NCBI GenBank assembly: GCA_963696385.1
Contig: CAVOKF010000008.1
Coordinates: forward strand, 822,523 to 886,522
Direction of reading: 5' to 3'
Length of the DNA stretch: 64,000 bases
DNA from: an uncultured delta proteobacterium
GTDB lineage: Bacteria > Myxococcota_A > Polyangia > Polyangiales > Polyangiaceae
Part shown: piece after piece, positions 1-64,000 of the stretch
Layout of the letters: each line of letters begins with the position of its first letter
Numbering within the stretch: position 1 is the first letter of the stretch
The notes under the pieces: model-generated
The model's input: the letters and a program-made list of their open reading frames with translations, nothing else
What the model was told of the DNA's origin: nothing
Database searches by the model: none
Translations under genes and position numbers: made by a program

Positions 1-1095
1 GATCGCGCGCCGGAGCTCCACGCGATCCATCACGAGCATGTCTGCGAGTTGGCCCTCGCTGTAGAGCCCCTGCTCGTGGGCCTCTGCGGCGAGCATCAGG
101 AGGCGCGCTCCGGGCTCCGTGCTCTCGCCTTCCTCCTGGCTTCCGAGCACGCGTTGCACGGCCTCCTCATCGAGCCCCCGATCCTTGACGGAGTCGTAGG
201 TTCCCTGCGGCAGCAGCTCCAGCCGCTCCAACTGGCGCGTGAATGCCTCGACCGACACTCCAAGCCGGTGTGCACCCAAGATCAGGTGCCGCGCGGAGAA
301 CCTGCCTTCTTGCCCGACGTATTCATCGAAGATTCTACGCACCGTCGCGCTGGGCATGAGGAAAGCCGCAGCGAACGCGTCAGCGAAGACGTCGTCGGGA
401 TGCTTTCCCACGAGTGTGAAGGCGATGCTTGGCTCTCGACGGGTCGTGAGGAAGTGAGCAAGCTCGTGCGCCAGCGTCCACCGGCGCCGGGCGCGCCTGT
501 GCAAGCGGTTGAGCAGTACGCACGCGCCCAGCTCGTCATGGAACGCGTAGACACCTGCGATGGAAGAGGGCAGGGCGCGAACGAAGACGCGAAGTCCGAG
601 CTCGAGCTCCAGGAGCCCGACGAGATCAGGAATCGGTCCGAGCCCCAAGCCGAGTCGAGAGCGCAGTTCTGCCGCCAGCTCCTCGGCCTGCTTGTCCAGG
701 CGTCCACGCCCAGGCCTCCGCTCGGGCGGGTAGTCGATGGGGGTTACCTTGTGGAGGCGGTGCTCGAGCTCGACGTAGGCCGCCGCGAGGTCGTGAAGGA
801 GCGTCAGGGCCTGCACGCCTTCTCGATCCGCCTTTCCTGCGCGGCCGGTGCTCTTGCGGCGAAACTGCCCGACGAGATCGACGCGAACCGCGGTCGGCCG
901 GAGGAACGAGTGCACGCCGACCCCATAGAGCGCGGCGAGAGCAACAAGTTCCTCGGGTCGTGGCTGTCGGTCCCCCCCTTCGATTGCAACGAGCGTCGTC
1001 CGGGCGACGCCGAGTTTCTCTGCCGCGTGCTCCTGCGTCAGTCCGGCCGCCCCGCGAGCGACTCGAAGTCGTTCCCCTAGCTTTGCTGGATCCAT
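1..1095 (-). CDS. XRE-family HTH fused to ImmA/IrrE-family zinc metallopeptidase (3' end runs off the window)
   Basis: Absent from the ORF track because there is no stop in the window. Manual translation from ATG 1095: MDPAKLGERLRVARGAAGLTQEHAAEKLGVARTTLVAIEGGDRQPRPEELVALAALYGV (XRE HTH) ... RRRWTLAHELAHFL (HExxH) ... ADAFAAAFLMP. Open to position 1. Confidence 0.9.
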   Translation of the reverse strand, partial: MDPAKLGERLRVARGAAGLTQEHAAEKLGVARTTLVAIEGGDRQPRPEELVALAALYGVGVHSFLRPTAVRVDLVGQFRRKSTGRAGKADREGVQALTLLHDLAAAYVELEHRLHKVTPIDYPPERRPGRGRLDKQAEELAAELRSRLGLGLGPIPDLVGLLELELGLRVFVRALPSSIAGVYAFHDELGACVLLNRLHRRARRRWTLAHELAHFLTTRREPSIAFTLVGKHPDDVFADAFAAAFLMPSATVRRIFDEYVGQEGRFSARHLILGAHRLGVSVEAFTRQLERLELLPQGTYDSVKDRGLDEEAVQRVLGSQEEGESTEPGARLLMLAAEAHEQGLYSEGQLADMLVMDRVELRRAI

Positions 1096-2450
1096 GGATC
1101 ACCGGGTCCTTGCTCAGAAGTCACAACCTGACGCAACCAACTTCTTTCGGGCACCGCGTTGACGAAGCCGCTCCACTCCTCCGCATGCTTCGCGAAAAGG
1201 CGGCCGAGCTTCGTCTCGACCTCGGCGGACGGCCGCCCCACGGACCTCGCCGTCTCCAGCACGTGACCGCGGTAGTTCGGCAGCTTCGCGGCTACGCCCG
1301 CGAGCTCGTCGAGATCCACCGCGGCGTACGTTCCGACCTCGCGATCAGCCGGCTGCGCATCCGCCGGGAGGTCCGCGTCGACGAGAACGTCGGCGTAGTA
1401 GGTTCCAGCGTCCTCGACGAGGCCAGCCGCCCGAAGGGACTGGCGGCGGAACATGCAGCCGGAGCAAAGCCCGCAGTGGCTCGCGGACACGTTCGGGTGC
1501 TGCCGGCGGACGTTTCGGCTGCACGAGCGCGTCCGCTGCCATCCTTCGAGGGCCTTGCGGGCGTGCAGCTCTGCAAGCACCTCCCCCTTCGTAACCCACA
1601 AGTGCGGCAGCTCGAACGGCGGCAGCACACCCCATAGGTGCTCGAAACATGCGCCTAGTTTCTTGATGAACATGGGGTGGCAACCGGAGACGGGTTGCTC
1701 GATGCCGAACGGCACGAAGGAAGGCCCAAGGCACCCGATGCCGCTCTCGCCGATCCAGATGCGAGCGGCGTTGTTTCGGCGCCAGGCGAGGGCAGCCAAC
1801 GAAAAGAACACGAGGGTCCGCGTTCGATACGACGGCTCCGCGTGCGAGCCTCCCGAAACCGTGAACGGAACCGCCAGCGCGGGCGCCGAGCGATCGCGAT
1901 CCGGGAGAACCGAGTGCAGCGAGCGCGCGCCGTGCTGTGCATGGACGAGCAAGAGCGGCGCGCCGTCGTTCTGAACGCGGTGCTGGGCGACCGTGGCGAA
2001 CGAGTCCAAGCCGCCGCTGTACGGCGCGACGGTCGCCCCGCGAAACTCGCGCGGCAACTGCGGCAGGAAGAGCTGACGGAGCTCGTCGGCAGCCGTGCGG
2101 GGACGAAATTCGAGGCGCCAGAAATCACCGCTCACGTCGTGCAGCAGCGACACCAGCTCCGGCGAGACGCGTTCCCATTCGGCAGGCAGATACACGGGCA
2201 CAGAGAGCGCGACCGCTCGGCCCCATCGACTGCCCCGTCGCCGCGACACGCGCCGATCCGCGAAGGCGATCGAGGCGAGCACGACGAGCAAGTCGACGTC
2301 GATCTCCTCGAGCGGCGTACTGCTGCACCGCTCGAGTGCTCCGCGATCGAACCGGAGCTCGGGGCCGAGGGCGCAAGAGATCGCATCGTCGGGCGCGGGA
2401 GCGCCGGCCTGCTCGAGGACAACGGTCGAGTGCTCTACCGCGGCGTTCAT
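1077..2450 (-). CDS. QueC-like (7-cyano-7-deazaguanine synthase family) protein, QatC-type architecture
   Basis: PP-loop SGGLDS; N-terminal DLL..LA...AD..V.R....W.R...L.VPV...W...GD.W..F block typical of QatC; SYRTR, TKGEV, SC...HCGLCSGCMFRR zinc site. Confidence 0.85.
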   Translation of the reverse strand: MNAAVEHSTVVLEQAGAPAPDDAISCALGPELRFDRGALERCSSTPLEEIDVDLLVVLASIAFADRRVSRRRGSRWGRAVALSVPVYLPAEWERVSPELVSLLHDVSGDFWRLEFRPRTAADELRQLFLPQLPREFRGATVAPYSGGLDSFATVAQHRVQNDGAPLLLVHAQHGARSLHSVLPDRDRSAPALAVPFTVSGGSHAEPSYRTRTLVFFSLAALAWRRNNAARIWIGESGIGCLGPSFVPFGIEQPVSGCHPMFIKKLGACFEHLWGVLPPFELPHLWVTKGEVLAELHARKALEGWQRTRSCSRNVRRQHPNVSASHCGLCSGCMFRRQSLRAAGLVEDAGTYYADVLVDADLPADAQPADREVGTYAAVDLDELAGVAAKLPNYRGHVLETARSVGRPSAEVETKLGRLFAKHAEEWSGFVNAVPERSWLRQVVTSEQGPGDPWIQQS

Positions 2451-2854
2451 CGGCCCCCCCGTAGGTCAGCGTCTAGGTCGAGCCGAAGCTTCGTCGCGCG
2501 CGGCGGCGCCTCACCGGCAAGGTGACGACGCGCCAGACCCTCCAGATCAGCAGACCGCGCGGCCTCGCCGAAGCGACCCAGGAGCGCGGGGCAGTCGCGT
2601 GGGAAGTCGACGTTCCCCTGTGCACGAACCTCGCGCCCGACGACGCTCACGCGGTCCACGAGAGCTTGGGTCAGCGCTCGCCTGGCCGCTTCCTCGGCGG
2701 ATATCCGCTGGTCTGCGATTGCTGCACCTTGACGAAGGAAGGACGCTTCGATCGCGCTGCGCGGCTCGCACGCCGGTTGAAAGGACTCGCCGGGGAACAG
2801 CGAGCCCTCGCCGGCGGCCAGCGCGCGTCGGAGGTAGTCGACGGTGAATGTCAT
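2447..2854 (-). CDS. Hypothetical protein (~135 aa), first gene of the QueC-like operon
   Basis: ATG 2854 with AGGA upstream; stop overlaps the QueC-like start (ATGA). The TTG at 2899 in the track is the -35 box. Confidence 0.65.
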   Translation of the reverse strand: MTFTVDYLRRALAAGEGSLFPGESFQPACEPRSAIEASFLRQGAAIADQRISAEEAARRALTQALVDRVSVVGREVRAQGNVDFPRDCPALLGRFGEAARSADLEGLARRHLAGEAPPRATKLRLDLDADLRGGR

Positions 2855-2871
2855 CGCGCATCCTGAACACA

Positions 2872-2930
2872 AGCATAGTGTCACCGGGAACAATGTCAAG
2901 TCGTGCTGGATGTATGCCTGACATTGTCAA
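2872..2930 (-). promoter_or_regulatory. Sigma-70-type promoter with TGACA operator-like palindrome
   Basis: Minus strand TTGACA (2899-2894), 16 nt, TATGCT (2877-2872); palindrome TGACA-N-TGTCA at 2919-2929. Confidence 0.6.
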
Positions 2931-3073
2931 TTCGCTCTCGGAGTGCGACGAGCCGGAGCCGGCGCTGGCCTCAGCTCCAGCGCAGGCCGGGAAACGCAGA
3001 CGACAGCGGGAAGCGGCTCACGTGCCGCTCCTCGGGCCCGGCGCCGCGCGCGCGGGCCCCGCGCAGGCACTCG

Positions 3074-3378
3074 CTATCCTCCGCCCCCGCCCGGCGGTGC
3101 GCCGTTGGTAGCGGCAGGAGCCTGCTTGGCGCGAAGTCTTTGGATCACGGCGACCGTTCGATCCCCGATGCCCGGCGTGAAGGCATCCTTGCTCGCGTCG
3201 ATGTCGGTGAACTCGTACGCGACCTTTCCGTCCCAATTCGTCGTCGGCGTGAGCTGCAAGGTCGAGGGGTCTCCGTCCAGCTCAAGCTCCGTCGGCAGGG
3301 CCAGACGCCCCCGAACTGCCCCGAGGGACAGGCCGGTGAACGAAGCGATCTCCTTCGCAAGCCCCGTGGAGCCGCTCA
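3074..3378 (-). pseudogene. Headless 3' fragment of an unknown gene
   Basis: Open frame LSGSTGLAKEIASFTG...YEFTDIDASKDAF...GGGGG* with host-like codons, starting at the stop of the upstream gene and lacking its own RBS/start. Confidence 0.4.
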
Positions 3379-3840
3379 GTCCGTCTTGACGTACTTCAGA
3401 TCGAAATCGAGCTCCCAGGTCTTGCCGTCTTCCGACTTCTGCCAGTGCGCCTCGATCGTGCGACTGTCGGTGCTGAGCCGCCCTTCGAAACGCTGGTTGA
3501 AGCCCGGCGCTTTCCTCCAGAGCCGCCAGACACCGTCCTCGAAGCTCATCTGGTAGACGCGCGAAACGCCGCGCGCGTCCGCGTAGAGGACGCTGTACTC
3601 CCCCGAAGTCTCGTCCCGTCCCATGAGCCAGCGAGCGTCCGGCGCGCCGTCCGTCCCACCCTGGTGGTGGACGAGGAAGTGACCGTCCTCAATCCACTCG
3701 AAGCGAGTGGCCCCACGAACGGTCGCAGGGCCACCGACCAGCTTGTGACTCTTTAGCGACCAACGGATTTCCATGTCCCATCGGCCCGAGAGCACCTCGA
3801 GCGGCTTGAGCGAGGGGTTCAACGCCACCATGGTCCTCAT
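3376..3840 (-). CDS. Small beta-barrel protein, DUF1579-like
   Basis: L..L.GRW...FEWIEDGHFL...Y.D.RGVSRVY...FNQRFEG...W+KSEDGKTWELDF pattern; GGAGGAG RBS upstream. Confidence 0.6.
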   Translation of the reverse strand: MRTMVALNPSLKPLEVLSGRWDMEIRWSLKSHKLVGGPATVRGATRFEWIEDGHFLVHHQGGTDGAPDARWLMGRDETSGEYSVLYADARGVSRVYQMSFEDGVWRLWRKAPGFNQRFEGRLSTDSRTIEAHWQKSEDGKTWELDFDLKYVKTD

Positions 3841-3958
3841 TGTTTGCTCCTCCTTCCTAATGGACGACGTACGGGCGGTCTCAGGATCGACAGCCGTGGA
3901 GCTGAGTCCAGCACTTTATCGGAACCGGGCCGCGCTTTCGGAGGCTGGGTAGCGGGCG

Positions 3959-4165
3959 TCACTTCTTCGGCTTCAGGCCCTTGAAGACCGACAGACGGGG
4001 CTCCTTGATGCCGCGCGCGCGATCGGCGTTCGTGACGACGTCGCCGGCGCGGAAGACGCGCTCGCCGAAGCGCACGTCCTTGCAGACGACGCCCATCGCA
4101 CCGCGCTGGCCGGTGCGCGGCATCTCCGCGATCTCGCCGCCGCACGCGACCAGGAGCTCGTCGCT
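3959..4165 (-). pseudogene. Headless 3' gene fragment
   Basis: DELLVACGGEIAEMPRTGQRGAMGVVCKDVRFGERVFRAGDVVTNADRARGIKEPRLSVFKGLKPKK* with very high GC3; upstream in-frame stop and no start before the fragment. Confidence 0.4.
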
Positions 4166-4461
4166 TGGCCAGCACGCGCGCGACTGGCGGCCAGGACCAA
4201 TGGTTTACCCACCTGCCTTGCGGGCCCGTTTCGGCACGGTCACGGCAGTGAAAGAACCACCTCTGCTCGAGACACATCGTCGCACTCGCTCGCGCTCGCC
4301 GTGGCGCCGCTTTGGGGCTGGACTACGCCGCACGGCGTGCCTATGACCTGTTCGGTCGATCGAGGTCTCGTCCCAGGGACTCTGCCCGTTACGGAGGACC
4401 CAACCATGTCGCGCCGCTCAAGCACCGGAATCCACCGCCGCTGGCGAATTCGAGGAGGCCC

Positions 4462-4962
4462 ATGATGAGTATTATCGACGATGCGCTGAAGGCCAATCGC
4501 GAGTATTCGAAGAGGCACGACCGCAGGCTCGCGCAACGCCCGGCTCCCAGGATCGCCGTCGTCATGTGCATGGATCCCCGCGTTTCGAACCTGCCCGAAA
4601 TCTTGGGGCTGCCGCTGGCGGACATGGACGTGATTCGTACCGGTGGACCGGCCGTCACGGAAGACGTTCTCGCAGAGCTCATTGTTTCTACTCGGGTGCT
4701 CGGCTCGAGGGAGATCCTGCTCCTCAACCATACCGGCTGCGGATTTACCACGTTCACGGATGACGAATTGAACGCTAGCCTCGCCGCCTCCACCGGTGAT
4801 GCATCGCCGGCGCCGATGCGTTTCTTCTCCTACAAGGACCCAGCGCAACATACGCGCGAACAGATTAGGAACGTGAAAGCACATCCTTGGATCGCGAAAG
4901 ACATCCCTGTGCGGGGTGTCGTGTTCGACATGGAGACGGGTCTGCTCGGAGAAATCGAGTAG
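4462..4962 (+). CDS. Beta-class carbonic anhydrase (small clade)
   Basis: CMDPR and HTGCG zinc ligands; GAGGAGG RBS before ATG 4462. Confidence 0.9.
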   Translation: MMSIIDDALKANREYSKRHDRRLAQRPAPRIAVVMCMDPRVSNLPEILGLPLADMDVIRTGGPAVTEDVLAELIVSTRVLGSREILLLNHTGCGFTTFTDDELNASLAASTGDASPAPMRFFSYKDPAQHTREQIRNVKAHPWIAKDIPVRGVVFDMETGLLGEIE

Positions 4963-5019
4963 GACGGCGGTCTCTCAGCGATCGGTGAGGAGGCAGGACA
5001 TACCCAAGGAGATGCCGAC

Positions 5020-5925
5020 ATGCCGAGCGATGCCATGGAGCAAGTGATCGCCGCTCTCAGGGATCAGCAAATCGCGAATGCCAGTCGGGCGGCGCCGCCG
5101 CTCAGCGAACGCCGTGCCACGTTCGCCCCTGCGGGCCGCGCTCATGCGATGCCTGACGACGTACTCGTGACGGAGGTCACCGCTGGCGGTGTGCCCGCCC
5201 ACTGGCTTGCGGCCCCCGAAGCGGACACCGGCCGGGTGCTTGTCTTCCTGCACGGCGGAGGTTTCGAGCTCGGGTCGCTTCGCAGCGACGGCGAGCTCGC
5301 CGCCCGGCTGGGACGAGCCAGTGGGATGCGCGTGCTGTTCCCCGAGTATCGCCTAGCCCCGGAGCATCCCTTTCCCGCTGCCGTCGAGGACGTCCGGGCC
5401 GCATGGCACTGGCTCCGCACCCAGCAGGGCCTGGACGCAAAGTCGATCGCGGTGGCTGGCGCATCGGCCGGCGGAGGGCTCTCGGTCGCCCTGCTCGTGG
5501 CCACGCGTGACGCAGGCGAGGAATTGCCCGCAGCCGCCGTACTCATGTCGCCGACGGTCGATCTGACCTGCTCGGGGCGGTCGATGACCGAGCGCGTCGG
5601 CCAGGATCCGCTCTCGACCCCTGCGATGCTCCGTCAGTTCGCCGCCGACTACCTGGCTGGTGCTGACCCCAAGTCTCCACTGGCGTCGCCGCTGTTTGCC
5701 TCTCTGTCGGGGCTCCCGCCGCTTCTTGTGCAAGCGGGCACGGCCGACCTCCTGTTCAGCGATTCCGAACGTCTGGCGAAGGCAACGTCCGAAAGCGGGG
5801 TGGAAGTCACCCTGGAGATCGGCGAGGGCCTGCCGCACGTTTACCCGATCATGCTCGGCACCCCCGAGGCCGCCGAGGCCACCGAGCGGATTGGGAAGTT
5901 CCTGCGGGCGCGGGTTCGCGGATAG
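5020..5925 (+). CDS. Alpha/beta hydrolase, HSL-family esterase
   Basis: HGGG oxyanion motif, YRLAPEHPFPAA, GASAGG nucleophile, C-terminal His (GLPHVY). Confidence 0.9.
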   Translation: MPSDAMEQVIAALRDQQIANASRAAPPLSERRATFAPAGRAHAMPDDVLVTEVTAGGVPAHWLAAPEADTGRVLVFLHGGGFELGSLRSDGELAARLGRASGMRVLFPEYRLAPEHPFPAAVEDVRAAWHWLRTQQGLDAKSIAVAGASAGGGLSVALLVATRDAGEELPAAAVLMSPTVDLTCSGRSMTERVGQDPLSTPAMLRQFAADYLAGADPKSPLASPLFASLSGLPPLLVQAGTADLLFSDSERLAKATSESGVEVTLEIGEGLPHVYPIMLGTPEAAEATERIGKFLRARVRG

Positions 5926-6729
5926 GCATCGGGAAGACTCCGAAGCAGCTCACTCGACGGCCAGCTCAGTGGGCGAAAGAACGCGATTTCCTATCGTGCA
6001 ACAACGAGCGGATCGCCGACGAGCGCACACCGATCGACGACGATGGCGGGATAGCAAGCCCTCCGTGAAAGAGGGATTGCAGGCCTGCACAACGGGCTTA
6101 GCGATCGGGAGAATCGCGTGCTGCAGTCGAGCGCATCGGTCGCGCTCACCTCGCCGGCACGGCTTTGCTGCAGGCGACTGAGGGAGGTTTACCCGATGAC
6201 TCCGTGGCTCTGGCCTTTCAGATGCGCGCCGTGCCGAAGTCCGCGCTTCCTAACCCGTGTCCGCCCTTTGACCGAGATGGAAATCTCGGAGCTCGAGCTG
6301 GCCACCGATGAGGCTCTGGGCCGCGTAGAACCGGAGTGATCGAACTTTCGTATCGACGACGACGCGGACTTACGTTCCGCGGAGTCTTGCCGTCCTGTTC
6401 AAGTCGGGCTCGGGAGCGCTTGGAGCGACGGCGCGCACCTTCTCGTCCGACGAACGTAGCTCCCCCTATCGGCGCGTGCCCTGCCGTCCTACCGCCCCCC
6501 GGCCGGACCTACGAAGTTTCCGACACGTCGAACCTCGGGCTCAGATCACAGGGATCGGAGTGGCCGCTGACAAAGGTCCATGCAGCAGATGTCGATCCCC
6601 GCGAGCGTTTTCAGGAGCCTGCTAGAACAGGGCCGGCGCGCGAAGTGGCGCGTGGGGCCGGGCGTTGCGTTCTCAGTGGAGACGCCGTCCCATATGGCGC
6701 CATCCAACCGCGAAGGAGAGCGCTACATC

Positions 6730-7659
6730 ATGAAAGCTGCGCGAGTTCATCGATTCGGGCCGCCCGAGGTCATCACCATCGAGGAGACGGCCACGGCGTT
6801 GCCCGGGGATGACGAGATCCTCGTGCGGGTGGCTGCGTGCGGTGTCGGACCCTGGGATGCCTGGGTGCGCGCTGGCAAGAGCGTCATCGAGCAACCGTTA
6901 CCGCTCACTTTGGGCGCTGACCTGTCGGGCACGGTGACCCAAGTTGGTTCGGGGGTACGCGGCCTGTCCCTTGGACAGGCGGTGTTCGGCGTGACTAACC
7001 CCCGATTCACAGGAGCCTACGCCGATTTCGCCGTGGCATCCGCGGCCATGATCGCGCCCAAACCGCCGGGGCTCGACCACCGTGCCGCTGCTGGGCTTCC
7101 CGTCATCGCAGCGACGGCACGCCAGATGGTCGACGACGAGGCACGCGTGGTCGCCGGACAGCGCGTCCTCGTGCACGGCGCTGGGGGCAGCGTAGGGTCG
7201 CTCGCCGTGCAGCTCGCCATGGCTCGCGGTGCGACGGTCGTCGGGACCAGCCCGCCGGGTGCGACGGATTACGTGCGTTCGCTCGGCGTGGAGCGCGTCG
7301 TCGATGGCACCGCCGAGGACTTCACGCGCGACATTGCCCCAGTGCATGCGGTGATCGACACAGTCGGAGGCGCCACGCAGGGCAAGTTGCTCGCGGCTCT
7401 CGCTCCCGGAGGCATCCTTGTGTCGTCGGTGTCGCAGCCCGACCCCGCGCTCACCGCGAAGTTGGGCGTTCGTGGCGTCTTCATCCTCGTGCGAGTGACG
7501 CGCCAGGCGCTCGTCGACATCGGGGCGCTCGCCTCGGCGGGCCGGCTCACCTTGCGACTCGCGCCGACGCTGCCACTATCGAAGGCTCGCCTCGCGCACG
7601 AGATGCTCGAGGGCATCCCACGGCGGCCCGTCGGGAAGATGGTCTTGCAGCCCGAATGA
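6730..7659 (+). CDS. NADP-dependent oxidoreductase (MDR/quinone oxidoreductase family)
   Basis: MKAARVHRFGPPEV start with GAAGGAG upstream; VLVHGAGGSVG nucleotide-binding motif; GKMVL terminus. Confidence 0.85.
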   Translation: MKAARVHRFGPPEVITIEETATALPGDDEILVRVAACGVGPWDAWVRAGKSVIEQPLPLTLGADLSGTVTQVGSGVRGLSLGQAVFGVTNPRFTGAYADFAVASAAMIAPKPPGLDHRAAAGLPVIAATARQMVDDEARVVAGQRVLVHGAGGSVGSLAVQLAMARGATVVGTSPPGATDYVRSLGVERVVDGTAEDFTRDIAPVHAVIDTVGGATQGKLLAALAPGGILVSSVSQPDPALTAKLGVRGVFILVRVTRQALVDIGALASAGRLTLRLAPTLPLSKARLAHEMLEGIPRRPVGKMVLQPE

Positions 7660-8064
7660 TTTCGATCGCTGCGAGGGTTTTCGTCGAAGGTCACGGCGAG
7701 GACGCAATCGGTCAGGTCCGCGCCGGCAGTCCTCGAAGGATAGAGCGCGAAGGAGCCGCCCGAGAAGTTCTTCGGTCGCAACGGCCACCTTCGGCTTGCC
7801 GAAGATTTTCGCGACGACCTCGGGGGGGCCCAGTTCCTCCGATGGTGAGTCGCGTATGGGCGGTAGCGGTCTTCGGAAGACACTCGCCGAAGCCGCGCCC
7901 ACGTTTCCCTGGACCGGGGCTTGCGCCTTGGATCATGCGTGCCCGCCATCATGGCCGCTCATGGCGAGCGTCGCGTTGCTGCGAGCTGGGGCCGTCCTCT
8001 ACGCTCGCGACTTAGGGGCAGTGTAGACGCGCAGCCCAAACGTGCGGCTAAGCCTTGTCATCTC

Positions 8065-8202
8065 TCGCGCAGCATCGCGATGCCTTGGCTTTGGGCAATG
8101 GGTGGGCAATGCGGTAGAGCCGCGCCTGTAAGTCGCGCAGCATCGCGATGCCTTGGCTTTGGGCAATGGGTGGGCAATGCGGTAGAGCCGCGCCTGTAAG
8201 TC
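8065..8202. repeat. Perfect tandem duplication of 68 bp just downstream of tRNA-Gly
   Basis: 8065-8132 equals 8133-8200; each copy contains the direct repeat GGGCAATG-N3-GGGCAATG. Confidence 0.9.
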
Positions 8203-8232
8203 CCGGTAGACGAACGGCTTTCTGGCCCATAG

Positions 8233-8304
8233 AGCGGGAGAAGGGATTTGAACCCTCGACGTCCACCTTGGCAAGGTGGCACTCTACCACTGAGTTACTC
8301 CCGC
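8233..8304 (-). tRNA. tRNA-Gly (GCC), CCA not encoded
   Basis: GCGGGAGTAACTCAGTGGTAGAGTGCCACCTTGCCAAGGTGGACGTCGAGGGTTCAAATCCCTTCTCCCGCT folds as a cloverleaf. Confidence 0.97.
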
Positions 8305-8419
8305 AAATCTCGGCAGAATGGAGCCCGAGAAGGATACCGGCATCGTGTAGCGTGCTCGATCGGCAGTGTCAACGCGCTGGCCATTGCACCGACGCCCCCC
8401 TAACGTCGGGGCGCCGAAT

Positions 8420-9667
8420 TCAGGCATAAAACCCGATGGCCGCGTGACTTACGATCGATCCGTCGTCTTCGTCCACGGTCTGTTCATAGTGGAGTAGGCG
8501 CCCGGTCGTGCCGGCGGCGTTCGATCCGACCGATCGCAGAAGCGACCAGATCGGCGCTAGCCCACACACACGGCGTTCGTCGAGATCGGCGACGACATGC
8601 GCCCAAAAACCGCTCGCGTCGAGCGCCACCGCATGCTCCAACGACATCCGATCGGCTCGCTCGAGGTTGGTGCGCTGCTCCGTGTCGTATGCGCGCGAAT
8701 CGCCAAAGCGCGGACCGACGTGTGCGAGGTCCGCACCGGCCACGACAACGACGCGGCCCGCGCGGGCCTCGACCATCGCGCGCACGCCACCGATGAAGCG
8801 CGCGATACGGGCATCCGTATCTGGCGCTTCGCCGCTCGCCTGCTGCGTGCCCAAGCCGGCCAGGACAGGGACGATGCGAAAGGGTCGACCCTTCAGCAAG
8901 TGCTTGAGAAAGACCACCTGGAATTCGAGCGAGTGCTCGCGCTTGTGGTTGAACTGATCGGCGTACGGGTCGAAGCCGTCGGCGAGCGCAGCAAGCGAGT
9001 CGATGCTCTCGGCGTCGGCATCGACAGGTCCGAGCGGTGTGCCGAAGGCCTTGCGGCACAGCGCGAACGGCTCGCGCATGGGGGCATGCGACGTTCCAAA
9101 GACAACAAACGTGTCGGCGTCCGGCGGCAGCGAAGCGCGCATGGCCCCATACGCGTGACCGTAACCAACCGCACCCCGCCACGGGTCGATGTGGGGTGCG
9201 ATGAGTCCCACCAGTCGCCCTTGTCCTGGGACGGCGGCGCCATTGGCTCGCGCGAGACACGAATCGTCGATGTAGCGCTCGAGCGCACGCCCGTCGCCAT
9301 GATAGGCGCCGCCGGCATGCGAGGCCGGACGAACGGAGGCGGCAGCGAACTCGCGTTCGACTCGAGCGCGTGCGGCACGAAACGATGGTCCCTGCAGAAA
9401 GAGACCGCGCTCGAGTTCGTCGGCCAACCTGACGACAACCTCGACGGGCACGGGCTGGCCCATCTCGTTCGAAGCCTCGCGGGCGATTTGGTCGCAGCTG
9501 GCTGTGCCATTGAAGCGCGATACGACGGCAACGAGGGCTGGCGGAATCACTGCGTGTGCCGCGGTGACTCCCTGTGGATCGCGCAATACGAGCACGCGGC
9601 CGTGCTGACGATCCGGTACGACTATCGACTCGACGGCACGAAGCGCAGGACGAGATCGGGCATCCAT
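8420..9667 (-). CDS. amrB: AmmeMemoRadiSam system protein B (Memo-like)
   Basis: RPASHAGGAY, APHID, GTSH, EHSLEFQ, DLAHVGPRFGD, VCG motifs. Confidence 0.85.
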   Translation of the reverse strand: MDARSRPALRAVESIVVPDRQHGRVLVLRDPQGVTAAHAVIPPALVAVVSRFNGTASCDQIAREASNEMGQPVPVEVVVRLADELERGLFLQGPSFRAARARVEREFAAASVRPASHAGGAYHGDGRALERYIDDSCLARANGAAVPGQGRLVGLIAPHIDPWRGAVGYGHAYGAMRASLPPDADTFVVFGTSHAPMREPFALCRKAFGTPLGPVDADAESIDSLAALADGFDPYADQFNHKREHSLEFQVVFLKHLLKGRPFRIVPVLAGLGTQQASGEAPDTDARIARFIGGVRAMVEARAGRVVVVAGADLAHVGPRFGDSRAYDTEQRTNLERADRMSLEHAVALDASGFWAHVVADLDERRVCGLAPIWSLLRSVGSNAAGTTGRLLHYEQTVDEDDGSIVSHAAIGFYA

Positions 9668-9737
9668 CGGTACCCAGCTTAGCGGACGCTTGCGATCGGC
9701 GCGCCGCGTCATGAGTTTGACGGCTAGTCTCGATACG

Positions 9738-10241
9738 ATGCGACGCACTTCCCCGCTTTGGCACCAGTCGCCCTATCGTGCGAACCTCCTCGCGCTCTAC
9801 GCAGAAGCCGATGCGCTGCTTGCGGGCTGGGCATGCGCGTGTACGACCCACGTTGCACCCGAAGCTCGTTGTTGCCGGTTTGACCTCACCGGGCGCGAGC
9901 CGCACGCCACGGCCGTCGAGCTGGAAGAGGTGCGTCACGCCATGCGCGCCCGCGGGCTCTCGCCGCGGGGCCCGCGTAGCCTTCCATTGGCGCAACCGGG
10001 GCCGTGCCCGCTCCTCTCCGAAGGCGGCCGCTGTCGGGTCTACGCCGCGAGACCATTCGGCTGTCGCACGTTTTTCTGTCGGGAGGCAGAAGCGCCCTAT
10101 GGATCCAGCGCCCGGCCACCGCGTGACGCAGTGAATGCGATCGGGCGTCGCATTGCGGATTTGTCCGCGCGCTTTGCGCCCCTCGACCCTCATCCTCGTC
10201 CCCTCGTGCGCGCACTCGCCAAGCCGGGCGTGACCAGGTAA
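9738..10241 (+). CDS. YkgJ/UPF0153-family cysteine-cluster protein
   Basis: CAC...RCC and CPLL...CRVYAARPFGCRTFFC motifs; start uncertain. Confidence 0.75.
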   Translation: MRRTSPLWHQSPYRANLLALYAEADALLAGWACACTTHVAPEARCCRFDLTGREPHATAVELEEVRHAMRARGLSPRGPRSLPLAQPGPCPLLSEGGRCRVYAARPFGCRTFFCREAEAPYGSSARPPRDAVNAIGRRIADLSARFAPLDPHPRPLVRALAKPGVTR

Positions 10242-10342
10242 TCGCGTACATTTTGCAGGCGTCTTTCACGCCGAACTTCCACATCCGAGGCGAGCGAAGC
10301 TCCTGGATTGGCGGCGCGCGGCCGATTAGTCTCCGCGCCGCT

Positions 10343-11728
10343 ATGCGCCTTGCGTCCTTGCTCGGGCCGGACATCAAGCAAATCCTCAAGGAGGATCCCG
10401 ACCAGATCCGCGAGCTGCTCGATGAAATCCACGCCGAGGATCTCGCCGACATCGTCAGCGAGCTCGACCCCGACGAGGCCGCCGAGCTCCTGGCTCGAAT
10501 CCCTGCCGAGGACGCCGTTTCCATCTTCGAGCGCCTCGACGATCACGAGCAGGAAGAGCTCGTCGAGCAAATGCCGGCCGAGTCGGTTGCGGAGATCGCC
10601 AGCGAGATGGCGGCCGACGACCGAGCGGACCTCTTCAGCGTCCTGCCCGATGCCGTGGGAGAGCAGGTTTTCGAGGCGCTCCGAAAGGTCGACCCCGAAG
10701 CCGCTCAGGAAGTGCGCGACATCGAGAAGTGGCCCGATACGAGCGCCGGCCGCTTGATGAACACCGACTTCGTCGGTGTCTCTCCCCGCATTCTCGTATC
10801 CCAAGCGCTGGAGGAGGTACGCAGTCGCGCCCGTGAACGCGAAGAATTCGTTTACGTCGTCTACGTCCTCGAGGGCGAGAAGCTCGCGGGTGTCGTGAGC
10901 CTTCGGGATCTACTCGTCGCGGAACCCGAGCTGGGCATCGCCGAGGTGATGCGGACCAAGGTTATCAGCGTGCCGCCGACGATGGATCAAGAAGAAGTCG
11001 CCCGGCGGATGGCAAAGTACGATTTGAACGTGATCCCGGTCGTGGCCGAAGACGAGCGGCTTCTGGGAGTCATCACGATCGACGACATCATCGACGTGCT
11101 CGTCCGCGAGCAGACGAAGGATGTCCAGAAGATCGGCGGCATCGAGCCTCTCGACGTCCCCTACTTTCAGACCAGCTTTCTCAGCTTCATCCGGAAGCGT
11201 GCCGTCTGGCTGATTGTTCTATTCGTGGAGGAGTTCTTCACACAGACCGCGCTGCGTTCGTACGACTACATCATGGAGGCGGTCAAAGGGGCCCTTCTCT
11301 ACGTCCCGCTTCTCATCTCGGCGGGCGGGAATTCGGGGTCTCAATCGTCGACGCTGGTCATCCGCGGCTTGGCGCTCGGCGAAATCAAGTTGAAAGACTG
11401 GTGGCGCATTCTGCTGCGAGAGACCGGAATGGGTGTCGTTCTGGGAACCATCATCGCGGCGATCGCCATGGGTCGCGTCTTGATGTACCCGGATCAGACG
11501 ATGCTCTTCGCCATCACCGTGGCTCTCACGGTGTTGTGCATCATCGTGTGCGGGTGCACTGTCGGGTCGATGCTGCCTATCGTCTTGAAGCGTCTCGGAA
11601 TCGATCCCGCGACCAGCTCGACGCCTTTCATCGCAAGTCTGGTCGACACCCTCGGGGTCATCATTTATGCCCATGTGGCCATGACCGTGATGCACAAGGT
11701 CATCGAGGAGCGGCTAGCGGGGCACTAG
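10343..11728 (+). CDS. mgtE: Magnesium transporter MgtE
   Basis: Acidic N domain, CBS pair (SAGRLM...GVITIDD), GGNSGSQ and DPA..S.PFI motifs. Confidence 0.95.
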   Translation: MRLASLLGPDIKQILKEDPDQIRELLDEIHAEDLADIVSELDPDEAAELLARIPAEDAVSIFERLDDHEQEELVEQMPAESVAEIASEMAADDRADLFSVLPDAVGEQVFEALRKVDPEAAQEVRDIEKWPDTSAGRLMNTDFVGVSPRILVSQALEEVRSRAREREEFVYVVYVLEGEKLAGVVSLRDLLVAEPELGIAEVMRTKVISVPPTMDQEEVARRMAKYDLNVIPVVAEDERLLGVITIDDIIDVLVREQTKDVQKIGGIEPLDVPYFQTSFLSFIRKRAVWLIVLFVEEFFTQTALRSYDYIMEAVKGALLYVPLLISAGGNSGSQSSTLVIRGLALGEIKLKDWWRILLRETGMGVVLGTIIAAIAMGRVLMYPDQTMLFAITVALTVLCIIVCGCTVGSMLPIVLKRLGIDPATSSTPFIASLVDTLGVIIYAHVAMTVMHKVIEERLAGH

Positions 11729-12239
11729 CGCGACGGCACGTTGCGCATTGAAGCGGAGGTGGAGGAGGGTGGATGCCCTTGGCAATCGTCTCCCCGCAGG
11801 CACACGCCCACCCCGAGATCCTCGCAGGGTTTCCGACCACAATGGCGTGAGCGGGCACATCGCGAGTGACGACGGCGCCCGCACCGATCATCGCGCACAG
11901 GCCGATGTGCAGCGGGGCGACGAGCGTTGCATGGGCGCCGACGGTGGCGCCGTCTTCTACCCAGGTGCGATCCCAGTGCGGAGCGCGAGGGTAGGCGGCG
12001 CGAGGATGTCGCACGTTGGTGAACTGGGCGCCCGGACCGACGAAGACGTCTTGCCCGAGCACGACCCCGGCCCAAACGCTCGAATGGCCTTGGAGCCGTG
12101 TCCCCGCCCCAATCGTCGCGCCGCACGCGACGAAACAGAACGCGCCGACGACGACATCCGGCCCGAGCTCCGCCCCCTTCACGACGATGGACGGCGGGTA
12201 GATGCGCGGCGGGGCGCCGGAGCGTGGGCGACGGTTCAT
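11700..12239 (-). CDS. Hexapeptide-repeat N-acetyltransferase (WbpD-like)
   Basis: VFVGPGAQFTN..HPRA, IGAGAVVTRDVP...VVGNPAR, WACACG tail. Confidence 0.8.
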   Translation of the reverse strand: MNRRPRSGAPPRIYPPSIVVKGAELGPDVVVGAFCFVACGATIGAGTRLQGHSSVWAGVVLGQDVFVGPGAQFTNVRHPRAAYPRAPHWDRTWVEDGATVGAHATLVAPLHIGLCAMIGAGAVVTRDVPAHAIVVGNPARISGWACACGETIAKGIHPPPPPLQCATCRRASAPLAAPR

Positions 12240-12292
12240 CCGGCCCGACGACGCTAGCGAATCCGGGTGAACCTGACTACCGTTTACGCGTC

Positions 12293-13390
12293 ATGCTCCG
12301 CCCCAGGACGACGCCACCCGGCGTGATCGTTCCAGCAACCGATCGACTCACGTACCGACAATCCGGAGTCGACGCCGAAGCCGGCGACACTCTGGTCGAC
12401 CGCATCAAACCGCTGGCTGCACTGACGCGGACGGCCGACGTGATCGGCGACATCGGAGGGTTTGCAGGGCTGTGCCGGGTGCCGGCCGACGTCGAAGATC
12501 CGGTTCTCGTCAGCGGTACCGACGGCGTTGGCACCAAGCTCAAAGTGTCCTTCGCGACGGGTGTGCACGACACGATAGGGTTCGACCTGGTCGGCATGTG
12601 CGTGAACGATGTCATCACGTGCGGCGCTCGTCCGCTGTTTTTCTTGGATTATTTTGCAACCGGAAGGCTCGACATAGCGGTCGCTGAAAAGGTCGTCGCC
12701 GGAATCGCGGCCGCGTGCGTGGAGAGCGGCTGCGCGCTTCTAGGCGGCGAGACGGCCGAATTGCCCGGGATGTACGCCCCCGGCGAATACGATCTCGCCG
12801 GCTTCGCCGTCGGCATCGTCGCCCGCAGCAAGATTGTCGACGGGGCCCGGGTACGCGACGGGGACACGGCGATCGCGTTGACGTCGAGCGGGCTGCATTC
12901 GAACGGGTACTCGTTGGCGCGCAAGGCGCTGTTCGATACTCTGGGTCTTCCGATCGAGGCGCGTCCGTTCGAGCTCGGGGGAAAGAGCGTCGGGGAAGCC
13001 TTACTGGAGCCGACGCGCCTCTACGTCCGGCCCGTGCAGAGGTTACTGTCGAGCGGCATCGACGTGCGCGCGATGAGCCACATCACGGGCGGCGGTATTC
13101 CCGGCAATGTTCCGCGCGTCCTGCCCGAGGGCCTCGGCATCCGCATCGACGCGACCTGGTCGCGCGCGCCGATCTTCGATTTGGTCCAACGAGCCGGCGG
13201 CATCGAGGAGAAGGAGATGCGGCGCACTTTCAACGTTGGCGTCGGGTTCGTCGTCGTCGTCGCGGCCTCGGACGCTGACCGCGCGATCGATACGCTTCGG
13301 GAGGGCGCCCCGGGCGCGTTTCGGCTCGGCACCATCGTGGCGATTCCGCCCGACCGTCCGTTCGAGGAACGCGTGGAGTGGCCGGGATGA
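12293..13390 (+). CDS. purM: Phosphoribosylformylglycinamidine cyclo-ligase
   Basis: TYRQSGVD, GTDGVGTK, GGETAELPG, GLHSNGYSL, HITGGG; start could be slightly downstream. Confidence 0.97.
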   Translation: MLRPRTTPPGVIVPATDRLTYRQSGVDAEAGDTLVDRIKPLAALTRTADVIGDIGGFAGLCRVPADVEDPVLVSGTDGVGTKLKVSFATGVHDTIGFDLVGMCVNDVITCGARPLFFLDYFATGRLDIAVAEKVVAGIAAACVESGCALLGGETAELPGMYAPGEYDLAGFAVGIVARSKIVDGARVRDGDTAIALTSSGLHSNGYSLARKALFDTLGLPIEARPFELGGKSVGEALLEPTRLYVRPVQRLLSSGIDVRAMSHITGGGIPGNVPRVLPEGLGIRIDATWSRAPIFDLVQRAGGIEEKEMRRTFNVGVGFVVVVAASDADRAIDTLREGAPGAFRLGTIVAIPPDRPFEERVEWPG

Positions 13391-14049
13391 CGCTCGCCCT
13401 CGGCGTGCTTGCCTCGGGAAGCGGCACCAACCTGCAGGCTATCTTGGATGCGATCGTCTCAGGAACGCTGGACGCGAGAGTGGCCGTGGTGGTGTCGAAC
13501 GTTCGAGACGCCCAGGCGCTCGCGCGGGCGCGGGCCGCGGGCATCGACGGCGTCCTCATCGAGCACACGGCCTTTGGCGACCGTAGGGCGTTCGACACGC
13601 AGGTCGTCGAGATCTTGCGCGCTCACGGCGCGGAGGTCGTGGTGCTGGCCGGCTTCATGCGGCTCGTCACGGACGTCCTGCTCGACGCCTACCCGATGCG
13701 CGTCGTCAACGTTCACCCTTCTCTTCTGCCCTCGTTTCCTGGACTGCACGCACAACGACAAGCCCTCGAATACGGCGTCCGGATCGCCGGATGCACGGTG
13801 CATTTTGTCGATTCCGGTACGGACACGGGGCCGATCATCGCCCAAGGCGCCGTCGAGGTATTCGACGACGACGACGAGGAACGTCTGCGCCTTCGCATTT
13901 TGGCCGAGGAGCATGCGCTGCTTCCGCGCGCTCTGCAGTGGATCGCAGCCGGGCGCTTGAGCGTCGTCTCGTCGGGGTCTCCGGGTAGTCGCGCGCGGGC
14001 ACTCGTCGGAAGCGGGCCCATTGAAGCGAAGGGACTGCAACGACGATGA
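13387..14049 (+). CDS. purN: Phosphoribosylglycinamide formyltransferase
   Basis: SGSGTNLQAI, LAGFMR, NVHPSLLP, GCTVHFVD...DTGPII. Confidence 0.97.
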   Translation: MTLALGVLASGSGTNLQAILDAIVSGTLDARVAVVVSNVRDAQALARARAAGIDGVLIEHTAFGDRRAFDTQVVEILRAHGAEVVVLAGFMRLVTDVLLDAYPMRVVNVHPSLLPSFPGLHAQRQALEYGVRIAGCTVHFVDSGTDTGPIIAQGAVEVFDDDDEERLRLRILAEEHALLPRALQWIAAGRLSVVSSGSPGSRARALVGSGPIEAKGLQRR

Positions 14050-14112
14050 GACAACGCGAGCGTTGCTCATCCGACCGTTTTCCTTCGTTGGCCACCCTAC
14101 CCCCTCGTCACG

Positions 14113-15657
14113 ATGTCGAAGCACTATGACGTTGCCATTCTCGGCGCCGGGATCGGCGCGCTCACGACGGCCGCCCTCCTGGCTCGTCGCTCGTGGCGCG
14201 TGCTGGTGCTCGGCCAGGGGTGGAGACCACCCACTTATCAATTCGACGGGGTCACCCTCGCCCGACGCCCTTTCACGTTCCTCGCGGCGTCCTCGCCCGC
14301 CTGGAGCAGGGTTCTCGTCGAGTTGGCGCAATCGCAAACACTGCGGCGCCGCACCATTGCGCTGAACCCCATGTTCCAGGTGCTGGCACCCAAACTTCGT
14401 CTCGAGGTGCCACCGGACGTTCAGCTCTTTGCCAAGGAAATTGATCGCACGTACCCGGAGGTACGTCGGGTCGTCGACGAGCTCTATGCGGAGCTCGCAT
14501 GGACCAACGCCGCGGCCGACGCAGCATTCGAGAGAGACCTGGTGTGGCCACCTGGCACCTTCTGGGAGCGCAGGGAGACCGAGCGGATCGCGGAGTCGAT
14601 GCCGCGCTTTGCACGCAACGCGGCGGCATTGCTGACCGAGTTTCCGCGCGATCACGACTATCGCGCGATCGTCGACGTGCCGGTGCGCTTCGCCAGTTAC
14701 GCGGCCGACGTCCCTGAGTTCGCCGTCGCGCGGTTGCACGGTGCCTGGACACGCGGCGTCGTACGCTTGCACGGCGGCGAGAAAGAGCTGGTCGACTTTT
14801 TGCTCGATCGGGTTCGCGCGCACGGCGGAGAAGCGCACATCGGCGACCGGGCCTCGCGTATCGATCACAAGCGGGGCCGCGTAAGCGGCATCGTGGTCGA
14901 TGGGGACGATGCATCGACGGGGGTGGAGTTTGTGGTGACCGATCATACGGCCCGCGCGCTTTTGGATCTCGCCAACGATTTCGAACCTCCACGGCGCGCC
15001 CTGACCGCGCTGCCGCACCTGATTGCGACGGAGCGGCGACTCGTGGTCTCGATGGTCGTTCGTGACGAAGGCCTGCCGGCGCGGCTCGGCGACGAGGCAT
15101 TTCTCATCGCCTCTGGCCCCCGGCGCGGCGCGGACGCCGTGAGCCCCCTCGTTCACCTGCAGCGCATGCGAGAGCCGTGCGGCATCGCCGGCGCCACACT
15201 GCTCGTCGCCGAAGCGGCGCTGGAGGACGGATCGTCCCCACCTTTAGCTCAGGGCCGCGAGACCGTCTTAGCCACAATCGAATCGTTGCTGCCTTACATC
15301 GATCGGCATTATCTCGTCGTCGACTCCCCGCACGACGGACGCCCGCTGTGGGACTTCCGCTCGGGCGCGCGAAGGGAGGTCAATCGGGCGAGCCTGCGCG
15401 CCACCGGCGGTTCACTCGAGCCGGAGCCGATGGCGGCCCGCTGGCGCATCGATCCGCCGGCCTTCCACGGCCTCGGCGGCGAACCATTGCGCACCCCGCT
15501 CGGCGGTGCTTTCGTGGTCGGGCCCAGCGCTCTGCCCGCGCTCGGTCAGGAGGGCGAGCTTCTCGCGGCGTGGAGCGTGGCCCGACTCATCACGCGGACA
15601 GACCGCCAGAGGGAACGAATGCGACGCGAGATGTGGAGCAAGATCGAGCTCGAATGA
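14113..15657 (+). CDS. FAD-dependent oxidoreductase, phytoene desaturase-like
   Basis: N-terminal YDVAILGAGIGAL Rossmann motif; size and layout of the family. Confidence 0.65.
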   Translation: MSKHYDVAILGAGIGALTTAALLARRSWRVLVLGQGWRPPTYQFDGVTLARRPFTFLAASSPAWSRVLVELAQSQTLRRRTIALNPMFQVLAPKLRLEVPPDVQLFAKEIDRTYPEVRRVVDELYAELAWTNAAADAAFERDLVWPPGTFWERRETERIAESMPRFARNAAALLTEFPRDHDYRAIVDVPVRFASYAADVPEFAVARLHGAWTRGVVRLHGGEKELVDFLLDRVRAHGGEAHIGDRASRIDHKRGRVSGIVVDGDDASTGVEFVVTDHTARALLDLANDFEPPRRALTALPHLIATERRLVVSMVVRDEGLPARLGDEAFLIASGPRRGADAVSPLVHLQRMREPCGIAGATLLVAEAALEDGSSPPLAQGRETVLATIESLLPYIDRHYLVVDSPHDGRPLWDFRSGARREVNRASLRATGGSLEPEPMAARWRIDPPAFHGLGGEPLRTPLGGAFVVGPSALPALGQEGELLAAWSVARLITRTDRQRERMRREMWSKIELE

Positions 15658-15661
15658 TGCG

Positions 15662-16786
15662 CTACGGCGAATGCGGATTGAGCCCCGTTTCGTGGCGAAC
15701 GTCGAGCTTGGGCGCGGTCAACCCTTTCAGCCAACGCACCAGGATCGCGTATCCTTCGTGAACAAGCGCAAGCGACGTCGACTCGTTCTTTTGATGCGCT
15801 TGCGCGTTTTCGCCGGGTCCGAAGTTCACAGCAGCGACTCCATGCTCGGCGAAGCGTGCCACGTCGGTCCAAGCTTGCTTCGGCTCGACGGCGCGGACGC
15901 CGGAGGCGATGAGCGCGCGGACGAGCGGGTGCGACGCATTGGGGCGCGCGGCCGGAGACCGATCCGTTATCTCGACGTCGGCCCGGCCGGCCACCAGCGC
16001 GAGGACCTCACGCTGACTGTCGTCGAGGGTTCTATCGGGGGCAAAACGGTGATTGAGATTCAGGACGAAGCGGTCGGGGACCACGTTGCGTCCCCGCCCC
16101 CCATCGTGCGCCTGGGTGACCGTCGTAACCGTCCGGTACGTAAGTCCGTCGACGACGCTCGCGCGTGCTGGGAGCGAGCCGATTTCGCCAAGAAACGCGG
16201 CCGCACGAGTGATGGCGTTGTCGCCCTCCCATGGACGGGCGCTGTGGGCAGTGCGTCCGCGAAAGGTGACCGTGGCATGGATGGATCCGACGCACCCGAG
16301 GTGCAGTTTGTTGTCGGACGGCTCCATGCACACAGCAAGGTCCATGGCCGCGAGATCGGGGTCTCGATCGAGGACAGGCCCGAGCTCGTTGTCGGCGAAG
16401 GGGCCTTCCTCGCGTGCGTAGAAGACAAGGGTGAGATCGCAGCCAAGCTCATCGACAGGCAACGTCTCTGCAACGGCGAGCATGACGGCAAGCCCGCTCT
16501 TCATGTCGCTCGCACCCGCGCCAACGCAGCGGCCCGCTTCAAGCCGGGCGGGGCCGTTCTCGGTACGAACCGTGTCGAGGTGGCCGACGAGGGCGATTCG
16601 TGGTCCTGGTCCCCGTGTAACCCGAACGACGATCGAGTTCCCATACCGGCGTACCGGTGCCGCCAACGCGAGCTTCGAGACGCGCGCTTGCACGGCGTCG
16701 CACAGCGATCGTTCCTCGCCGGTCGGCGAAGCTATGGCGCAGAGATCGAGCAGCGTCTGGTCGAGGAGTCGGGCGACGTCACTCAC
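15662..16786 (-). CDS. dapE: Succinyl-diaminopimelate desuccinylase (M20)
   Basis: GHLDTV, GASDMKSG, REEGP, AHSARPW, WTDVARF, AHQKNE; coupled to dapD. Confidence 0.9.
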   Translation of the reverse strand: MSDVARLLDQTLLDLCAIASPTGEERSLCDAVQARVSKLALAAPVRRYGNSIVVRVTRGPGPRIALVGHLDTVRTENGPARLEAGRCVGAGASDMKSGLAVMLAVAETLPVDELGCDLTLVFYAREEGPFADNELGPVLDRDPDLAAMDLAVCMEPSDNKLHLGCVGSIHATVTFRGRTAHSARPWEGDNAITRAAAFLGEIGSLPARASVVDGLTYRTVTTVTQAHDGGRGRNVVPDRFVLNLNHRFAPDRTLDDSQREVLALVAGRADVEITDRSPAARPNASHPLVRALIASGVRAVEPKQAWTDVARFAEHGVAAVNFGPGENAQAHQKNESTSLALVHEGYAILVRWLKGLTAPKLDVRHETGLNPHSP

Positions 16787-17615
16787 GCTTGGACCCCAAA
16801 ATCCCGTAAGGCGGCGTTGAGGCTCACCTTCCGATCGGTTGCGCCGCTACGCTCCCCGATGAGCAGAGCGCACGGAACTCCGAATTCGCCAGCCGCGAAC
16901 TTCTTCGTGCGCACACCGGGGATGATCACGCTGCGGGGGGGACGTATCCTCGATGCTCGACAACACGGTCGCCCCGAACGTCGAGGATCGGCGTCGACGA
17001 TGTGAGCACCACGCCCGCACCGATGACGGCCTCACGTCCGATCCGAACGCCGTCGACAATCACGACGCGCGATCCGACGAAGACGCCGTCTTCGACGATG
17101 ACGGGCGACGCACCGGGGGGCTCGAGGACTCCACCTATGCCGACCCCACCGGCCAAGTGGCAATCGCGGCCGATCTGCGCGCACGAACCGACCGTCGCCC
17201 AGGTGTCGACCATCGTGCCTGCGCCAACGAACGCGCCGATATTGACATAGCCCGGCATGAGAATGACGCCGGGCTCGAGAAACGATCCATACCGCGCGAC
17301 GCCGGGGGGTACAACCCGCACTCCGGCGACGTCGAGACCATGTTTCAGCGGAATCTTGTCGTGAAACTCGAAGGGCCCGATCTCGATCTTGTCCATCCGC
17401 CGGAGCGCGAAATACAAGAGGATCGCCTGCATGATCCACGCTTGGGTGGTCCAAGAGCCGCTGTCGCTCGTCGGCGGAAGGGCAACCCGAAGCTCCCCGC
17501 GATCGAGCGCGGCGATCACGGCTTCGATCGCTGCACGATGATGCCCATCTCGGAGCAGTTCGCGATCGGCAAATGTGGCCTCGACGCGTGGGCGGAGAGT
17601 GTCCTCCAGGCTCAT
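16783..17615 (-). CDS. dapD: Tetrahydrodipicolinate N-succinyltransferase, frameshifted at a C7 run near 16935-16941
   Basis: DKIPLK, RVVPPGVAR, DTWATVGSCAQIG, GGVLEP. The conserved tail RSVIIPG...CALLIG...TDRKVSLNAALR continues in another frame to TGA 16783. Confidence 0.9.
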
Positions 17616-17646
17616 GGCCCGTACTTCACTTGGCGGTCGGCGATTG

Positions 17647-18489
17647 TCAATCGCCCGCTACCGACGCGAGCGTGATGGATCCTCGGCCAGGGCCCAGATC
17701 GAGCGCAGCGCCAAGCCGCTCGGCAACACGGCGGGCGGCGTGATCCGAGGGCGCAATCCACGGCATCACGCGGATGGATAGGGTCGGGAGATGGGCGTCC
17801 GCATGTAGCGCGGCCTCGACGATGAACCGCGCCAGCGGCTGGCAGCGCACGCGAAGGACAAGCGATTCCGCCCTGGAAGCGTGAACGCACCCGACGAGGA
17901 GCGACATGAGCGGGCCGAGGACGTAGGGGTCCGTGACCACGGCGCAATCCAGAGTCGCCTCATCGAATCGCACCACGACTTCGCGGCCGCGCGCCGTACC
18001 CGACATGCGCCCGACCTCGCGCGCGACGAGGTTGAGCGTGACCTCGGTGGACAAAGGGGCGCTCGCGAGATCGAGAAGCGCCAGCAAGTCAATGCAGGCC
18101 TCGAGCTCGTCGGCGAGGGTACCGGCGCGACTTGCGAGGTCCGGACGGTGGTCCGCTTGGGCTTCCACCGCATCCAGCAGTGCGTCGAGCTCGCGAACGC
18201 GCTCGCTGCCGTACGTGCCCGTTTCGTGCTTCGCGCTCTCTCCCCCGATGGCGACTTGAGCCGCCATCTGCAACGTAGCCGCGCTCGATCGCAGCTCCGG
18301 GATGAGGTCCACGATCGTTTTCCTCGGCACGCTCGGGCTACGCAGCAGCGCCTCGAGGTTGTGAACAGCCGCCAGCGCCCCTCGCGATGGGCCCCAGGCC
18401 GACGCGACGCTGGCGTTCGGACGCCGCCCGGCGGATGGCGGAGCACCGTCCGGCGAATCCGGTTTTCGTCCATTGCTCTCCGACGACAT
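17647..18489 (-). CDS. Hypothetical protein
   Basis: Long ORF co-oriented between ndk and dapD; no motif recognised. Confidence 0.55.
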   Translation of the reverse strand: MSSESNGRKPDSPDGAPPSAGRRPNASVASAWGPSRGALAAVHNLEALLRSPSVPRKTIVDLIPELRSSAATLQMAAQVAIGGESAKHETGTYGSERVRELDALLDAVEAQADHRPDLASRAGTLADELEACIDLLALLDLASAPLSTEVTLNLVAREVGRMSGTARGREVVVRFDEATLDCAVVTDPYVLGPLMSLLVGCVHASRAESLVLRVRCQPLARFIVEAALHADAHLPTLSIRVMPWIAPSDHAARRVAERLGAALDLGPGRGSITLASVAGD

Positions 18490-18612
18490 GCGGACCCTCG
18501 AGCTGCTACAGCCCGGCGCCGTGTTCCCGGGGCGCCGAGCCAACGCGCCGCCCCCGCGTCGTCCCATCGACTCAGACGCGCTGCCTGGTCGGCGCGCCCG
18601 AAATGGCCACCA

Positions 18613-19041
18613 TCAAGCGACCGGCGAAACCTCCACTCCCGGAAAAAAATATGCGATCTCTCGCCGGGCGTTATCCAGCGAATCCGACCCGTGCGTGGCG
18701 TTCTCGCCCACGTTCGAGCCGAACTCCTTGCGGATCGTCCCGGGCGCCGCTTTGGCAGGATCGGTGGCGCCCATCAGCTCCCGCCAAACGCTGACGGCGC
18801 TGTCGCGCTCCAGCACCGCGACCACGACCGGCGATCGGGTCATGAACTGAACGAGTTCGCCAAAGAACGGTCGATGCCGGTGGACGTCGTAGAAGCCCTC
18901 CGCTTCCGAACGCCCGAGCCGGATCATCTTCAAGGCGCGGATTTTGAAGCCGCCTTCCTCGACCCGCTGGAGAATGACGCCGCACGTTCGTCTTTCGACC
19001 GCGTCCGGCTTCACGATGCAAAGAGTGCGTTCGAGCGCCAT
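18613..19041 (-). CDS. ndk: Nucleoside diphosphate kinase
   Basis: [31 protein letters not shown]. Confidence 0.97.
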
Positions 19042-19153
19042 GAGATCTCGTGCCCTCCGGAGGTGGTTTCCGCGCCAGACGTGCCGCCGCGCTTGTAGGT
19101 GAAAATCGTCGGACACGCAACCGATCCGAGCCGGAAGTTTCTCGCGCGGCGAT

Positions 19154-20047
19154 TCAGTGTCTCAACATCTGCGCCAGAGTGCTGGCCATGTCGCTGGGGG
19201 TAGGGGCGATGCGCGCGCCGGCGGCCTCGAGCGCCGCAATCTTCTCGGCGGCGGTGCCTTTTCCCCCCGCGATGATGGCCCCGGCGTGCCCCATGCGCTT
19301 TCCCGGGGGAGCGGTCGTCCCGGCAATGAACGCGGCGACGGGCTTGCTCATGCGTTCGCGAATGAAACGCGCCGCACGCTCCTCGGCAGCGCCGCCGATT
19401 TCGCCGATGAGAATGACTCCATGGGTATCCGGATCCGCTTGATAGAGCTCCAGCACGTCGACGAAGTCCATTCCGCCGACGGGATCGCCACCGATGCCGA
19501 TGCATGTCGACTGACCCATGCCCCGAGCCGTGAGCTGCCCGACGGCCTCGTAGGTGAGCGTGCCGGAGCGCGACACCACACCGACGTGTCCCGATTTGTG
19601 AATGTGCCCGGGCATGATCCCGATCTTGCAGCCCTGACCGACGCTGCCGGGCGTGATGATGCCCGGACAGTTGGGGCCAATGAGACGCGTGTTGGCGCGA
19701 AGCCCCTCGAAGACACGCCGCACCTTGAGCATGTCGATCACCGGTATGCCCTCGGTGATGCAGACGACCAGCGCAATCCCAGCGTCGAATGCCTCAAGAA
19801 TGGCGTCCGCGGCCCCGGCCGGAGGGACGAAAATACAACTCGCGTTGGCGCCGGTCGCACGGACGCCTTGGACCACTGTGTCGAAGACGGGAACGCGCGC
19901 GTCGAACTTCTCGCCGCCTCGGCCGGGGGTGACTCCCGCGACGAGATTCGTCCCGTAGTCGATCATTTGTTTCGCGTGGAACGCTCCCGCGGCCCCAGTA
20001 ATCCCCTGGACGAGAAGACGAGTGTCTTTTCCGACGAGAACGCTCAT
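19154..20047 (-). CDS. sucD: Succinate-CoA ligase alpha subunit
   Basis: [31 protein letters not shown]. Confidence 0.97.
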
Positions 20048-20057
20048 GAAAGTCCTC

Positions 20058-21251
20058 TCACGATCCGACGGCTGCGACGACCTTCTGCGCGCCCTCGGAC
20101 ATGGTCGATGCCGCCTGAATCGACAAACCGCTTTCACTCAGGATCCTGCGTCCGAGCTCGACGTTCGTCCCCTCGAGCCGCACGACGAGAGGCACCTTCA
20201 ACCCAACCTCTCTCGCGGCCGCGACGACGCCGTTTGCGATGACGTCGCACTTCATGATGCCGCCGAAGATGTTCACGAAGATGGCCTTCACCTTCGGGCT
20301 TTTGAGGATCATCTTGAACGCTTTGGTCACCTGCTCTTGGTTCGCGCCCCCCCCCACGTCCAGGAAGTTGGCCGGTGCCACTCCGTGCCGTTCGCCGAAG
20401 TGCTTGATGATATCCATCGTCGCCATCGCGAGGCCCGCCCCGTTCACGAGACACCCCACGTTTCCGTCGAGCGCCACGTAGTTGAGCCCCGACGCCTTCG
20501 CTTCGAGCTCCACCGGGTCTTGCTCGTCCGGATCCTCGAGCTGACGCCACTCCGGATGGCGAAACTCGGCGCTGTCGTCGAGCGTGATCTTGGCGTCCAA
20601 CGCGACGATATCTCCCGCTTTGGTGACGACCAGCGGGTTGATCTCGCACAGCGAGCAGTCTTCGCGAACGAACACCTCGTACAGGGCCCCCAGCGCTTTG
20701 ACGAATTGGCCGAGCCATCGCTTGTCGCCGAGTCCAAGACCGAACGCGAGATCGCGAGCCTGATAGGCGGCCAGTCCAATCGCCGGGTCCACATACAGCG
20801 TGCGGATCTTCTCCGGCGATTTTTCGGCCACCTGCTCGATTTCCACCCCACCTTCGACCGACGCCATGAGGGCGATCCGCCGCCGGTCGCGATCGATCAC
20901 CATGCCTAGGTACAGTTCGCGCGCGATGTCGAGCCCTTGTTCGATGTAGAGCCGTCGGACCCTTTGCCCATTCGGCCCTGTTTGATGCGTCACGAGTTGC
21001 ATCCCCAGCATCGTCTTCGCGATGGCGCGCACCTCGCTCTCCCCCGCCTTGGCGACCTTGACGCCCCCGCCCTTGCCACGCCCTCCGGCGTGGATCTGCG
21101 CCTTGACGACCACAACCTGGTTGCCGGTCTCCTCGGCGAGCTTGCGGGCTGCGGCTCCGGCAAGGTCGACGGTCAGTGCCAGGTGGCCGCGAGGCACCGG
21201 CACGCCGTAACGCGCGAAGAATTGCTTCGCCTGGTACTCATGAATCTTCAT
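20058..21251 (-). CDS. sucC: Succinate-CoA ligase beta subunit
   Basis: [44 protein letters not shown]. Confidence 0.97.
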
Positions 21252-21307
21252 GCGCGAGCTGCACGCTAGCACAGGCTCGGATCGCAAACCTACCGGGGTC
21301 CCGGCCG

Positions 21308-22294
21308 TCAGCGCCTGCGCTCAATGGGGCGTGCCCCCCGCTTGCTCGCGAACCAATCGCTCGACAGGTGGCGAGGAAGCGCTGACGCGTAGAGGCAATC
21401 GCGCAGCGCATTCGTCTCCCAGGTCACCTGGGAGTGAAAGACCCCGGTCCGTACGAAAACGGCCTCCGCGTGCGACAGATCGTGACGCGATAGGGTCCCT
21501 TCTTGCTGCTCTTCCGCGCACAGGACGGCCGCGTGCTCGAGTTCCTCGCGAAGCATGCGGCTATTGGTCTCGGTCGTCGTGCCCTCGACAAAATAATCGA
21601 CGAGCTTGTGGCGCCGATGCAACGGCTCGCCTCGGCGCGCAACAGCCCAATCGCGAAACGCGTCCAGTTCGGCATAGAGCGCATCGAACAAATACGTCTC
21701 ACGGACGTCGACGCCGCCGCCGCGCAGGCAAGCGCCGGCCGCATGATAGCCGCCCGAGTGCGCGCTCAGACAAACCGTGCCTAGGGACGCGCTCGCGGGA
21801 AAACGCGTGTCGCCCAGCGTCGTACGGCCGGCACGGGCGGCGCTCACGACCGCGTCTTTGAGCAAGCGCTCGAGTCCGCCGGGCGATTCCAGTTTGCCGC
21901 AGGAAGAGTCCGCGGCGAGCACGGCGAGCTGGGGGACGACCAGGATCGCGTTCTGGCGACTGTCCGACACTTGCTCACGCAGCTGGTGGGCCGCTGTGGC
22001 CTGCTCGGCGGTCGTATTGTGGCCGTGGAAATGCACGAGCACCGCCACGCCCTCGTCGTCGTAGAACCGATAATGGCTCGGGACGAATACGAGAACGGTG
22101 TCGTCCCTATACCCACCACCCTGAGCAGGAAACGGCGCATTGTCGAGACCCAGCAAAAGGGTCGTTCCGTGTCCGTCGCGTGCGACTGACTTGAGGCGCG
22201 TGGGGCCGGCCGCCAGCGGCTGCGCTCGACCGGGGCGAGCGGCCATCGTCCAGATCGTCGCCGCCGTACCGGCGATGAAACTGCGGCGGTCCAT
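21308..22294 (-). CDS. Tat-exported hypothetical protein, possible alpha/beta-hydrolase fold
   Basis: MDRRSFIAG twin-arginine signal; VHFHGHN, AHSGGY elbow, LFDALY. Confidence 0.6.
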
Positions 22295-22365
22295 CGCCAC
22301 AGGCATGCCCCGAATCCGCCTTCGAGAGCAAGTTTTTCGAGCGGGGCCCAGCGTCTCGGCCCCCG

Positions 22366-23304
22366 TCAGCCTTTCTTGCAGAGATCGACCACGGCTTGCA
22401 CGCTCTTGGCGCTCCTGGCCAACATGGCCCGCTCCGCTTCGGTCAGCGGGATCTCGACGACCTTTTCGACGCCGGATCCACCGATGATGCACGGGACGCC
22501 CATGAACAGGTCCCGATAACCGTATTCGCCCTCCAGGTATGCGGCGCACGGCAAGAGTCGCTTCTCGTCGCCGAGGAACGCTCTTGCCATCGCGACGGCG
22601 CTGGAAGCCGGCGCGTAGTAAGCGCTCGTCCCCATCAGGTTGACGATTTCGCCTCCGCCCTTGCGGGTTCGATCGACGATCTTTTCGAGCTTTTCGGCGG
22701 TAATGACAGCCGATGCCGGCGCGCCGTGAATCGTGGCCATCGACAACACGGGCACCATGTCGTCGCCGTGACCGCCAAGAACCATCGCACGGACGTCCCT
22801 GACGCTCACGCCCGCTTCGCGCGCGAGAAAGAGTTGGAAGCGAGCGGCGTCGAGCACGCCGGCCATTCCGACGACGAGGTTCCTCGGTGCCCCCACCACG
22901 CGCCTGTATTCATAGACCATCGCGTCGAGCGGGTTGCTGATCACGATCACGAACGCATTCGGACAGACTTTCTTCGCGTTGCTGGCAACATCCCGGATGA
23001 TCGGCAAATTTGTCGCAACCAGATCGTCGCGCGATTGGCCGGGCTTGCGCGGGATACCCGCGGTCACGATGAGGACGTGGGCCCCTTCGAGATCCGCCCA
23101 GGTACTGGTCCCCCGAATTTTCGAATCGTACGAGAGGACGGCGCCGTTTTGCTCCAAGTCGAGCGCCTTGCCCTTCGCGAGGTTTTCCTTGGCCGCGATG
23201 TCATAGAGAAAGACATCGCCGAGCTCTTCGTTCGCGCAGAGCCGTGCGAGCTCTCCGCCGATGTTGCCTGCGCCGATGAGGCCGATCTTTTTCCGGTTGG
23301 GCAT
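22366..23304 (-). CDS. mdh: Malate dehydrogenase (LDH-like)
   Basis: GAGNIG, TAGIPRKPGQSRDDL, NPLDAM, GMAGVLD, LGGHGDDMVP. Confidence 0.95.
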   Translation of the reverse strand: MPNRKKIGLIGAGNIGGELARLCANEELGDVFLYDIAAKENLAKGKALDLEQNGAVLSYDSKIRGTSTWADLEGAHVLIVTAGIPRKPGQSRDDLVATNLPIIRDVASNAKKVCPNAFVIVISNPLDAMVYEYRRVVGAPRNLVVGMAGVLDAARFQLFLAREAGVSVRDVRAMVLGGHGDDMVPVLSMATIHGAPASAVITAEKLEKIVDRTRKGGGEIVNLMGTSAYYAPASSAVAMARAFLGDEKRLLPCAAYLEGEYGYRDLFMGVPCIIGGSGVEKVVEIPLTEAERAMLARSAKSVQAVVDLCKKG

Positions 23305-23313
23305 GGACCCATT

Positions 23314-24609
23314 TTACATGTGCTCGATGACGTTGTCGCCGAACTCCGAGCACTTGATCTCGGTGCCCCCATCCATCATCCGGGCGAAGTCATACGTGAC
23401 GCGCTTGCTCGCGATCGCGCCGTCCATTCCCCGGATGACCCGATCGGCAGCCTCCGTCCAGCCCAGGTGCCGAAGCATCATCTCGCCGCTCAGAACGACC
23501 GACCCCGGGTTGACGCGGTCGAGATCGGCGTATTTCGGCGCGGTTCCATGGGTCGCTTCGAAAATGGCGTGACCGGTCAGGTAGTTGATGTTGCCGCCGG
23601 GCGCGATGCCGATTCCCCCGACTTGCGCGGCGAGCGCATCACTGAGGTAGTCGCCGTTGAGGTTGAGCGTGGCGATCACATCGAAGTCTTTTGCTCGGGT
23701 GAGCACCTGCTGCAAGGCAATGTCCGCAATCGTGTCCTTCACCAGAATCTTGCCCGCCTCGAGCTCGGCACGCTGCTCGGCGTTCGCCGCCGCCTCACCT
23801 CGAGCAGCCTTGGTTTTCTCCCATTGATCCCAGGTGTACACCGCGTGCGCAAATTCGCCTCTCGCGAGCGCATAGCCCCAGCGCATGAACGCCCCTTCGG
23901 TGAACTTCATGATGTTCCCTTTGTGAACGAAGGTGACGCTCTTTCGCTTGCCGGCGATGGCGTACTCGATGGCCGCCCGCACGAGGCGCTCGGTCCCCTC
24001 CTTGCTCACGGGCTTGATGCCGATGGCCGTGGTCTTGGGAAAGCGAATCTTGTGGAAGTCGGCCGGAAACTCCTTCTCGATGAACCCGAGGATCTTGCGC
24101 GCGGCATCGCTTCCGGCCTCGTATTCAATGCCCGCATAAATGTCTTCCGTGTTCTCGCGAAAAATCACCATGTCGACGTCTTGCGGCCGCTTGACGGGGC
24201 TGGGCACGCCCACGAACCAGCGAACGGGCCGCAAGCAAACGTACAGATCGAGCATCTGTCGGAGGGCCACGTTGAGCGATCGAATGCCGCCGCCGATGGG
24301 CGTGGTGAGCGGCCCCTTGATGCCCACGAGGTACGTGCGGAACGCCTCGACCGTCTGGTCGGGAAGCCAGTTGTCGAACAGGCCGTGCGCCTTCTCTCCA
24401 GCATAGACCTCGTACCACGCGATTTTGCGTTTGCCCGCGTAGGCTTTGGCCACCGCTGCGTCGATCACGCGCACCGACGCGCGCCAGATGTCGCGACCTG
24501 TGCCGTCGCCCTCGATGAAGGGCACAACGGGGTTGTCGGGTACGATGAGCCGCTGGTTCGGACCCATGGTGATCGGTTGGCCGTGCGGAGGTGGCGTGAA
24601 CGGCGTCAT
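23314..24609 (-). CDS. icd: NADP-dependent isocitrate dehydrogenase
   Basis: [55 protein letters not shown]. Confidence 0.97.
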
Positions 24610-24712
24610 GGCGGCTTCCTTCCTGCCTGCGAGGGGCGCGAGACTACGCCGAACGACCCCGTCTTGGACAGAGGTTCGCCCGGCTGACCCCTACTGCTCT
24701 GGGGCGGTGTAC

Positions 24713-25636
24713 TTAGACTACGGCCTTGCCCATCACGTGATACCCTTTGTCGACATAAAGCACCGAGCCGGTGATCCCGCTGGCGAGCGGGCTGCAAAGG
24801 AAGGCGGCCGCCGCACCGACCTCGCGCGCCTGCAGCGCCTCCGGCAAAGGTGAGTTCGCTCGCGTGTAATCGACCATCTGCTCGATGAAAGACTTTCCTT
24901 TCGCGCCGCCTTCGCCCGGTGCAGCCCCGATTGCGCTGGCCGCTCGCGATACGAGTGGCCCAGCACTGATGCAATTGACGCGATGGCCCCACTTGCGCCC
25001 CACCTCCCAGGCGAGCACGCGTGTGTCGCTCTCGAGGGCGGCCTTCGCGCTCGACATGCCGCCGCCGTAGCCGGGAACGACGCGCTCGCTCGCGAGATAC
25101 GTCAGGCTCACGAAGGCGCCCCCCGGCCGCACGAGCGGTCCGGCCCGCTGCACCAGAGCAACCATCGAGTACGCGCTCACGCTCAGCGCGGCGAGATAGC
25201 CTTTGCGGCTCGTCGCCAACAAATCTCGGTTTACCTCAGGCCCATTCGCCAGCGCATGCACGACGAGGTCGAGGCATGGTTGGCCAAAATCCGTACGCAG
25301 CCGATCGAGGCAGCCTTCGATACTGAAGTCTCCCAGCTCCTTGTATCGCTTGTTCTCCCGAACGTCGGCCGGAGCATCGTCGAGCACGTCGAACTCCGCG
25401 TCGAGCGGCAGGACGCGCTCGAACTCGAGCTTGCGACCGTCGGACAACGCGAGCGAGGCGTCGAGCTTGCCGCGACGAAGCAGCGTCTGAAATATGCCCA
25501 GAGCGGGGGGCCACGTGCCGACGCAAACAGTCGCTCCCGCCTCGGCCAAAGCCTTCGCGATGGCAAAGCCGAATCCAGCATCGTCCGCCACGCCCGCAAC
25601 GAAGGCACGCTTGCCCGAAAGGTCGATGGTAAGCAT
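24713..25636 (-). CDS. fabI: Enoyl-ACP reductase, chlamydial/plastid-type FabI
   Basis: [56 protein letters not shown]. Confidence 0.9.
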
Positions 25637-25673
25637 GAAGGAGGCGCTCACAATCAGCCAACGGTCGAAAGAG

Positions 25674-26990
25674 TCAAGGGCTGAGCGTCCCGCCCGCGTC
25701 GGTCGCAGTGCCCAGCCGGCGGACGACGGCCACAAAGAACCCGTCCATTCCCGCGTCCCCGCCGTCCGGAGCATCGTCGAAGCGCCATGTACGAAGGAAG
25801 CGTCCGTCGGGTGTAGCGAGACCCTGCGTGCGGGCGCGGCCGAGCACGTCGCGCACCGTGACGGGCGAGTAGTCCGTTCGATTCTCGAGAAACCGCATAA
25901 CGGCTTGTTCGGCTTCGCTCGGGAGAAAGGAACATGTGGCGAAGACGAGGCGCCCGTGGACCTCGACCAGACTCGCGGCCGCGCTCAACAGCGCTCCCTG
26001 CGCTTCGATGAGCCGCGCGAGGTCATCGGGGCGCAGACGCCAACGCGCTTCCGGGTTTCGGCGGATGGCTCCGAGCCCGGAACAGGGCGCGTCGAGCAGA
26101 ACGCGCGATGCCAGCCCTCCCATCGCTAGCACGACGCCGTCGATGGCGGCCGGGGCCAGCAAGTCCACCGCGACGGCCCGCACGTTGCTTGCGCCCGCAC
26201 GACGCGCGCGACGGCGGAGCTCCGAGAGCTTGTCCTCGGACATATCGAGCGCGACGACGTGGCCCTTGCCTCCAAGGAGGGCGGCGATCGCCAGGGTCTT
26301 ACCGCCCGCCCCGGCGCAGGCATCCACGACGAGCGACCGCGGCGGCGGGGCGACGACCTGTGCCACCAGCTGGGACGCTTCGTCTTGCATCTCGAAATCG
26401 CCGCGGGCGAATCCTTGAGCCCGGAACGGCGAACGGTCGCCTTCGAGCACGATGCCTTGGGCCGAGTGCACCGTGGGTCGTGCAATCCGTCCCTCTCGCT
26501 CGAACGCACGCAGTACCTCGTCTCGGGTGGAACGCAGGGTGTTCACCCTCACGACGCGTGGGGCAGGCGCATTCATTCGAACGAGCGACCTCTCGAGCGC
26601 TTGCACGCCGAGCTCCGTCTCGATCCGCTGCACGATCCAGTCTGGGAACGAGAACGCGATGGCGAGACGTTCGGCTGGTCGTTCGACGCGGCCGATGCGC
26701 TCGCCGAGGTCCTGAACGTCCCCGCGCGCGATCGCGAAAAGGGCAGTGAAGCGGTCCGCGGCGTCATCGCTCTGCGTCGCGAACGCGAGCAAACGGTCGT
26801 ACTTCACCAACGCTTGAACGGTTGCTGCGACGGCGGCCGCATCGGGCTCGGAGACCCCGCGCAGCACGCGCTCCAAAACGTCGCTCAAGAACGGCCAGCG
26901 CCTACGGCGCGCGTCGTCGTAGGCGGCTATCGCGAGCGGACGAATTCGCGAAGCGGCTTCTTCAGTGCAGCCGACGAATACGCGAAGCAT
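25674..26990 (-). CDS. RsmB/NOP-family m5C RNA methyltransferase
   Basis: [32 protein letters not shown]; start uncertain. Confidence 0.88.
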
Positions 26991-28863
26991 GGGGCTCCGG
27001 GGGAACGAGGCACGCGGGCCCGTTTCCAATAAGATCCACTCGATTCGCTTTTCGAAGCGCCTCGCGTCCGAGCGCGTGTTGCGCAGGATCCCACCAATAA
27101 AGCAGAGCCTTCATCATCCTTTTTTCGCGAAGGTCGCGGACCACTGCCACCGGCTCCATCGTCAAAGGATCGATCCCGGTGAAGTACATCGCCGTCGCGA
27201 TCGCCATGGGCGTCGGAATGAAGTCCTGCACCTGGCGAGGGCGCATGTTCTGGCGTTTGAGCCAGAGGGCAAGTTCGATCGTGTCTTTCAGCGTCGATCC
27301 TGGATGGGCGGTGATGAAATACGGGACCAAGTACTGTTCCTTGCCGGCCTGTTCGCTCGCCTGGCAGAACGCTCGGGCGAAGCGCTCGTAGTGCTCAATC
27401 GGCGGCTTCTTCATCTTGTCGAGAACCTGCGGATTCGAGTGCTCCGGTGCGACGCTCAGTTGCCCGCCGGTATGGTGGCGCGCTAGTTCCCGCACGAACT
27501 CCGGGCTCCGCGCGGCCAGATCGTAGCGCACGCCGCTCGCCACATAGACCCGTTCGATGCCTGGCTCGCTCCGCACGCGACGAAGAAGGTCGACGAGTGG
27601 ATCGTGATCGGTGACGAGGTTCTCGCAGATACCTGGATGCACACACGAGAGCCGACGGCACGCCTGCTCGGTCCGGTCATCCTTGCAGCGCATCTTGTAC
27701 ATGTTGGCGGTCGGGCCACCCACGTCGGTGATCACCCCGCGAAAGTCCTCCATGCGCGAGAGGGCGCGAACCTCTCGGAGCACGCTGTCCGCGCTGCGGC
27801 TTTGGATGATCCTCCCCTCGTGCTCGGTAATGCTGCAGAACGTGCATCCGCCGAAGCAGCCGCGCATCGTCACGATCGAATGCCGGATCGTCTCGAACGC
27901 AGGGATGCGATCCCCGCCGTAACTCCAATGTGGACGACGCGCAAAGGGCAAGTCGTAGAGGCCGTCCATCTCTGCTTCATCGAGCGGTAGAGCCGGAGGA
28001 TTGAAGTAAACGGCTTCGGATCCATGCGGTTGCAGAAGCGGGCGCGCATTGTGCGCATTGGTTTCGTACTGAAATATCCGCGACATTTTCGCGAAAGCAG
28101 TCTTGTCGCGCGCCACCTCCTCGTACGAGGGCAAGAGGACCGGCCTGCCGTCCGTCACGTACCGACTCGCGCCCAGAGCGACGTCGGTCCAAGCTCGCCG
28201 ATTTTTCTTCACATGCGCGGTCCCACGCACGTCCGTGAGCTGCTCGACCCGTTCGCCGCCTGCAAGTCGCCGCGCGATCTCCCAAGCCGGGCGCTCTCCC
28301 ATTCCGAAGACAATGAGATCCGCCTTGCTATCCAGCAGAACCGAACGCCTGACGGAATCACTCCAGTAGTCGTAGTGAGCGATGCGCCGAAGCGACGCCT
28401 CGATGCCGCCAATGATGACGGGTAGCCCGGGGAACGCCTGCCGACAAAGGTTCGCGTATACGATGGTCGCCCGGTTCGGCCGCATGTTCGTGCGACCAGA
28501 AGGCGAATACTGGTCCTCGGAACGGACCTTCTTCTGCGCGGTCAGCTTGTTCAACATCGAGTCCAAGTTCCCGGCACTCACCCCGACGAAGAGGCGCGGC
28601 CGTCCCATTCGCGCGATATCGTCGATCGAGGTCCACCGCGGCTGAGCGACCACGCCAACGCGAAAGCCTCGTGCCTCGAGAAAGCGAGCGACCAGGACGG
28701 GCCCAAAGGCCGGGTGGTCGACATACGCGTCGCCGGTCACGATCAGGACGTCGAGATCGTCCCACCGGCGCGCCCGCATTTCCTCGCGCGTCGTGGGAAG
28801 AAATGCCGTCAAGTCGCGCGCCGCGCGGCCGTGGTGAGAGGTGCGAAGCGGTACGAGCGACAT
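26962..28863 (-). CDS. YgiQ-family radical SAM protein
   Basis: FLPTTREEM, GDAYVDHP, GIEASLRR.AHYDYW, GCFGGCTFC, QDFIPTP. Confidence 0.92.
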   Translation of the reverse strand: MSLVPLRTSHHGRAARDLTAFLPTTREEMRARRWDDLDVLIVTGDAYVDHPAFGPVLVARFLEARGFRVGVVAQPRWTSIDDIARMGRPRLFVGVSAGNLDSMLNKLTAQKKVRSEDQYSPSGRTNMRPNRATIVYANLCRQAFPGLPVIIGGIEASLRRIAHYDYWSDSVRRSVLLDSKADLIVFGMGERPAWEIARRLAGGERVEQLTDVRGTAHVKKNRRAWTDVALGASRYVTDGRPVLLPSYEEVARDKTAFAKMSRIFQYETNAHNARPLLQPHGSEAVYFNPPALPLDEAEMDGLYDLPFARRPHWSYGGDRIPAFETIRHSIVTMRGCFGGCTFCSITEHEGRIIQSRSADSVLREVRALSRMEDFRGVITDVGGPTANMYKMRCKDDRTEQACRRLSCVHPGICENLVTDHDPLVDLLRRVRSEPGIERVYVASGVRYDLAARSPEFVRELARHHTGGQLSVAPEHSNPQVLDKMKKPPIEHYERFARAFCQASEQAGKEQYLVPYFITAHPGSTLKDTIELALWLKRQNMRPRQVQDFIPTPMAIATAMYFTGIDPLTMEPVAVVRDLREKRMMKALLYWWDPAQHALGREALRKANRVDLIGNGPACLVPPEPHASRIRRLH

Positions 28864-28959
28864 CGCTGCGCCGCAGTGTGAACGAGCGCGCGTCGTTGCG
28901 CCACCGCTCAAGCGCTGTCGCAAAGTCGATCGGCCGCGTGCTAACGATGGGGGGCTCGA

Positions 28960-29397
28960 ATGGGTCGTTTGCACGCGCTCGCGCTTCTCGCCTGGGCGCT
29001 CGTCCGATCGCTTCTCGGGGGGCTGTTCGGCCGACGACGCGGTCTTGCCGACTTCGAACGCAGCTACGCGCTCGATCGGCTGCCGAGCATCGCGCCCGAA
29101 GAGCGTCACGTCATACCCGAGCTCGGCGGCTGCATCGCGTGCGGTCTTTGCAACGTCGGAGAGGGGGCCGCGATCGTTCGGTCGCGAGGAGCGTACGCGG
29201 GGGTGATGGATCTGATGCTGGCCAGCTCTCGGAGTTTTCCCGACGACGACGCGGCGGCTCGTTCATTCGAGTTCATCGGAGACGAGCGGCTCGCGACGCT
29301 CGAGGCCCGTTGCCCGACACGCGTACCGATGCGAGCCATCGCCGCCCTCGTTCGAGCGAAGGCCGCTCAGATGAGTCGCCCGCCGCGGGAGGAATGA
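28960..29397 (+). CDS. Small protein with ferredoxin-like CxxCxxC and distal CP motif
   Basis: Hydrophobic N-terminus; CIACGLC ... ARCPTRVP. Confidence 0.6.
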   Translation: MGRLHALALLAWALVRSLLGGLFGRRRGLADFERSYALDRLPSIAPEERHVIPELGGCIACGLCNVGEGAAIVRSRGAYAGVMDLMLASSRSFPDDDAAARSFEFIGDERLATLEARCPTRVPMRAIAALVRAKAAQMSRPPREE

Positions 29398-29410
29398 CTG
29401 GGGTCATCGC

Positions 29411-31898
29411 TTGCGATCGCCGAGCGTCGCCTTTCTCCTCGCCGGGGCCGGATCCGTGCTTTCGTGCGGTCCGCCCGCGCGCCACCTGGAACCGGTCGCG
29501 AACTCCGGGTGGGGAGCGATTGTCCGGCGAGCAACCGGCGAGGGCCGACCAACGCTCGCCGTCGTTGCTCGCGACGGCGACGTCCGCGGCGCGATTGCCT
29601 TGGCCGTCACGACCGATGGCATCGACACCGATCGGGGCGCGCTCGTCCCAGTCGCTCTGGCTGCGCTTGTTCAACAGCGGTTGCAGGCTCGTGGAATCGA
29701 CGCCGTCGCGATGGGCAGCTGGAGCGGGTGGCGATTGCATACGGTGGTTGCGTCGCCCACGGACGCCGCGAGCGTCGTGCTGGCGGCACGCGCCGCGCTG
29801 CTCACGCCGGTCGGTCCGAACAATCCGGCGATGCCGACCGTCCTGCGCAAAGCAGAAGCACTGGCACAGCGCCCGCTCCACGACGCAGCACTCGCGGACG
29901 TGGCTCGGTGCACAGGCGAGCCCTACGGATCGTTCGCAGCTCGCACCCCGAGCTTCGCGGAGCTCGAAGCCTGGCGAGCGGCGGCTCACGGATTGGGCCG
30001 CATCGCCGTTGCCGTAGCCGGTGCCCCCGCCTTGTCGGACGCGGCCGCGAACGCTCTGGAACGCGCTCCGCCGTGGCCCGTTGCTGCACCTCTTCTCGTC
30101 GAGGCGTGGCCTGCCGTGCAAGCACAGGCGACCGTGTACGACGCGTCCGGGGAACTGCCGCCTGGCGATGCACGGATCATCGTCACAGCGCGAACTCCCG
30201 GTCCGGAACGCGCGGTCGTCGCCGCCGCGGTGCTCGGGAGCGCGCACGGGGCGCTCGCGTCGAGGTTGGCCGCGCTCGACGCCCCCGGCCAGCTGCGCGC
30301 CGTGGTTGCCGCGGCGCACGACGACGGCGGCTGTCTGGCCGCAACCATCGATCTGGATGGACGCGATCTGGGATCGGACTTTCCAGCGAGCATTGCGACC
30401 GCCGCCGCGCTAGCCCGTCAAGAGCTTGCGGTGGAGCTGGCCGACGCGACGCCACCCCCGAACGTGGGGCGCGATCTGGCGATGCGGGCCTCCGATCCGC
30501 GCGACGCCGCGGAGCGCGCGGCATGGTGGTCGCTGGCCGGACGCCGATCGGATGTCTCGGACGACCAAACGCGAATTCGGATCACCGTGGGCGTTGCCTC
30601 CGCACGCGATGCGGCCGAGCCGAGCGCGACGACCCGCGCGAGCGCGATTGTCGCTGAGATCGATCGCGCAACCCTAGCCTGGCATGCCGCCATCATCGAA
30701 TCGCGCACCCGCGTCGAGAGCGGGCAGGGCGAGACCTGGATCCTGCTCGCATCCCCGTGCGGAACGGAGCCCGAATCGGCCGAGGATGCCGGGATTGGAG
30801 CGGCCGTCGCCCTAGCGGCCACGGAACAAGCTCGGGCAATGGCCGGCGACGCGCGCGTCGAGCCTCTCGTGGCGCCCGACGCGATTGGTCTGTTCGTCCA
30901 TGGTCCGCCGCGGCCGAACGAGACGCCGCAAGCGCAAGCGCGACGGCTGGCCGACGTGGTGGCCCGCGCCTTCGCGGCCGAGGGGCTCGAACCCGAACAG
31001 ACGGCCAAGGCGCGAGCGCGGCTGCTCTTGGAGGCGTCGCGGGCGGACGCTCGCGCGAACGCCGCCCTCGCGAGCGCACTCGCTCCCGGGCATCCATCAT
31101 GGATTCGAGCCCGGCGGAACGCTTCTCGGCGTGGCCTCGGCGTCGGACGACCTGATTGCGATGCGCGCGGCCGCGATCCGCGCCGGTCCGCTGCGCGTCG
31201 CGGTGCTTGCCAACGACGACCTTGCCCAAGCCGACGCAGCGGTACAGGCCATCGATCGGTGGATCGCCCGACGGCCCGGCGAGTCTCGCGCCTGCCCGGC
31301 CATTCCGGCCGCGGTCTTGCCCCGATCGGGAACGTACTCGGTGGACCGACCCGTGGGTGCACCCTCCGAGGCGATTCTCGCACTCCCCTTGCCTCTCGGC
31401 CTTGAGCCAACACGAACGGCGACATGGCTTGCAGCGACGCTCGACGGCGATGATGGACTGCTGGCGCACGCGCTCGGAGGAGCTCGGCACGAGGCGGCCC
31501 TCGCCCGAACCTGGAATGCAACCGTTGTCGGAGTCCCCCGCGCTGCGGCGCTCGCCATTCGCGTCTCGGCGTCCGACGATGCACTCGACGCGGCCGTGGC
31601 ACAAGCCCGCGCTCTCATCGACCGGGTCCGGCAAGGAGCCCTCGGAGAAGCGGACCGCGCGCGAGCGGCCGCGGCAATCGAGGGCGCCCGGTTGACCGCA
31701 CTGCTCGATCCAAGCGAGCGCGTGCTCGAACTTTGGCGAGGCGTTGGACGAACGCCGGCGCCCTCGCTCGAAGCGTTGCGATCGTTTGCCGCCACGGTCC
31801 TGCGCGACGAAGCGCTTGTCATCGTCGCTGCGCGACCGCCGCGCATCGTCCGCCAGACGCCGAGCGCTTCCCCCACGCACGCTTCGAAGGCTAGGTAA
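29411..31898 (+). CDS. Large Ala-rich putative lipoprotein, possibly a degenerate M16-peptidase-like protein; frameshift near 31103
   Basis: Lipobox-like VLSC; protein-like sequence switches frame from ...APGHPSW to EPGGTLLG...; no HxxEH motif seen, so the family call is tentative. Confidence 0.5.
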
Positions 31899-31939
31899 AA
31901 GCAGTGGGCCCTTCTTCGCACGCGCCGATCGGCCCGGAC

Positions 31940-33073
31940 ATGAACGCGGCATCGGAGAAAATTCCGTGGTTTCAGGTGGGGTCCGACCGGGTCCGCTTGC
32001 TCCGCGACGGCGAACAAGCGTTCCCCGCGATGCTCGACGCCATCGCAAGCGCTCAGCACGAAGTGCTGCTCGAGATGTACTGCATCGGAACCGACACGGT
32101 CGGTGAGCGCTTCCGAAGCGCGCTCGCCGAGCGGGCCCGCGCCGGAATCAAAGTGCGCGTGATTCACGACGCGCTCGGCAGCATGGGCGTTACCGCGGGG
32201 TGGTGGCGGCCCCTTACGGACGCCGGCGGGATCGTCGCCGAATACCACTCGGTCTCTCCCTTGAACCCTCGCTTTCGCATCGAGCGGATCGAGCGGCGCG
32301 ACCATCGCAAACTGCTCGTAGTCGACCGGCTGCAGGGGTTCACCGGCGGCATCAATCTAGCCGCTCAATGGTTGCCCGTCGGCCAAGGGGGCGAGGGCTG
32401 GCGCGACGACATGGTCGAGGTACGAGGCGACGTCACCGAAGAGCTGCGGACGCTTTTTTATCGCACCTGGCGCAAGCTCACGCGAGAAGCCCCACCGCTC
32501 GACGTCCGTCGGCTGTCTCGCCGCAGAAAGCGGCCCGTCTGGGTGCTCGTGAGCCAATGGCGAACGTACCGCAGCATGCACCGTGAGTACGTTCTGCGCA
32601 TCGGGCACGCGCGCAAGCGAATCGATATCGCAAATTCCTATTTCGTGCCCGACAGACGCCTTCGCGCGGCACTCTTCCGAGCGGTACGGAAAGGGGTGCA
32701 TGTCCGCGTCCTCGTCCCGGGCAAGAGCGACGTGCCGGTCGTGCAGTTCGCCGTGGAAGCGCTCTTCGAGGTCTTACTTCGTCACGGGGTCGAAATCTGG
32801 GCCCAGCCAGGGACGATGCTTCATGCCAAGACGGCCATCATCGACGACGAGTTCACGACGATCGGCAGCTACAATCTCGATGAGCGATCGTGGCGAAAGA
32901 ACCTCGAGGTGAACCTCGCGGTAGAGGATCACGATTTCGCGAGACACGTCCGATCATGGTACGAACGCGACCTTGCGTCGGCGACCCCCATCGCACTTTC
33001 GTCCTGGCGCCGGCGCTCGTTCGGCAGGCGTGCCTTGGAGTGGGCGGCGTTCGCGATGAGGAGACTCTGGTAG
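31940..33073 (+). CDS. Cardiolipin synthase / phospholipase D family (ClsB-like)
   Basis: Two HKD motifs: RDHRKLLVVD and LHAKTAIIDD...GSYNLD. Confidence 0.9.
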   Translation: MNAASEKIPWFQVGSDRVRLLRDGEQAFPAMLDAIASAQHEVLLEMYCIGTDTVGERFRSALAERARAGIKVRVIHDALGSMGVTAGWWRPLTDAGGIVAEYHSVSPLNPRFRIERIERRDHRKLLVVDRLQGFTGGINLAAQWLPVGQGGEGWRDDMVEVRGDVTEELRTLFYRTWRKLTREAPPLDVRRLSRRRKRPVWVLVSQWRTYRSMHREYVLRIGHARKRIDIANSYFVPDRRLRAALFRAVRKGVHVRVLVPGKSDVPVVQFAVEALFEVLLRHGVEIWAQPGTMLHAKTAIIDDEFTTIGSYNLDERSWRKNLEVNLAVEDHDFARHVRSWYERDLASATPIALSSWRRRSFGRRALEWAAFAMRRLW

Positions 33074-33074
33074 C

Positions 33075-33848
33075 GTGGTCCAGCGGATTCAACGCGAGGT
33101 CCGGCGCGTGTCGCGCATCGTCGGGTTCGGCGCTCTCACCGGAGCGATGGTCCCCGGATTCGTGGCGCACGAAGCCCTTACGGCAAAGGACCGGCGCGAC
33201 CATGTCCGCGAACGCTGGGTGAGCGCTTGGTGCTCGGCGCTCCTCGAAATTTTCGGAGTTCGCGTCATCGTCGACGGAGTGAGCCCGTCGCCCCGGACCG
33301 GCGGGCGCTTGGTCGTCGTCAACCATCGGTCGACCGCGGACATTCTCGTTCTTCTCCGTGCATTCGGCGGCCACATGGTGAGCCGCGCCGATCTCGCAAA
33401 CTGGCCCTTGGTCGGTGCCGCGGCGCGTGCCGTCGGAACGGTGTTCGTCGAGCGGGGCGACGCACTGAGCGGCGCGACGGCGTTGCGCTTGATTCGTTCG
33501 CATCTGACCCAAGGCTCAACGATCATCGTATTCCCCGAAGGGACGACGTTCGCCGACGACGAGGTGCAACCGTTTCAGGCCGGCGCCTTCGTGGCCGCCC
33601 TGCATTCGGGCGCCGACATCGTCCCGGTGGGTCTCGCGTACGAGGCCGGATCCGGAGCCGCTTTCGTCAACGAGTCGTTCCCGGCGCACCTTGCGCGCAT
33701 GGCTGCGGCGCCCCCTTCTCGGGTCGCCATGTGCATGGGACCCGCCATTGTCACGGACGAGAGTTGGCGCGCAGCCCGGCTGCGGGACGTCGCGCGTTCC
33801 GAGGTGCAGCGCCTCGTCGCAAACGCACGACGGATCGTCGACCGGTGA
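33075..33848 (+). CDS. Lysophospholipid acyltransferase (PlsC family)
   Basis: NHRSTAD, FVER and FPEGT motifs. Confidence 0.9.
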   Translation: MVQRIQREVRRVSRIVGFGALTGAMVPGFVAHEALTAKDRRDHVRERWVSAWCSALLEIFGVRVIVDGVSPSPRTGGRLVVVNHRSTADILVLLRAFGGHMVSRADLANWPLVGAAARAVGTVFVERGDALSGATALRLIRSHLTQGSTIIVFPEGTTFADDEVQPFQAGAFVAALHSGADIVPVGLAYEAGSGAAFVNESFPAHLARMAAAPPSRVAMCMGPAIVTDESWRAARLRDVARSEVQRLVANARRIVDR

Positions 33849-33867
33849 CGACGCGGCCGGCCCCGTT

Positions 33868-35951
<2,084 letters not shown>

Positions 35952-35975
35952 TCACCGAAGACTTCCGTGACATGT

Positions 35976-38066
35976 CTACTTCGCGCACCGGAAGCCGATG
36001 CCATAGCTGCGCTTGGTCGGCGAGTCCTTGTAACGAAACGTCGGTCGCACCCATGACGCGTACGATCCATTCCAGGCACCGCCGCGAATGACCTTCTCCG
36101 TACCCGTCGGAGGACCGCTCGGGCCCTTTTGCTCGTCGGCGCCGTATGCGGCGTACCAATCGGCGACCCACTCCCACACATTGCCCACGACATCTTGCAC
36201 GCCGTAGCGCGATGCCCCCTTCGGAAAGCTGCCGACGGGAGCCGTGTTCGGAAATCCGTCGTCGGCGTCGTACATAGCCTTCTCTTCGACACCGTTCTTG
36301 GCTCCCCACAAGACGCATTCGCGGCCGCAGGCATTGAGCCGATCGGCGGACGGATCGTCGTCTCCCCAAGGGTACTTTCTGCCGTCAGGTCCTCGCGCGG
36401 CAAACTCCCACTCGGCTTCTGTCGGCAGACGTCGCCCCTGCTCACGACAGAACTTGTCGGCCATGTCCCAATCGACGCAGTTGATCGGATGGCGCGCGCG
36501 ATCGACGGGGTCGCGAGCGTTGCAGAGCGCATCGAACGCCTTGCGGTCCTTGTCGTTCAGATCGTCCCACTGGTTCGTTACTCCGGCTCGCTTGCACCGG
36601 CCCCCGTCGCTGCACGCTTTGTACTTGTCGACGGTCACCTCGAATTCGTCAATGCAATAGGGCGAAACGACGACCTGATGCGCGGGCTTCTCGATGGGCA
36701 ACCCATCGTCGCTTCCCATGAAGAAACTGCCGCCGGGAATCGCGATCATGTCGCGCGGACATGCCGAGACGGCCGCACCCGCGACGGCTTTCGGTTCGCC
36801 AGATGGCAGCGACGCCGTACGGGGCGCACCACCCGAGGATAGGTCAGGCCCGACCGTCGCTCGGATGGCCCCGGGGCCTCGCGCGCCGAGGAAGGCCACG
36901 GCCGCGCCGATGGCGATGACCGCTCCGATCCCGAGACCGACGAAAAGCCCCATTTTCCCGCCACCCGAACGGTGAGTCGTGGACGTCCCCGTGGCCCGCG
37001 CGCGGGATGCCGTCACCACGAGCGACGACGGACCGTCCGTAGCCGACGCACTTGCGACGGTCTGCGCGGTTGCGAGCGGCGCACGCGACGGCGTGACCGG
37101 TCGCGGCGTAGGGTCGGCGGTCATTCGCAACGGATCCATGCGCATCGCCTCGCGCAAAGCATTCCAAAAATCGCCCGCCACCGGCCAGCGATCGGCCGGA
37201 TTTACCGCAAGCGCCTTGAGAAATATTCGCTCGACATCGTCGGAGACGGTCGCGCCGAGAGTTCGGGGCGTCGGGCGGCGTTCGGCACGCCCGGCCGCGA
37301 CGCCGAGCTGCAGAAAGTCGTCCCCCTCGAGCGGCTCGCGCCCGGTCATCGTCTCGACCATGACGAGGGCCAGCGCAAACACATCGGTCCATGGACCCGT
37401 CGCACCGTGGGTGCGCGAAAATTGCTCCGGGGCCCCGTAAGCCGGCGTGAAGCTCGTGACATGTCCGCTGGTCTTCGCGAAACTGCCCGCAATTCTTTGC
37501 ATGTCAGAGACCACTTTGGCGATGCCGAAGTCGAGGAGCTTGACGGTGACTTCACCGCGTGGATCGCCGATGACGAAGATGTTGCCCGGCTTGACGTCTC
37601 GGTGAGCAATCCCCTTGCGATGGGCGAGCGCCAGCGCCTCGGCCGCGGGTTCGAGCAACCGGACGGTGTCCGCGACGGTTCGCGGCGCCAAGCCCCGGCG
37701 CTTCTCGTCTTCGAGGACGGCCTCGAGCGTCCCACCCTCGAGCCATTCGAGCACCATGTAGGGAACGCGCTCCCCATTCGCGGTCTCGAGCATCCCGATA
37801 TCGCGCGCCTGCACGATCGCCGCGGTCCGAGCCGAGAGGTCCGCCAGCAATGCCCCTTCTTGGATGAACTCGTCGAGCAGCCTTTGACGGTCGGACGCAG
37901 ACCATTCCGAGAGGGCCTTGAACACCTTGAGCGCAACGGGCCGCTTCCAGAGGATATGCGTCGCTCTGTAGACGGTCGCGAAGCCTCCCTCCCCGACGAC
38001 GCCTTCGACGGCATACTTGTCGGCAATCGTGCGTCCGACAAGCTTCAGCGTGTCCGTACCCGGCAC
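35976..38066 (-). CDS. Ser/Thr protein kinase with TM segment and C-terminal FGE-sulfatase (SUMF1) domain
   Basis: GEGGFATVY, HRDVKPGN, DFG, APE; TM helix; RLPTEAEWEFAARG, GNVWEW; GGAGGA RBS before GTG 38066. Confidence 0.92.
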   Translation of the reverse strand: MPGTDTLKLVGRTIADKYAVEGVVGEGGFATVYRATHILWKRPVALKVFKALSEWSASDRQRLLDEFIQEGALLADLSARTAAIVQARDIGMLETANGERVPYMVLEWLEGGTLEAVLEDEKRRGLAPRTVADTVRLLEPAAEALALAHRKGIAHRDVKPGNIFVIGDPRGEVTVKLLDFGIAKVVSDMQRIAGSFAKTSGHVTSFTPAYGAPEQFSRTHGATGPWTDVFALALVMVETMTGREPLEGDDFLQLGVAAGRAERRPTPRTLGATVSDDVERIFLKALAVNPADRWPVAGDFWNALREAMRMDPLRMTADPTPRPVTPSRAPLATAQTVASASATDGPSSLVVTASRARATGTSTTHRSGGGKMGLFVGLGIGAVIAIGAAVAFLGARGPGAIRATVGPDLSSGGAPRTASLPSGEPKAVAGAAVSACPRDMIAIPGGSFFMGSDDGLPIEKPAHQVVVSPYCIDEFEVTVDKYKACSDGGRCKRAGVTNQWDDLNDKDRKAFDALCNARDPVDRARHPINCVDWDMADKFCREQGRRLPTEAEWEFAARGPDGRKYPWGDDDPSADRLNACGRECVLWGAKNGVEEKAMYDADDGFPNTAPVGSFPKGASRYGVQDVVGNVWEWVADWYAAYGADEQKGPSGPPTGTEKVIRGGAWNGSYASWVRPTFRYKDSPTKRSYGIGFRCAK

Positions 38067-38194
38067 GGTCTCCTCCTTGCCAAAGGCGCGATCATAACGA
38101 ATGCGTACGCCGTGGGAGAGCTCCGAGTTTCGTGCGCTTGACACAAATGGGGGGGTGGCTTACCTGGTCGGGCGCCGACGGCTCGAAGCCAACC

Positions 38195-38267
38195 GCGCAG
38201 GTAGCTCAGTCGGTAGAGCAGGGGACTGAAAATCCCCGTGTCGGCGGTTCGATTCCGCCCCTGCGCA
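38195..38267 (+). tRNA. tRNA-Phe (GAA), CCA not encoded
   Basis: GCGCAGGTAGCTCAGTCGGTAGAGCAGGGGACTGAAAATCCCCGTGTCGGCGGTTCGATTCCGCCCCTGCGCA cloverleaf. Confidence 0.97.
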
Positions 38268-38321
38268 CGAAATCAAGGGGTTTTTGATTCCACCCGGTCC
38301 AGAGAGTGTACCGAATTGGCA

Positions 38322-38686
38322 GTGTTTTTCCACACCGGTTCCACAGTCGATCTTCGAGGATTTGGGGTGAGAATTTGGCGCGGCGAATGGTTGCACCGGG
38401 CTCCTCGGTAGCCAGTTTTCCGCACACTGGATCCGGCATCTTCGTAGACCGCTGCCCATAAAAGCCGACGCCGCGTCGCGCGAAATGCCTTGGTCCAGCG
38501 GCCTTTGCGCGACGCTCCGCCGAGAATCGCTCGGTGACAACGGCGCAAGCTTCAGGCACTTGCCCACCTGCCTCAGCGCGTAACGTACACTCCCGAGACC
38601 GTCGGCCTCGCGCCAGCAGGCTTGACGTCGCGAAAGGCATGGCGCGCTGAATCGGATGTGTTTTTCCACACGGTTCCACAGTCGAT
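38322..38686. repeat. Two copies of a ~30-bp motif with paired TTCCACA boxes (38322-38351 and 38658-38686)
   Basis: GTGTTTTTCCACACCGGTTCCACAGTCGAT versus GTGTTTTTCCACA-CGGTTCCACAGTCGAT. Confidence 0.85.
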
Positions 38687-39632
38687 TCCTTGCTCGGCCG
38701 CGGCTCCGGCCGATCGACCGCGCGTTTTGGGTCATGGTCGCCCGTGCGTGGTCGCGGTGGGCGGAGTGCCTCGCGATCGTCGAACCGGCGACCGTGATCG
38801 CATGGCATCGGCGGGGCTTCGCTCGGTGGTGGGCATGGCGGTCTCGCCCCGTGGGTCGGCCGCCCCTGGCGCCGGAGCTGGTGAGCCTCATCGAGCAGAT
38901 GTCGCGCGAGAATCCGCTTTGGAGCCGCCGGAGAATCGCCGGCGAGCTCGCGAAGCTCGGACATGCCGTCGACAAGGACACGGTCGCGAAGTACATGCCG
39001 AAGCCAACTCCGCGACCACGCCGTCCCCCGTCGCAGACGTGGAAGACCTTTCTCCGCAACCATCTCGAGGCAACGATCGCGATCGACTTGCTGACCGTGC
39101 CAACGGTTACGTTCAACGTTCTCTACGTCTTTTTCGTCCTCTCGCTCGACCGGCGCCGTGTGCTGCACGTCAACGTGACGGCGCACCCGTACGCCGCATG
39201 GGCCGCGCAGCAGATCGTGAATGCCATCGGCGCGGAGAGTGTGCCGGCGCGGCTGATCCGAGATCGGGATGCCATCTTCGGCGCAGCCTTCGACGCACGG
39301 GTCGATCACCTCGGCGTCCGGCAGGTGCGAACCTCGCCACGTTCTCCGTGGCAAAACGGATACGCGGAAAGATGGATCGGTACGTTACCTCGAGAGCTGC
39401 TCGATCACGTCATGGTGCTTGGGGAGCGGCATCTGCTGCGCCTGCTCCGCCAGTATGTCGCCTATTACAACGAGGACCGACCTCACATGTCGCTCGGTCG
39501 CGACGCGCCGATCGCGCGCGCCGTCCAACCGCCCAGCGGTGGCAGGGTCGTCGCCCTTCCGCGCGTCGGGGGACTCCACCACCGGTACTCGAGAGCTGCG
39601 TGACTGCCGAACGAGTATTTGGCCACCACAGG
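38687..39632 (+). mobile_element. 5'-truncated IS-like element with an rve/integrase-core DDE transposase (ORF ends 39603)
   Basis: AIDLLTV / IRDRDAIF / PWQNGYAERWI DDE triad, GGLHHRY tail; no convincing start; putative right end ...TTTGGCCACCACAGG. Confidence 0.8.
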
Positions 39633-40038
39633 GGTCGGAGTGGCGACCGGGGCTTGCGGCCCGCCGCAGGTGGCCAGGCCGAGGAGGGAACAAGCACCGA
39701 AAATCATCGAGAGCTTCATGCGGGTCGTGCAGTACAAATGTCCTGCCGCGTCCGCAGCGCGCGCCCCTCGCGGCGATGCCGGCAGGCTCGAGAGGGCCAG
39801 GAGATTGGCTGCCGCCGAGGCTCAGGTTCGCACGTTGCGTGCAACTTTGGCGCAACGCGAGTCGGCGGAGCGCGCGGCCTTGCCGTAGCCACGACGGCGG
39901 CCGACGCTGCTTTCACCCGGGACGACCGGCTGTTCGCCGAGGCCGTAGACCTGCAGCACCTGAGGCGGACGCCGCACCCCGCTGTTCGTAAGCAGACCTC
40001 GTGCCAAGTGCGGATGACGGCTCGGCCCCTCGAACATT

Positions 40039-41880
40039 CTAGCGGCCTTCAACGGACCCATCCCACCAGTCGGCGAGCGCCCACTCGGTCGCGCCGTAGT
40101 AAAGGGGGAGCGTCGGCGGCCGCTTGAGGCGACGATTGTACATGACGTAGTGGTTCTTCAGCCAGCGCCACGGCAGCACGTAGGCCTGTGCCACCATGAC
40201 GCGGTCGAACGCATGGGCCGCGGTTTCGAGGTCGTGCTCGCTCTGCGCGTCGAGGATCCGGCCAATCAGGAAGTCGACCGCGGGCGATTTGAGCCCTAGG
40301 AGGTTCTCCGAGCCGGGGACGTCGGCCTCCTGCGAGGAGAAGGCGCGCAAGAGCTCCGGTCCCGGGTCGCGCGACTCCCGCAGCGCGATGGACGTGAAAT
40401 CGAAGTCGAAATTGCGGAGGTTCTCGCGGTCGACCGCAGGATCGCCGTTGCGGTAGACGACCTCGACGCCGAGCCTCTTGACGTTGAGATAGAAGGCCTC
40501 GAGCAGCGACGGCGAGCCGGACACCCGGAGGACGAACGGCTCCCCCTTGTCGTTGCGGAGGACGCCGTCGCCGCGGTTGCGCCAGCCCGCCTCCGCGAAG
40601 AGCCGCGCGGCCTCCCGCAGGTTTGCGCGGTAGCTGCCGGGAGGCGACGTGCTCGGCTGCCTCCGCATCGGGCCGAAGACCGCCGGGTCGAGCTCGCCGC
40701 GGTACGGCTCGAGCAGCGCGAGCTCCTCGGCGCTCGGCGACCCGCTCGCCGCGAGCGGCGTGTTGGCGAAGTAGCTCTCCTGCCGCTCGAACTGGCCGTC
40801 GAAGATCATCGTGTTGAGCCACTCCCAGTCGTACGCGTAGTCGAACGCGCGGCGCACGCGGATGTCTTGGAACTGCGGCCTGCGCAGGTTGAAGATGTAG
40901 CCGTTCATCGGCCGGGGGTTCTTGTGCGGAAGGAGCTCCTTCACGATCTCCCCGTCGTCGAAGCGCTTGCCGATATACTGGCAGCACCAGTAGCGCATCT
41001 TGTTTTCGAACAGAAAGTCGAAGTCGCCTGCGCGCATGGCGGCGACCTGTGTGTCGATGTCCTTGTAGAGCTTGTAAACGATCGTGTCGAAGTTGAAGCT
41101 CCCACGGCGGACAGGGATGTCGCGCCCCCAGTAGCGTGGATTGCGCGTGTAGATGACGTTCTGCCCCGAGGGCGACTCGTCCACGAGGTACGGGCCCGAC
41201 GCGATAGGCGGTTCGAGCTGGAGGGCATCGAACGGCGTCCTCCTGGCATCGGGCTTCTGGCCCCACTTGGGAGAGAAGACGGGGAGGCTGCCGGCGATGA
41301 ACGGCAGATCGCGGCCCTTGCGCTTGAACTCGAAGCGAACCGTGCGTGCGTCGACGACGACGACCCTGTCGATGTCCGTAAAGTAGGAGCGGAAGCGCGG
41401 GCTCGCCTTCGGCCCGTTCAGCGTGTCGAAGGAGTACTTCACGTCCCTCGCGGTGACCGAATCTCCGTTGGAGAAGGTCGCCTCCGCGTGGAGGCGAAAA
41501 GTAGCGGAGCTGAAATCGGGCGCCACCGCGATGTCCTCCGCCAGCAGGCCGTACTCGACGTGGAGCTCGTCGAGGTCGTACACAGCGAGCGTCTCGAAGA
41601 CCAGGTCGGTCAAGCCGGGGGCGGACTTTCCCTTCAGGCTGAAGGGGTTGTACTTGTCGAAGCTGCTGTTCAAGGCGATGGTCGCGAGGTTCAAGACGCC
41701 GCCCTTCGGGGCGTCCGGACGCACGTAGTCGAAGTGCTGGAAGCCGGGCGGGTACTTGGGTTCCCCGAACTCCGCCAAGGCGTGCGCGGCCCGGCCGGTC
41801 GACGGCCAGGTCAGGATGGCGGCGGCGATCACCGTCTCGAGGACGGCGAGGAGGAGGCGGCGGCGCGCGTTCGGGCTCAT
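40039..41880 (-). CDS. ABC transporter solute-binding protein, family 5 (YejA-like)
   Basis: Signal peptide; GEPKYPPGFQHFDYV.PDAPKGG, YGLLAE, SGPY, FNLRRPQFQDIRVRRA. Confidence 0.9.
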   Translation of the reverse strand: MSPNARRRLLLAVLETVIAAAILTWPSTGRAAHALAEFGEPKYPPGFQHFDYVRPDAPKGGVLNLATIALNSSFDKYNPFSLKGKSAPGLTDLVFETLAVYDLDELHVEYGLLAEDIAVAPDFSSATFRLHAEATFSNGDSVTARDVKYSFDTLNGPKASPRFRSYFTDIDRVVVVDARTVRFEFKRKGRDLPFIAGSLPVFSPKWGQKPDARRTPFDALQLEPPIASGPYLVDESPSGQNVIYTRNPRYWGRDIPVRRGSFNFDTIVYKLYKDIDTQVAAMRAGDFDFLFENKMRYWCCQYIGKRFDDGEIVKELLPHKNPRPMNGYIFNLRRPQFQDIRVRRAFDYAYDWEWLNTMIFDGQFERQESYFANTPLAASGSPSAEELALLEPYRGELDPAVFGPMRRQPSTSPPGSYRANLREAARLFAEAGWRNRGDGVLRNDKGEPFVLRVSGSPSLLEAFYLNVKRLGVEVVYRNGDPAVDRENLRNFDFDFTSIALRESRDPGPELLRAFSSQEADVPGSENLLGLKSPAVDFLIGRILDAQSEHDLETAAHAFDRVMVAQAYVLPWRWLKNHYVMYNRRLKRPPTLPLYYGATEWALADWWDGSVEGR

Positions 41881-42977
41881 CAGCGTGCTTCGCGGGCGTT
41901 GAGGGCCTGGCGGAGGCCGTCGCCAATGAAGGTGAGAAGGAGGATGGTCACCACGAGCACGCCGAACGCGGACAGCGAGATCCACCAGGCATCGAGGTTT
42001 TGTTTCCCTTGGAGGAGCAGGCGTCCGAGGCTCGGCGTCTGTGCCGACACGCCGAGCCCGAGGAAGTCGAGGCTCGCGAGGGCCGTGATGGCGGCGCTCA
42101 CGCGGAATGGCAAGAACGTAATGACGGGTGTCATGCTGTTCGGCAGGACATGGCGCCAGATGATCTGCCAGCTTGAGAGCCCGAGCGCGCGCGCCGCACG
42201 CACGTACTCCATCTGCCGATTGCGCATGGCCTCGGCGCGCACGTACTCCGAGAGGGGCACCCACCCGAACAAGGTGAGCACGATGAAGATGATGATGAAG
42301 CTGGTTTGAAAGATGGAAGCAAACACGATGAGCAGGTAGAGCTCCGGCATCGAGCCCCAGATCTCGATCAGGCGCTGCCCGATGAGGTCCACCTTGCCCG
42401 CGAAGTACCCCTGGACCGCTCCGATGGCGATGCCGAGCAACGTGCCGAACAGCGTGAGCAGGAGCGCGAAGGTGATCGAGATGCGGAAGCCGTAGAGGAG
42501 CAACGACGCGACGTCGTAGCCGGCGGTGTCGGTGCCCAGCCAATTGCGCAGGGTGGGCTTGCCCGGGTGGTGCTTCTCGGTCGTGAAGTAGTCGAGCGTG
42601 TCGTAGGAGTAGGCGTGGATCGGATAGAGCGCGAACTGGCCCGGAGAAGAGAGCTGCGCGCGGATGAAGGGGTCGTTGTAGTCCGCCGCGATGGGGAGGT
42701 CGCCGCCGAACGTCGCCTCCGGGTAGTCGTGCAAGAGCGGCAGGTAGACGCGGTGGTCGTAGTAGACGAAGAGCGGCTTGTCGTTGAAGAAGAGCTCGCC
42801 GGCGAGGCTGAAGCCGTAAAGGGACAGGAACGCAACCAGGCTGCAGTAGCCGATCTTGTGCCGTCGGAAGCGCTGCCACGGGGTCAGCCGCTCGGGCAGG
42901 GCCATCGCCTCCTGCGCCGGCGCGCCGTCGAGCAGGTCGAATTCGTCGTCGTTGGAGCTTGTTTGGGCAGATGCCAT
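41880..42977 (-). CDS. ABC permease (YejE-like)
   Basis: WQRFRRHK, NDKPL, NWLGTD, YGFRIS, EYVRAARALG, RHVLPN. Confidence 0.9.
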   Translation of the reverse strand: MASAQTSSNDDEFDLLDGAPAQEAMALPERLTPWQRFRRHKIGYCSLVAFLSLYGFSLAGELFFNDKPLFVYYDHRVYLPLLHDYPEATFGGDLPIAADYNDPFIRAQLSSPGQFALYPIHAYSYDTLDYFTTEKHHPGKPTLRNWLGTDTAGYDVASLLLYGFRISITFALLLTLFGTLLGIAIGAVQGYFAGKVDLIGQRLIEIWGSMPELYLLIVFASIFQTSFIIIFIVLTLFGWVPLSEYVRAEAMRNRQMEYVRAARALGLSSWQIIWRHVLPNSMTPVITFLPFRVSAAITALASLDFLGLGVSAQTPSLGRLLLQGKQNLDAWWISLSAFGVLVVTILLLTFIGDGLRQALNAREAR

Positions 42978-43001
42978 GATGACCGTCCGCTTTCTCGTGG
43001 A

Positions 43002-44069
43002 TCAGTCCGCCTGGGCCTCGAACTGGATGCGGGGGTCCGCGATCGCGTAGGCCACGTCCGCCGTGAGCTTGGTGAGCAGGGCCACCAGGGTGAACACGTA
43101 GAGGCTGCCGAGGATCACCGGGTAGTCGCGGGCGGTGATCGACTCGAACGACAGGAGGCCGAGCCCGTCGAGCGAGAACAGCGTCTCGATGAGGACGCTC
43201 CCGGTGAAGAAGGCGGCGATGAACGCGCCCGGGAAGCTCGTGATGAGCGGCAGGAGCGCGTTGCGGAAGACGTGCTTCCACACCACGTCGCGCTCGCTCA
43301 GGCCTTTGGCGCGCGCGGTCAAGACGTAGTGCTTGCCGAGCTCGTCGAGCACGGTGTTCCTCGTGAGCAGGGCCTTGATCGCGAAGTTGCTGACCACCGC
43401 AGCAGTCACCGGCAGGGTGACGTGCCACAGGTAGTCGCGGATCTTGCCGAAGACCCCGAGGTCGTGGAAGTTCTCGGAGGTGAGCCCTCGCAGCGGGAAG
43501 ATGTCCCAGAAGGAACCGCCGCCGAGCACCACGATGAGGAGCACACCCAGCACGAAGCCGGGTAGCGCGTAGCCCGAAAGGAGGAGCAGGCTCGTGGCCA
43601 GGTCGAACCGGCTCCCTGAGCGAACGGCCTTGGCGATGCCGAGCGGCACCGAGACCAGGTACGTGAGCAGAAATGTCCAGAGCCCGAGCGACATCGAGAC
43701 GACGAACTTGGAGCGGATGAGAGTCCACACCGGCTGGCTGCGGAAGTAGCTCTCGCCCAGATCGAAGCGAAGAAAGCGCCCCACGAGGTGGAAGTAGCGG
43801 CTGCCGAGGGAGCGATCGAAGCCGAACTGGCGCTTGAGCTGCTCGACCTGGGTCTTGTCGATGCCCTTGCGGCCCGTGTAGTTGAAGAGGCTGCTGGTCT
43901 CCGTGGTGTTGTCGGAGCCGGCCTTGGCGCCGCTCTCGAGATCGATGCGGTGCAAGGCCTGATCGACCGGGCCTCCGGGGACGAACTGGGTCACCAAGAA
44001 CGTCAGCGTGATGACGCCGAGGAGCGTGGGGACGAGGAGGACGAGCCGCTTGACGAGGTAGGTCAGCAT
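43002..44069 (-). CDS. ABC permease (YejB-like)
   Basis: QFVPGGPV, FDLGESYF, YVLTARAKGL, HVFRNA, DPRIQF. Confidence 0.9.
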   Translation of the reverse strand: MLTYLVKRLVLLVPTLLGVITLTFLVTQFVPGGPVDQALHRIDLESGAKAGSDNTTETSSLFNYTGRKGIDKTQVEQLKRQFGFDRSLGSRYFHLVGRFLRFDLGESYFRSQPVWTLIRSKFVVSMSLGLWTFLLTYLVSVPLGIAKAVRSGSRFDLATSLLLLSGYALPGFVLGVLLIVVLGGGSFWDIFPLRGLTSENFHDLGVFGKIRDYLWHVTLPVTAAVVSNFAIKALLTRNTVLDELGKHYVLTARAKGLSERDVVWKHVFRNALLPLITSFPGAFIAAFFTGSVLIETLFSLDGLGLLSFESITARDYPVILGSLYVFTLVALLTKLTADVAYAIADPRIQFEAQAD

Positions 44070-44097
44070 GTCTTGGGGCAGCCGGATGGGGAGGGCC

Positions 44098-45699
<1,602 letters not shown>

Positions 45700-45715
45700 C
45701 GTCTCTCCGCCCGGG

Positions 45716-46819
45716 TTACGCGAGCCGCGCTCCGACCGCGCCGCCGGCAGCCTTGGAGCGCGGCGTCTCGAACGGGCGCGGATCGCGGGCAACGAGTGCC
45801 TCCGCTTCGACGAGCGGCTCGCGCACGACCCACTCGTGGATCGAGAAGTCGCTCTTCAGGTACCCGTGGTCCCGCAAGAAGTTCTTCTGGAGCTCGAGGC
45901 CGTCGACGGTTTGGCGCGACAGACGCGGCACGAACCCGTGGTGGACCTTCGATCCGTGCGAAGCCACGACGTCCTCGACGCTGTCGGCGCCGCCCTCTTC
46001 GGCGAGGAGGCGCAGGACCTCGTCGGGGTGTCGCTGGGCCCAGGCTGCGACGCGCAGCAGGACCGCGAGGTACCTCACGACGAGGTCGGGGTGCTCGTCG
46101 AGAAACGCGCGGTCCACCGTGATCGGCCGGGGCGTGCCGTTGCCGACGCGCGTCAAGGGATCGGGCTGATCGTTGAGGTTGATCACCGGGTGCAGGCGCG
46201 CGTCGCGCGCGACGCGCGCCCCGCGGGCAAAGCGCACGAAGACGGCGTCGACTTGGCCAGCGAGCAGGGCGTCGATCTCGAATGGCGTAGCGGGCTCGCG
46301 ATCGCCACGGGCGCGCGCGGGCGCGGGGACGTCCACGAAGGTGGCGTCGCGCGCGTCGCGCCCGGCCAGGCGGAGCGCCGTCACGAACGCGTGCTGCGCG
46401 GCCCCGCGCCGGAAGTCGATGAGGTTGTCGTGGACCGGCAGCGCCAAGCGCTTGCCCGCGAGGTCGCCAATGTCCCCGATCGGGCCTCGCTTGCGGCCGA
46501 GTATGCCTTGGTACTCGTCCAGCCAAGTGATGCCGACGACCGCCGTGTCGCTGCCGCCCGCGCGCGCCCAGATCGGCGGGATGTTGCCGCCCTCGCGGAA
46601 GAGTCCGGGCAGGCGGTGATGGTAGTGTGCGTCGAGCACGGCCTTCTCGTCGGAGTCGCGGAGCGAACGGAGCTCGATGCCGTCGCGCGCGAATTCCTCG
46701 TGCAGCCACTTCTTGCGGATGGCGATGGCGGAGGCGGTGGCCGCTCCGCACCGTGAATACCAGATGGCGTCGGGTGCCGACGCGGAGCTTTGGGACTGCG
46801 ACGACTTCGAGTTGGCCAC
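45716..46819 (-). CDS. DszB-like (desulfinase/SsuA-fold) protein 1
   Basis: IWYSRC, HYHH..PGLFREGGN, DLAGKRLALP, NGTPRPITVD; no signal peptide. Confidence 0.75.
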   Translation of the reverse strand: MANSKSSQSQSSASAPDAIWYSRCGAATASAIAIRKKWLHEEFARDGIELRSLRDSDEKAVLDAHYHHRLPGLFREGGNIPPIWARAGGSDTAVVGITWLDEYQGILGRKRGPIGDIGDLAGKRLALPVHDNLIDFRRGAAQHAFVTALRLAGRDARDATFVDVPAPARARGDREPATPFEIDALLAGQVDAVFVRFARGARVARDARLHPVINLNDQPDPLTRVGNGTPRPITVDRAFLDEHPDLVVRYLAVLLRVAAWAQRHPDEVLRLLAEEGGADSVEDVVASHGSKVHHGFVPRLSRQTVDGLELQKNFLRDHGYLKSDFSIHEWVVREPLVEAEALVARDPRPFETPRSKAAGGAVGARLA

Positions 46820-47001
46820 GGGCACCTCCCTAGAGGATCGGTGAGCTCGCCGCCGCACCTTCGCGGCAGGTCCTATAATTCCATTATCACGGATTAATGT
46901 CTATAAAAAAGGACGCTGGTGAAAGGTCGGCCGAGCCAGCCGGCGGTTTCCGCGCTGCCGCCCGACGCAAACACGATCCCGGCGAGCCGCGCCCTCGCGC
47001 G

Positions 47002-48139
47002 TCAGGCAGCGGATACCGACCGCAAGCGCTGCCCTGTGCCTGCCTCCTCCTCGGGGGCGTCGGCGCTGGCGTCGCGCGTCCCGCTGCACAACACCCCGAA
47101 CCGCAACAGGCGCGCCCGCACCACATTCCGGCTGATGCCGAGCAGCCGGGCGGTCTGGAGCTGGTTTCCGTTCGAATGCGTCGTTTCTTCGAGCTCGTTC
47201 CAGAGATCGGAGGCTCGTTCGCGGTAGAGCTCGCAGAGCGCCGCGCGCAGCGCCACGCGGGCGTCGGCGCGCCCTCCGATTCGGGGCGGCAGGCCAGGCA
47301 GATGCGCAAGGCTTCGTCGCAAGCGGCGTGACGGGGCGCATCGGGCGCCGCGGCGGCAGCGTGACGTGGGGCAGGTCCTCGGGCTCGATCACGTCTCCTC
47401 GACAAACCAGGAGCGCGTGGTGCATGGCGTTTTCGAGCTCCCGGACGTTGCCCAACCAGGTGTGGCTCAGCAGGCAGCACTCGGCCGCGGGGCTGAGCTG
47501 CGGGATCTCGGCTCGCGCCGGCTCTCCGCTCTTGATCGCGTAGACATCGATGAAATAGCGGGCCAGCGGAAGGATGTCGCCGGGCCGATCCCGCAGGGGG
47601 TCCACCCGGATCCGGGCGACCGCCAATCGGTAGAAGAGATCCTCGCGAAAGTGGCCGGCGGCCACGGCTTCCTCGAGCTGCACGTTGGTGGAGGCAACCA
47701 GTCGGACGTCGACCGGTACCGGATGGCGCGAGCCGAGGCGCACCACCTCGCGCTCTTGCAGGACCCGCAGCAGCTTGACCTGCGCCCCCAACGGAAGATC
47801 GCCGATCTCGTCGAGAAACAACGTGCCGCCGTTCGCGGCCTCGAACCACCCTGCCGTGCCGGTGACCGCGCCCGTAAAAGCGCCTTTTTCGTGGCCGAAC
47901 AGATCGCTCTCGATCAAGGACTGCGAGAAGGCCCCGCAGTTGACCGCCACAAATGGTTGCCTGGCACGGTCGGAGAGCTCGTGGATGTGCCGCGCCACGA
48001 TCTCCTTGCCGGTTCCGGTTTCCCCCGTGATGAGCACCGTGGCGTTGCTGGGGGCCACCTGGCGGATTCGAGACCGCAGCGCGTGGGACTTCGCATCCTC
48101 GAATACCGTGGCGTTGGCCTGTAGCAACACGCGCGCCAC
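47002..48139 (-). CDS. Sigma-54 enhancer-binding protein without sensor domain (SfnR-like), frameshifted before the Fis-type HTH
   Basis: [38 protein letters not shown]. The [23 protein letters not shown] lies in a different frame ending at 47002. Confidence 0.85.
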
Positions 48140-48328
48140 TATCCTCCACGACCGTCGTGTATGCAAGACAACCACGTTCTATGAGAGACATAAGGGCTAC
48201 GCGGCAGGGCGAGACGCTGCTGCTGGAGAGGCAGTTCCAGCTGTCGATGCTTCTCTCTCAGCAGCCGCAGCCGGGGCGCGCCGAGAATCGCCCCGCGATC
48301 TTGGAACGGCGACGGCGCGCCGTTCACT

Positions 48329-48344
48329 TGGTGCGCGCTTTGCA
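48329..48344 (+). promoter_or_regulatory. Sigma-54 (-24/-12) promoter of the TonB receptor operon
   Basis: TGGTGCGCGCTTTGCA, GG-N10-GC, just upstream of GGAGG RBS/ATG 48368 and divergent from the activator gene. Confidence 0.7.
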
Positions 48345-48367
48345 CACGGGGCGCGGTCGGAGGACTG

Positions 48368-51148
48368 ATGGATGCCGACCGCCGTTCGAACGCACGACTC
48401 TCAGCGACTTCGATGAAATCCTTTGCGATGAACCGAGACCGGCTTGTGGAGAGAAGAAACTCGGTCAGGTGGCGTAAAGCGGGGTACGTGCTCGCCAGCA
48501 GTGGTTGGGTGGGCTTGGTCGCTTCTCCAGCCTTCGGCCAGACACCGGCCCCGTCGCCTTCGCTTTCGGCTTCCGCCACGGCTCCTCCCGAGGGTACGAG
48601 CGGCGGCGCGCCACCGGCACCGCCCGCTGCGTCATCGTCAGCCCAGGTGCCCGCGCCATCGTCAGCCCCCGCGCCAGCGCCAGCCCCGGCGCCATCGCCA
48701 GCCAACGCGCCATCGCCAGCCCCGGCGCCGGCGCCAGCGCCGTCGTCAGGCCCCGCGCCATCGCCAACCCCCGCGCCATCGCCGGCCCCGGCGCCGTCCT
48801 CCGCCGCGTTGCCGCAGCCTGCCGGGTCAGCCGCGCAGGCGTCTCAAGCGCCGCCGTCGACTTCCGTTCCGGCAAGCGCTGCAAGCTCGGCGCCCGGCGC
48901 CGGCGCAGGTCAGGGAGCCGCGGCGGGGGCGACCGGCGGGCCCGCAGCGGGTGGCGCCACCGAAGCCGCGGGCGCGCCGGCGAACGCCGTGGAGCTCAAG
49001 GCGGTTGTGGTCACTGCCGAGCGCCGCGAGGAGACCGCGCAGTCGGTACCGGACGCGGTGAGCGTTCTGCAAGGCGACTACATGACCGATAACCAGATCG
49101 GACGATCGGCCAACGAGGTGCTCAACTATGTCCCGAACGCTTCGGCTGTGGCGCAAGGCCACGGACGGCCACGGTGGTGGATTCGCGGTGTCGGGACCGG
49201 GCAGCAGCAGATCGACTTCTCGAACCCGGTCGGCTTTTACCTCGACGAGGTCTACATCGGCAACGCCAGCGCCACCGGCTTTCCACTGTTCGATCTCGAC
49301 CGCGTCGAGGTGCTGCGCGGCCCGCAAGGCACGCTGTGGGGCAAGAACACCACGGGCGGCGCCATCAACGTCGTCTCGCGCAAACCGGAGTTCACCGGCT
49401 TGGACGGGTACGCCCGCTTCGATTACGGGACCTTCAACGATCGCATCTTCGAAGGAGCAGCGGGTGGCACGGTCTGGCAGGATCGCCTCGCAGTGCGTGT
49501 CGCCTTTCACTACGAAACGCGCGGCGCACGGTTCCAGGACCTCTACACCGGCCAGCCCGAGGGTCAGTTTCAGGACGGCGCCCTCCGGCTGCAGCTCCTC
49601 TACAAGATCACGCCCGACCTCGAGCTACTCGGCAACGTCCACTTCCGTCATTACTCCACCCAGGGAGCCACCAGCACGACCTCCAGCAACGCCCCCAATC
49701 GCGCCTACCTCATGGGTTACGTGCCGAGCACGGACGTCAACGTCGTCGACACCAACGCGCCCAACACCGACAACGAGACACAAAACGGCGCATTTCTCAA
49801 CCTCCAGTGGCGAAACCGCGGCTACACGGTAACTGCCATCTCCGGATACGAGGACTGGCGCGACCAGAGCCAGAGCGACTCGGACGACACGCCGATCGAG
49901 ATCAGCCGCGGTTGGACTCAGGGCCTATCGTGGGAGCTCACCGAGGAGCTGCGCATCGCCTCCCCTCAAGAGCAAAGGATCAGCTGGATCGCGGGCCTCT
50001 TCTACTACCACGAGAACATCCTCAGCGACTCGGCAACGGGTAAGCTGCCCGACCAGTCGCTGGAGGGGCCGGGGCCGGCCAACTACGCGCGCACCGACTT
50101 CGAGCAGTGGAACAACAGCGGCGCGGCGTTCGGAAGCGCGAAGGTCAAGATCATCGATCCCCTGAACGTGTCCGGTGGCCTGCGGTTTACGACCGAGACC
50201 CGCCAACTCAATTTCCTGCGGGAGGCCTCGCCGACCGGCGTAGCCACCAACTACACCGACCTCGGGCAGTGGTGGCTGCCGACGTCGGTGACCACACCGC
50301 TGACCAACTGGTTCCAGGCGAACCCCTCCAACACGTGGAACAACGTGAGCGGGGACATCACGCCGCAGGTCCAGATCACCAAGCAAGACCAGGTTTATTT
50401 TCGCTACGCGCACGGCGTAAAATCCGGTGGGTACAACACCTCGGCCACGAGCTTGTCGGCGCTCAACGTCGTTCAGCCGGAACAGCTGGACGACTTCGAG
50501 CTCGGCGCCAAGACCGGTTGGTTCGAAAACCGTCTGACCGCGAATGCGAGCGCGTTCCACTACAACTACCACGACATCCAGGTCAACGTCGTGGGGCCGC
50601 TGCCGCCCACGAACACGGCGGTCTCCTATCTGCAGAACGCGGCCGCCGGTCGCGTCGACGGCGCCGAATTCGAGGTCAACGCCCTGCCGCTCTCCGACTT
50701 GCACGTGGCTGAGAATCTGGGCCTGCTCAACACCCGGTACACCAACTTTCAAGTGGTCAACGGCGGCCCCAACTACTCCGGCAATCAGTTCGTGCGTTCG
50801 CCGCATGTAAGCTCCGTCTTTCTCGCCGACTACCGGGTTTCGCTCGGTTCGCAAGCGGCGCCCAGGCTCTTCATCGCCGGCGATTGGCACTACCAATCGC
50901 GCCAGTTCGACTACGCGACCAACCAGACCGATCCGCTGCTGCAGACGCCGCCGTATTCACTCATCAATGCCCGCATCGGGCTGACCAGCGCGGACGAGAG
51001 GCTGTCGCTGACGTTCTACTCGGACAACCTGACCGATGTCCGCGTTCGTCTGCACAGCCTTCCCGGAGCGACCGGCGCCACAGGCGACGTCGCGATCTGG
51101 GCCGATCCGCGGACCTTCGGGGTCTCGGCGGTGGCTCGCTGGTGGTGA
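48368..51148 (+). CDS. TonB-dependent receptor with long Pro/Ala/Ser N-terminal extension
   Basis: VVVTAERREE TonB-box region, RVEVLRGPQGTLWG.NTTGGAINVVS plug motif, PRTFG...W terminus. Confidence 0.93.
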   Translation: MDADRRSNARLSATSMKSFAMNRDRLVERRNSVRWRKAGYVLASSGWVGLVASPAFGQTPAPSPSLSASATAPPEGTSGGAPPAPPAASSSAQVPAPSSAPAPAPAPAPSPANAPSPAPAPAPAPSSGPAPSPTPAPSPAPAPSSAALPQPAGSAAQASQAPPSTSVPASAASSAPGAGAGQGAAAGATGGPAAGGATEAAGAPANAVELKAVVVTAERREETAQSVPDAVSVLQGDYMTDNQIGRSANEVLNYVPNASAVAQGHGRPRWWIRGVGTGQQQIDFSNPVGFYLDEVYIGNASATGFPLFDLDRVEVLRGPQGTLWGKNTTGGAINVVSRKPEFTGLDGYARFDYGTFNDRIFEGAAGGTVWQDRLAVRVAFHYETRGARFQDLYTGQPEGQFQDGALRLQLLYKITPDLELLGNVHFRHYSTQGATSTTSSNAPNRAYLMGYVPSTDVNVVDTNAPNTDNETQNGAFLNLQWRNRGYTVTAISGYEDWRDQSQSDSDDTPIEISRGWTQGLSWELTEELRIASPQEQRISWIAGLFYYHENILSDSATGKLPDQSLEGPGPANYARTDFEQWNNSGAAFGSAKVKIIDPLNVSGGLRFTTETRQLNFLREASPTGVATNYTDLGQWWLPTSVTTPLTNWFQANPSNTWNNVSGDITPQVQITKQDQVYFRYAHGVKSGGYNTSATSLSALNVVQPEQLDDFELGAKTGWFENRLTANASAFHYNYHDIQVNVVGPLPPTNTAVSYLQNAAAGRVDGAEFEVNALPLSDLHVAENLGLLNTRYTNFQVVNGGPNYSGNQFVRSPHVSSVFLADYRVSLGSQAAPRLFIAGDWHYQSRQFDYATNQTDPLLQTPPYSLINARIGLTSADERLSLTFYSDNLTDVRVRLHSLPGATGATGDVAIWADPRTFGVSAVARWW

Positions 51149-51219
51149 GCGTGGCCAGGAGCTCCTCGGTCACGCCGCGCTGCATTCAACGGTACAACTC
51201 AAAGAAAGCGCTCATTCCG

Positions 51220-51774
51220 ATGAAGACCCAAGTGGCTTATGTCACCGCGTTCCTGCTTCTCGTTGCGGGCCCCGCCGCGGCGGACGACGACGCCGGGACC
51301 AGCGTGGGGGATGACGAGGTCGACGCTGCGGCCGACGTCGTTTCGGTCGACGAGGGCAGCGCCGCCTCCGACGCGAGCGTCACGGACGCCGAGCCGGATG
51401 CCGCCTCGACCGGCGAGGGCAGCGTCGCGTCCGACGCTGGCGTCACAAACGCCGGGCCGGATGCCGCCTCGACCAACGATGGCGAGACGGTCTCCGACGC
51501 GAGCGTCACGGACGCCGAGCCGGATGCCTCGACCAACGATGGCGAGACGGCCTACGACGCGGCAGGCGACGGATCACTCGATGGCGGCACCGGCGAGGCA
51601 AGCGCGCGCGCCACCGACGCTGCGCCCCCGCCCCCCATCCCGTCGTACTACAACGACGCCCCAAGCTGCTCGTTTGGCGTCGCGCCGGGTCCCGCCGTCG
51701 GAGCGCTGGTGGATTCGGCGCTCGTCGCGCTCCTGCTCGTCCGCCGACGACGCAAGCGCGTAGGTGGTCTTTGA
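51220..51774 (+). CDS. Small acidic surface protein with MYXO-CTERM-like tail
   Basis: Signal peptide, Asp/Ala repeats, SCSFG, hydrophobic helix, RRRRKR. Confidence 0.7.
   Translation: MKTQVAYVTAFLLLVAGPAAADDDAGTSVGDDEVDAAADVVSVDEGSAASDASVTDAEPDAASTGEGSVASDAGVTNAGPDAASTNDGETVSDASVTDAEPDASTNDGETAYDAAGDGSLDGGTGEASARATDAAPPPPIPSYYNDAPSCSFGVAPGPAVGALVDSALVALLLVRRRRKRVGGL
51367..51561 (+). repeat. 63-bp in-frame tandem repeat (~3 copies)
   Basis: TCCGACGC units start at 51367, 51430 and 51493, encoding SDASVTDAEPDAAST-type repeats. Confidence 0.85.
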
Positions 51775-51827
51775 GACCTTCGCCAGACTCCGCCGCGAAT
51801 AAGCACCATCAAAACCAGCGAGACCCC

Positions 51828-52895
51828 ATGCTCAAGAACAAACTCGACGCGCTCTGGTACACCCGCTGCGGGGTCCCCACGGCGATTGGCATCGCCGCTC
51901 ACCTGGGTTGGCTGGAGAAGGCCTTCGCCCAGGATGGCATCGCCATCCGGTCGATTCGTGACTCCGACGATCCGAGGGTTCGTGAGTCGCACTTCGACCA
52001 CCATCTGAGGCATTCCGTCCGTCAAGGGGGGAGCAGTCCGGCAATCTGGGCGCGCGCCCAAGGGCGAGACACCCGCGTGATCGGACTTATCTGGACCGAC
52101 GAAGCGCAGCAGATCCTGACGTTACCCTCGACCAAGATCCGCTCGGTCAAGGACCTGAAGGGGCGTCGCCTCGCTCTTCCCAAACGCAACGATGATCGGT
52201 TCCCGCGTCTGGACGTCCGTGGTGCATCCGCCCTCCGAGGCTTCCTTGCGGCCCTCTCTACAGAGGGCTTGACGGAAAGAGATGTGGAGTTCGTCCAGTT
52301 GACACGGAGCGATCCGCAGTCGTTCCGCGCCGAGGATCGCGGGGCTTCCTTCGGGTACAGTTTCGGGGATGAGGCGCTGGCCCTGCTCAATGGGCAAGTG
52401 GACGCGATCTTCGTGAAAGATGCCCGCGGCAAAGCCGTCGAAGCCTTTCTGAATGCCGTCGAGGTCATTGACGTCGGCAGCCATCCGGACCCCGCCGTTC
52501 GGGTAAACTACGGCGTTCCGCGCCCTCTCTCGGTCGACGGCGCGCTTTTGGAGAGCTATCCGGAAGTCGCCGAGCGCCTGCTTTCGGTCGTCATCGAGGC
52601 GGGGGCTTGGGCCAGCCGGAATCCCAGGGAAACGCGATCCATCGTTGCGGAGGAGGTGCGCACGCCCGAGCATTTCGTCGATTTGGCCTATCCCGAGCTG
52701 CACCGAAAGTTGCATACTGATTTGCGGGACGATTGGATTATTCACTTCGAGGCGTACAAGGACTTTCTCTTCAAATGGGGCTTTCTGGCGCAAGATTTCG
52801 ATGTTCGAGCGTGGATCGACCCGGGTCCGCTCTCCGCCTGGAAAGCGCGGCAGGGGACCGGCTCGAAATACCGTGCGGTTGCCGAAGCGGATTAG
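51828..52895 (+). CDS. DszB-like protein 2
   Basis: LWYTRCGVPT, SHFDHH...RQGG, DLKGRRLALP, GVPRPLSVD; no signal peptide. Confidence 0.75.
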   Translation: MLKNKLDALWYTRCGVPTAIGIAAHLGWLEKAFAQDGIAIRSIRDSDDPRVRESHFDHHLRHSVRQGGSSPAIWARAQGRDTRVIGLIWTDEAQQILTLPSTKIRSVKDLKGRRLALPKRNDDRFPRLDVRGASALRGFLAALSTEGLTERDVEFVQLTRSDPQSFRAEDRGASFGYSFGDEALALLNGQVDAIFVKDARGKAVEAFLNAVEVIDVGSHPDPAVRVNYGVPRPLSVDGALLESYPEVAERLLSVVIEAGAWASRNPRETRSIVAEEVRTPEHFVDLAYPELHRKLHTDLRDDWIIHFEAYKDFLFKWGFLAQDFDVRAWIDPGPLSAWKARQGTGSKYRAVAEAD

Positions 52896-53107
52896 CCACG
52901 ATTCCGTGGCGGATATTCTCTCACCTGCCTGATCTCGGCGCCGCGGTCCCCTTCTACGGCTCGTCGCCAGCCCCCAAGGTCGCGGTCGGGTCAAAGTCCC
53001 TCAGGGTCAAAGCCGCCCGCTGCTTTTTCACCTCGCGCAACACGACGAGCGAATCCATCGACCCACGGGGCCGCCCTCACGACCCAGCACCGACGGGGGC
53101 GAGGCGA

Positions 53108-54490
53108 TCAGCCGTTCACAGACACCTCGGAGGGGGTGCCCGTGACTCGCCTCCTCGTCGAGCTGAATTGGTTGTCCGGCCGAACTAACCCCAGGTTCTC
53201 GCGAAAGGTGCGCCCCTCATACCGGGTACGCAGAAGGCCTCTTCGTTGCAGCTCCGGCACGACCTTCTCGGCAAATGTGATGAAACCACCGGGCGCAAGC
53301 GGGGGCAGAGGGGGGACGACGTTGAAGCCGTCCGCACCTCCCTCGACGAACCACTCTTCCATCGTGTCGGCAATCGTCTTGGGCGACCCGTGGACCTGCA
53401 GGTGGCCGCGCGACGTCGCAAATCGATAGACGAGCTGCCGGATGGTCAAGTTCTCGCGTCGTGCCAGCGTAACGAGCTGGCGAAAGCGCCCCTTGCCATT
53501 GTCCGTCTCCGGCAAATCAGGGAGCGGACCGTCGAGATCGTAGCCGGTGAGGTCAGCGCCGCCCAGCATGACCCCTTTGCTGAAATCGATGAGTTCCTGC
53601 AGCTTGGCGAAGCGGTCTCTCGCCTCTTGGTCCGTGTCGCCGACCACGACCGAGAGCCCCGGCGCGATCTTGAGCTGATCGGGATCCCTTCCGTACTTGG
53701 CCATGCGGCCCTTGACGTCGTCGTAGTACGCCTTTGCGTCTTCCAAGGTTTGCGCCGAGCAGTACGTCATCTCGGCGAGCCTCGCTGCGAAGTCACGCCC
53801 CGTGTCCGAATTGCCAGCCTGAACGAAGACCGGATAGCCTTGAATCGGCCGCGCCATGTCGAGCAGCCCATCGGACGAGAAATAGGTGCCGCGGTGTTGG
53901 ATGGGGTGCGCGTCTCGCGGGTTAGAAAATTGCGAGTTGGCCCGGTCCGGGTGATCGAACGCGTGGTCCTCGTACGAGTCCCAAAGCGCCTTCGTCAATT
54001 CGACGAACTCCGACGCCCGTTCGTACCGCTCCGCATGGGTGGGGGCGGAATGCACGCCGAAGTTGGCGGCGGCAGCGTTCTGGAACGACGAGACGATGTT
54101 CCACCCCGCGCGCCCGCCGCTGATGTGGTCGAGCGACGCGAACTGACGGGCGACGTTGTAGGGATGGCTGAAATTGGTATTGACCGTAGCGACGAGTCCG
54201 ATGTGATCGGTATGGGACGCGATGACGGACAGGAGTGTAAGCGGCTCGAATTGGTAGGCGCCCCCACCACCCCGAGCGCGTGCACTCTCGCCGGAGCGGC
54301 CAATGAAGTCGGCCAGAAAGAACGTGTCGAACTTGGCTCGCTCGGCCAGTCGGGCGAGTCGAACCCAAAACCGAACGTCCGGCCGGCCATTGCTTCCCTC
54401 GTTACCGCGATGTCGCCAGGCCTCCGGATGATGGCCGAAGCGCATAAAAAATACGTTGAGGGCGAGCTGTCGTTTCTTCTGGGTGACCAT
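53108..54490 (-). CDS. LLM-class flavin-dependent monooxygenase, NtaA/SnaA/DszA family
   Basis: AERAKFD..FLAD, FEPLTLL, PYNVARQFASLDHISGGRAGWNIVS, QAGNS..GR.FAA, VVPELQRRG...Y.G.TFRENLG; AGGA RBS before ATG 54490. Confidence 0.93.
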   Translation of the reverse strand: MVTQKKRQLALNVFFMRFGHHPEAWRHRGNEGSNGRPDVRFWVRLARLAERAKFDTFFLADFIGRSGESARARGGGGAYQFEPLTLLSVIASHTDHIGLVATVNTNFSHPYNVARQFASLDHISGGRAGWNIVSSFQNAAAANFGVHSAPTHAERYERASEFVELTKALWDSYEDHAFDHPDRANSQFSNPRDAHPIQHRGTYFSSDGLLDMARPIQGYPVFVQAGNSDTGRDFAARLAEMTYCSAQTLEDAKAYYDDVKGRMAKYGRDPDQLKIAPGLSVVVGDTDQEARDRFAKLQELIDFSKGVMLGGADLTGYDLDGPLPDLPETDNGKGRFRQLVTLARRENLTIRQLVYRFATSRGHLQVHGSPKTIADTMEEWFVEGGADGFNVVPPLPPLAPGGFITFAEKVVPELQRRGLLRTRYEGRTFRENLGLVRPDNQFSSTRRRVTGTPSEVSVNG

Positions 54491-54497
54491 GGCGTTC

Positions 54498-54636
54498 CTA
54501 CGACGGGTACAGCGGGCACGACGGGTACAGCGGATGCAGCGGCGGATGCAGCGGGCACGCTGGGTACAGCGGGTGCAGCGGGCACGACGGCCACAGCGGG
54601 TACGACGGCCACAGCGGTAGCGGGTACGACGGGTAT
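54498..54636. repeat. Degenerate 9-bp tandem repeat (~15 units) directly upstream of the monooxygenase
   Basis: Plus-strand units such as ACGACGGGT, ACAGCGGGC, ACAGCGGAT and ACGACGGCC. Confidence 0.85.
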
Positions 54637-54854
54637 CGCGCAGGCATGTCCTGCCAGGTGCGCCCGTCCGCATGACCCAAAGGACGCCGCGGGCCCCAAC
54701 GCGCGCGGCTTCCAGGGTAGTCTCCCCTGGCCGTCATCGCGCGCGACTGTGCTGTCGTTGTCCGTCCAACAAGAACGGCGCGCCTCTCGTGTCCGAGAAG
54801 CTCGCCGTTCCAGGGCTAACGCCGAATGCCGAACGCTCCGTCAATCGGGATAGC

Positions 54855-55544
54855 TCATTCGGCAGCAGGGGCGAAGGCGCGCGGATAAGCCTTGCCTTTC
54901 TCCACGAGCCCGGTGCGCGACCACTGTACTTCCAGGGCGCCCTCCGTGTACTCCTTCGCGCCTCCGATCTGCTCGGCAATCGCCTGAAGGCGTGCGCCCT
55001 CCTCGATCAGCAGGATGAGCTCCGCAGTCTTCAGAATTCCGCGGCCCCAGATGTTGGCGCCTCCGTTCGACTCGAGCAATCCGGGCGGCGGAGCGAGATC
55101 CGGGAATTTATCCAGGCGCTCCCGGATGACGTCGAGTTGGCTACGACGCCGCTCGAGATGGTTCGGAATCTCGCGAGCCAGAAGCTGGCGCTGCGGTGCG
55201 ACATACAAGATGGGAAAAGGCTTTTGCGCGAGCGACCACGCAGCAAGGAAGGGCGTGTGCGCGTGCACCACCGTATCGGCGTCGAGGCGCGTCTCCGTCA
55301 AGATATGGTCGGGCTGCGACGAGAAGTCCGTCACGGTCGCCTTGGGCTCCCGGTCTCTCGACCACGGCGGAGGAAAGCTCACCGCGAGAAGCTTATCGTG
55401 GTCGGGGACCTTGTGAGTGATGTTGAAGCCGATGTGGCTCGCCGTGAGCGAGCCCGTCTCGCGCAAGAAGCCGTACGCAAATATGGCGTCGCGCTTGGCT
55501 TGGTCAATGTAGGCCGTCAATTCGTCGGGTTGCGGTTTTGCCAT
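54855..55544 (-). CDS. Class II aldolase/adducin-fold protein 1 (atypical)
   Basis: VVHAHTP..AAW, LLESNGG...WG, LIEEGA; paralogue of 61908-62630. Confidence 0.75.
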   Translation of the reverse strand: MAKPQPDELTAYIDQAKRDAIFAYGFLRETGSLTASHIGFNITHKVPDHDKLLAVSFPPPWSRDREPKATVTDFSSQPDHILTETRLDADTVVHAHTPFLAAWSLAQKPFPILYVAPQRQLLAREIPNHLERRRSQLDVIRERLDKFPDLAPPPGLLESNGGANIWGRGILKTAELILLIEEGARLQAIAEQIGGAKEYTEGALEVQWSRTGLVEKGKAYPRAFAPAAE

Positions 55545-55600
55545 CGGGCTCTCCTAAAGTGCGCTGGACGACTGTCTAGTATCCGGGACCCTTCGACGCT

Positions 55601-55630
55601 ACGATAGATGCGAGGAGCTCGGGTAGTCAA
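55601..55630 (-). promoter_or_regulatory. Putative sigma-70 promoter of the aldolase-monooxygenase unit
   Basis: TTGACT, 18 nt, TATCGT on the minus strand, about 55 nt upstream of ATG 55544. Confidence 0.45.
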
Positions 55631-55895
55631 GGGGTTAGAACGAGACCGTCAGTCGCAATGTCTTCGCTGAAAGACGACTTGTGAATGGCGATGCTCCAAT
55701 GAGACAGCCGCTTCCAGCGCCCACGGACGCCCCGAAGACGTTTCCAATGGGACGGCGCTTTCAGCGCGACAACGCGCCAACGCGCCAACGGACGCGCCCC
55801 TCAAGGCGTTGGACTTGGCTAGAGCCGCTCGCTCGAATCGAACGACGCAAATCGGCTCGCCACTACAGCGACGGCGGAAGCCCCTAACGGGTTAT

Positions 55896-57370
55896 CATAA
55901 GTTGGTACTTAGGGATTCGGGATGGCGCTCGCTACCACACAAGTGCGAGTGGCTCGAGGCCCATAGCGAGACGACCGCGCTTTCGATCGCGAGCAGGATG
56001 AGCGCGGCGCGCGTTGGAATCGAGAAACTTGAGCGTTTCGGCGAGGGCACGACGTAGTTGGCGCGGCGAGTCGAGAAGGCCGCGGAGGACATCGTCGAAG
56101 TAATGCTTGCCGGACGCGGCGGCTCGCTGGGTCGAAAGCTCCACCCCCAGCGACGCTTCCGCGAAGTGTGCGAGCGAGCGTTTCAGAAGGGCTGCGAGCA
56201 GGCTCGCCCATATCATCGCTTTCGCGATAGCGGCCTTGCCCGTATCGAAGGCATGAAGGTTGGCGTGGGATTTGAACTCTTTGAACAGGAGTTCCACCTG
56301 CCAGCGGAGGCGATACAAGCCGGCCACGTCGGCGGCGGAGAAGCGCTTGCGAGCGAGGTTGCTGTGCAGGTACACGAACGTCTTCGCGTTGCGCTTGCCG
56401 CGCTTGTAGATCGCCACAATTCGCCCGCGATACACGAATGAATTCGCCTGCCATTCGATGTCGAGATCGACCGTCTGGGCCGGAAGCAGGTCCCAGTTCA
56501 ACTTCTGGCCGAGCAACTTGGGGATGGATTTGCCGGCGCTGTCGAAAGCGGCCCGAATGGTGGGTCGAATGTTTTTGGTTCCGCGGACGATGAAGGCGCC
56601 GCCCGCTTGGTCGACGTCGAAAAAGAATGTTCGCTCCTCGTACCCTCGGTCGGCCAGAAAGAGCCGCTCGCGAAGACTCGCGGCCTCGGGACGGTAGGTT
56701 CGCTCGGTCTCCTTGTCGGCCGTCAGGGCGACGATGCGCACATCGTCTTGGAGCAGACTCATCGTGACGTGCAGTTCCACGGCGGCTGGCGAGATTTTTG
56801 TAAAGCGGCCCGGCCATGTGCCTTTCAAGTCGTCCTTGAGCGCGAACGACGTCCCGTCGTGAATGACAATGTCCCGAAAGGTCGACAGTTTGGGGGACAC
56901 GGCGTGCAGAACCGGCTGGCTCATCTTCTGTACCGTCGCTTCCAGCAGCATCCGAAACATCTCTGGAAAGGACGCTTGCGCGAGCCGGTTGTGAAAGGGC
57001 TTATATCGCAGCGAAAGGCCCGCGAATTTCCGGAACGTCCGCAGAATATCGGCCAACCACTTGGCGTGGCCCGACCCGAGCGTGGACAGCACCGCCACGA
57101 CCATCGCCAGCGGCATCACCTTGCGCACGCGCCGTAGCCAGCCGCTACGTCTCGCGATCGCGGTCACCTGCTCCTCGCCGAGTACTTCCGTAAGCCGTTT
57201 CGCATACACGCCGACTTCGGCGCGTGTACCGTTCGATCCGTGCATCGGGGTCTCCTTTCGCGTGTCCACAACACCGCGTCTAGAGAATCCCCGATGCCTT
57301 TGACTACCCCATTCGTGCACTATGCACGTCAGTGATCGACATCACTCGAGAAATAAAGATCCTACCTATG
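55896..57370 (-). mobile_element. Complete IS4-family insertion sequence (1475 bp) with 10-bp target duplication
   Basis: Imperfect terminal IRs CATAAGTTGGTACTT / CATAGGTAGGATCTT; direct repeat AACGGGTTAT at 55886-55895 and 57371-57380. Confidence 0.92.
55932..57245 (-). CDS. IS4-family DDE transposase
   Basis: IHDGTS, LADRGY, YRLRWQVELLFKEFKS (YREK); AAGGAG RBS before ATG 57245. Confidence 0.93.
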   Translation of the reverse strand: MHGSNGTRAEVGVYAKRLTEVLGEEQVTAIARRSGWLRRVRKVMPLAMVVAVLSTLGSGHAKWLADILRTFRKFAGLSLRYKPFHNRLAQASFPEMFRMLLEATVQKMSQPVLHAVSPKLSTFRDIVIHDGTSFALKDDLKGTWPGRFTKISPAAVELHVTMSLLQDDVRIVALTADKETERTYRPEAASLRERLFLADRGYEERTFFFDVDQAGGAFIVRGTKNIRPTIRAAFDSAGKSIPKLLGQKLNWDLLPAQTVDLDIEWQANSFVYRGRIVAIYKRGKRNAKTFVYLHSNLARKRFSAADVAGLYRLRWQVELLFKEFKSHANLHAFDTGKAAIAKAMIWASLLAALLKRSLAHFAEASLGVELSTQRAAASGKHYFDDVLRGLLDSPRQLRRALAETLKFLDSNARRAHPARDRKRGRLAMGLEPLALVW

Positions 57371-57727
57371 AACGGGTTATATGTGACCGCCGCGGTTTCC
57401 GCGGCTCTTCGTTGATCGATACGCTTTCGACCGGCTACTCGCCGAAGTGCGCGTGCGGTTGCGGTTGCTAATGGATTCCCTCGTGCCTCCAGGCGCGCGA
57501 CCCTCAAACATCCGCCCATTATGTCTTTCAAAGCGAACAGATCAAGCGGAAGCCACCAGCCTCTCCGAAGAGCAAATGGGAGCGCGTGAGTGCCGACAAC
57601 TCCGGTCTCTTGCGACTCGTTCTCGGTCTGCTATAGAGGACTTGTGTCTCATCCGAGGCCATTAAGCGACAGCGGCCCTGCGCCGGCCGACGTGGCTTCG
57701 CGGCTCGATCGGCTCCTATTGAGCCGC

Positions 57728-57904
57728 ATGGGAGGCGTCAACGCGGGTCTTCTGGCCCTGCGCCTATGGTTCGGCGGTGTGTTGGCCCTCTCCCATGGAT
57801 GGACCAAGCTCGAAGCACCTGCCAAGTTTCTTGCCGGCCCGGGCCGGTACTCGCTCGACGCGACCCTCGTTCGCGCGGGCATCGCCAGGAGGGTCCCTTG
57901 GTAA
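57728..57904 (+). pseudogene. DoxX-family remnant with internal deletion
   Basis: N-terminal GLLALRLWFGG...SHGWTKL joined directly to the C-terminal GPGRYSLD motif. Confidence 0.6.
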
Positions 57905-58349
57905 GGGCCGACGGCGCTGCGGCAGCGGCTCGGCGCACGCCGGAGGCGGATCGCTCGGCGGGGCGCGGCGCCTTCCCAACCGTCGCCTCCGTGCGCTGGG
58001 CGATCCTCTTTAGCCTCCTGGCCGCGGCGCTGACCGTGGGTGCGATGGTCGTGATCGACGCGATCTGGGGCCCGCAATAGGTCGGAAAAGACCGGTACGA
58101 CGAACCACGAAAAACGGCCCGCGCAAAAAAGGGTAAGCGCGTCCCTGTTCAGGAGGGGAAACGCGCGGCGCGAATCCTGCCGTCGTGCTGGATCGGCGCA
58201 CTTCACCACTGTCTTCTATTCAGTTGACACGTCTTGTTACAAGGACGACACTGCTGCTCGTGGACCGAGGGCCCTCGCGCGACTGCTGCGGCAGGCCCAT
58301 TTCCCTGAGCGACCTCGGGCCTCGTCGCGATTCCCAACTGGAGGGCACT

Positions 58350-59906
58350 ATGCGCAAAACGTCTGGGTTCGAACTGCTCCCCATCGGGATATTGGCTGCG
58401 GCCGGCATCGCGGCGGGCTTGTTTTTCGTCTCGCCAGCGCGTGCGGACGCCGTCACGGATTGGAACGAGTTTACGGTGGAAGCGACCAAGGGATTCGATG
58501 GATCCGCGGTCAGCGCGGCAGTGACGCTGGACACGAACGTGAGCTCCGAGGTCGAAGCGATCGAGGCGCGAGCGGTGTTCGACGCCGTCAATTCGATCGA
58601 TCACTTCAATAGCGGCAGCTACTACTACAGTGCGACGAACTCGGGGTCGGTCGCCGCTGCGGCGGCCCAGGCCGCGCACGACGCGATTCAGGGCGAATTG
58701 CCGAATCCGGCGACGAATACGGCGGCCGCTGCAGGATGGACCCTGGTCCGGACCTGGGTGGACTCCCAGCTCACCAGCTATCTGACGGCGCTCGGCGTCT
58801 CCAGCTCGGACGGAGGCATCGCGGCCGGCCAGGCGGCGGCCGCAGCGGCCATCGCCGCGCGGATCATCGACGGGGCCGCGCCCACGACCGTGTACGGATC
58901 GCAGCTTACGCCCACCACGAACCCCGGCATCGGGCTGTGGCGTCAGAGCAACGCCGGTGCACCCTTCGTGAATTTCACGACGGGCGCGCCGACTGGTTTC
59001 GACTCGACCGGCACCGTGATTCAAGGCAAGCCCGGCATCGACCTGAACTGGCGGGACGTGTCTCCCTTTGGCCTCACGACGCAGGAGGTGACTCTCCTCT
59101 CGCGCCTGCTCCCTTTGGCGCCCGTAGTGGGCAGCCGGGAGTACGACGCAGAGCTGAGCTATGTGAGCCAGATCGGCAAGGACACTTCGAGCACTCGTAC
59201 GGCCGACGAGACCGCGCAAGCCCTATTTTACAAGCAGGACGTCGAAATCCTCCTGAACCAAGCCGCTCAGATCGCGTCGAGCGCCCGGGGACTGACGATT
59301 GACCAAAACGCGACGCTGTTCGCGTTGCTCGACACGGCCGTGGCGGACGCCCGGATCGGCGCCTGGACTTCGAAATACGAGCAGAAGTTCTGGCGACCGA
59401 TCACATCGACGAACGCCAACAGCGACGGAAGCGTGACCAACGACTACGTCGTCTTTCATCCCTTGGCGGCGACACCCTCGCATCCGTCGAACACATCGGG
59501 ACATAGCGCGACGGCGGCCGCGGCGGCCGAGATTCTCCGGGCCTATTTCGGCGACAAAGTCCACGCGGATGGGAGCCCTGTCACGCTGGGGTCGCTGGCT
59601 TGGCTCGTCGGGACCAACGACGGCACGGGCAACGTCACCACGCGGTCGGTTTCCACGTTTACGCAGATCCAGCTCGAGACCGGCGCAAGCCGGCTCTATC
59701 TCGGCGTGCACTACGGATACGACAACTTGCAGGGGCAGCTTCTCGGTCTGGAGGTCGCGGACGCGATCCTGCGGTCGCGCGATCCCGCGGCGCAAGGCCT
59801 GAGAGTTCCGGACTCTCCGGCCTCCCTGTTCAACCTGGAGCGAACGCTCTTGGCGCGACCGGATCTGTACGGGCTCTATGGGAAGGACACTGGGCCGCGG
59901 CGGTGA
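58350..59906 (+). CDS. Secreted vanadium-dependent haloperoxidase/PAP2-superfamily protein
   Basis: Signal peptide ending ARA-DAVTDWN; KYEQKFWRP, TPSHPSNTSGH and SRLYLGVHY motifs. Confidence 0.85.
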   Translation: MRKTSGFELLPIGILAAAGIAAGLFFVSPARADAVTDWNEFTVEATKGFDGSAVSAAVTLDTNVSSEVEAIEARAVFDAVNSIDHFNSGSYYYSATNSGSVAAAAAQAAHDAIQGELPNPATNTAAAAGWTLVRTWVDSQLTSYLTALGVSSSDGGIAAGQAAAAAAIAARIIDGAAPTTVYGSQLTPTTNPGIGLWRQSNAGAPFVNFTTGAPTGFDSTGTVIQGKPGIDLNWRDVSPFGLTTQEVTLLSRLLPLAPVVGSREYDAELSYVSQIGKDTSSTRTADETAQALFYKQDVEILLNQAAQIASSARGLTIDQNATLFALLDTAVADARIGAWTSKYEQKFWRPITSTNANSDGSVTNDYVVFHPLAATPSHPSNTSGHSATAAAAAEILRAYFGDKVHADGSPVTLGSLAWLVGTNDGTGNVTTRSVSTFTQIQLETGASRLYLGVHYGYDNLQGQLLGLEVADAILRSRDPAAQGLRVPDSPASLFNLERTLLARPDLYGLYGKDTGPRR

Positions 59907-59945
59907 TGGCCAGGCCGCCTCCAGTCAAGCCCGATTCCGACTGCC

Positions 59946-60774
59946 ATGGCTGTCGCTCACCCTCTCACGCAGTCATGCTTCATCGGTCACGGTGCGTGGG
60001 GGGTCCTCACCAAGGCGGGATGGCTGCCTTTTTATGGCGCGTTGGGTATCTCCCCGTCGGTGGCTTGGAAGACCATGCCCTTCGTCGGGGCAGTGGATAT
60101 CACGCTGGGTGCGGCGGTACTGGTGTTTCCTTGCCGAGCGCTCCTCGGATACATGGTTCGGTGGACTTTATTCACAGCGCTCTTGCGGCCATGGGCTGGC
60201 CTGGGGTGGTGGGAGTTTTTCGAGCGCGCCGGCAACTATGGACCCCCCCCTCGCCCTTCTCGTGGCGGCGAGCCAACCAAGCGTTCGTTGGTTCCAGCGG
60301 ATCGAGGCCCGACCCGTGCGGCCCGCGGCGGTTGGCCGGGTGGCATGGGTTCTTCGGGTGTCCATTGCGCTTCTGTTGCTCGGTCACGGGGGGTTCGCAC
60401 GGATTCAGGAAAAGAGAGTCCTCATCGACCACTGGCAGTCGATCGGGGTTCCTGCCGGCCGGGTGTTCTTGCACTGGCTCGGCGGGATCGAAATGGCGGT
60501 GGCCCTCGCGGTCTGCTTCTGGCCGTCGCGATTTCTCCTGTTGGGAATCGGCACATGGAAGATCGCGAGCGAGCTTCTTTACCCGATTTCGGATCGTCTC
60601 AGGGACACGTGGGAGTGGGTCGAGCGCGGCGGAGATTACCTATGTCCGTTGGCGCTCCTCGCCGTCTTGGCTCTGCTGGACCGACACACGGCGAGCGACA
60701 GCGTAACGGCCGGGCGCGCCGTCGCCACGCCGGAAACGGCGCCGACGCCCTACCCATCCGGCCTGCATCGTTAG
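59946..60774 (+). pseudogene. Membrane protein with two tandem DoxX-like halves, frameshifted at a C8 run (60243-60250)
   Basis: Half 1 CFIGHG...EFFERAGNYG and half 2 LLLGHG...EWVERGGDY lie in different frames; 5' end unclear. Confidence 0.6.
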
Positions 60775-60841
60775 CCTGGACACGTGGGAAGGGCGTTCCG
60801 TCGCCCCATTCGTCCGGAGTGCGTCACGAAGGAGAACGACG

Positions 60842-61794
60842 TTGGAAACGCGAAAATTGGTTCGCTGGCCGTGTCGGTGGTCGGGCTGGGGTGCAACAAC
60901 TTCGGCGTGCGACTCGACCCGGCGCGCACGGCGCGAGTGGTCGACGCCGCGATCGATGTCGGAATTACGTTCTTCGACACGGCCGATCGCTACGGCGAGA
61001 CGCGTAGCGAGGAGTATCTCGGGCGGGCCCTCGGCGAGCGCCGCAAATCCGTCGTCGTGGCGACGAAGTTCGGCTCGAAAGTCGATGACTCCCGGCAGGG
61101 CGCAAGGCCCGAATACGTGCGACGTGCGCTGGAAGACAGCTTGCGGCGCCTGGGAACGGATTGGGTCGATCTGTATCAATTGCACCGTCCGGACCCCGGC
61201 GTTCCGATCGCCGAAACGCTGGGAGCGCTGAACGATCTGGTCGCTGCGGGAAAGGTGCGCGAGATTGGGTGTTCGAACTTCACGGTGGAGCAGATCCGAT
61301 CGGCGGAGGGCGGGCGCCCTCCGAGCGCTGCGCGGTTCGTCAGTCTCCAAAACGAGTACAGCTTGCTCCACCGGGAGCCGGAGCGAGCCGTTTTGGCAGA
61401 GTGCGTCGCGCGCGGTATGGCGTTTCTGCCGTATTTCCCACTCGCAAGCGGCCTGCTGACGGGCAAGTACCGGCGTGGAGAGGTCCCGCCCGCCGGAACG
61501 CGTCTGTCGGATCCGGCTGCACGATTCGCGACGAGGTTTCTGAACGAAGCGAGACTCACCCTTTCGGACCGGTTGGCCGCGTTCGCGGCGTCGCGGGGTC
61601 ATACCCTGTTGGAATTGGCGCTTTCCTGGCTGGTCGCACGACCCGGCGTGGCTTCGGTGATTCCCGGCGCCACGACGCCGCAGCAAGTGCAATCGAACGT
61701 CGACGCCGCACGCTGGGAGCTCACCGGCCCCGACCTCGTTGAGGTGGATCGGCTGACGACGTCGCTCGACGCGGCATCGACGCACGCAGCCTGA
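60842..61794 (+). CDS. Aldo/keto reductase; probable start TTG 60842 with a frameshift in the A4 run at 60853-60856
   Basis: GLGCNNFG, FFDTADRYG, VATKFG, DLYQLH, IGCSN, PLASGLL. The GGAGA RBS precedes METRK in the neighbouring frame. Confidence 0.9.
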
Positions 61795-61907
61795 GGTTAC
61801 GACGACCGGCGGTGGCTGTCGTCCGACCTTGCGCATGCGTGTCCTGTATGATAGACGTGGCGACGGGCAAGGGCGCGCGCCGCGCGACCGAAGCGAAAGG
61901 TGAGAAC

Positions 61908-62630
61908 ATGAGTCGAGCAGCGAACAGTCTCGGTCCGAAAGCCGTCGCGTTCGTCAAGAGGGCCACTGAGGAGGCCGAGCTCGCGTTTCGAGTCTTTCGC
62001 GAGACGGGGACGATCACCGCCAATGGGACCGTGGGGTTCGTCGAGCGCATCCCGGGGGAGAGCAAGTTTGTCGCGATTCATGACCCGGGCCCCTTCGAGC
62101 GCGGGAAGGCGCTCGTGCCCCGCGTATTTGGCTTCGACGGCACCGCCTATCTCGGCGAGGCGGGTGGGGGCGGCCAGGGCCGCTACTCGAAAATCCTCGA
62201 GCAGCACCCCGACATCACGACCGTTTCGCACGTCCATTCGCCGTGTTTGGGTGCGTGGGCGCAAACCCAGCGGACCTTGCCCATTCGCTACGTACCTGTG
62301 CAGCGGTATCTTCTCAGCCGCGAGATACCGGTCTACTTGGATCGACGCCAGGCCGAGCAGGACTTCATTCTCGATCGGCTTCAGATCGATCCGCACACTC
62401 CGGCCATTCTGGAGGCGAACGGAGGCGCGACGGTTTGGGGCAAGGGCGGTCTGCGCAAGACCGCCGAGTTCATTCTGATTCTCGAAGAAGGCGCGCGCCT
62501 TCAGCTCCTCGCCGAGAGCCTTGGTGGGTCGCGCGACTACGGTCCCGGGGTCCTGGCGCAGCAGTTCAAGATGAGCGGGTTGACCGAGCAGGCGCGCGCC
62601 TTGGGCTTCTTGCCGCATGCCGGCCATTGA
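61908..62630 (+). CDS. Class II aldolase/adducin-fold protein 2 (atypical)
   Basis: HPDITTVSHVHSP.LGAWAQ, ILEANGG...WG, ILEEGA. Confidence 0.78.
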   Translation: MSRAANSLGPKAVAFVKRATEEAELAFRVFRETGTITANGTVGFVERIPGESKFVAIHDPGPFERGKALVPRVFGFDGTAYLGEAGGGGQGRYSKILEQHPDITTVSHVHSPCLGAWAQTQRTLPIRYVPVQRYLLSREIPVYLDRRQAEQDFILDRLQIDPHTPAILEANGGATVWGKGGLRKTAEFILILEEGARLQLLAESLGGSRDYGPGVLAQQFKMSGLTEQARALGFLPHAGH

Positions 62631-62725
62631 CCGAGAGCGTCGACGCTTTGAGCCTGGGTCCGGATCCGAAGATCGGGCCGTGACCACGAAACGACCTCCA
62701 AGGTTTCTCGATCGGAGAAAACTCC

Positions 62726-63796
62726 ATGACCGCGTTGGACACCCTATGGTTCACCCGCTGCCCCGTTCCCACGGCCACAGGCCTGGCCTACAAGCTTGGC
62801 TGGCTCGATGACGAGTTCAAACCAGACGGGATTCGGGTTCGAACCTTGCAAGATGCAGGCGGCGAGCTCGCCCGGCATCATTACGACCACGAGCTGCCAA
62901 CGCTGATTCGCGAGGGCGGCAATCTTCTTGCTATCCCCGCGAAGGCTCAAGGAGCCCCGTCGCGGCTCGTCGGCCTGACATGGATCGACGAGTGGCAGTC
63001 GATCCTCGTGCGGCCCGGCGAAGCCATAACCTCGCCGGAGCACTTGAAAGGCAAGCGACTCGCGCTACCTGCCTTTCGTGCCTCCGACCTCGCCGAAAAT
63101 CGCCGTGGTCGCAGCATTGCGCGAGGCATGAGCCTCGCGGGCTACAAGGGCGCGCTCGCGTCGGTCGGCCTGACGCTCGACGACGTTCGACTCGTCGAGG
63201 TCGGGCGCGGTGCTTCCGACAATCGGCGCGACGGCCTCGGCGGGATCTGGGAGGGGCTGGATCCGCTCATCAAGGGCGAGGTCGACGCGGTCTACGTAAA
63301 GGGCGCTTCGGCGGCGGATGCCGCACGCCGCCATGGGGCCGTCGTCGGGATCGACCTCGATCGGCTTCCGGAACGCCGCTTTCGCGTGAACAACGGGACG
63401 CCGCGCCCCATCACCGTGCACGAGAGCCTTCTGGCCGACCACTTCGACCTGCTTGTGCGCTTCCTCTACCAGACTCTTCGTGCTGCCGAATGGGCCAAGA
63501 CCAACGTCGAAGGAGTTCACAAGGTTCTGCAAGGTGAGACGCGCGCCAGTTCGCAGGGGGTCGAAGAGGCCTATCGCGGCGGCTTTCATCTTGCGCTTGC
63601 GCCGGACCTATCGAGCGAGCGCGTCGCGCTTTTCCGGCAGCAGAAGGACTTTCAGCTCACCTATGGTTTTCTCGATCGCGACTTTGATTACGATGCATGG
63701 ATCGACGATCGACCCCTCCGGGCGGCGCAGGAGCGACTGCGGGCGCGCGCGGCGTCGAGAGGGCCTGTGCCGGAAAGTCAGGACCTCCGAGTCTGA
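62726..63796 (+). CDS. DszB-like protein 3
   Basis: LWFTRCPVPTA, RHHYDH...IREGGN, LKGKRLALP, NNGTPRPITV; no signal peptide. Confidence 0.78.
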   Translation: MTALDTLWFTRCPVPTATGLAYKLGWLDDEFKPDGIRVRTLQDAGGELARHHYDHELPTLIREGGNLLAIPAKAQGAPSRLVGLTWIDEWQSILVRPGEAITSPEHLKGKRLALPAFRASDLAENRRGRSIARGMSLAGYKGALASVGLTLDDVRLVEVGRGASDNRRDGLGGIWEGLDPLIKGEVDAVYVKGASAADAARRHGAVVGIDLDRLPERRFRVNNGTPRPITVHESLLADHFDLLVRFLYQTLRAAEWAKTNVEGVHKVLQGETRASSQGVEEAYRGGFHLALAPDLSSERVALFRQQKDFQLTYGFLDRDFDYDAWIDDRPLRAAQERLRARAASRGPVPESQDLRV

Positions 63797-64000
63797 GACG
63801 GCCGGTCGACGGGTTCCGCCCTGTCGGCGGCGACGCGCAGCCTCACAATGGAATGTGGCTGCGATCCCGAGTTGGCGCATCGAGCCGATGGCTGGCCTCG
63901 CCAGGAGCGCCGACCCGCCGGCGAGATTCACCGTGTCGTGCAGCTTTCCCACGGCAAAGAGCGACGTTGCGCCGCCGTCCAGGGCCGTCCGAAAGACCTG

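Follow-up and report, generated by a model that had tools for sequence, protein, structure and literature searches.

In QatABCD, the N-terminal loop of the small protein QatB enters the active site of the enzyme QatC, and QatBC by itself is protective against some phages (PMC13279940; PMC13376578). Which group QatC-type enzymes add to their partner, and how this addition stops phage, has been called an open question (PMC13279940); a modified peptide has been reported for QatC, but no shift in intact mass (PMC13639016). In type IV CBASS, the QueC-family enzyme Cap9 modifies the N-terminus of CdnD by deazaguanylation (10.1101/2025.04.06.647259). Xre-COG2856 fusions with PIN proteins are predicted toxin-antitoxin pairs (PMC2701414). 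The association of RmrA-type (Xre-COG2856) proteins with PIN is listed there and in PMC10440598, which also describes RmrA-type antitoxins that defend against phage and ImmA-type peptidases that cut HTH repressors.

We analyzed a stretch of 64,000 nucleotides (the window) of contig CAVOKF010000008.1, from an uncultured member of the Polyangiaceae. At its left end lies an operon that combines a Qat-like core, made of a small protein X and a QueC-like enzyme, with a repressor-peptidase/PIN switch; from its sequence, this combination is probably an undescribed phage-defense system. We found no description of the cassette in the openly readable literature, although large tables of predicted defense operons could hold it. 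One supplementary file of PMC13329287 had no entry for PF06114.

Layout of the locus and the broken gene X

A preliminary description of this DNA had proposed three overlapping minus-strand genes, and we reproduced their coordinates: the remnant frame of gene X (2854..2447, 135 aa counted from an MTF ATG), the QueC-like PP-loop ATP pyrophosphatase (1077..2450, 457 aa) and an XRE-HTH/ImmA-IrrE peptidase with a C-terminal UPF0175-like domain (XRE-IrrE; 1..1095, 383 aa), with overlaps of 4 nt and 19 nt between successive frames. The module is larger than those three genes, however. The XRE-IrrE frame leaves the window and ends at CAVOKF010000008.1:822466, where its stop is overlapped by 4 nt by a fourth minus-strand gene, which encodes a PIN (VapC-fold) nuclease of 190 aa (CAVOKF010000008.1:822469..821897). 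An effector had been suspected just left of the window, and this PIN protein is the likely one. The cassette sits in accessory DNA beyond a tRNA 3' end, as described earlier: tRNA-Gly(GCC) (8232..8304, minus strand) forms the right edge of the islet, and a copy of the 3' end of that tRNA lies beyond the PIN gene at CAVOKF010000008.1:821598-821636. None of the 32 tyrosine-recombinase matches of the genome, the only integrase type searched, lies near the islet, which also has no defense-gene neighbor.

Upstream of gene X on the minus strand, we found a perfect -35 hexamer TTGACA (2899..2894) and, 16 nt past it, a likely -10 hexamer TATGCT (2872..2877), a putative promoter that would leave a very short leader before the gene X ATG at 2861. 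A candidate proximal operator with one mismatch (2889..2899, minus strand) overlaps the -35 hexamer and lies 31 bp from a candidate distal palindromic operator (2920..2930, core GACAATGTC at 2928..2920).

Gene X is broken in this genome (2447..2861, minus strand). The ATG at 2861 is its genuine start codon and opens the peptide MRDDIHRRLP in a frame that differs from that of the MTF reading frame. Alignment to a close relative (locus L044) showed that 131 nt have been deleted at the 2831/2830 junction, so that the frame shifts after the 10 codons MRDDIHRRLP and the remainder is read in the frame of the 135-aa open reading frame. MTF as a genuine N-terminus is thus ruled out as an artifact of the deletion; the preliminary description had overlooked the broken gene, and its argument from an MTF rather than an MG start falls with it. 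An assembly error is unlikely, because the deletion junction is identical in locus L042 and is crossed with zero differences by a contig of an independent study. One further sequencing run had a loose end at 2821 that continued like the undeleted gene.

The QueC-like enzyme and its partner X

The enzyme matched the PADLOC QatC model (E 1e-38) and carries SGGLDS and four zinc cysteines (C310/C326/C329/C332), in agreement with its earlier assignment as a QatC-type QueC homolog; scores stayed below the cut-offs of NCBIfam QatC NF041925 (140 bits versus 280) and Pfam QueC (17.9 bits versus 22). It shares with QatC the extended architecture, the N-terminal D-R..R..WxR motif and the motifs SGGxDS, RxR, ExG, HP, TK and CGxCxxCxxRR (motif list: PMC13329287). 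By contrast, the canonical QueC motifs YxQxHxxE, VPxRN and YPDC from the same list are absent from its sequence, and known QueC proteins have about 220 aa. The pocket also differs from that of QatC: E251-x-P253 replaces the invariant Thr/Thr pair of its substrate pocket (T278 and T280), with threonine in 0 out of 55 enzymes at the T278 column and 4 out of 55 at the T280 column, and the E-x-P positions upstream are conserved in 52 and 51 out of 55. In a quick tree, the enzyme clade was separate from four QatC sequences (SH-aLRT 99, versus 97 for QatC); both of our trees were quick searches with SH-aLRT support only. The Tyr/Asp pair with which Cap9 reads the nucleobase CDG is unconserved at the corresponding columns. 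The enzyme gene is covered in part by two contigs from RNA libraries; DNA carry-over is possible, so we did not count them as expression.

Relatives of X are small, all-helical proteins of about 185 aa with the N-terminal sequence MRD(D/G)I(H/Y)K; the family comprises 1032 clusters. Its N-terminus is the most conserved part, and its acidic C-terminal tail (DLDEDL) is conserved and flexible. As the invariance of Asp3 in one alignment was circular (rows had been chosen by that motif), we relied on an independent search and on profile-found loci. In the independent search, 120 of the best 150 relatives started M-x-D, 106 out of these 120 partners with MRD; position 4 held Asp 60 times and Gly 57 times, and the first 16 residues contained no invariant Gly. 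The profile search of 401 genomes scored up to eight candidates per genome and missed divergent partners (loci L155 and L156).

X had no convincing match in PADLOC, NCBIfam, Pfam (window remnant only), PDB sequences, Foldseek, VIA-align or Atlas. Foldseek and VIA-align, which are weak for helical proteins, gave no hits beyond helical proteins that are unrelated (best Z 6.4, rmsd 3.9, 98 aligned), and this absence of matches does not show a new fold. No QatB appeared among the structure and sequence matches listed. Profile comparison gave hhalign probabilities of 1.2% for the sister clade's MGH-type partners and 0.1% for QatB (represented by one sequence), which does not support either as a relative of X. 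X further differs from QatB in having no long disordered tail and in starting MRD, MSD or MPD, whereas the three QatB controls start MGTS.

The preliminary description had suggested co-folding the small protein with the enzyme. Co-folding predicted a complex, with ipSAE values of 0.87, 0.86 and 0.87 in three runs, versus 0.01 for the best of three controls; the mark for this score is reached by 116 out of 157 solved pairs and by 2 out of 215 mismatched pairs. At least 70% of contacts agreed between runs, and the partner pLDDT was 81-82. In the predicted 1:1 complex, the X segment of residues 1-12 sits inside the active-site cleft, and an X helix lies on the C-terminal extension of the enzyme; the interface contains this segment along with enzyme residues 209-215, 249-257, 314-315 and 332-334. 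The output gives contacts, with no distances. No P-loop serine is named as a contact, which leaves these residues uncertain rather than excluded. The predicted docking geometry is that of QatB-QatC, in which a small helical partner is likewise encoded directly upstream, sits on the same enzyme surfaces and has its N-terminus at the active site; the score may owe partly to resemblance to solved QatBC.

The surroundings of this pair set it apart from both described QueC-family systems, as had been proposed from the window. The enzyme gene is flanked by X and XRE-IrrE and coupled to XRE-IrrE and PIN. We found no QatA or QatD among 97 neighboring proteins of at least 230 aa from 17 loci, and no KAP NTPase match in the present genome (96% complete), which agrees with the QatA ATPase reported missing from the window. 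None of the four genes, and none of the neighbors scanned, matched CD-NTase, Cap9 or Cap10 models. Type IV CBASS differs in its CD-NTase, Cap10/TGT and OGG, none of which the cassette has; moreover, the cassette enzyme is QatC-sized, its Cap9-type nucleobase-reading pair is not conserved, and X lacks Gly2.

The XRE-IrrE and PIN genes, their operator and gene loss

The third gene encodes an XRE-HTH domain fused to Peptidase_M78 (HELAH), the HTH-HExxH fusion recognized earlier. HExxH was invariant in 31 out of 31 sequences, and the HTH recognition helix nearly so. UPF0175 matched 22 out of 31 at E ≤ 0.1, a weak signal (best E 7e-6; window copy E 0.11). Fourteen RmrA models matched the protein (best E 1.6e-30, residues 8-362), as did capP and capH models. 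CapH-CapP is a repressor/peptidase switch beside defense genes. The cassette resembles CapH-CapP and ImmR-ImmA in that an HTH repressor and an M78 peptidase adjoin defense genes, but here a single polypeptide unites both with a C-terminal antitoxin-like domain.

The PIN protein was modeled with an AF2 pLDDT of 95, and its best Foldseek match was Shigella VapC (E 7e-4, prob 1.0). Its acidic residues D7, E40, D91/E93 and D110 are conserved, and Pfam PIN matched only 4 out of 32 PIN proteins. It is a predicted RNase toxin, and XRE-IrrE and PIN likely act as the on/off switch of the cassette. As in RosmerTA, an RmrA-like fusion precedes the toxin gene; the toxin here is PIN, with no RmrT match, and two extra genes lie between promoter and antitoxin, which also separates the cassette from plain Xre-COG2856/PIN pairs.

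The palindrome GACAnTGTC, often twin, overlaps the -35 box. Its core was exact in 22 out of 28 non-redundant upstream regions (shuffles, 0.06), and twin palindromes stood 31-33 bp apart in 19 out of 28 (shuffles, 0.05). At loci without X and the enzyme, the operator lies directly before the remaining genes. That the palindrome is kept with XRE-IrrE where X and the enzyme were lost points to autorepression, with the XRE domain the likely binder of the operators; the earlier suggestion that the HTH-peptidase controls expression gains support from this conserved site.

The order X, QueC-like enzyme, XRE-IrrE, PIN was present at all loci with enough flanking sequence, 22 out of 22 in GTDB genomes from several phyla and 24 out of 24 in metagenomes, and on 4 out of 4 plasmid matches examined, in line with the conserved neighborhood expected from the window. 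Viral contigs, searched with a single protein and with an alignment, held no copies. Comparison with close relatives gave dN/dS values of about 0.07-0.23 for all four genes, showing purifying selection. Several two-gene loci are deletion remnants of the four-gene form. An integrity census found multi-frame matches at 3 out of 22 genome loci, which may be assembly errors, and stops at the PIN end that are probably alignment overruns; we therefore claim no decay rate. The X-enzyme pair is the repeatedly deleted half, with IrrE-PIN able to stand alone. The present copy, in which X is broken, likely represents the beginning of such loss and probably functions as IrrE-PIN alone.

Proposed mechanism and competing readings

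Our preferred reading, which we rate marginally above an even chance, is that the operon is an inducible Qat-like anti-phage cassette in which the enzyme modifies X while XRE-IrrE represses the genes and restrains PIN. The enzyme would bind X and likely spend ATP on modifying its N-terminal end, much as Cap9 is described to act on CdnD. XRE-IrrE would repress the operon through the operators and restrain the PIN RNase until a signal of stress or infection activates the HExxH peptidase and lifts repression; PIN, freed from the UPF0175-like domain, would then arrest growth beside the X-enzyme defense. Residue 2 of X is usually Arg, so Met1 would be kept and the acceptor would not be a Gly2 amine; we infer an acceptor other than glycine. 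The absence of both the CDG-reading residues and the QatC Thr/Thr pair suggests that the attached group may not be CDG. More speculatively, and in our view doubtful, the clade could be a third, widespread QueC-derived protein-ligase branch that acts on a partner which keeps a Met-Arg-Asp N-terminus in place of Gly and attaches a non-deazaguanine group to it, with modified X gating the repressor-peptidase/PIN switch. The Asp3 carboxylate is possibly the adenylated group, joined to an amine of its own N-terminus or of another protein. If true, this would be the first case of a QueC-family system coupled to a toxin-antitoxin module, and it would offer a simpler setting in which to work out what QatC-type enzymes catalyze.

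The two halves could instead form one relay, in which modified X, or loss of the modification on infection, signals peptidase activation or antitoxin stripping and PIN is the sole effector. IrrE and PIN do lie downstream of every clade enzyme with enough flank (23 out of 23 genome loci), no QatA/QatD-type effector appeared among the neighbors scanned, and the DLDEDL tail of X, outside the named predicted interface, is possibly free for another protein. We nevertheless consider a relay unlikely. Among loci located through PIN, the halves are loosely linked: all four genes are intact at only 3 out of 13 new loci, so that the two halves need not interact, which also weighs against the preferred reading. 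IrrE-PIN persists without X and enzyme at 9 out of 13. In addition, QatBC alone can defend (PMC13279940).

Less likely again is a selfish or general stress operon with no phage role, in which the substrate modified by the enzyme would be a small molecule or a nucleic acid and X would serve as a regulatory subunit or mimic the substrate. Toxin-antitoxin pairs often serve plasmid or island maintenance, and the enzyme pocket is unlike those of both QueC and QatC. The QatC reaction, too, could not be rebuilt in vitro (PMC13279940). Within 8 kb of the cassette, 7 out of 17 genome loci had no defense neighbor. In favor of the preferred reading, 9 of the 17 carried restriction-modification, Hma, AbiE or Shedu-type genes and a tenth capP, in a raw count with no background control, and plasmid copies adjoin Shedu, Lit, AbiEii or Fic genes. 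Against a selfish or general stress operon, the closest characterized relatives of both halves, QatC and RmrA, are anti-phage, and patchy spread over phyla and plasmids with repeated loss is typical of defense genes.

The model of the preliminary description, in which cleavage of X by the peptidase would uncover a glycine for deazaguanylation by the enzyme, in the manner of Cap9 and its CD-NTase, is very improbable: Gly directly follows Asp3 in nearly half of the partners and 23 out of 25 host genomes carry a PTPS/QueD-family gene, but Asp takes that position in the other main group, the substrates described for ImmA-type peptidases are HTH repressors (PMC10440598), the CDG-reading pair is not conserved, and canonical queC passed the cut-off in only 17 out of 25 cassette genomes, the 8 without it including the present one and being mostly incomplete assemblies.

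Under the preferred reading of an inducible Qat-like cassette, the locus offers a natural comparison to QatC, with the same architecture and predicted docking, a different pocket and a non-glycine N-terminus. It carries its own candidate effector, PIN, and its own switch, XRE-IrrE with a defined operator, and four-gene copies on plasmids of cultured environmental bacteria, among them intact cassettes in Methylocystis sp. MJC1 (NZ_CP107561) and Labrenzia sp. THAF35 (NZ_CP045382), make defense, modification and regulation directly testable. The deletion remnants suggest that some stand-alone XRE-IrrE/PIN pairs are what is left of larger defense operons.

The cassette genes and a broken partner gene

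The preliminary description had recognized three minus-strand genes at the left end of the window (C8:822523-886522 of the host genome, G000). All three frames are present: a 135-codon frame starting MTF (window 2854..2447), the gene for a 457-aa QueC-like enzyme (2450..1077), and the gene for a 383-aa XRE-IrrE protein, which runs from 1095 beyond the window edge and was completed from the genome. A fourth gene follows outside the window, encoding a 190-aa PIN protein (C8:822469..821897) and overlapping the XRE-IrrE stop by 4 nt. The enzyme matched QatC models (PADLOC E 1e-38; NCBIfam 140 bits, cut-off 280), and its Pfam QueC match was below the cut-off. The 383-aa protein has XRE-HTH and Peptidase_M78 domains and matched RmrA models; UPF0175, which the accessible text of PMC2701414 places among predicted antitoxins of PIN toxins, was matched at E<=0.1 in 22 out of 31 relatives; in the window copy this weak match (E 0.11) covers residues 332-362. 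The model of the 190-aa protein (pLDDT 95) resembled VapC toxins most closely, and its acidic residues are conserved.

In relatives, the gene directly before the enzyme gene encodes a partner, X, of about 180-195 aa starting MRDDIH or MRDGIY. An ATG opening MRDDIHRRLP lies at window 2861 in a frame different from that of the MTF ORF, and alignment to a relative's locus (L044, whose partner shares 79% identity over the common part) showed that 131 nt are missing from the window between 2831 and 2830. The MTF N-terminus reported earlier is therefore a deletion artefact, and X as encoded in the window is very likely inactive. Locus L042 shares this junction, as does a contig of independent origin from a separate study; in a run from another study, a loose end at this position leads on into the undeleted form of the gene. 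In comparisons with the closest relatives, dN was well below dS in all four genes (dN/dS about 0.07-0.23). The local cassette copy is partly decayed.

A 9-kb islet, bounded by tRNA-Gly(GCC) and by a copy of that tRNA's 3' end, has the cassette at its far end; a search of G000 found no tyrosine recombinase near the islet. A 73-bp near-tandem duplication adjoining the tRNA-Gly 3' end (window 8065-8205), another degenerate fragment of a tRNA 3' end farther to the left (L001 ~13447-13470), and a 45-bp copy located on a different contig (C2:105562-105606) look like signs of repeated integration at tRNA-Gly. Two ~204-bp pieces, 82% identical, flank the cassette (window 6136-6339 and C8:820670-820871); of these, the left piece belongs to a PemK/MazF toxin gene that is interrupted and lies downstream of an AF2212-like antitoxin gene. 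A 347-bp repeated fragment at C8:819588-819933, transposase-like by eye, has five more copies at 95-97% identity. ARAGORN called a 96-nt tRNA with anticodon tta ('Stop') at C5:931663-931758, which could be a pseudogene or a selenocysteine tRNA called wrongly. The genome, 96% complete, has a PTPS/QueD-family gene, and no canonical queC above the cut-off was found in it.

Conservation, spread and relation to known systems

An enzyme profile search yielded 32 loci from genomes and 80 from metagenomes, many of these loci being kin. Among the 24 best genome loci (L009-L032), X, enzyme, XRE-IrrE and PIN occurred in the same order in all 22 with enough flank on both sides. From the metagenomes we retained 51 out of 80 loci with a strong enzyme match or an X match (a partly circular criterion) and without the MGH-type partner; all four genes were present in 24 out of 24 with both flanks. 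The genes proposed earlier as a unit thus do co-occur elsewhere. The best genome loci are spread over Myxococcota, Acidobacteriota, Verrucomicrobiota, Planctomycetota, Pseudomonadota, Binatota and one Actinomycetota-labelled assembly; the remaining eight are more distant, seven lacking IrrE-PIN (sister clades) and one (L038) having it. Among 42 matching plasmid records, the four top matches examined (Roseomonas, Methylocystis, Agrobacterium and Labrenzia) all carry the four genes, annotated in order as hypothetical, 7-cyano-7-deazaguanine synthase or hypothetical, XRE or ImmA-IrrE, and hypothetical; four weaker matches examined were ordinary qatABCD loci. The X profile search gave 1032 clusters at 50% identity. 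Distribution is patchy, with X found in 2 out of 401 genomes of the host's phylum.

We scanned 97 out of 118 candidate neighbouring ORFs of at least 230 aa from 17 genome loci. By raw counts, restriction-modification, Hma, AbiE or Shedu-type neighbours stood at nine loci and capP at one more, with seven having no counted defence neighbour; no QatA or QatD match was found among these 97 proteins.

In quick trees, X-partnered enzymes formed one clade (SH-aLRT 99-100); four QatC proteins (97) and the enzymes with MGH-type partners, a sister clade (95-99), grouped separately. They retain the P-loop (SGGLDS, often SDGLDS or SNGLDS) and the four Zn cysteines. In QatC, the invariant T278 and T280 replace the CDG-reading Tyr/Asp and are required for defence, according to the accessible text of PMC13279940; Thr occupied these columns in 0 and 4 out of 55 X-partnered enzymes, respectively, with a conserved E-x-P just upstream.

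The sister-clade enzymes (L007, L033-L035, L092-L105, L113, L115, L118 and L120) are mostly 570-700 aa with a TRTTHP-type pocket. Their genes follow that of a different unnamed partner of ~260 aa, which starts MGHxRLGxLP; IrrE-PIN and the operator are absent, and RES, EVE and serine-recombinase genes are among the neighbours. This Qat-like module, which does bear Gly2, may likewise be undescribed. QatC-like domains also occur within 850-1150-aa Myxococcota proteins (L036:1835-4999, L040:2915-6346, also L008, L037 and L116), both scanned examples ending in a metallophosphoesterase domain. Deeper-branching versions (L005, L006, L038, L090, L155 and L156) have IrrE and, where checked, the same operator; the X profile missed their partners, most of which nonetheless begin with an acidic motif (DGDIF, MPDGDRF, MPDGDIF).

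As had been proposed, the architecture differs from both known systems: unlike QatABCD, the cassette lacks QatA/QatD, the MGTS start and the Thr/Thr pair, with its enzyme below the QatC cut-off, and it falls outside type IV CBASS. It differs from RosmerTA in having PIN in place of RmrT. The accessible part of a QueC-family survey (PMC13329287) lists no such neighbourhood and reports that no more than roughly one in three QatC-cluster genes has qatA/qatD alongside, so that variants without a name are to be expected. Full-text literature searches found no published description; subscription papers or closed supplements might contain one.

Partner X and its predicted complex with the enzyme

X is modelled as all-helical (pLDDT 90) and had no convincing match in library or structure searches. 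An M-x-D start was present in 120 of the best 150 relatives (MRD 106, MSD 8), position 4 being Asp in 60 and Gly in 57; the other 30 mostly had longer, shorter or GTG-called starts. For the cognate pair from L041, complex prediction scored 0.87 (median of three runs) versus 0.01 for the best of three controls; the score mark was reached by 116 out of 157 solved pairs and 2 out of 215 mismatched pairs. Contacts agreed by at least 70% between runs (partner pLDDT 81-82). The predicted interface includes X residues 1-12 and the enzyme's RxR motif, 249-257 loop and Zn region, with X helix 117-128 packing on that loop and the C-terminal extension. This mirrors the geometry described for QatB-QatC in the accessible portions of PMC13279940 and PMC13376578, a likeness that may have aided the score. 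A conserved acidic tail (DLDEDL consensus; window 2450-2480) ends X on a low-confidence extended segment and is absent from the named interface residues.

Because Met is typically removed before small residues (PMC13279940, accessible text), Met1 is presumably kept in Met-Arg-Asp partners, and the Gly2 requirement seen in Qat and in type IV CBASS (10.1101/2025.04.06.647259, accessible text) cannot apply to them. That the peptidase exposes a glycine is very improbable. The QatC chemistry is itself not settled, since the accessible text of PMC13639016 reports a deazaguanine-modified QatB peptide but an unshifted intact mass.

Operator, reduced loci and the proposed switch

Within 120 nt upstream of X in 28 non-redundant loci, GACAnTGTC occurred exactly in 22 (shuffles 0.06) and with at most one mismatch in 27 (shuffles 1.44). 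Twin copies, always spaced 31-33 bp, were present in 19 (shuffles 0.05), and the motif was found in none of 13 MGH-type loci. In G000, a pattern search found the twin site once. The proximal copy overlaps a TTGACA -35 box.

In a reverse test, a PIN profile recovered 15 loci, 13 of them new, from 401 genomes of another phylum. Among these 13, all four genes were present in three, one was split by insertion, four retained the enzyme tail only, two had an X-like head fused to XRE-IrrE, and three had no trace of X or enzyme. The palindrome, exact or with one mismatch, lay directly before the remaining genes in all nine reduced loci, which ties the operator to XRE-IrrE and shows that IrrE-PIN can exist by itself. 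X-enzyme is the part that is lost by deletion, a loss probably beginning in the window copy. The scars differ in form: L146 joins the partner's first codons (MSDG) in frame to the enzyme's last ~65 residues, L147/L148 fuse a partner-like head in frame to XRE-IrrE, L149-L151 keep the enzyme tail alone, and in genome G658 an insertion divides the enzyme gene into halves that now lie 1 Mb apart. Several of the genomes concerned seem to be related to one another.

Xre-COG2856 fusions adjoining PIN genes are predicted toxin-antitoxin systems (PMC2701414, accessible text), and the accessible part of PMC10440598 confirms RmrA-type antitoxins in RosmerTA defence and describes cleavage of HTH repressors by ImmA. 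By analogy, the cassette would work like QatBC joined to a RosmerTA-type antitoxin. Gene content, motifs, operator and loss pattern are observed, and X-enzyme binding is predicted; the most likely reading, at slightly better than even odds, is an autorepressed defence operon. XRE-IrrE would occupy the twin operators and restrain a putatively toxic PIN; a damage or infection signal would activate the peptidase and induce the operon; the enzyme would modify the N-terminal end of X in an ATP-dependent step; and X-enzyme together with freed PIN would restrict phage. A single relay through the four proteins ending in PIN is unlikely: the reduced loci, where IrrE-PIN stands alone and X-enzyme is deleted, count against an obligatory relay. 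A selfish or stress operon with a non-defence role seems a little less likely again. The cassette is widespread and directly testable.

Follow-up and report, generated by a model that had tools for sequence, protein, structure and literature searches.

Among enzymes of solved structure, the closest relatives of the protein described here are vanadium haloperoxidases. The iodoperoxidase of Zobellia galactanivorans, a marine flavobacterium, belongs to algal iodine chemistry rather than to a setting of sulfur genes, and NapH3, a haloperoxidase homologue without haloperoxidase function, is cytoplasmic. To our knowledge, most bacterial haloperoxidase-like genes have no known function. In soils, peat and humic waters the bulk of the sulfur is organic; the enzymes that bacteria are known to use in scavenging it target sulfonates and sulfate esters. 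Depletion of cysteine and methionine in sulfur-acquisition proteins is an established pattern, as set out in PMC7661421. A literature search found no haloperoxidase- or PAP2-fold protein listed among such sulfur-economised starvation proteins, no paper tying a haloperoxidase-like protein to sulfur limitation and no reported tie of the Curvularia inaequalis chloroperoxidase to that condition.

We analysed a 64,000-nucleotide stretch (the window) from the genome of an uncultured Polyangiaceae soil bacterium, in which positions 58350..59906 of the forward strand (stop codon at 59904-59906) encode a 518-amino-acid vanadium-haloperoxidase-like protein, classed from its translation, its PAP2 match and its nearest solved relatives. 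The start at ATG 58350 is backed by a ribosome-binding site read from the sequence (GGAGG, 58340..58344, +, 5 nt ahead of the ATG) and by homologue N termini that begin at the same place. Translation bears out the original prediction that no cysteine or methionine follows the initiator: there is no cysteine, the only methionine is the first residue, and the 486 residues that remain once the signal peptide is off hold zero sulfur atoms. At the frequencies of this genome (Met 1.56% and Cys 1.25%, taken over 4985 predicted open reading frames (ORFs)), the chance of 517 residues without either is about 4e-7. After the initiator the sulfur content is 0%, where the median of the genome is 2.65%, and only one other ORF of at least 300 amino acids lacks both residues, an arylsulfotransferase. 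This near-total loss resembles that of sulfate-starvation proteins such as Sbp/CysP, Ssu, Tau and the sulfur-poor phycobiliproteins of cyanobacteria.

The loss is a property of the whole clade and is not confined to one protein. When the sulfur content of homologues was compared (identity 50–99%), 81 of 121 were sulfur-free and 106 of 121 had at most one sulfur residue. On the superfamily tree, the clade (20 rows) comprises 15 sulfur-free, 5 low and no normal sequences, whereas 59 of the remaining 89 rows are normal. Carriers are found in Myxococcota, methanotrophic Gammaproteobacteria and one nitrifier, with Methylomagnum ishizawai, Methylovulum psychrotolerans and Nitrosovibrio sp. Nv17 as the cultured examples. 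An apparent 1411-amino-acid fusion at locus L050 was rejected as an ORF-calling artefact.

The tree also bears on a reading in which there is no sulfur response: cysteine and methionine would have been purged for oxidant handling (resistance to self-oxidation, in the original prediction) or through a general poverty of exported proteins, and the sulfur neighbours would be coincidental. The tree requires the sulfur-free state to have changed at least nine times, a second clade is mainly sulfur-free (7 of 8 rows), distant relatives have normal sulfur amounts though with a low median (1.37%), and some of the lowest sulfur contents in this genome belong to outer-membrane and exported proteins. However, the protein keeps oxidisable Trp (8), Tyr (16) and His (7) residues, and the Curvularia chloroperoxidase retains 5 Met and 1 Cys in 249 profile-aligned residues where the present protein has none. 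Neighbouring proteins without oxidant chemistry (binding proteins, a permease, an aldolase and Fae paralogues) are equally depleted. Self-oxidation is therefore not needed to explain the composition, and we consider a purge unrelated to sulfur supply very unlikely.

The protein belongs to the PAP2 superfamily by its profile score (Pfam PF01569, 36.5 bits against a cut-off of 27.2, the sole Pfam match above threshold) and by three signature motifs; NCBIfam holds no family for it or for its DoxX-like partner. All three motifs lie where the original prediction had placed them. Motif 1 (KYEQKFWRP, K342-x6-R349-P350, residues 342-350, 59373..59399, +) aligns to K353/R360 of the Curvularia chloroperoxidase; motif 2, identified from the sequence and alignments, is HPSNTSGH (H378 to H385, residues 378-385, 59481..59504, +); and motif 3 (SRLYLGVHYGYD, S447-R448-x5-H454-x3-D458, residues 447-458, 59688..59723, +) aligns to R490/H496. 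The vanadium-haloperoxidase set of Lys, Arg, Ser-Gly-His, Arg and His is thus present, as putative vanadate ligands or hydrogen-bond partners. Residues K353, R360, G403, H404, R490 and H496 of the Curvularia enzyme correspond here to K342, R349, G384, H385, R448 and H454, and both proteins have an aromatic residue three positions ahead of the lysine. In an alignment of 22 homologues, K342, R349, P350, G384, H385, R448 and H454 are invariant. So is H378, whose counterpart in the chloroperoxidase is Phe397, whereas the position ahead of the motif 2 Gly-His (S383, matching Ser402) varies between S, A and G within the family.

Searched by profile against solved structures, the protein matched the Curvularia chloroperoxidase best (PDB 1vnc/1idq/1idu, E 1.6e-15), followed by the Zobellia iodoperoxidase (1.4e-12), with no phosphatase at E <=0.01. 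An AlphaFold2 model (pLDDT 71.4, pTM 0.78; active-site loops poorly modelled, with pLDDT ~40 over residues 347-380) gave the Zobellia enzyme, a monomer-sized bacterial two-bundle protein, as the top Foldseek match (4usz/4cit, E 4.6e-7, TM 0.66-0.69 normalised to target). Haloperoxidases and their homologues make up the whole of the top 12 matches, which cover both halves of the model; the model predicts a fold of two four-helix bundles, as in the Curvularia enzyme, with a PAP2-like second bundle. Identities are low, at 18% to the Zobellia enzyme and only ~17% by structural alignment to the chloroperoxidase. NapH3 (PDB 8cxl), a Streptomyces natural-product enzyme according to its entry title, shares this fold (Foldseek E 1.7e-5, 15% identity); as it is no haloperoxidase, the fold alone gives no guarantee of halogenating activity.

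PAP2 phosphatases use the same residues for phosphoryl transfer, and the residues therefore leave the chemistry undecided. In the same place and the same sulfur-limitation role, the protein could be a hydrolase that works without vanadium, on a sulfate ester or on a sulfur compound that carries a phosphosulfate or phosphate ester: His454 would attack, a covalent sulfo- or phospho-histidine would form and be released by water, and free sulfate would become available for uptake. The complete PAP2 phosphatase motif set, including H-x3-D, fits such a hydrolase, as does PDB 3bb0, by its title an apo-chloroperoxidase with a trapped phosphate intermediate. Neither peroxide nor vanadate would be required, and the loci examined encode no supply genes for either, except for an SBP56/methanethiol-oxidase-like neighbour in four lineages. 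A sulfatase occupies position +1 in two loci and the His-dependent arylsulfotransferases, in the same regulon, are sulfur-free, which indicates that sulfate-ester chemistry is part of the response; yet in the same loci canonical sulfatases and arylsulfotransferases already do such chemistry. We know of no PAP2-fold sulfatase, and no solved phosphatase is as close to the protein in sequence and fold as haloperoxidases are. The class A acid phosphatases (PhoN, PhoC and the E. blattae enzyme) share the three motifs, the His nucleophile with its Asp and the PAP2 match, but they are shorter (~210-235 residues) and their Foldseek matches are confined to the C-terminal bundle (E 0.03 or worse, TM on query ~0.25). 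With 486 residues in two bundles and no phosphatase among the sequence matches at E <=0.01, the mature protein falls outside that class. On balance we think hydrolysis unlikely, although a PAP2-fold sulfatase with a sulfo-histidine intermediate would be as new as a haloperoxidase that mines sulfur outside the cell.

The original prediction called the protein secreted, and its N terminus has the features of a typical Sec signal peptide (residues 1-32, 58350..58445, +): a basic N-terminal region and ~20 hydrophobic residues, followed by A-R-A|D. Across the 22 aligned homologues Ala32 and Asp33 are invariant while the preceding leader varies, and the predicted cleavage therefore lies after residue 32, which would lead to export.

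The sulfur-free protein is encoded among sulfur-acquisition genes, a combination that matches the pattern described in PMC7661421, and seven proteins encoded between 41880 and 63796 have sulfur contents at or below the 1.3rd percentile. Downstream on the same strand are a DoxX-like membrane-protein gene (59946..60863, +), kept at position +1 in 14 loci; an aldo-keto reductase (60784..61794, +), syntenic with the 99%-identical locus L001; a class II aldolase/adducin-family protein found by Pfam scan (61812..62630, +); and an SsuA-family-like periplasmic binding protein (62726..63796, +; 0.56% sulfur, 1.3rd percentile). In the window, the DoxX-like gene has lost 90 bp in frame after 59975 and gained 1 bp in a C-run at about 60243, and an intact copy is on contig C2. 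Upstream, a DDE transposase of an insertion sequence (55932..57320, −) marks the point downstream of which synteny with L001 starts. Beyond it are a class II aldolase-family protein of 229 amino acids with 0 Met and 0 Cys (54855..55544, −) and an NtaA/DmoA(DszA)-family FMN-dependent monooxygenase (53108..54673, −; TIGR03860, 512 bits). These are followed by an SsuA-like binding protein (51771-52895, +; 0.53% sulfur) and a TonB-dependent receptor (48368-51148, +; 0.43%). Within 41880..48175 (−), an ABC transporter comprises two permeases, one with a single Met in 355 amino acids, a double ATPase and an SsuA-like binding protein (0.26% sulfur), and Pfam/NCBIfam scans place a sigma-54 activator at 46901-48175 (−). 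The suggestion that the haloperoxidase-like protein stands in for a missing DszC fits poorly: DszC is a cytoplasmic flavin-dependent sulfoxidase with the acyl-CoA-dehydrogenase fold, the present protein is predicted to be exported and has another fold, and acyl-CoA-dehydrogenase candidates are present, with seven DszC/SfnB-like matches in this genome and others in related loci.

The original prediction depends on close homologues being linked to sulfur genes, and such links recur. A sulfur gene lies within four genes of the homologue in 14 of 33 lineages (each with at least four flanking genes), against a baseline of 226 of 4921 genes (~4.6%) in this genome; the core list was picked after the neighbours had been viewed, the baseline rests on one genome and the lineages are not independent. 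The list comprises CysK, CysE, Sbp, SulP, sulfatase, arylsulfotransferase, SsuA-like proteins, luciferase-like (SsuD-type) monooxygenase and the SrpI encapsulin or its desulfurase. Three further lineages have a rhodanese, an FGE-sulfatase/LysR or a CysA/W/LysR nearby, which raises the count to as many as 17 of 33. About half of the lineages (16-19 of 33) have no annotated sulfur gene within four genes, as would be expected were the neighbours coincidental, but linkage at several times the baseline argues against coincidence. Sulfur-poor neighbours (<=1.0%) make up 35 of 189 genes within four positions, compared with 3.9% genome-wide, and show no enrichment over genes further out in the same loci (24 of 162, p 0.22).

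A further reading is a sulfur-sparing defence in place of sulfur acquisition, in which a thiol-free, haem-c-free peroxidase would replace Cys-based peroxiredoxins during sulfur starvation, the peroxide coming from uncoupled flavin monooxygenases or from the methanethiol-oxidase-like neighbours. According to PMC12581299, antioxidant defences are induced along with scavenging genes when sulfur runs short. Some related loci carry AhpC/1-Cys peroxiredoxin-like genes that are sulfur-poor, and this genome encodes a sulfur-free Fe/Mn superoxide dismutase. The SBP56-like neighbour, at +1 in five loci from four lineages, weakly resembles the peroxide-producing methanethiol oxidase, but at only 24 bits against a 650-bit cut-off. 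The hypohalous acid made by a haloperoxidase is more reactive than peroxide and would make it a poor detoxifier. Moreover, peroxide from cytoplasmic monooxygenases would be better removed inside the cell, whereas this protein is predicted to leave it. We regard a defensive role as improbable.

A palindrome, GTCTATTATAATAGAC, marks the sbp, cysK, arylsulfotransferase and SsuA-like genes of this genome, an association that argues against a coincidental setting for the haloperoxidase-like gene. The motif was derived in this analysis, partly after these promoters had been viewed, and regulon assignment rests on it. At >=16 bits there are 29 sites in the genome, 27 of them not deep within ORFs. Of the 32 target genes, 20 were scanned. 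Three of these encode HTH_3-cupin regulators (contig C1 399132-399863, C5 535308-536015 and C5 628980-629669). Others encode Sbp, three NMT1/SsuA-like binding proteins, an ABC ATPase and permease, a TonB receptor and two O/P porins, and there are also genes for CysK, RibBA and an arylsulfotransferase. A phosphate-starvation role was considered and rejected: Pfam scans found no PstS, PhoU or PhoA in any neighbourhood, and the O/P-type porins are sulfur-poor and carry the palindrome.

In the window, a weak copy (GTCTTGTTACAAGGAC, 12.0 bits, 58231..58246) follows directly after TTGACA, 104-119 nt ahead of the haloperoxidase-like ATG, and a strong copy (18.7 bits, 57626..57641) lies 724 nt upstream of it, in surroundings with no convincing gene (ORFs without a Pfam match that cluster only with same-species loci). 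Other copies are found where the class II aldolase gene at 61812..62630 begins (21.2 bits, 61841..61856), by the sulfur-free aldolase-family gene (16.0 bits, 55574-55589) and in the ABC transporter/sigma-54 activator region (20.0 bits, 46899-46914). Upstream of homologues, the palindrome occurs at >=13 bits within 390 nt in 11 of 31 GC-rich loci from eight Myxococcota lineages, at a density of 1.0 per kb compared with 0.11 per kb over the same loci. None of 26 low-GC loci has it upstream of the homologue, which is expected if another regulator serves there but lends the assignment no support. The sigma-54 consensus matched 54 times in the window against 56.8 expected, with only 48329-48343, ahead of the TonB receptor gene, plausible. 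Rfam gave nothing at E <=1 over 57300-58420, 13 aligned upstream regions shared no usable block, and GCTGTCGCGG appears in the 5′ leaders of three lineages only, its other occurrences being inside coding sequence.

Depletion of cysteine and methionine, together with shared context and palindrome, places the gene among those of sulfur limitation, by a gene list and a motif that were both post hoc. The linkage in 14-17 of 33 lineages, the sulfur-poor but unrelated neighbours and the common palindrome support the extracellular sulfur-starvation enzyme of the original prediction, with induction and export as its expected behaviour. We consider it probable that the protein is a Sec-exported two-bundle enzyme with a full oxyanion-binding residue set, sulfur-free and part of a sulfur-limitation regulon, and that this applies to the clade as a whole. 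A conserved, sulfur-free and apparently exported enzyme, different in fold from the known scavenging enzymes and recurring by cysK, cysE, sbp, sulfatase, arylsulfotransferase and SrpI-encapsulin genes points to a missing extracellular step of sulfur acquisition.

As our best full explanation, we tentatively propose a sulfur-limitation enzyme that acts on a sulfur-bearing substrate, most likely by vanadate- and peroxide-dependent oxidation. The protein would be made when sulfur is scarce and would act in the periplasm or outside the cell, where K342, R349, G384-H385, R448 and H454 may hold vanadate. Peroxide could be used to oxidise reduced sulfur directly, converting a thioether or thiol to a sulfoxide or sulfonate; or a halide or the pseudohalide thiocyanate could be oxidised, and organic matter would then give up sulfonate or sulfate through the action of the oxidised species. 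Uptake of the product would fall to sulfur-poor proteins encoded nearby, namely porins, TonB receptors and SsuA/Sbp-type binding proteins. Of the chemistries considered, vanadate/peroxide oxidation, whether direct or through halide or thiocyanate, seems the most likely, and we hold it as a possibility short of an expectation. That a widespread clade mines sulfur outside the cell in sulfate-poor peat and humic lakes, through peroxide oxidation of halide, thiocyanate or thioether, is more doubtful. Were it true, the natural enzymatic halogenation of soil organic matter would gain a physiological purpose and bacterial sulfur assimilation a new extracellular step. The sulfur-limitation setting offers a possible physiological role for bacterial haloperoxidase-like genes, with the HTH_3-cupin proteins as candidate regulators and the palindrome as the candidate operator of a myxobacterial sulfur regulon.

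Some distant relatives are fused to FG-GAP, dockerin or Ig-like domains, which suggests an extracellular life for those proteins and gives no clue to substrate. Metatranscriptome coverage gives weak support for expression, and its gaps are no sign of silence: short contigs from one study, with no condition attached, cover parts of the haloperoxidase-like gene of the window at >=98% identity.

As originally noted, the stop-free translation of the haloperoxidase-like gene (58350–59906, + strand) has no Cys and only its initiator Met in 518 residues. A GGAGG lies 5 nt 5′ of the ATG, and the start occupies the same position as in aligned homologues. Across the source genome (4985 ORFs from our own ORF caller), non-initiator Met and Cys make up 1.56% and 1.25% of residues, frequencies that give a probability of approximately 4 × 10−7 for 517 residues without either. 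ORFs of at least 300 amino acids (n = 2685) have a median Met plus Cys content of 2.65% and a first percentile of 0.61%, and only one other of them is sulfur-free: an arylsulfotransferase, the gene for which adjoins that of a luciferase-like monooxygenase.

Comparison of sulfur content among homologues identifies this depletion as a trait of a clade. A word-index search recovered 303 relatives, 120 of which were listed at 50–99% identity; the named sources of these are Polyangiaceae and other Myxococcota, Methylococcaceae (Methylomagnum, Methylovulum and Methylobacter) and Nitrosovibrio. Among the 120 and the query, Cys plus internal Met number zero in 81 of 121, at most one in 106 and at most two in 113. 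Close homologues occur in 3 of 401 sampled genomes of the same phylum (the source genome counted) and distant homologues (31–36% identity; 1.2–3.4% Met plus Cys) in 6. Sulfur content increases with distance from the query: representatives of 50%-identity clusters contain approximately 0% Met plus Cys at 40% identity or more, a median of 0.18% at 35–40% and a median of 1.37% below 35%, where 10 of 108 have none. In a FastTree phylogeny of 109 rows, of the 20 rows in the fully supported query clade, 15 are sulfur-free, 5 are low and none is normal; 59 of the 89 rows outside it are normal. A second clade is also mainly sulfur-free (7 of 8 rows), and well-supported branches force at least nine changes of the trait; sulfur loss thus arose more than once in the superfamily.

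The N terminus carries a Sec-type signal peptide: in the homologue alignment, a variable hydrophobic leader precedes an invariant Ala32 and Asp33 at the predicted cleavage site, and we infer cleavage after residue 32. FG-GAP, dockerin or Ig-like modules fused to distant relatives also point to an extracellular life. All three expected active-site motifs are intact (KYEQKFWRP, residues 342–350; HPSNTSGH, residues 378–385; SRLYLGVHYGYD, residues 447–458). PAP2 is the sole Pfam match above cut-off (36.5 versus 27.2 bits), and an NCBIfam search gave no match. Among proteins of solved structure, a profile built from 22 homologues matched Curvularia chloroperoxidase (E = 1.6 × 10−15) and Zobellia iodoperoxidase (E = 1.4 × 10−12), and no phosphatase at E ≤ 0.01. 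The AlphaFold2 model (pLDDT 71.4, pTM 0.78; weak at residues 175–236 and 347–380) best matches whole two-bundle haloperoxidases, led by the Zobellia enzyme (4usz/4cit; TM 0.66–0.69 on target) and followed by the Curvularia enzyme (1vnc), NapH3 and NapH1, whereas short acid phosphatases match its C-terminal half only. Curvularia residues K353, R360, G403, H404, R490 and H496 align to K342, R349, G384, H385, R448 and H454, which are invariant across the family; Ser402 corresponds to a variable S/A/G position, and Phe397 to an invariant His378.

Sequence cannot decide the chemistry, since one set of residues serves to bind vanadate in haloperoxidases and to bind phosphate in PAP2 phosphatases. 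As sequence and fold are nearer to the haloperoxidases, we tentatively favour, with somewhat less than even confidence, a peroxidative, vanadate-dependent reaction that oxidises reduced sulfur, halide or thiocyanate. Ester hydrolysis by way of an intermediate bound covalently to histidine seems rather unlikely, and a sulfur-sparing peroxide defence distinctly improbable.

Pfam and NCBIfam scans of 41880–63796 identified an ABC transporter with an SsuA-like binding protein, a sigma-54 activator, a TonB-dependent receptor, second and third SsuA-like binding proteins, an NtaA/DmoA(DszA)-family monooxygenase, a class II aldolase-family protein of 229 amino acids without Cys or internal Met (54855–55544, − strand) and a DDE_Tnp_1 insertion sequence (55932–57320, − strand). 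The haloperoxidase-like gene is followed by a DoxX-like membrane-protein gene (59946–60863), 3′ of which lies an aldo-keto reductase gene; a second aldolase-family protein (61812–62630) is a sulfur-containing paralogue of the first. MtnB, a dehydratase of methionine salvage, belongs to this same Pfam family, class II aldolase/adducin. Seven proteins of the region are at or under the 1.3rd percentile of sulfur content, including a 355-residue permease with a single Met and the sulfur-free aldolase-family protein. Resistance to self-oxidation, the alternative originally offered for the loss of Cys and Met, may have contributed further to selection, but it fails to account for the binding proteins, permease and aldolase encoded nearby, which are just as depleted. 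Synteny with a 99%-identical locus (L001) of a metagenome-assembled genome begins only 3′ of the insertion sequence and the genes upstream differ, so the link to the 41880–55544 sulfur block is recent rather than ancient; on its own upstream side, that locus still encodes a 2-phosphosulfolactate phosphatase, an ABC transporter and a different luciferase-like monooxygenase.

The ABC-transporter operon (41387–46900) has a third-position GC content of 0.87–0.94 versus approximately 0.75–0.82 in the rest of the window and may be a recent acquisition. Within 48290–48345, a sigma-54-like promoter, TGGTGCGCGCTTTGCA, lies approximately 25 nt 5′ of the TonB receptor gene. The inverted repeat that precedes it, GAACGGCG...CGCCGTTC, recurs upstream of the monooxygenase gene (upstream of 54673) and may be where the neighbouring sigma-54 activator binds. 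Elsewhere in the window, one protein (35976–38144, − strand) joins a Ser/Thr protein kinase domain to a formylglycine-generating-enzyme-like (FGE-sulfatase) domain.

We gathered 72 further loci with homologues, clustered 749 predicted proteins and scanned cluster representatives and remaining neighbours against Pfam. Neighbours include CysK (9 loci), CysE (7), luciferase-like monooxygenases (8), a SerA-like protein directly 5′ of the homologue (5), an SBP56/methanethiol-oxidase-like protein directly 3′ (5), the SrpI type-2A encapsulin with its cysteine desulfurase (4) and a sulfatase directly 3′ (2). Arylsulfotransferase, Sbp, CysA-like ATPase, SulP, a DszC/SfnB-like acyl-CoA dehydrogenase, sulfur-poor TonB receptors, O/P porins, 1-Cys-peroxiredoxin-like proteins and sulfur-free Fae paralogues also recur. 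Collapsing loci at 90% identity left 50 lineages, 33 of which had at least four flanking genes and were counted. A core sulfur gene lies within four genes in 14 of the 33, versus 226 of 4921 genes (4.6%) in the source genome, a comparison in which the gene list is post hoc, the lineages are mutually related and the baseline is one genome; three further lineages have rhodanese, FGE-sulfatase/LysR or CysA/W/LysR. Independently of annotation, 35 of 189 neighbours contain at most 1.0% sulfur residues, versus 3.9% genome-wide, with one or more of them in 20 of the 33 lineages. This enrichment spans whole 20-kb loci, because more remote genes reach 24 of 162.

In four loci (L022, L038, L039 and L063), the genes for the encapsulin and for its long cysteine-desulfurase cargo are found within a few genes of the homologue, alongside CysE and CysK. 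Paralogues of formaldehyde-activating enzyme (Fae; 169 amino acids; L053:4284–4793, and at +1 of the homologue in L055) and of NqrA (451 amino acids; L033:7931–9286) have no sulfur residues and look like sulfur-sparing isoforms. Four low-GC, methanotroph-like loci (L052, L062, L069 and L070) encode at +1 a sulfur-free protein of approximately 200 amino acids that matches no known family and has a weak PEP-CTERM-like tail. The source genome also encodes an Fe/Mn superoxide dismutase of 195 amino acids without Cys or internal Met (contig C4:323940–324527; L086).

An AT-rich palindrome, GTC-N10-GAC, occurs both in the promoters of homologues from several lineages and in those of sulfur-poor window genes. 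A weight matrix from 20 intergenic sites of the source genome (16-bp consensus GTCTATTATAATAGAC) finds 29 sites of at least 16 bits in 6.9 Mb, 27 of them not deep inside ORFs. The products of the 32 site-adjacent genes contain less sulfur than those of other genes (median 1.98% versus 2.70%; Mann–Whitney P = 2 × 10−4). Function scans of 20 of these identified Sbp, CysK, a 613-residue arylsulfotransferase, three NMT1/SsuA-like binding proteins, an ABC ATPase, a permease, a TonB receptor, two O/P porins, RibBA, carbonic anhydrase, dienelactone hydrolase, an aldolase-family protein and three paralogous HTH_3-plus-cupin regulators; two of the 20 had no family match. The palindrome thus marks a putative sulfur regulon, and the three regulators, apparently autoregulated, are likely candidates for the proteins that bind it. 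SutR (YdcN) of Escherichia coli likewise has a cupin domain. It provides a precedent as an Xre-family regulator of sulfur utilisation, as described in PMC4797297.

In the window, sites lie at 46899–46914, 55574–55589, 57626–57641 and 61841–61856, with a further, weaker site of 12.0 bits at 58231, immediately after TTGACA and 104–119 nt 5′ of the haloperoxidase-like ATG. Sites of at least 13 bits occur within 390 nt upstream of homologues in 11 of 31 GC-rich loci (8 lineages) and in 0 of 26 low-GC loci; upstream density in the GC-rich loci is 1.0 per kb versus 0.11 per kb across them, a test only partly independent as the palindrome was first spotted in these same promoters. Ten sites fall on C1:364–410 kb of the source genome, which looks like a large sulfur-scavenging island. 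Separately, 5′ leaders from three lineages (L015:9900–10000, L019:9745–9845 and L022:9885–9980) share GCTGTCGCGG and GC-rich complementary stretches and may be structured; the window's own leader lacks GCTGTCGCGG and has no Rfam match.

Composition, neighbourhood and shared operator, three independent kinds of evidence, indicate that the clade probably belongs to a sulfur-limitation response. The sulfur-starvation role originally proposed is supported to that extent, and we consider the absence of any sulfur role highly improbable. This placement fits the established rule that proteins for acquiring sulfur are depleted of Cys and Met (PMC7661421). Full-text literature searches yielded no haloperoxidase or PAP2 protein tied to a bacterial sulfur-starvation response, and matches for these proteins with sulfur limitation concern algae only; in such searches the SrpI paper (PMC8049743) matched neither ‘haloperoxidase’ nor ‘PAP2’. 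The haloperoxidase fold and the sulfur-economy principle are already known; their union in a widespread clade of exported enzymes appears to be new, as do the proposed operator and regulator.

Metatranscriptome contigs of 159–259 nt (at least 98% identity; three runs of one study) cover 58662–58855 and 59565–59823 in the haloperoxidase-like gene and 61889–62146 in the aldolase gene, weak evidence of transcription in nature that does not indicate growth conditions. In 14 loci (approximately 7 lineages), the next same-strand gene encodes an internally duplicated membrane protein of approximately 285 amino acids, DoxX-like by language-model features (0.97) and sub-threshold Pfam matches (DoxX_3, E = 1 × 10−4). 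The window's copy is broken by a 90-bp in-frame deletion and a 1-base insertion in a C-run. The window lies at the end of contig C8, and another contig of the same genome opens (C2:1–4785) with a 99.3%-identical copy of 59310–64000 in which this gene is intact, so the broken copy may reflect strain variation or an error of assembly. The duplication itself could stem from two variant strains or from overlapping contig ends that assembly failed to collapse; in the C2 copy of the haloperoxidase-like protein, the otherwise invariant Pro371 is Ser.
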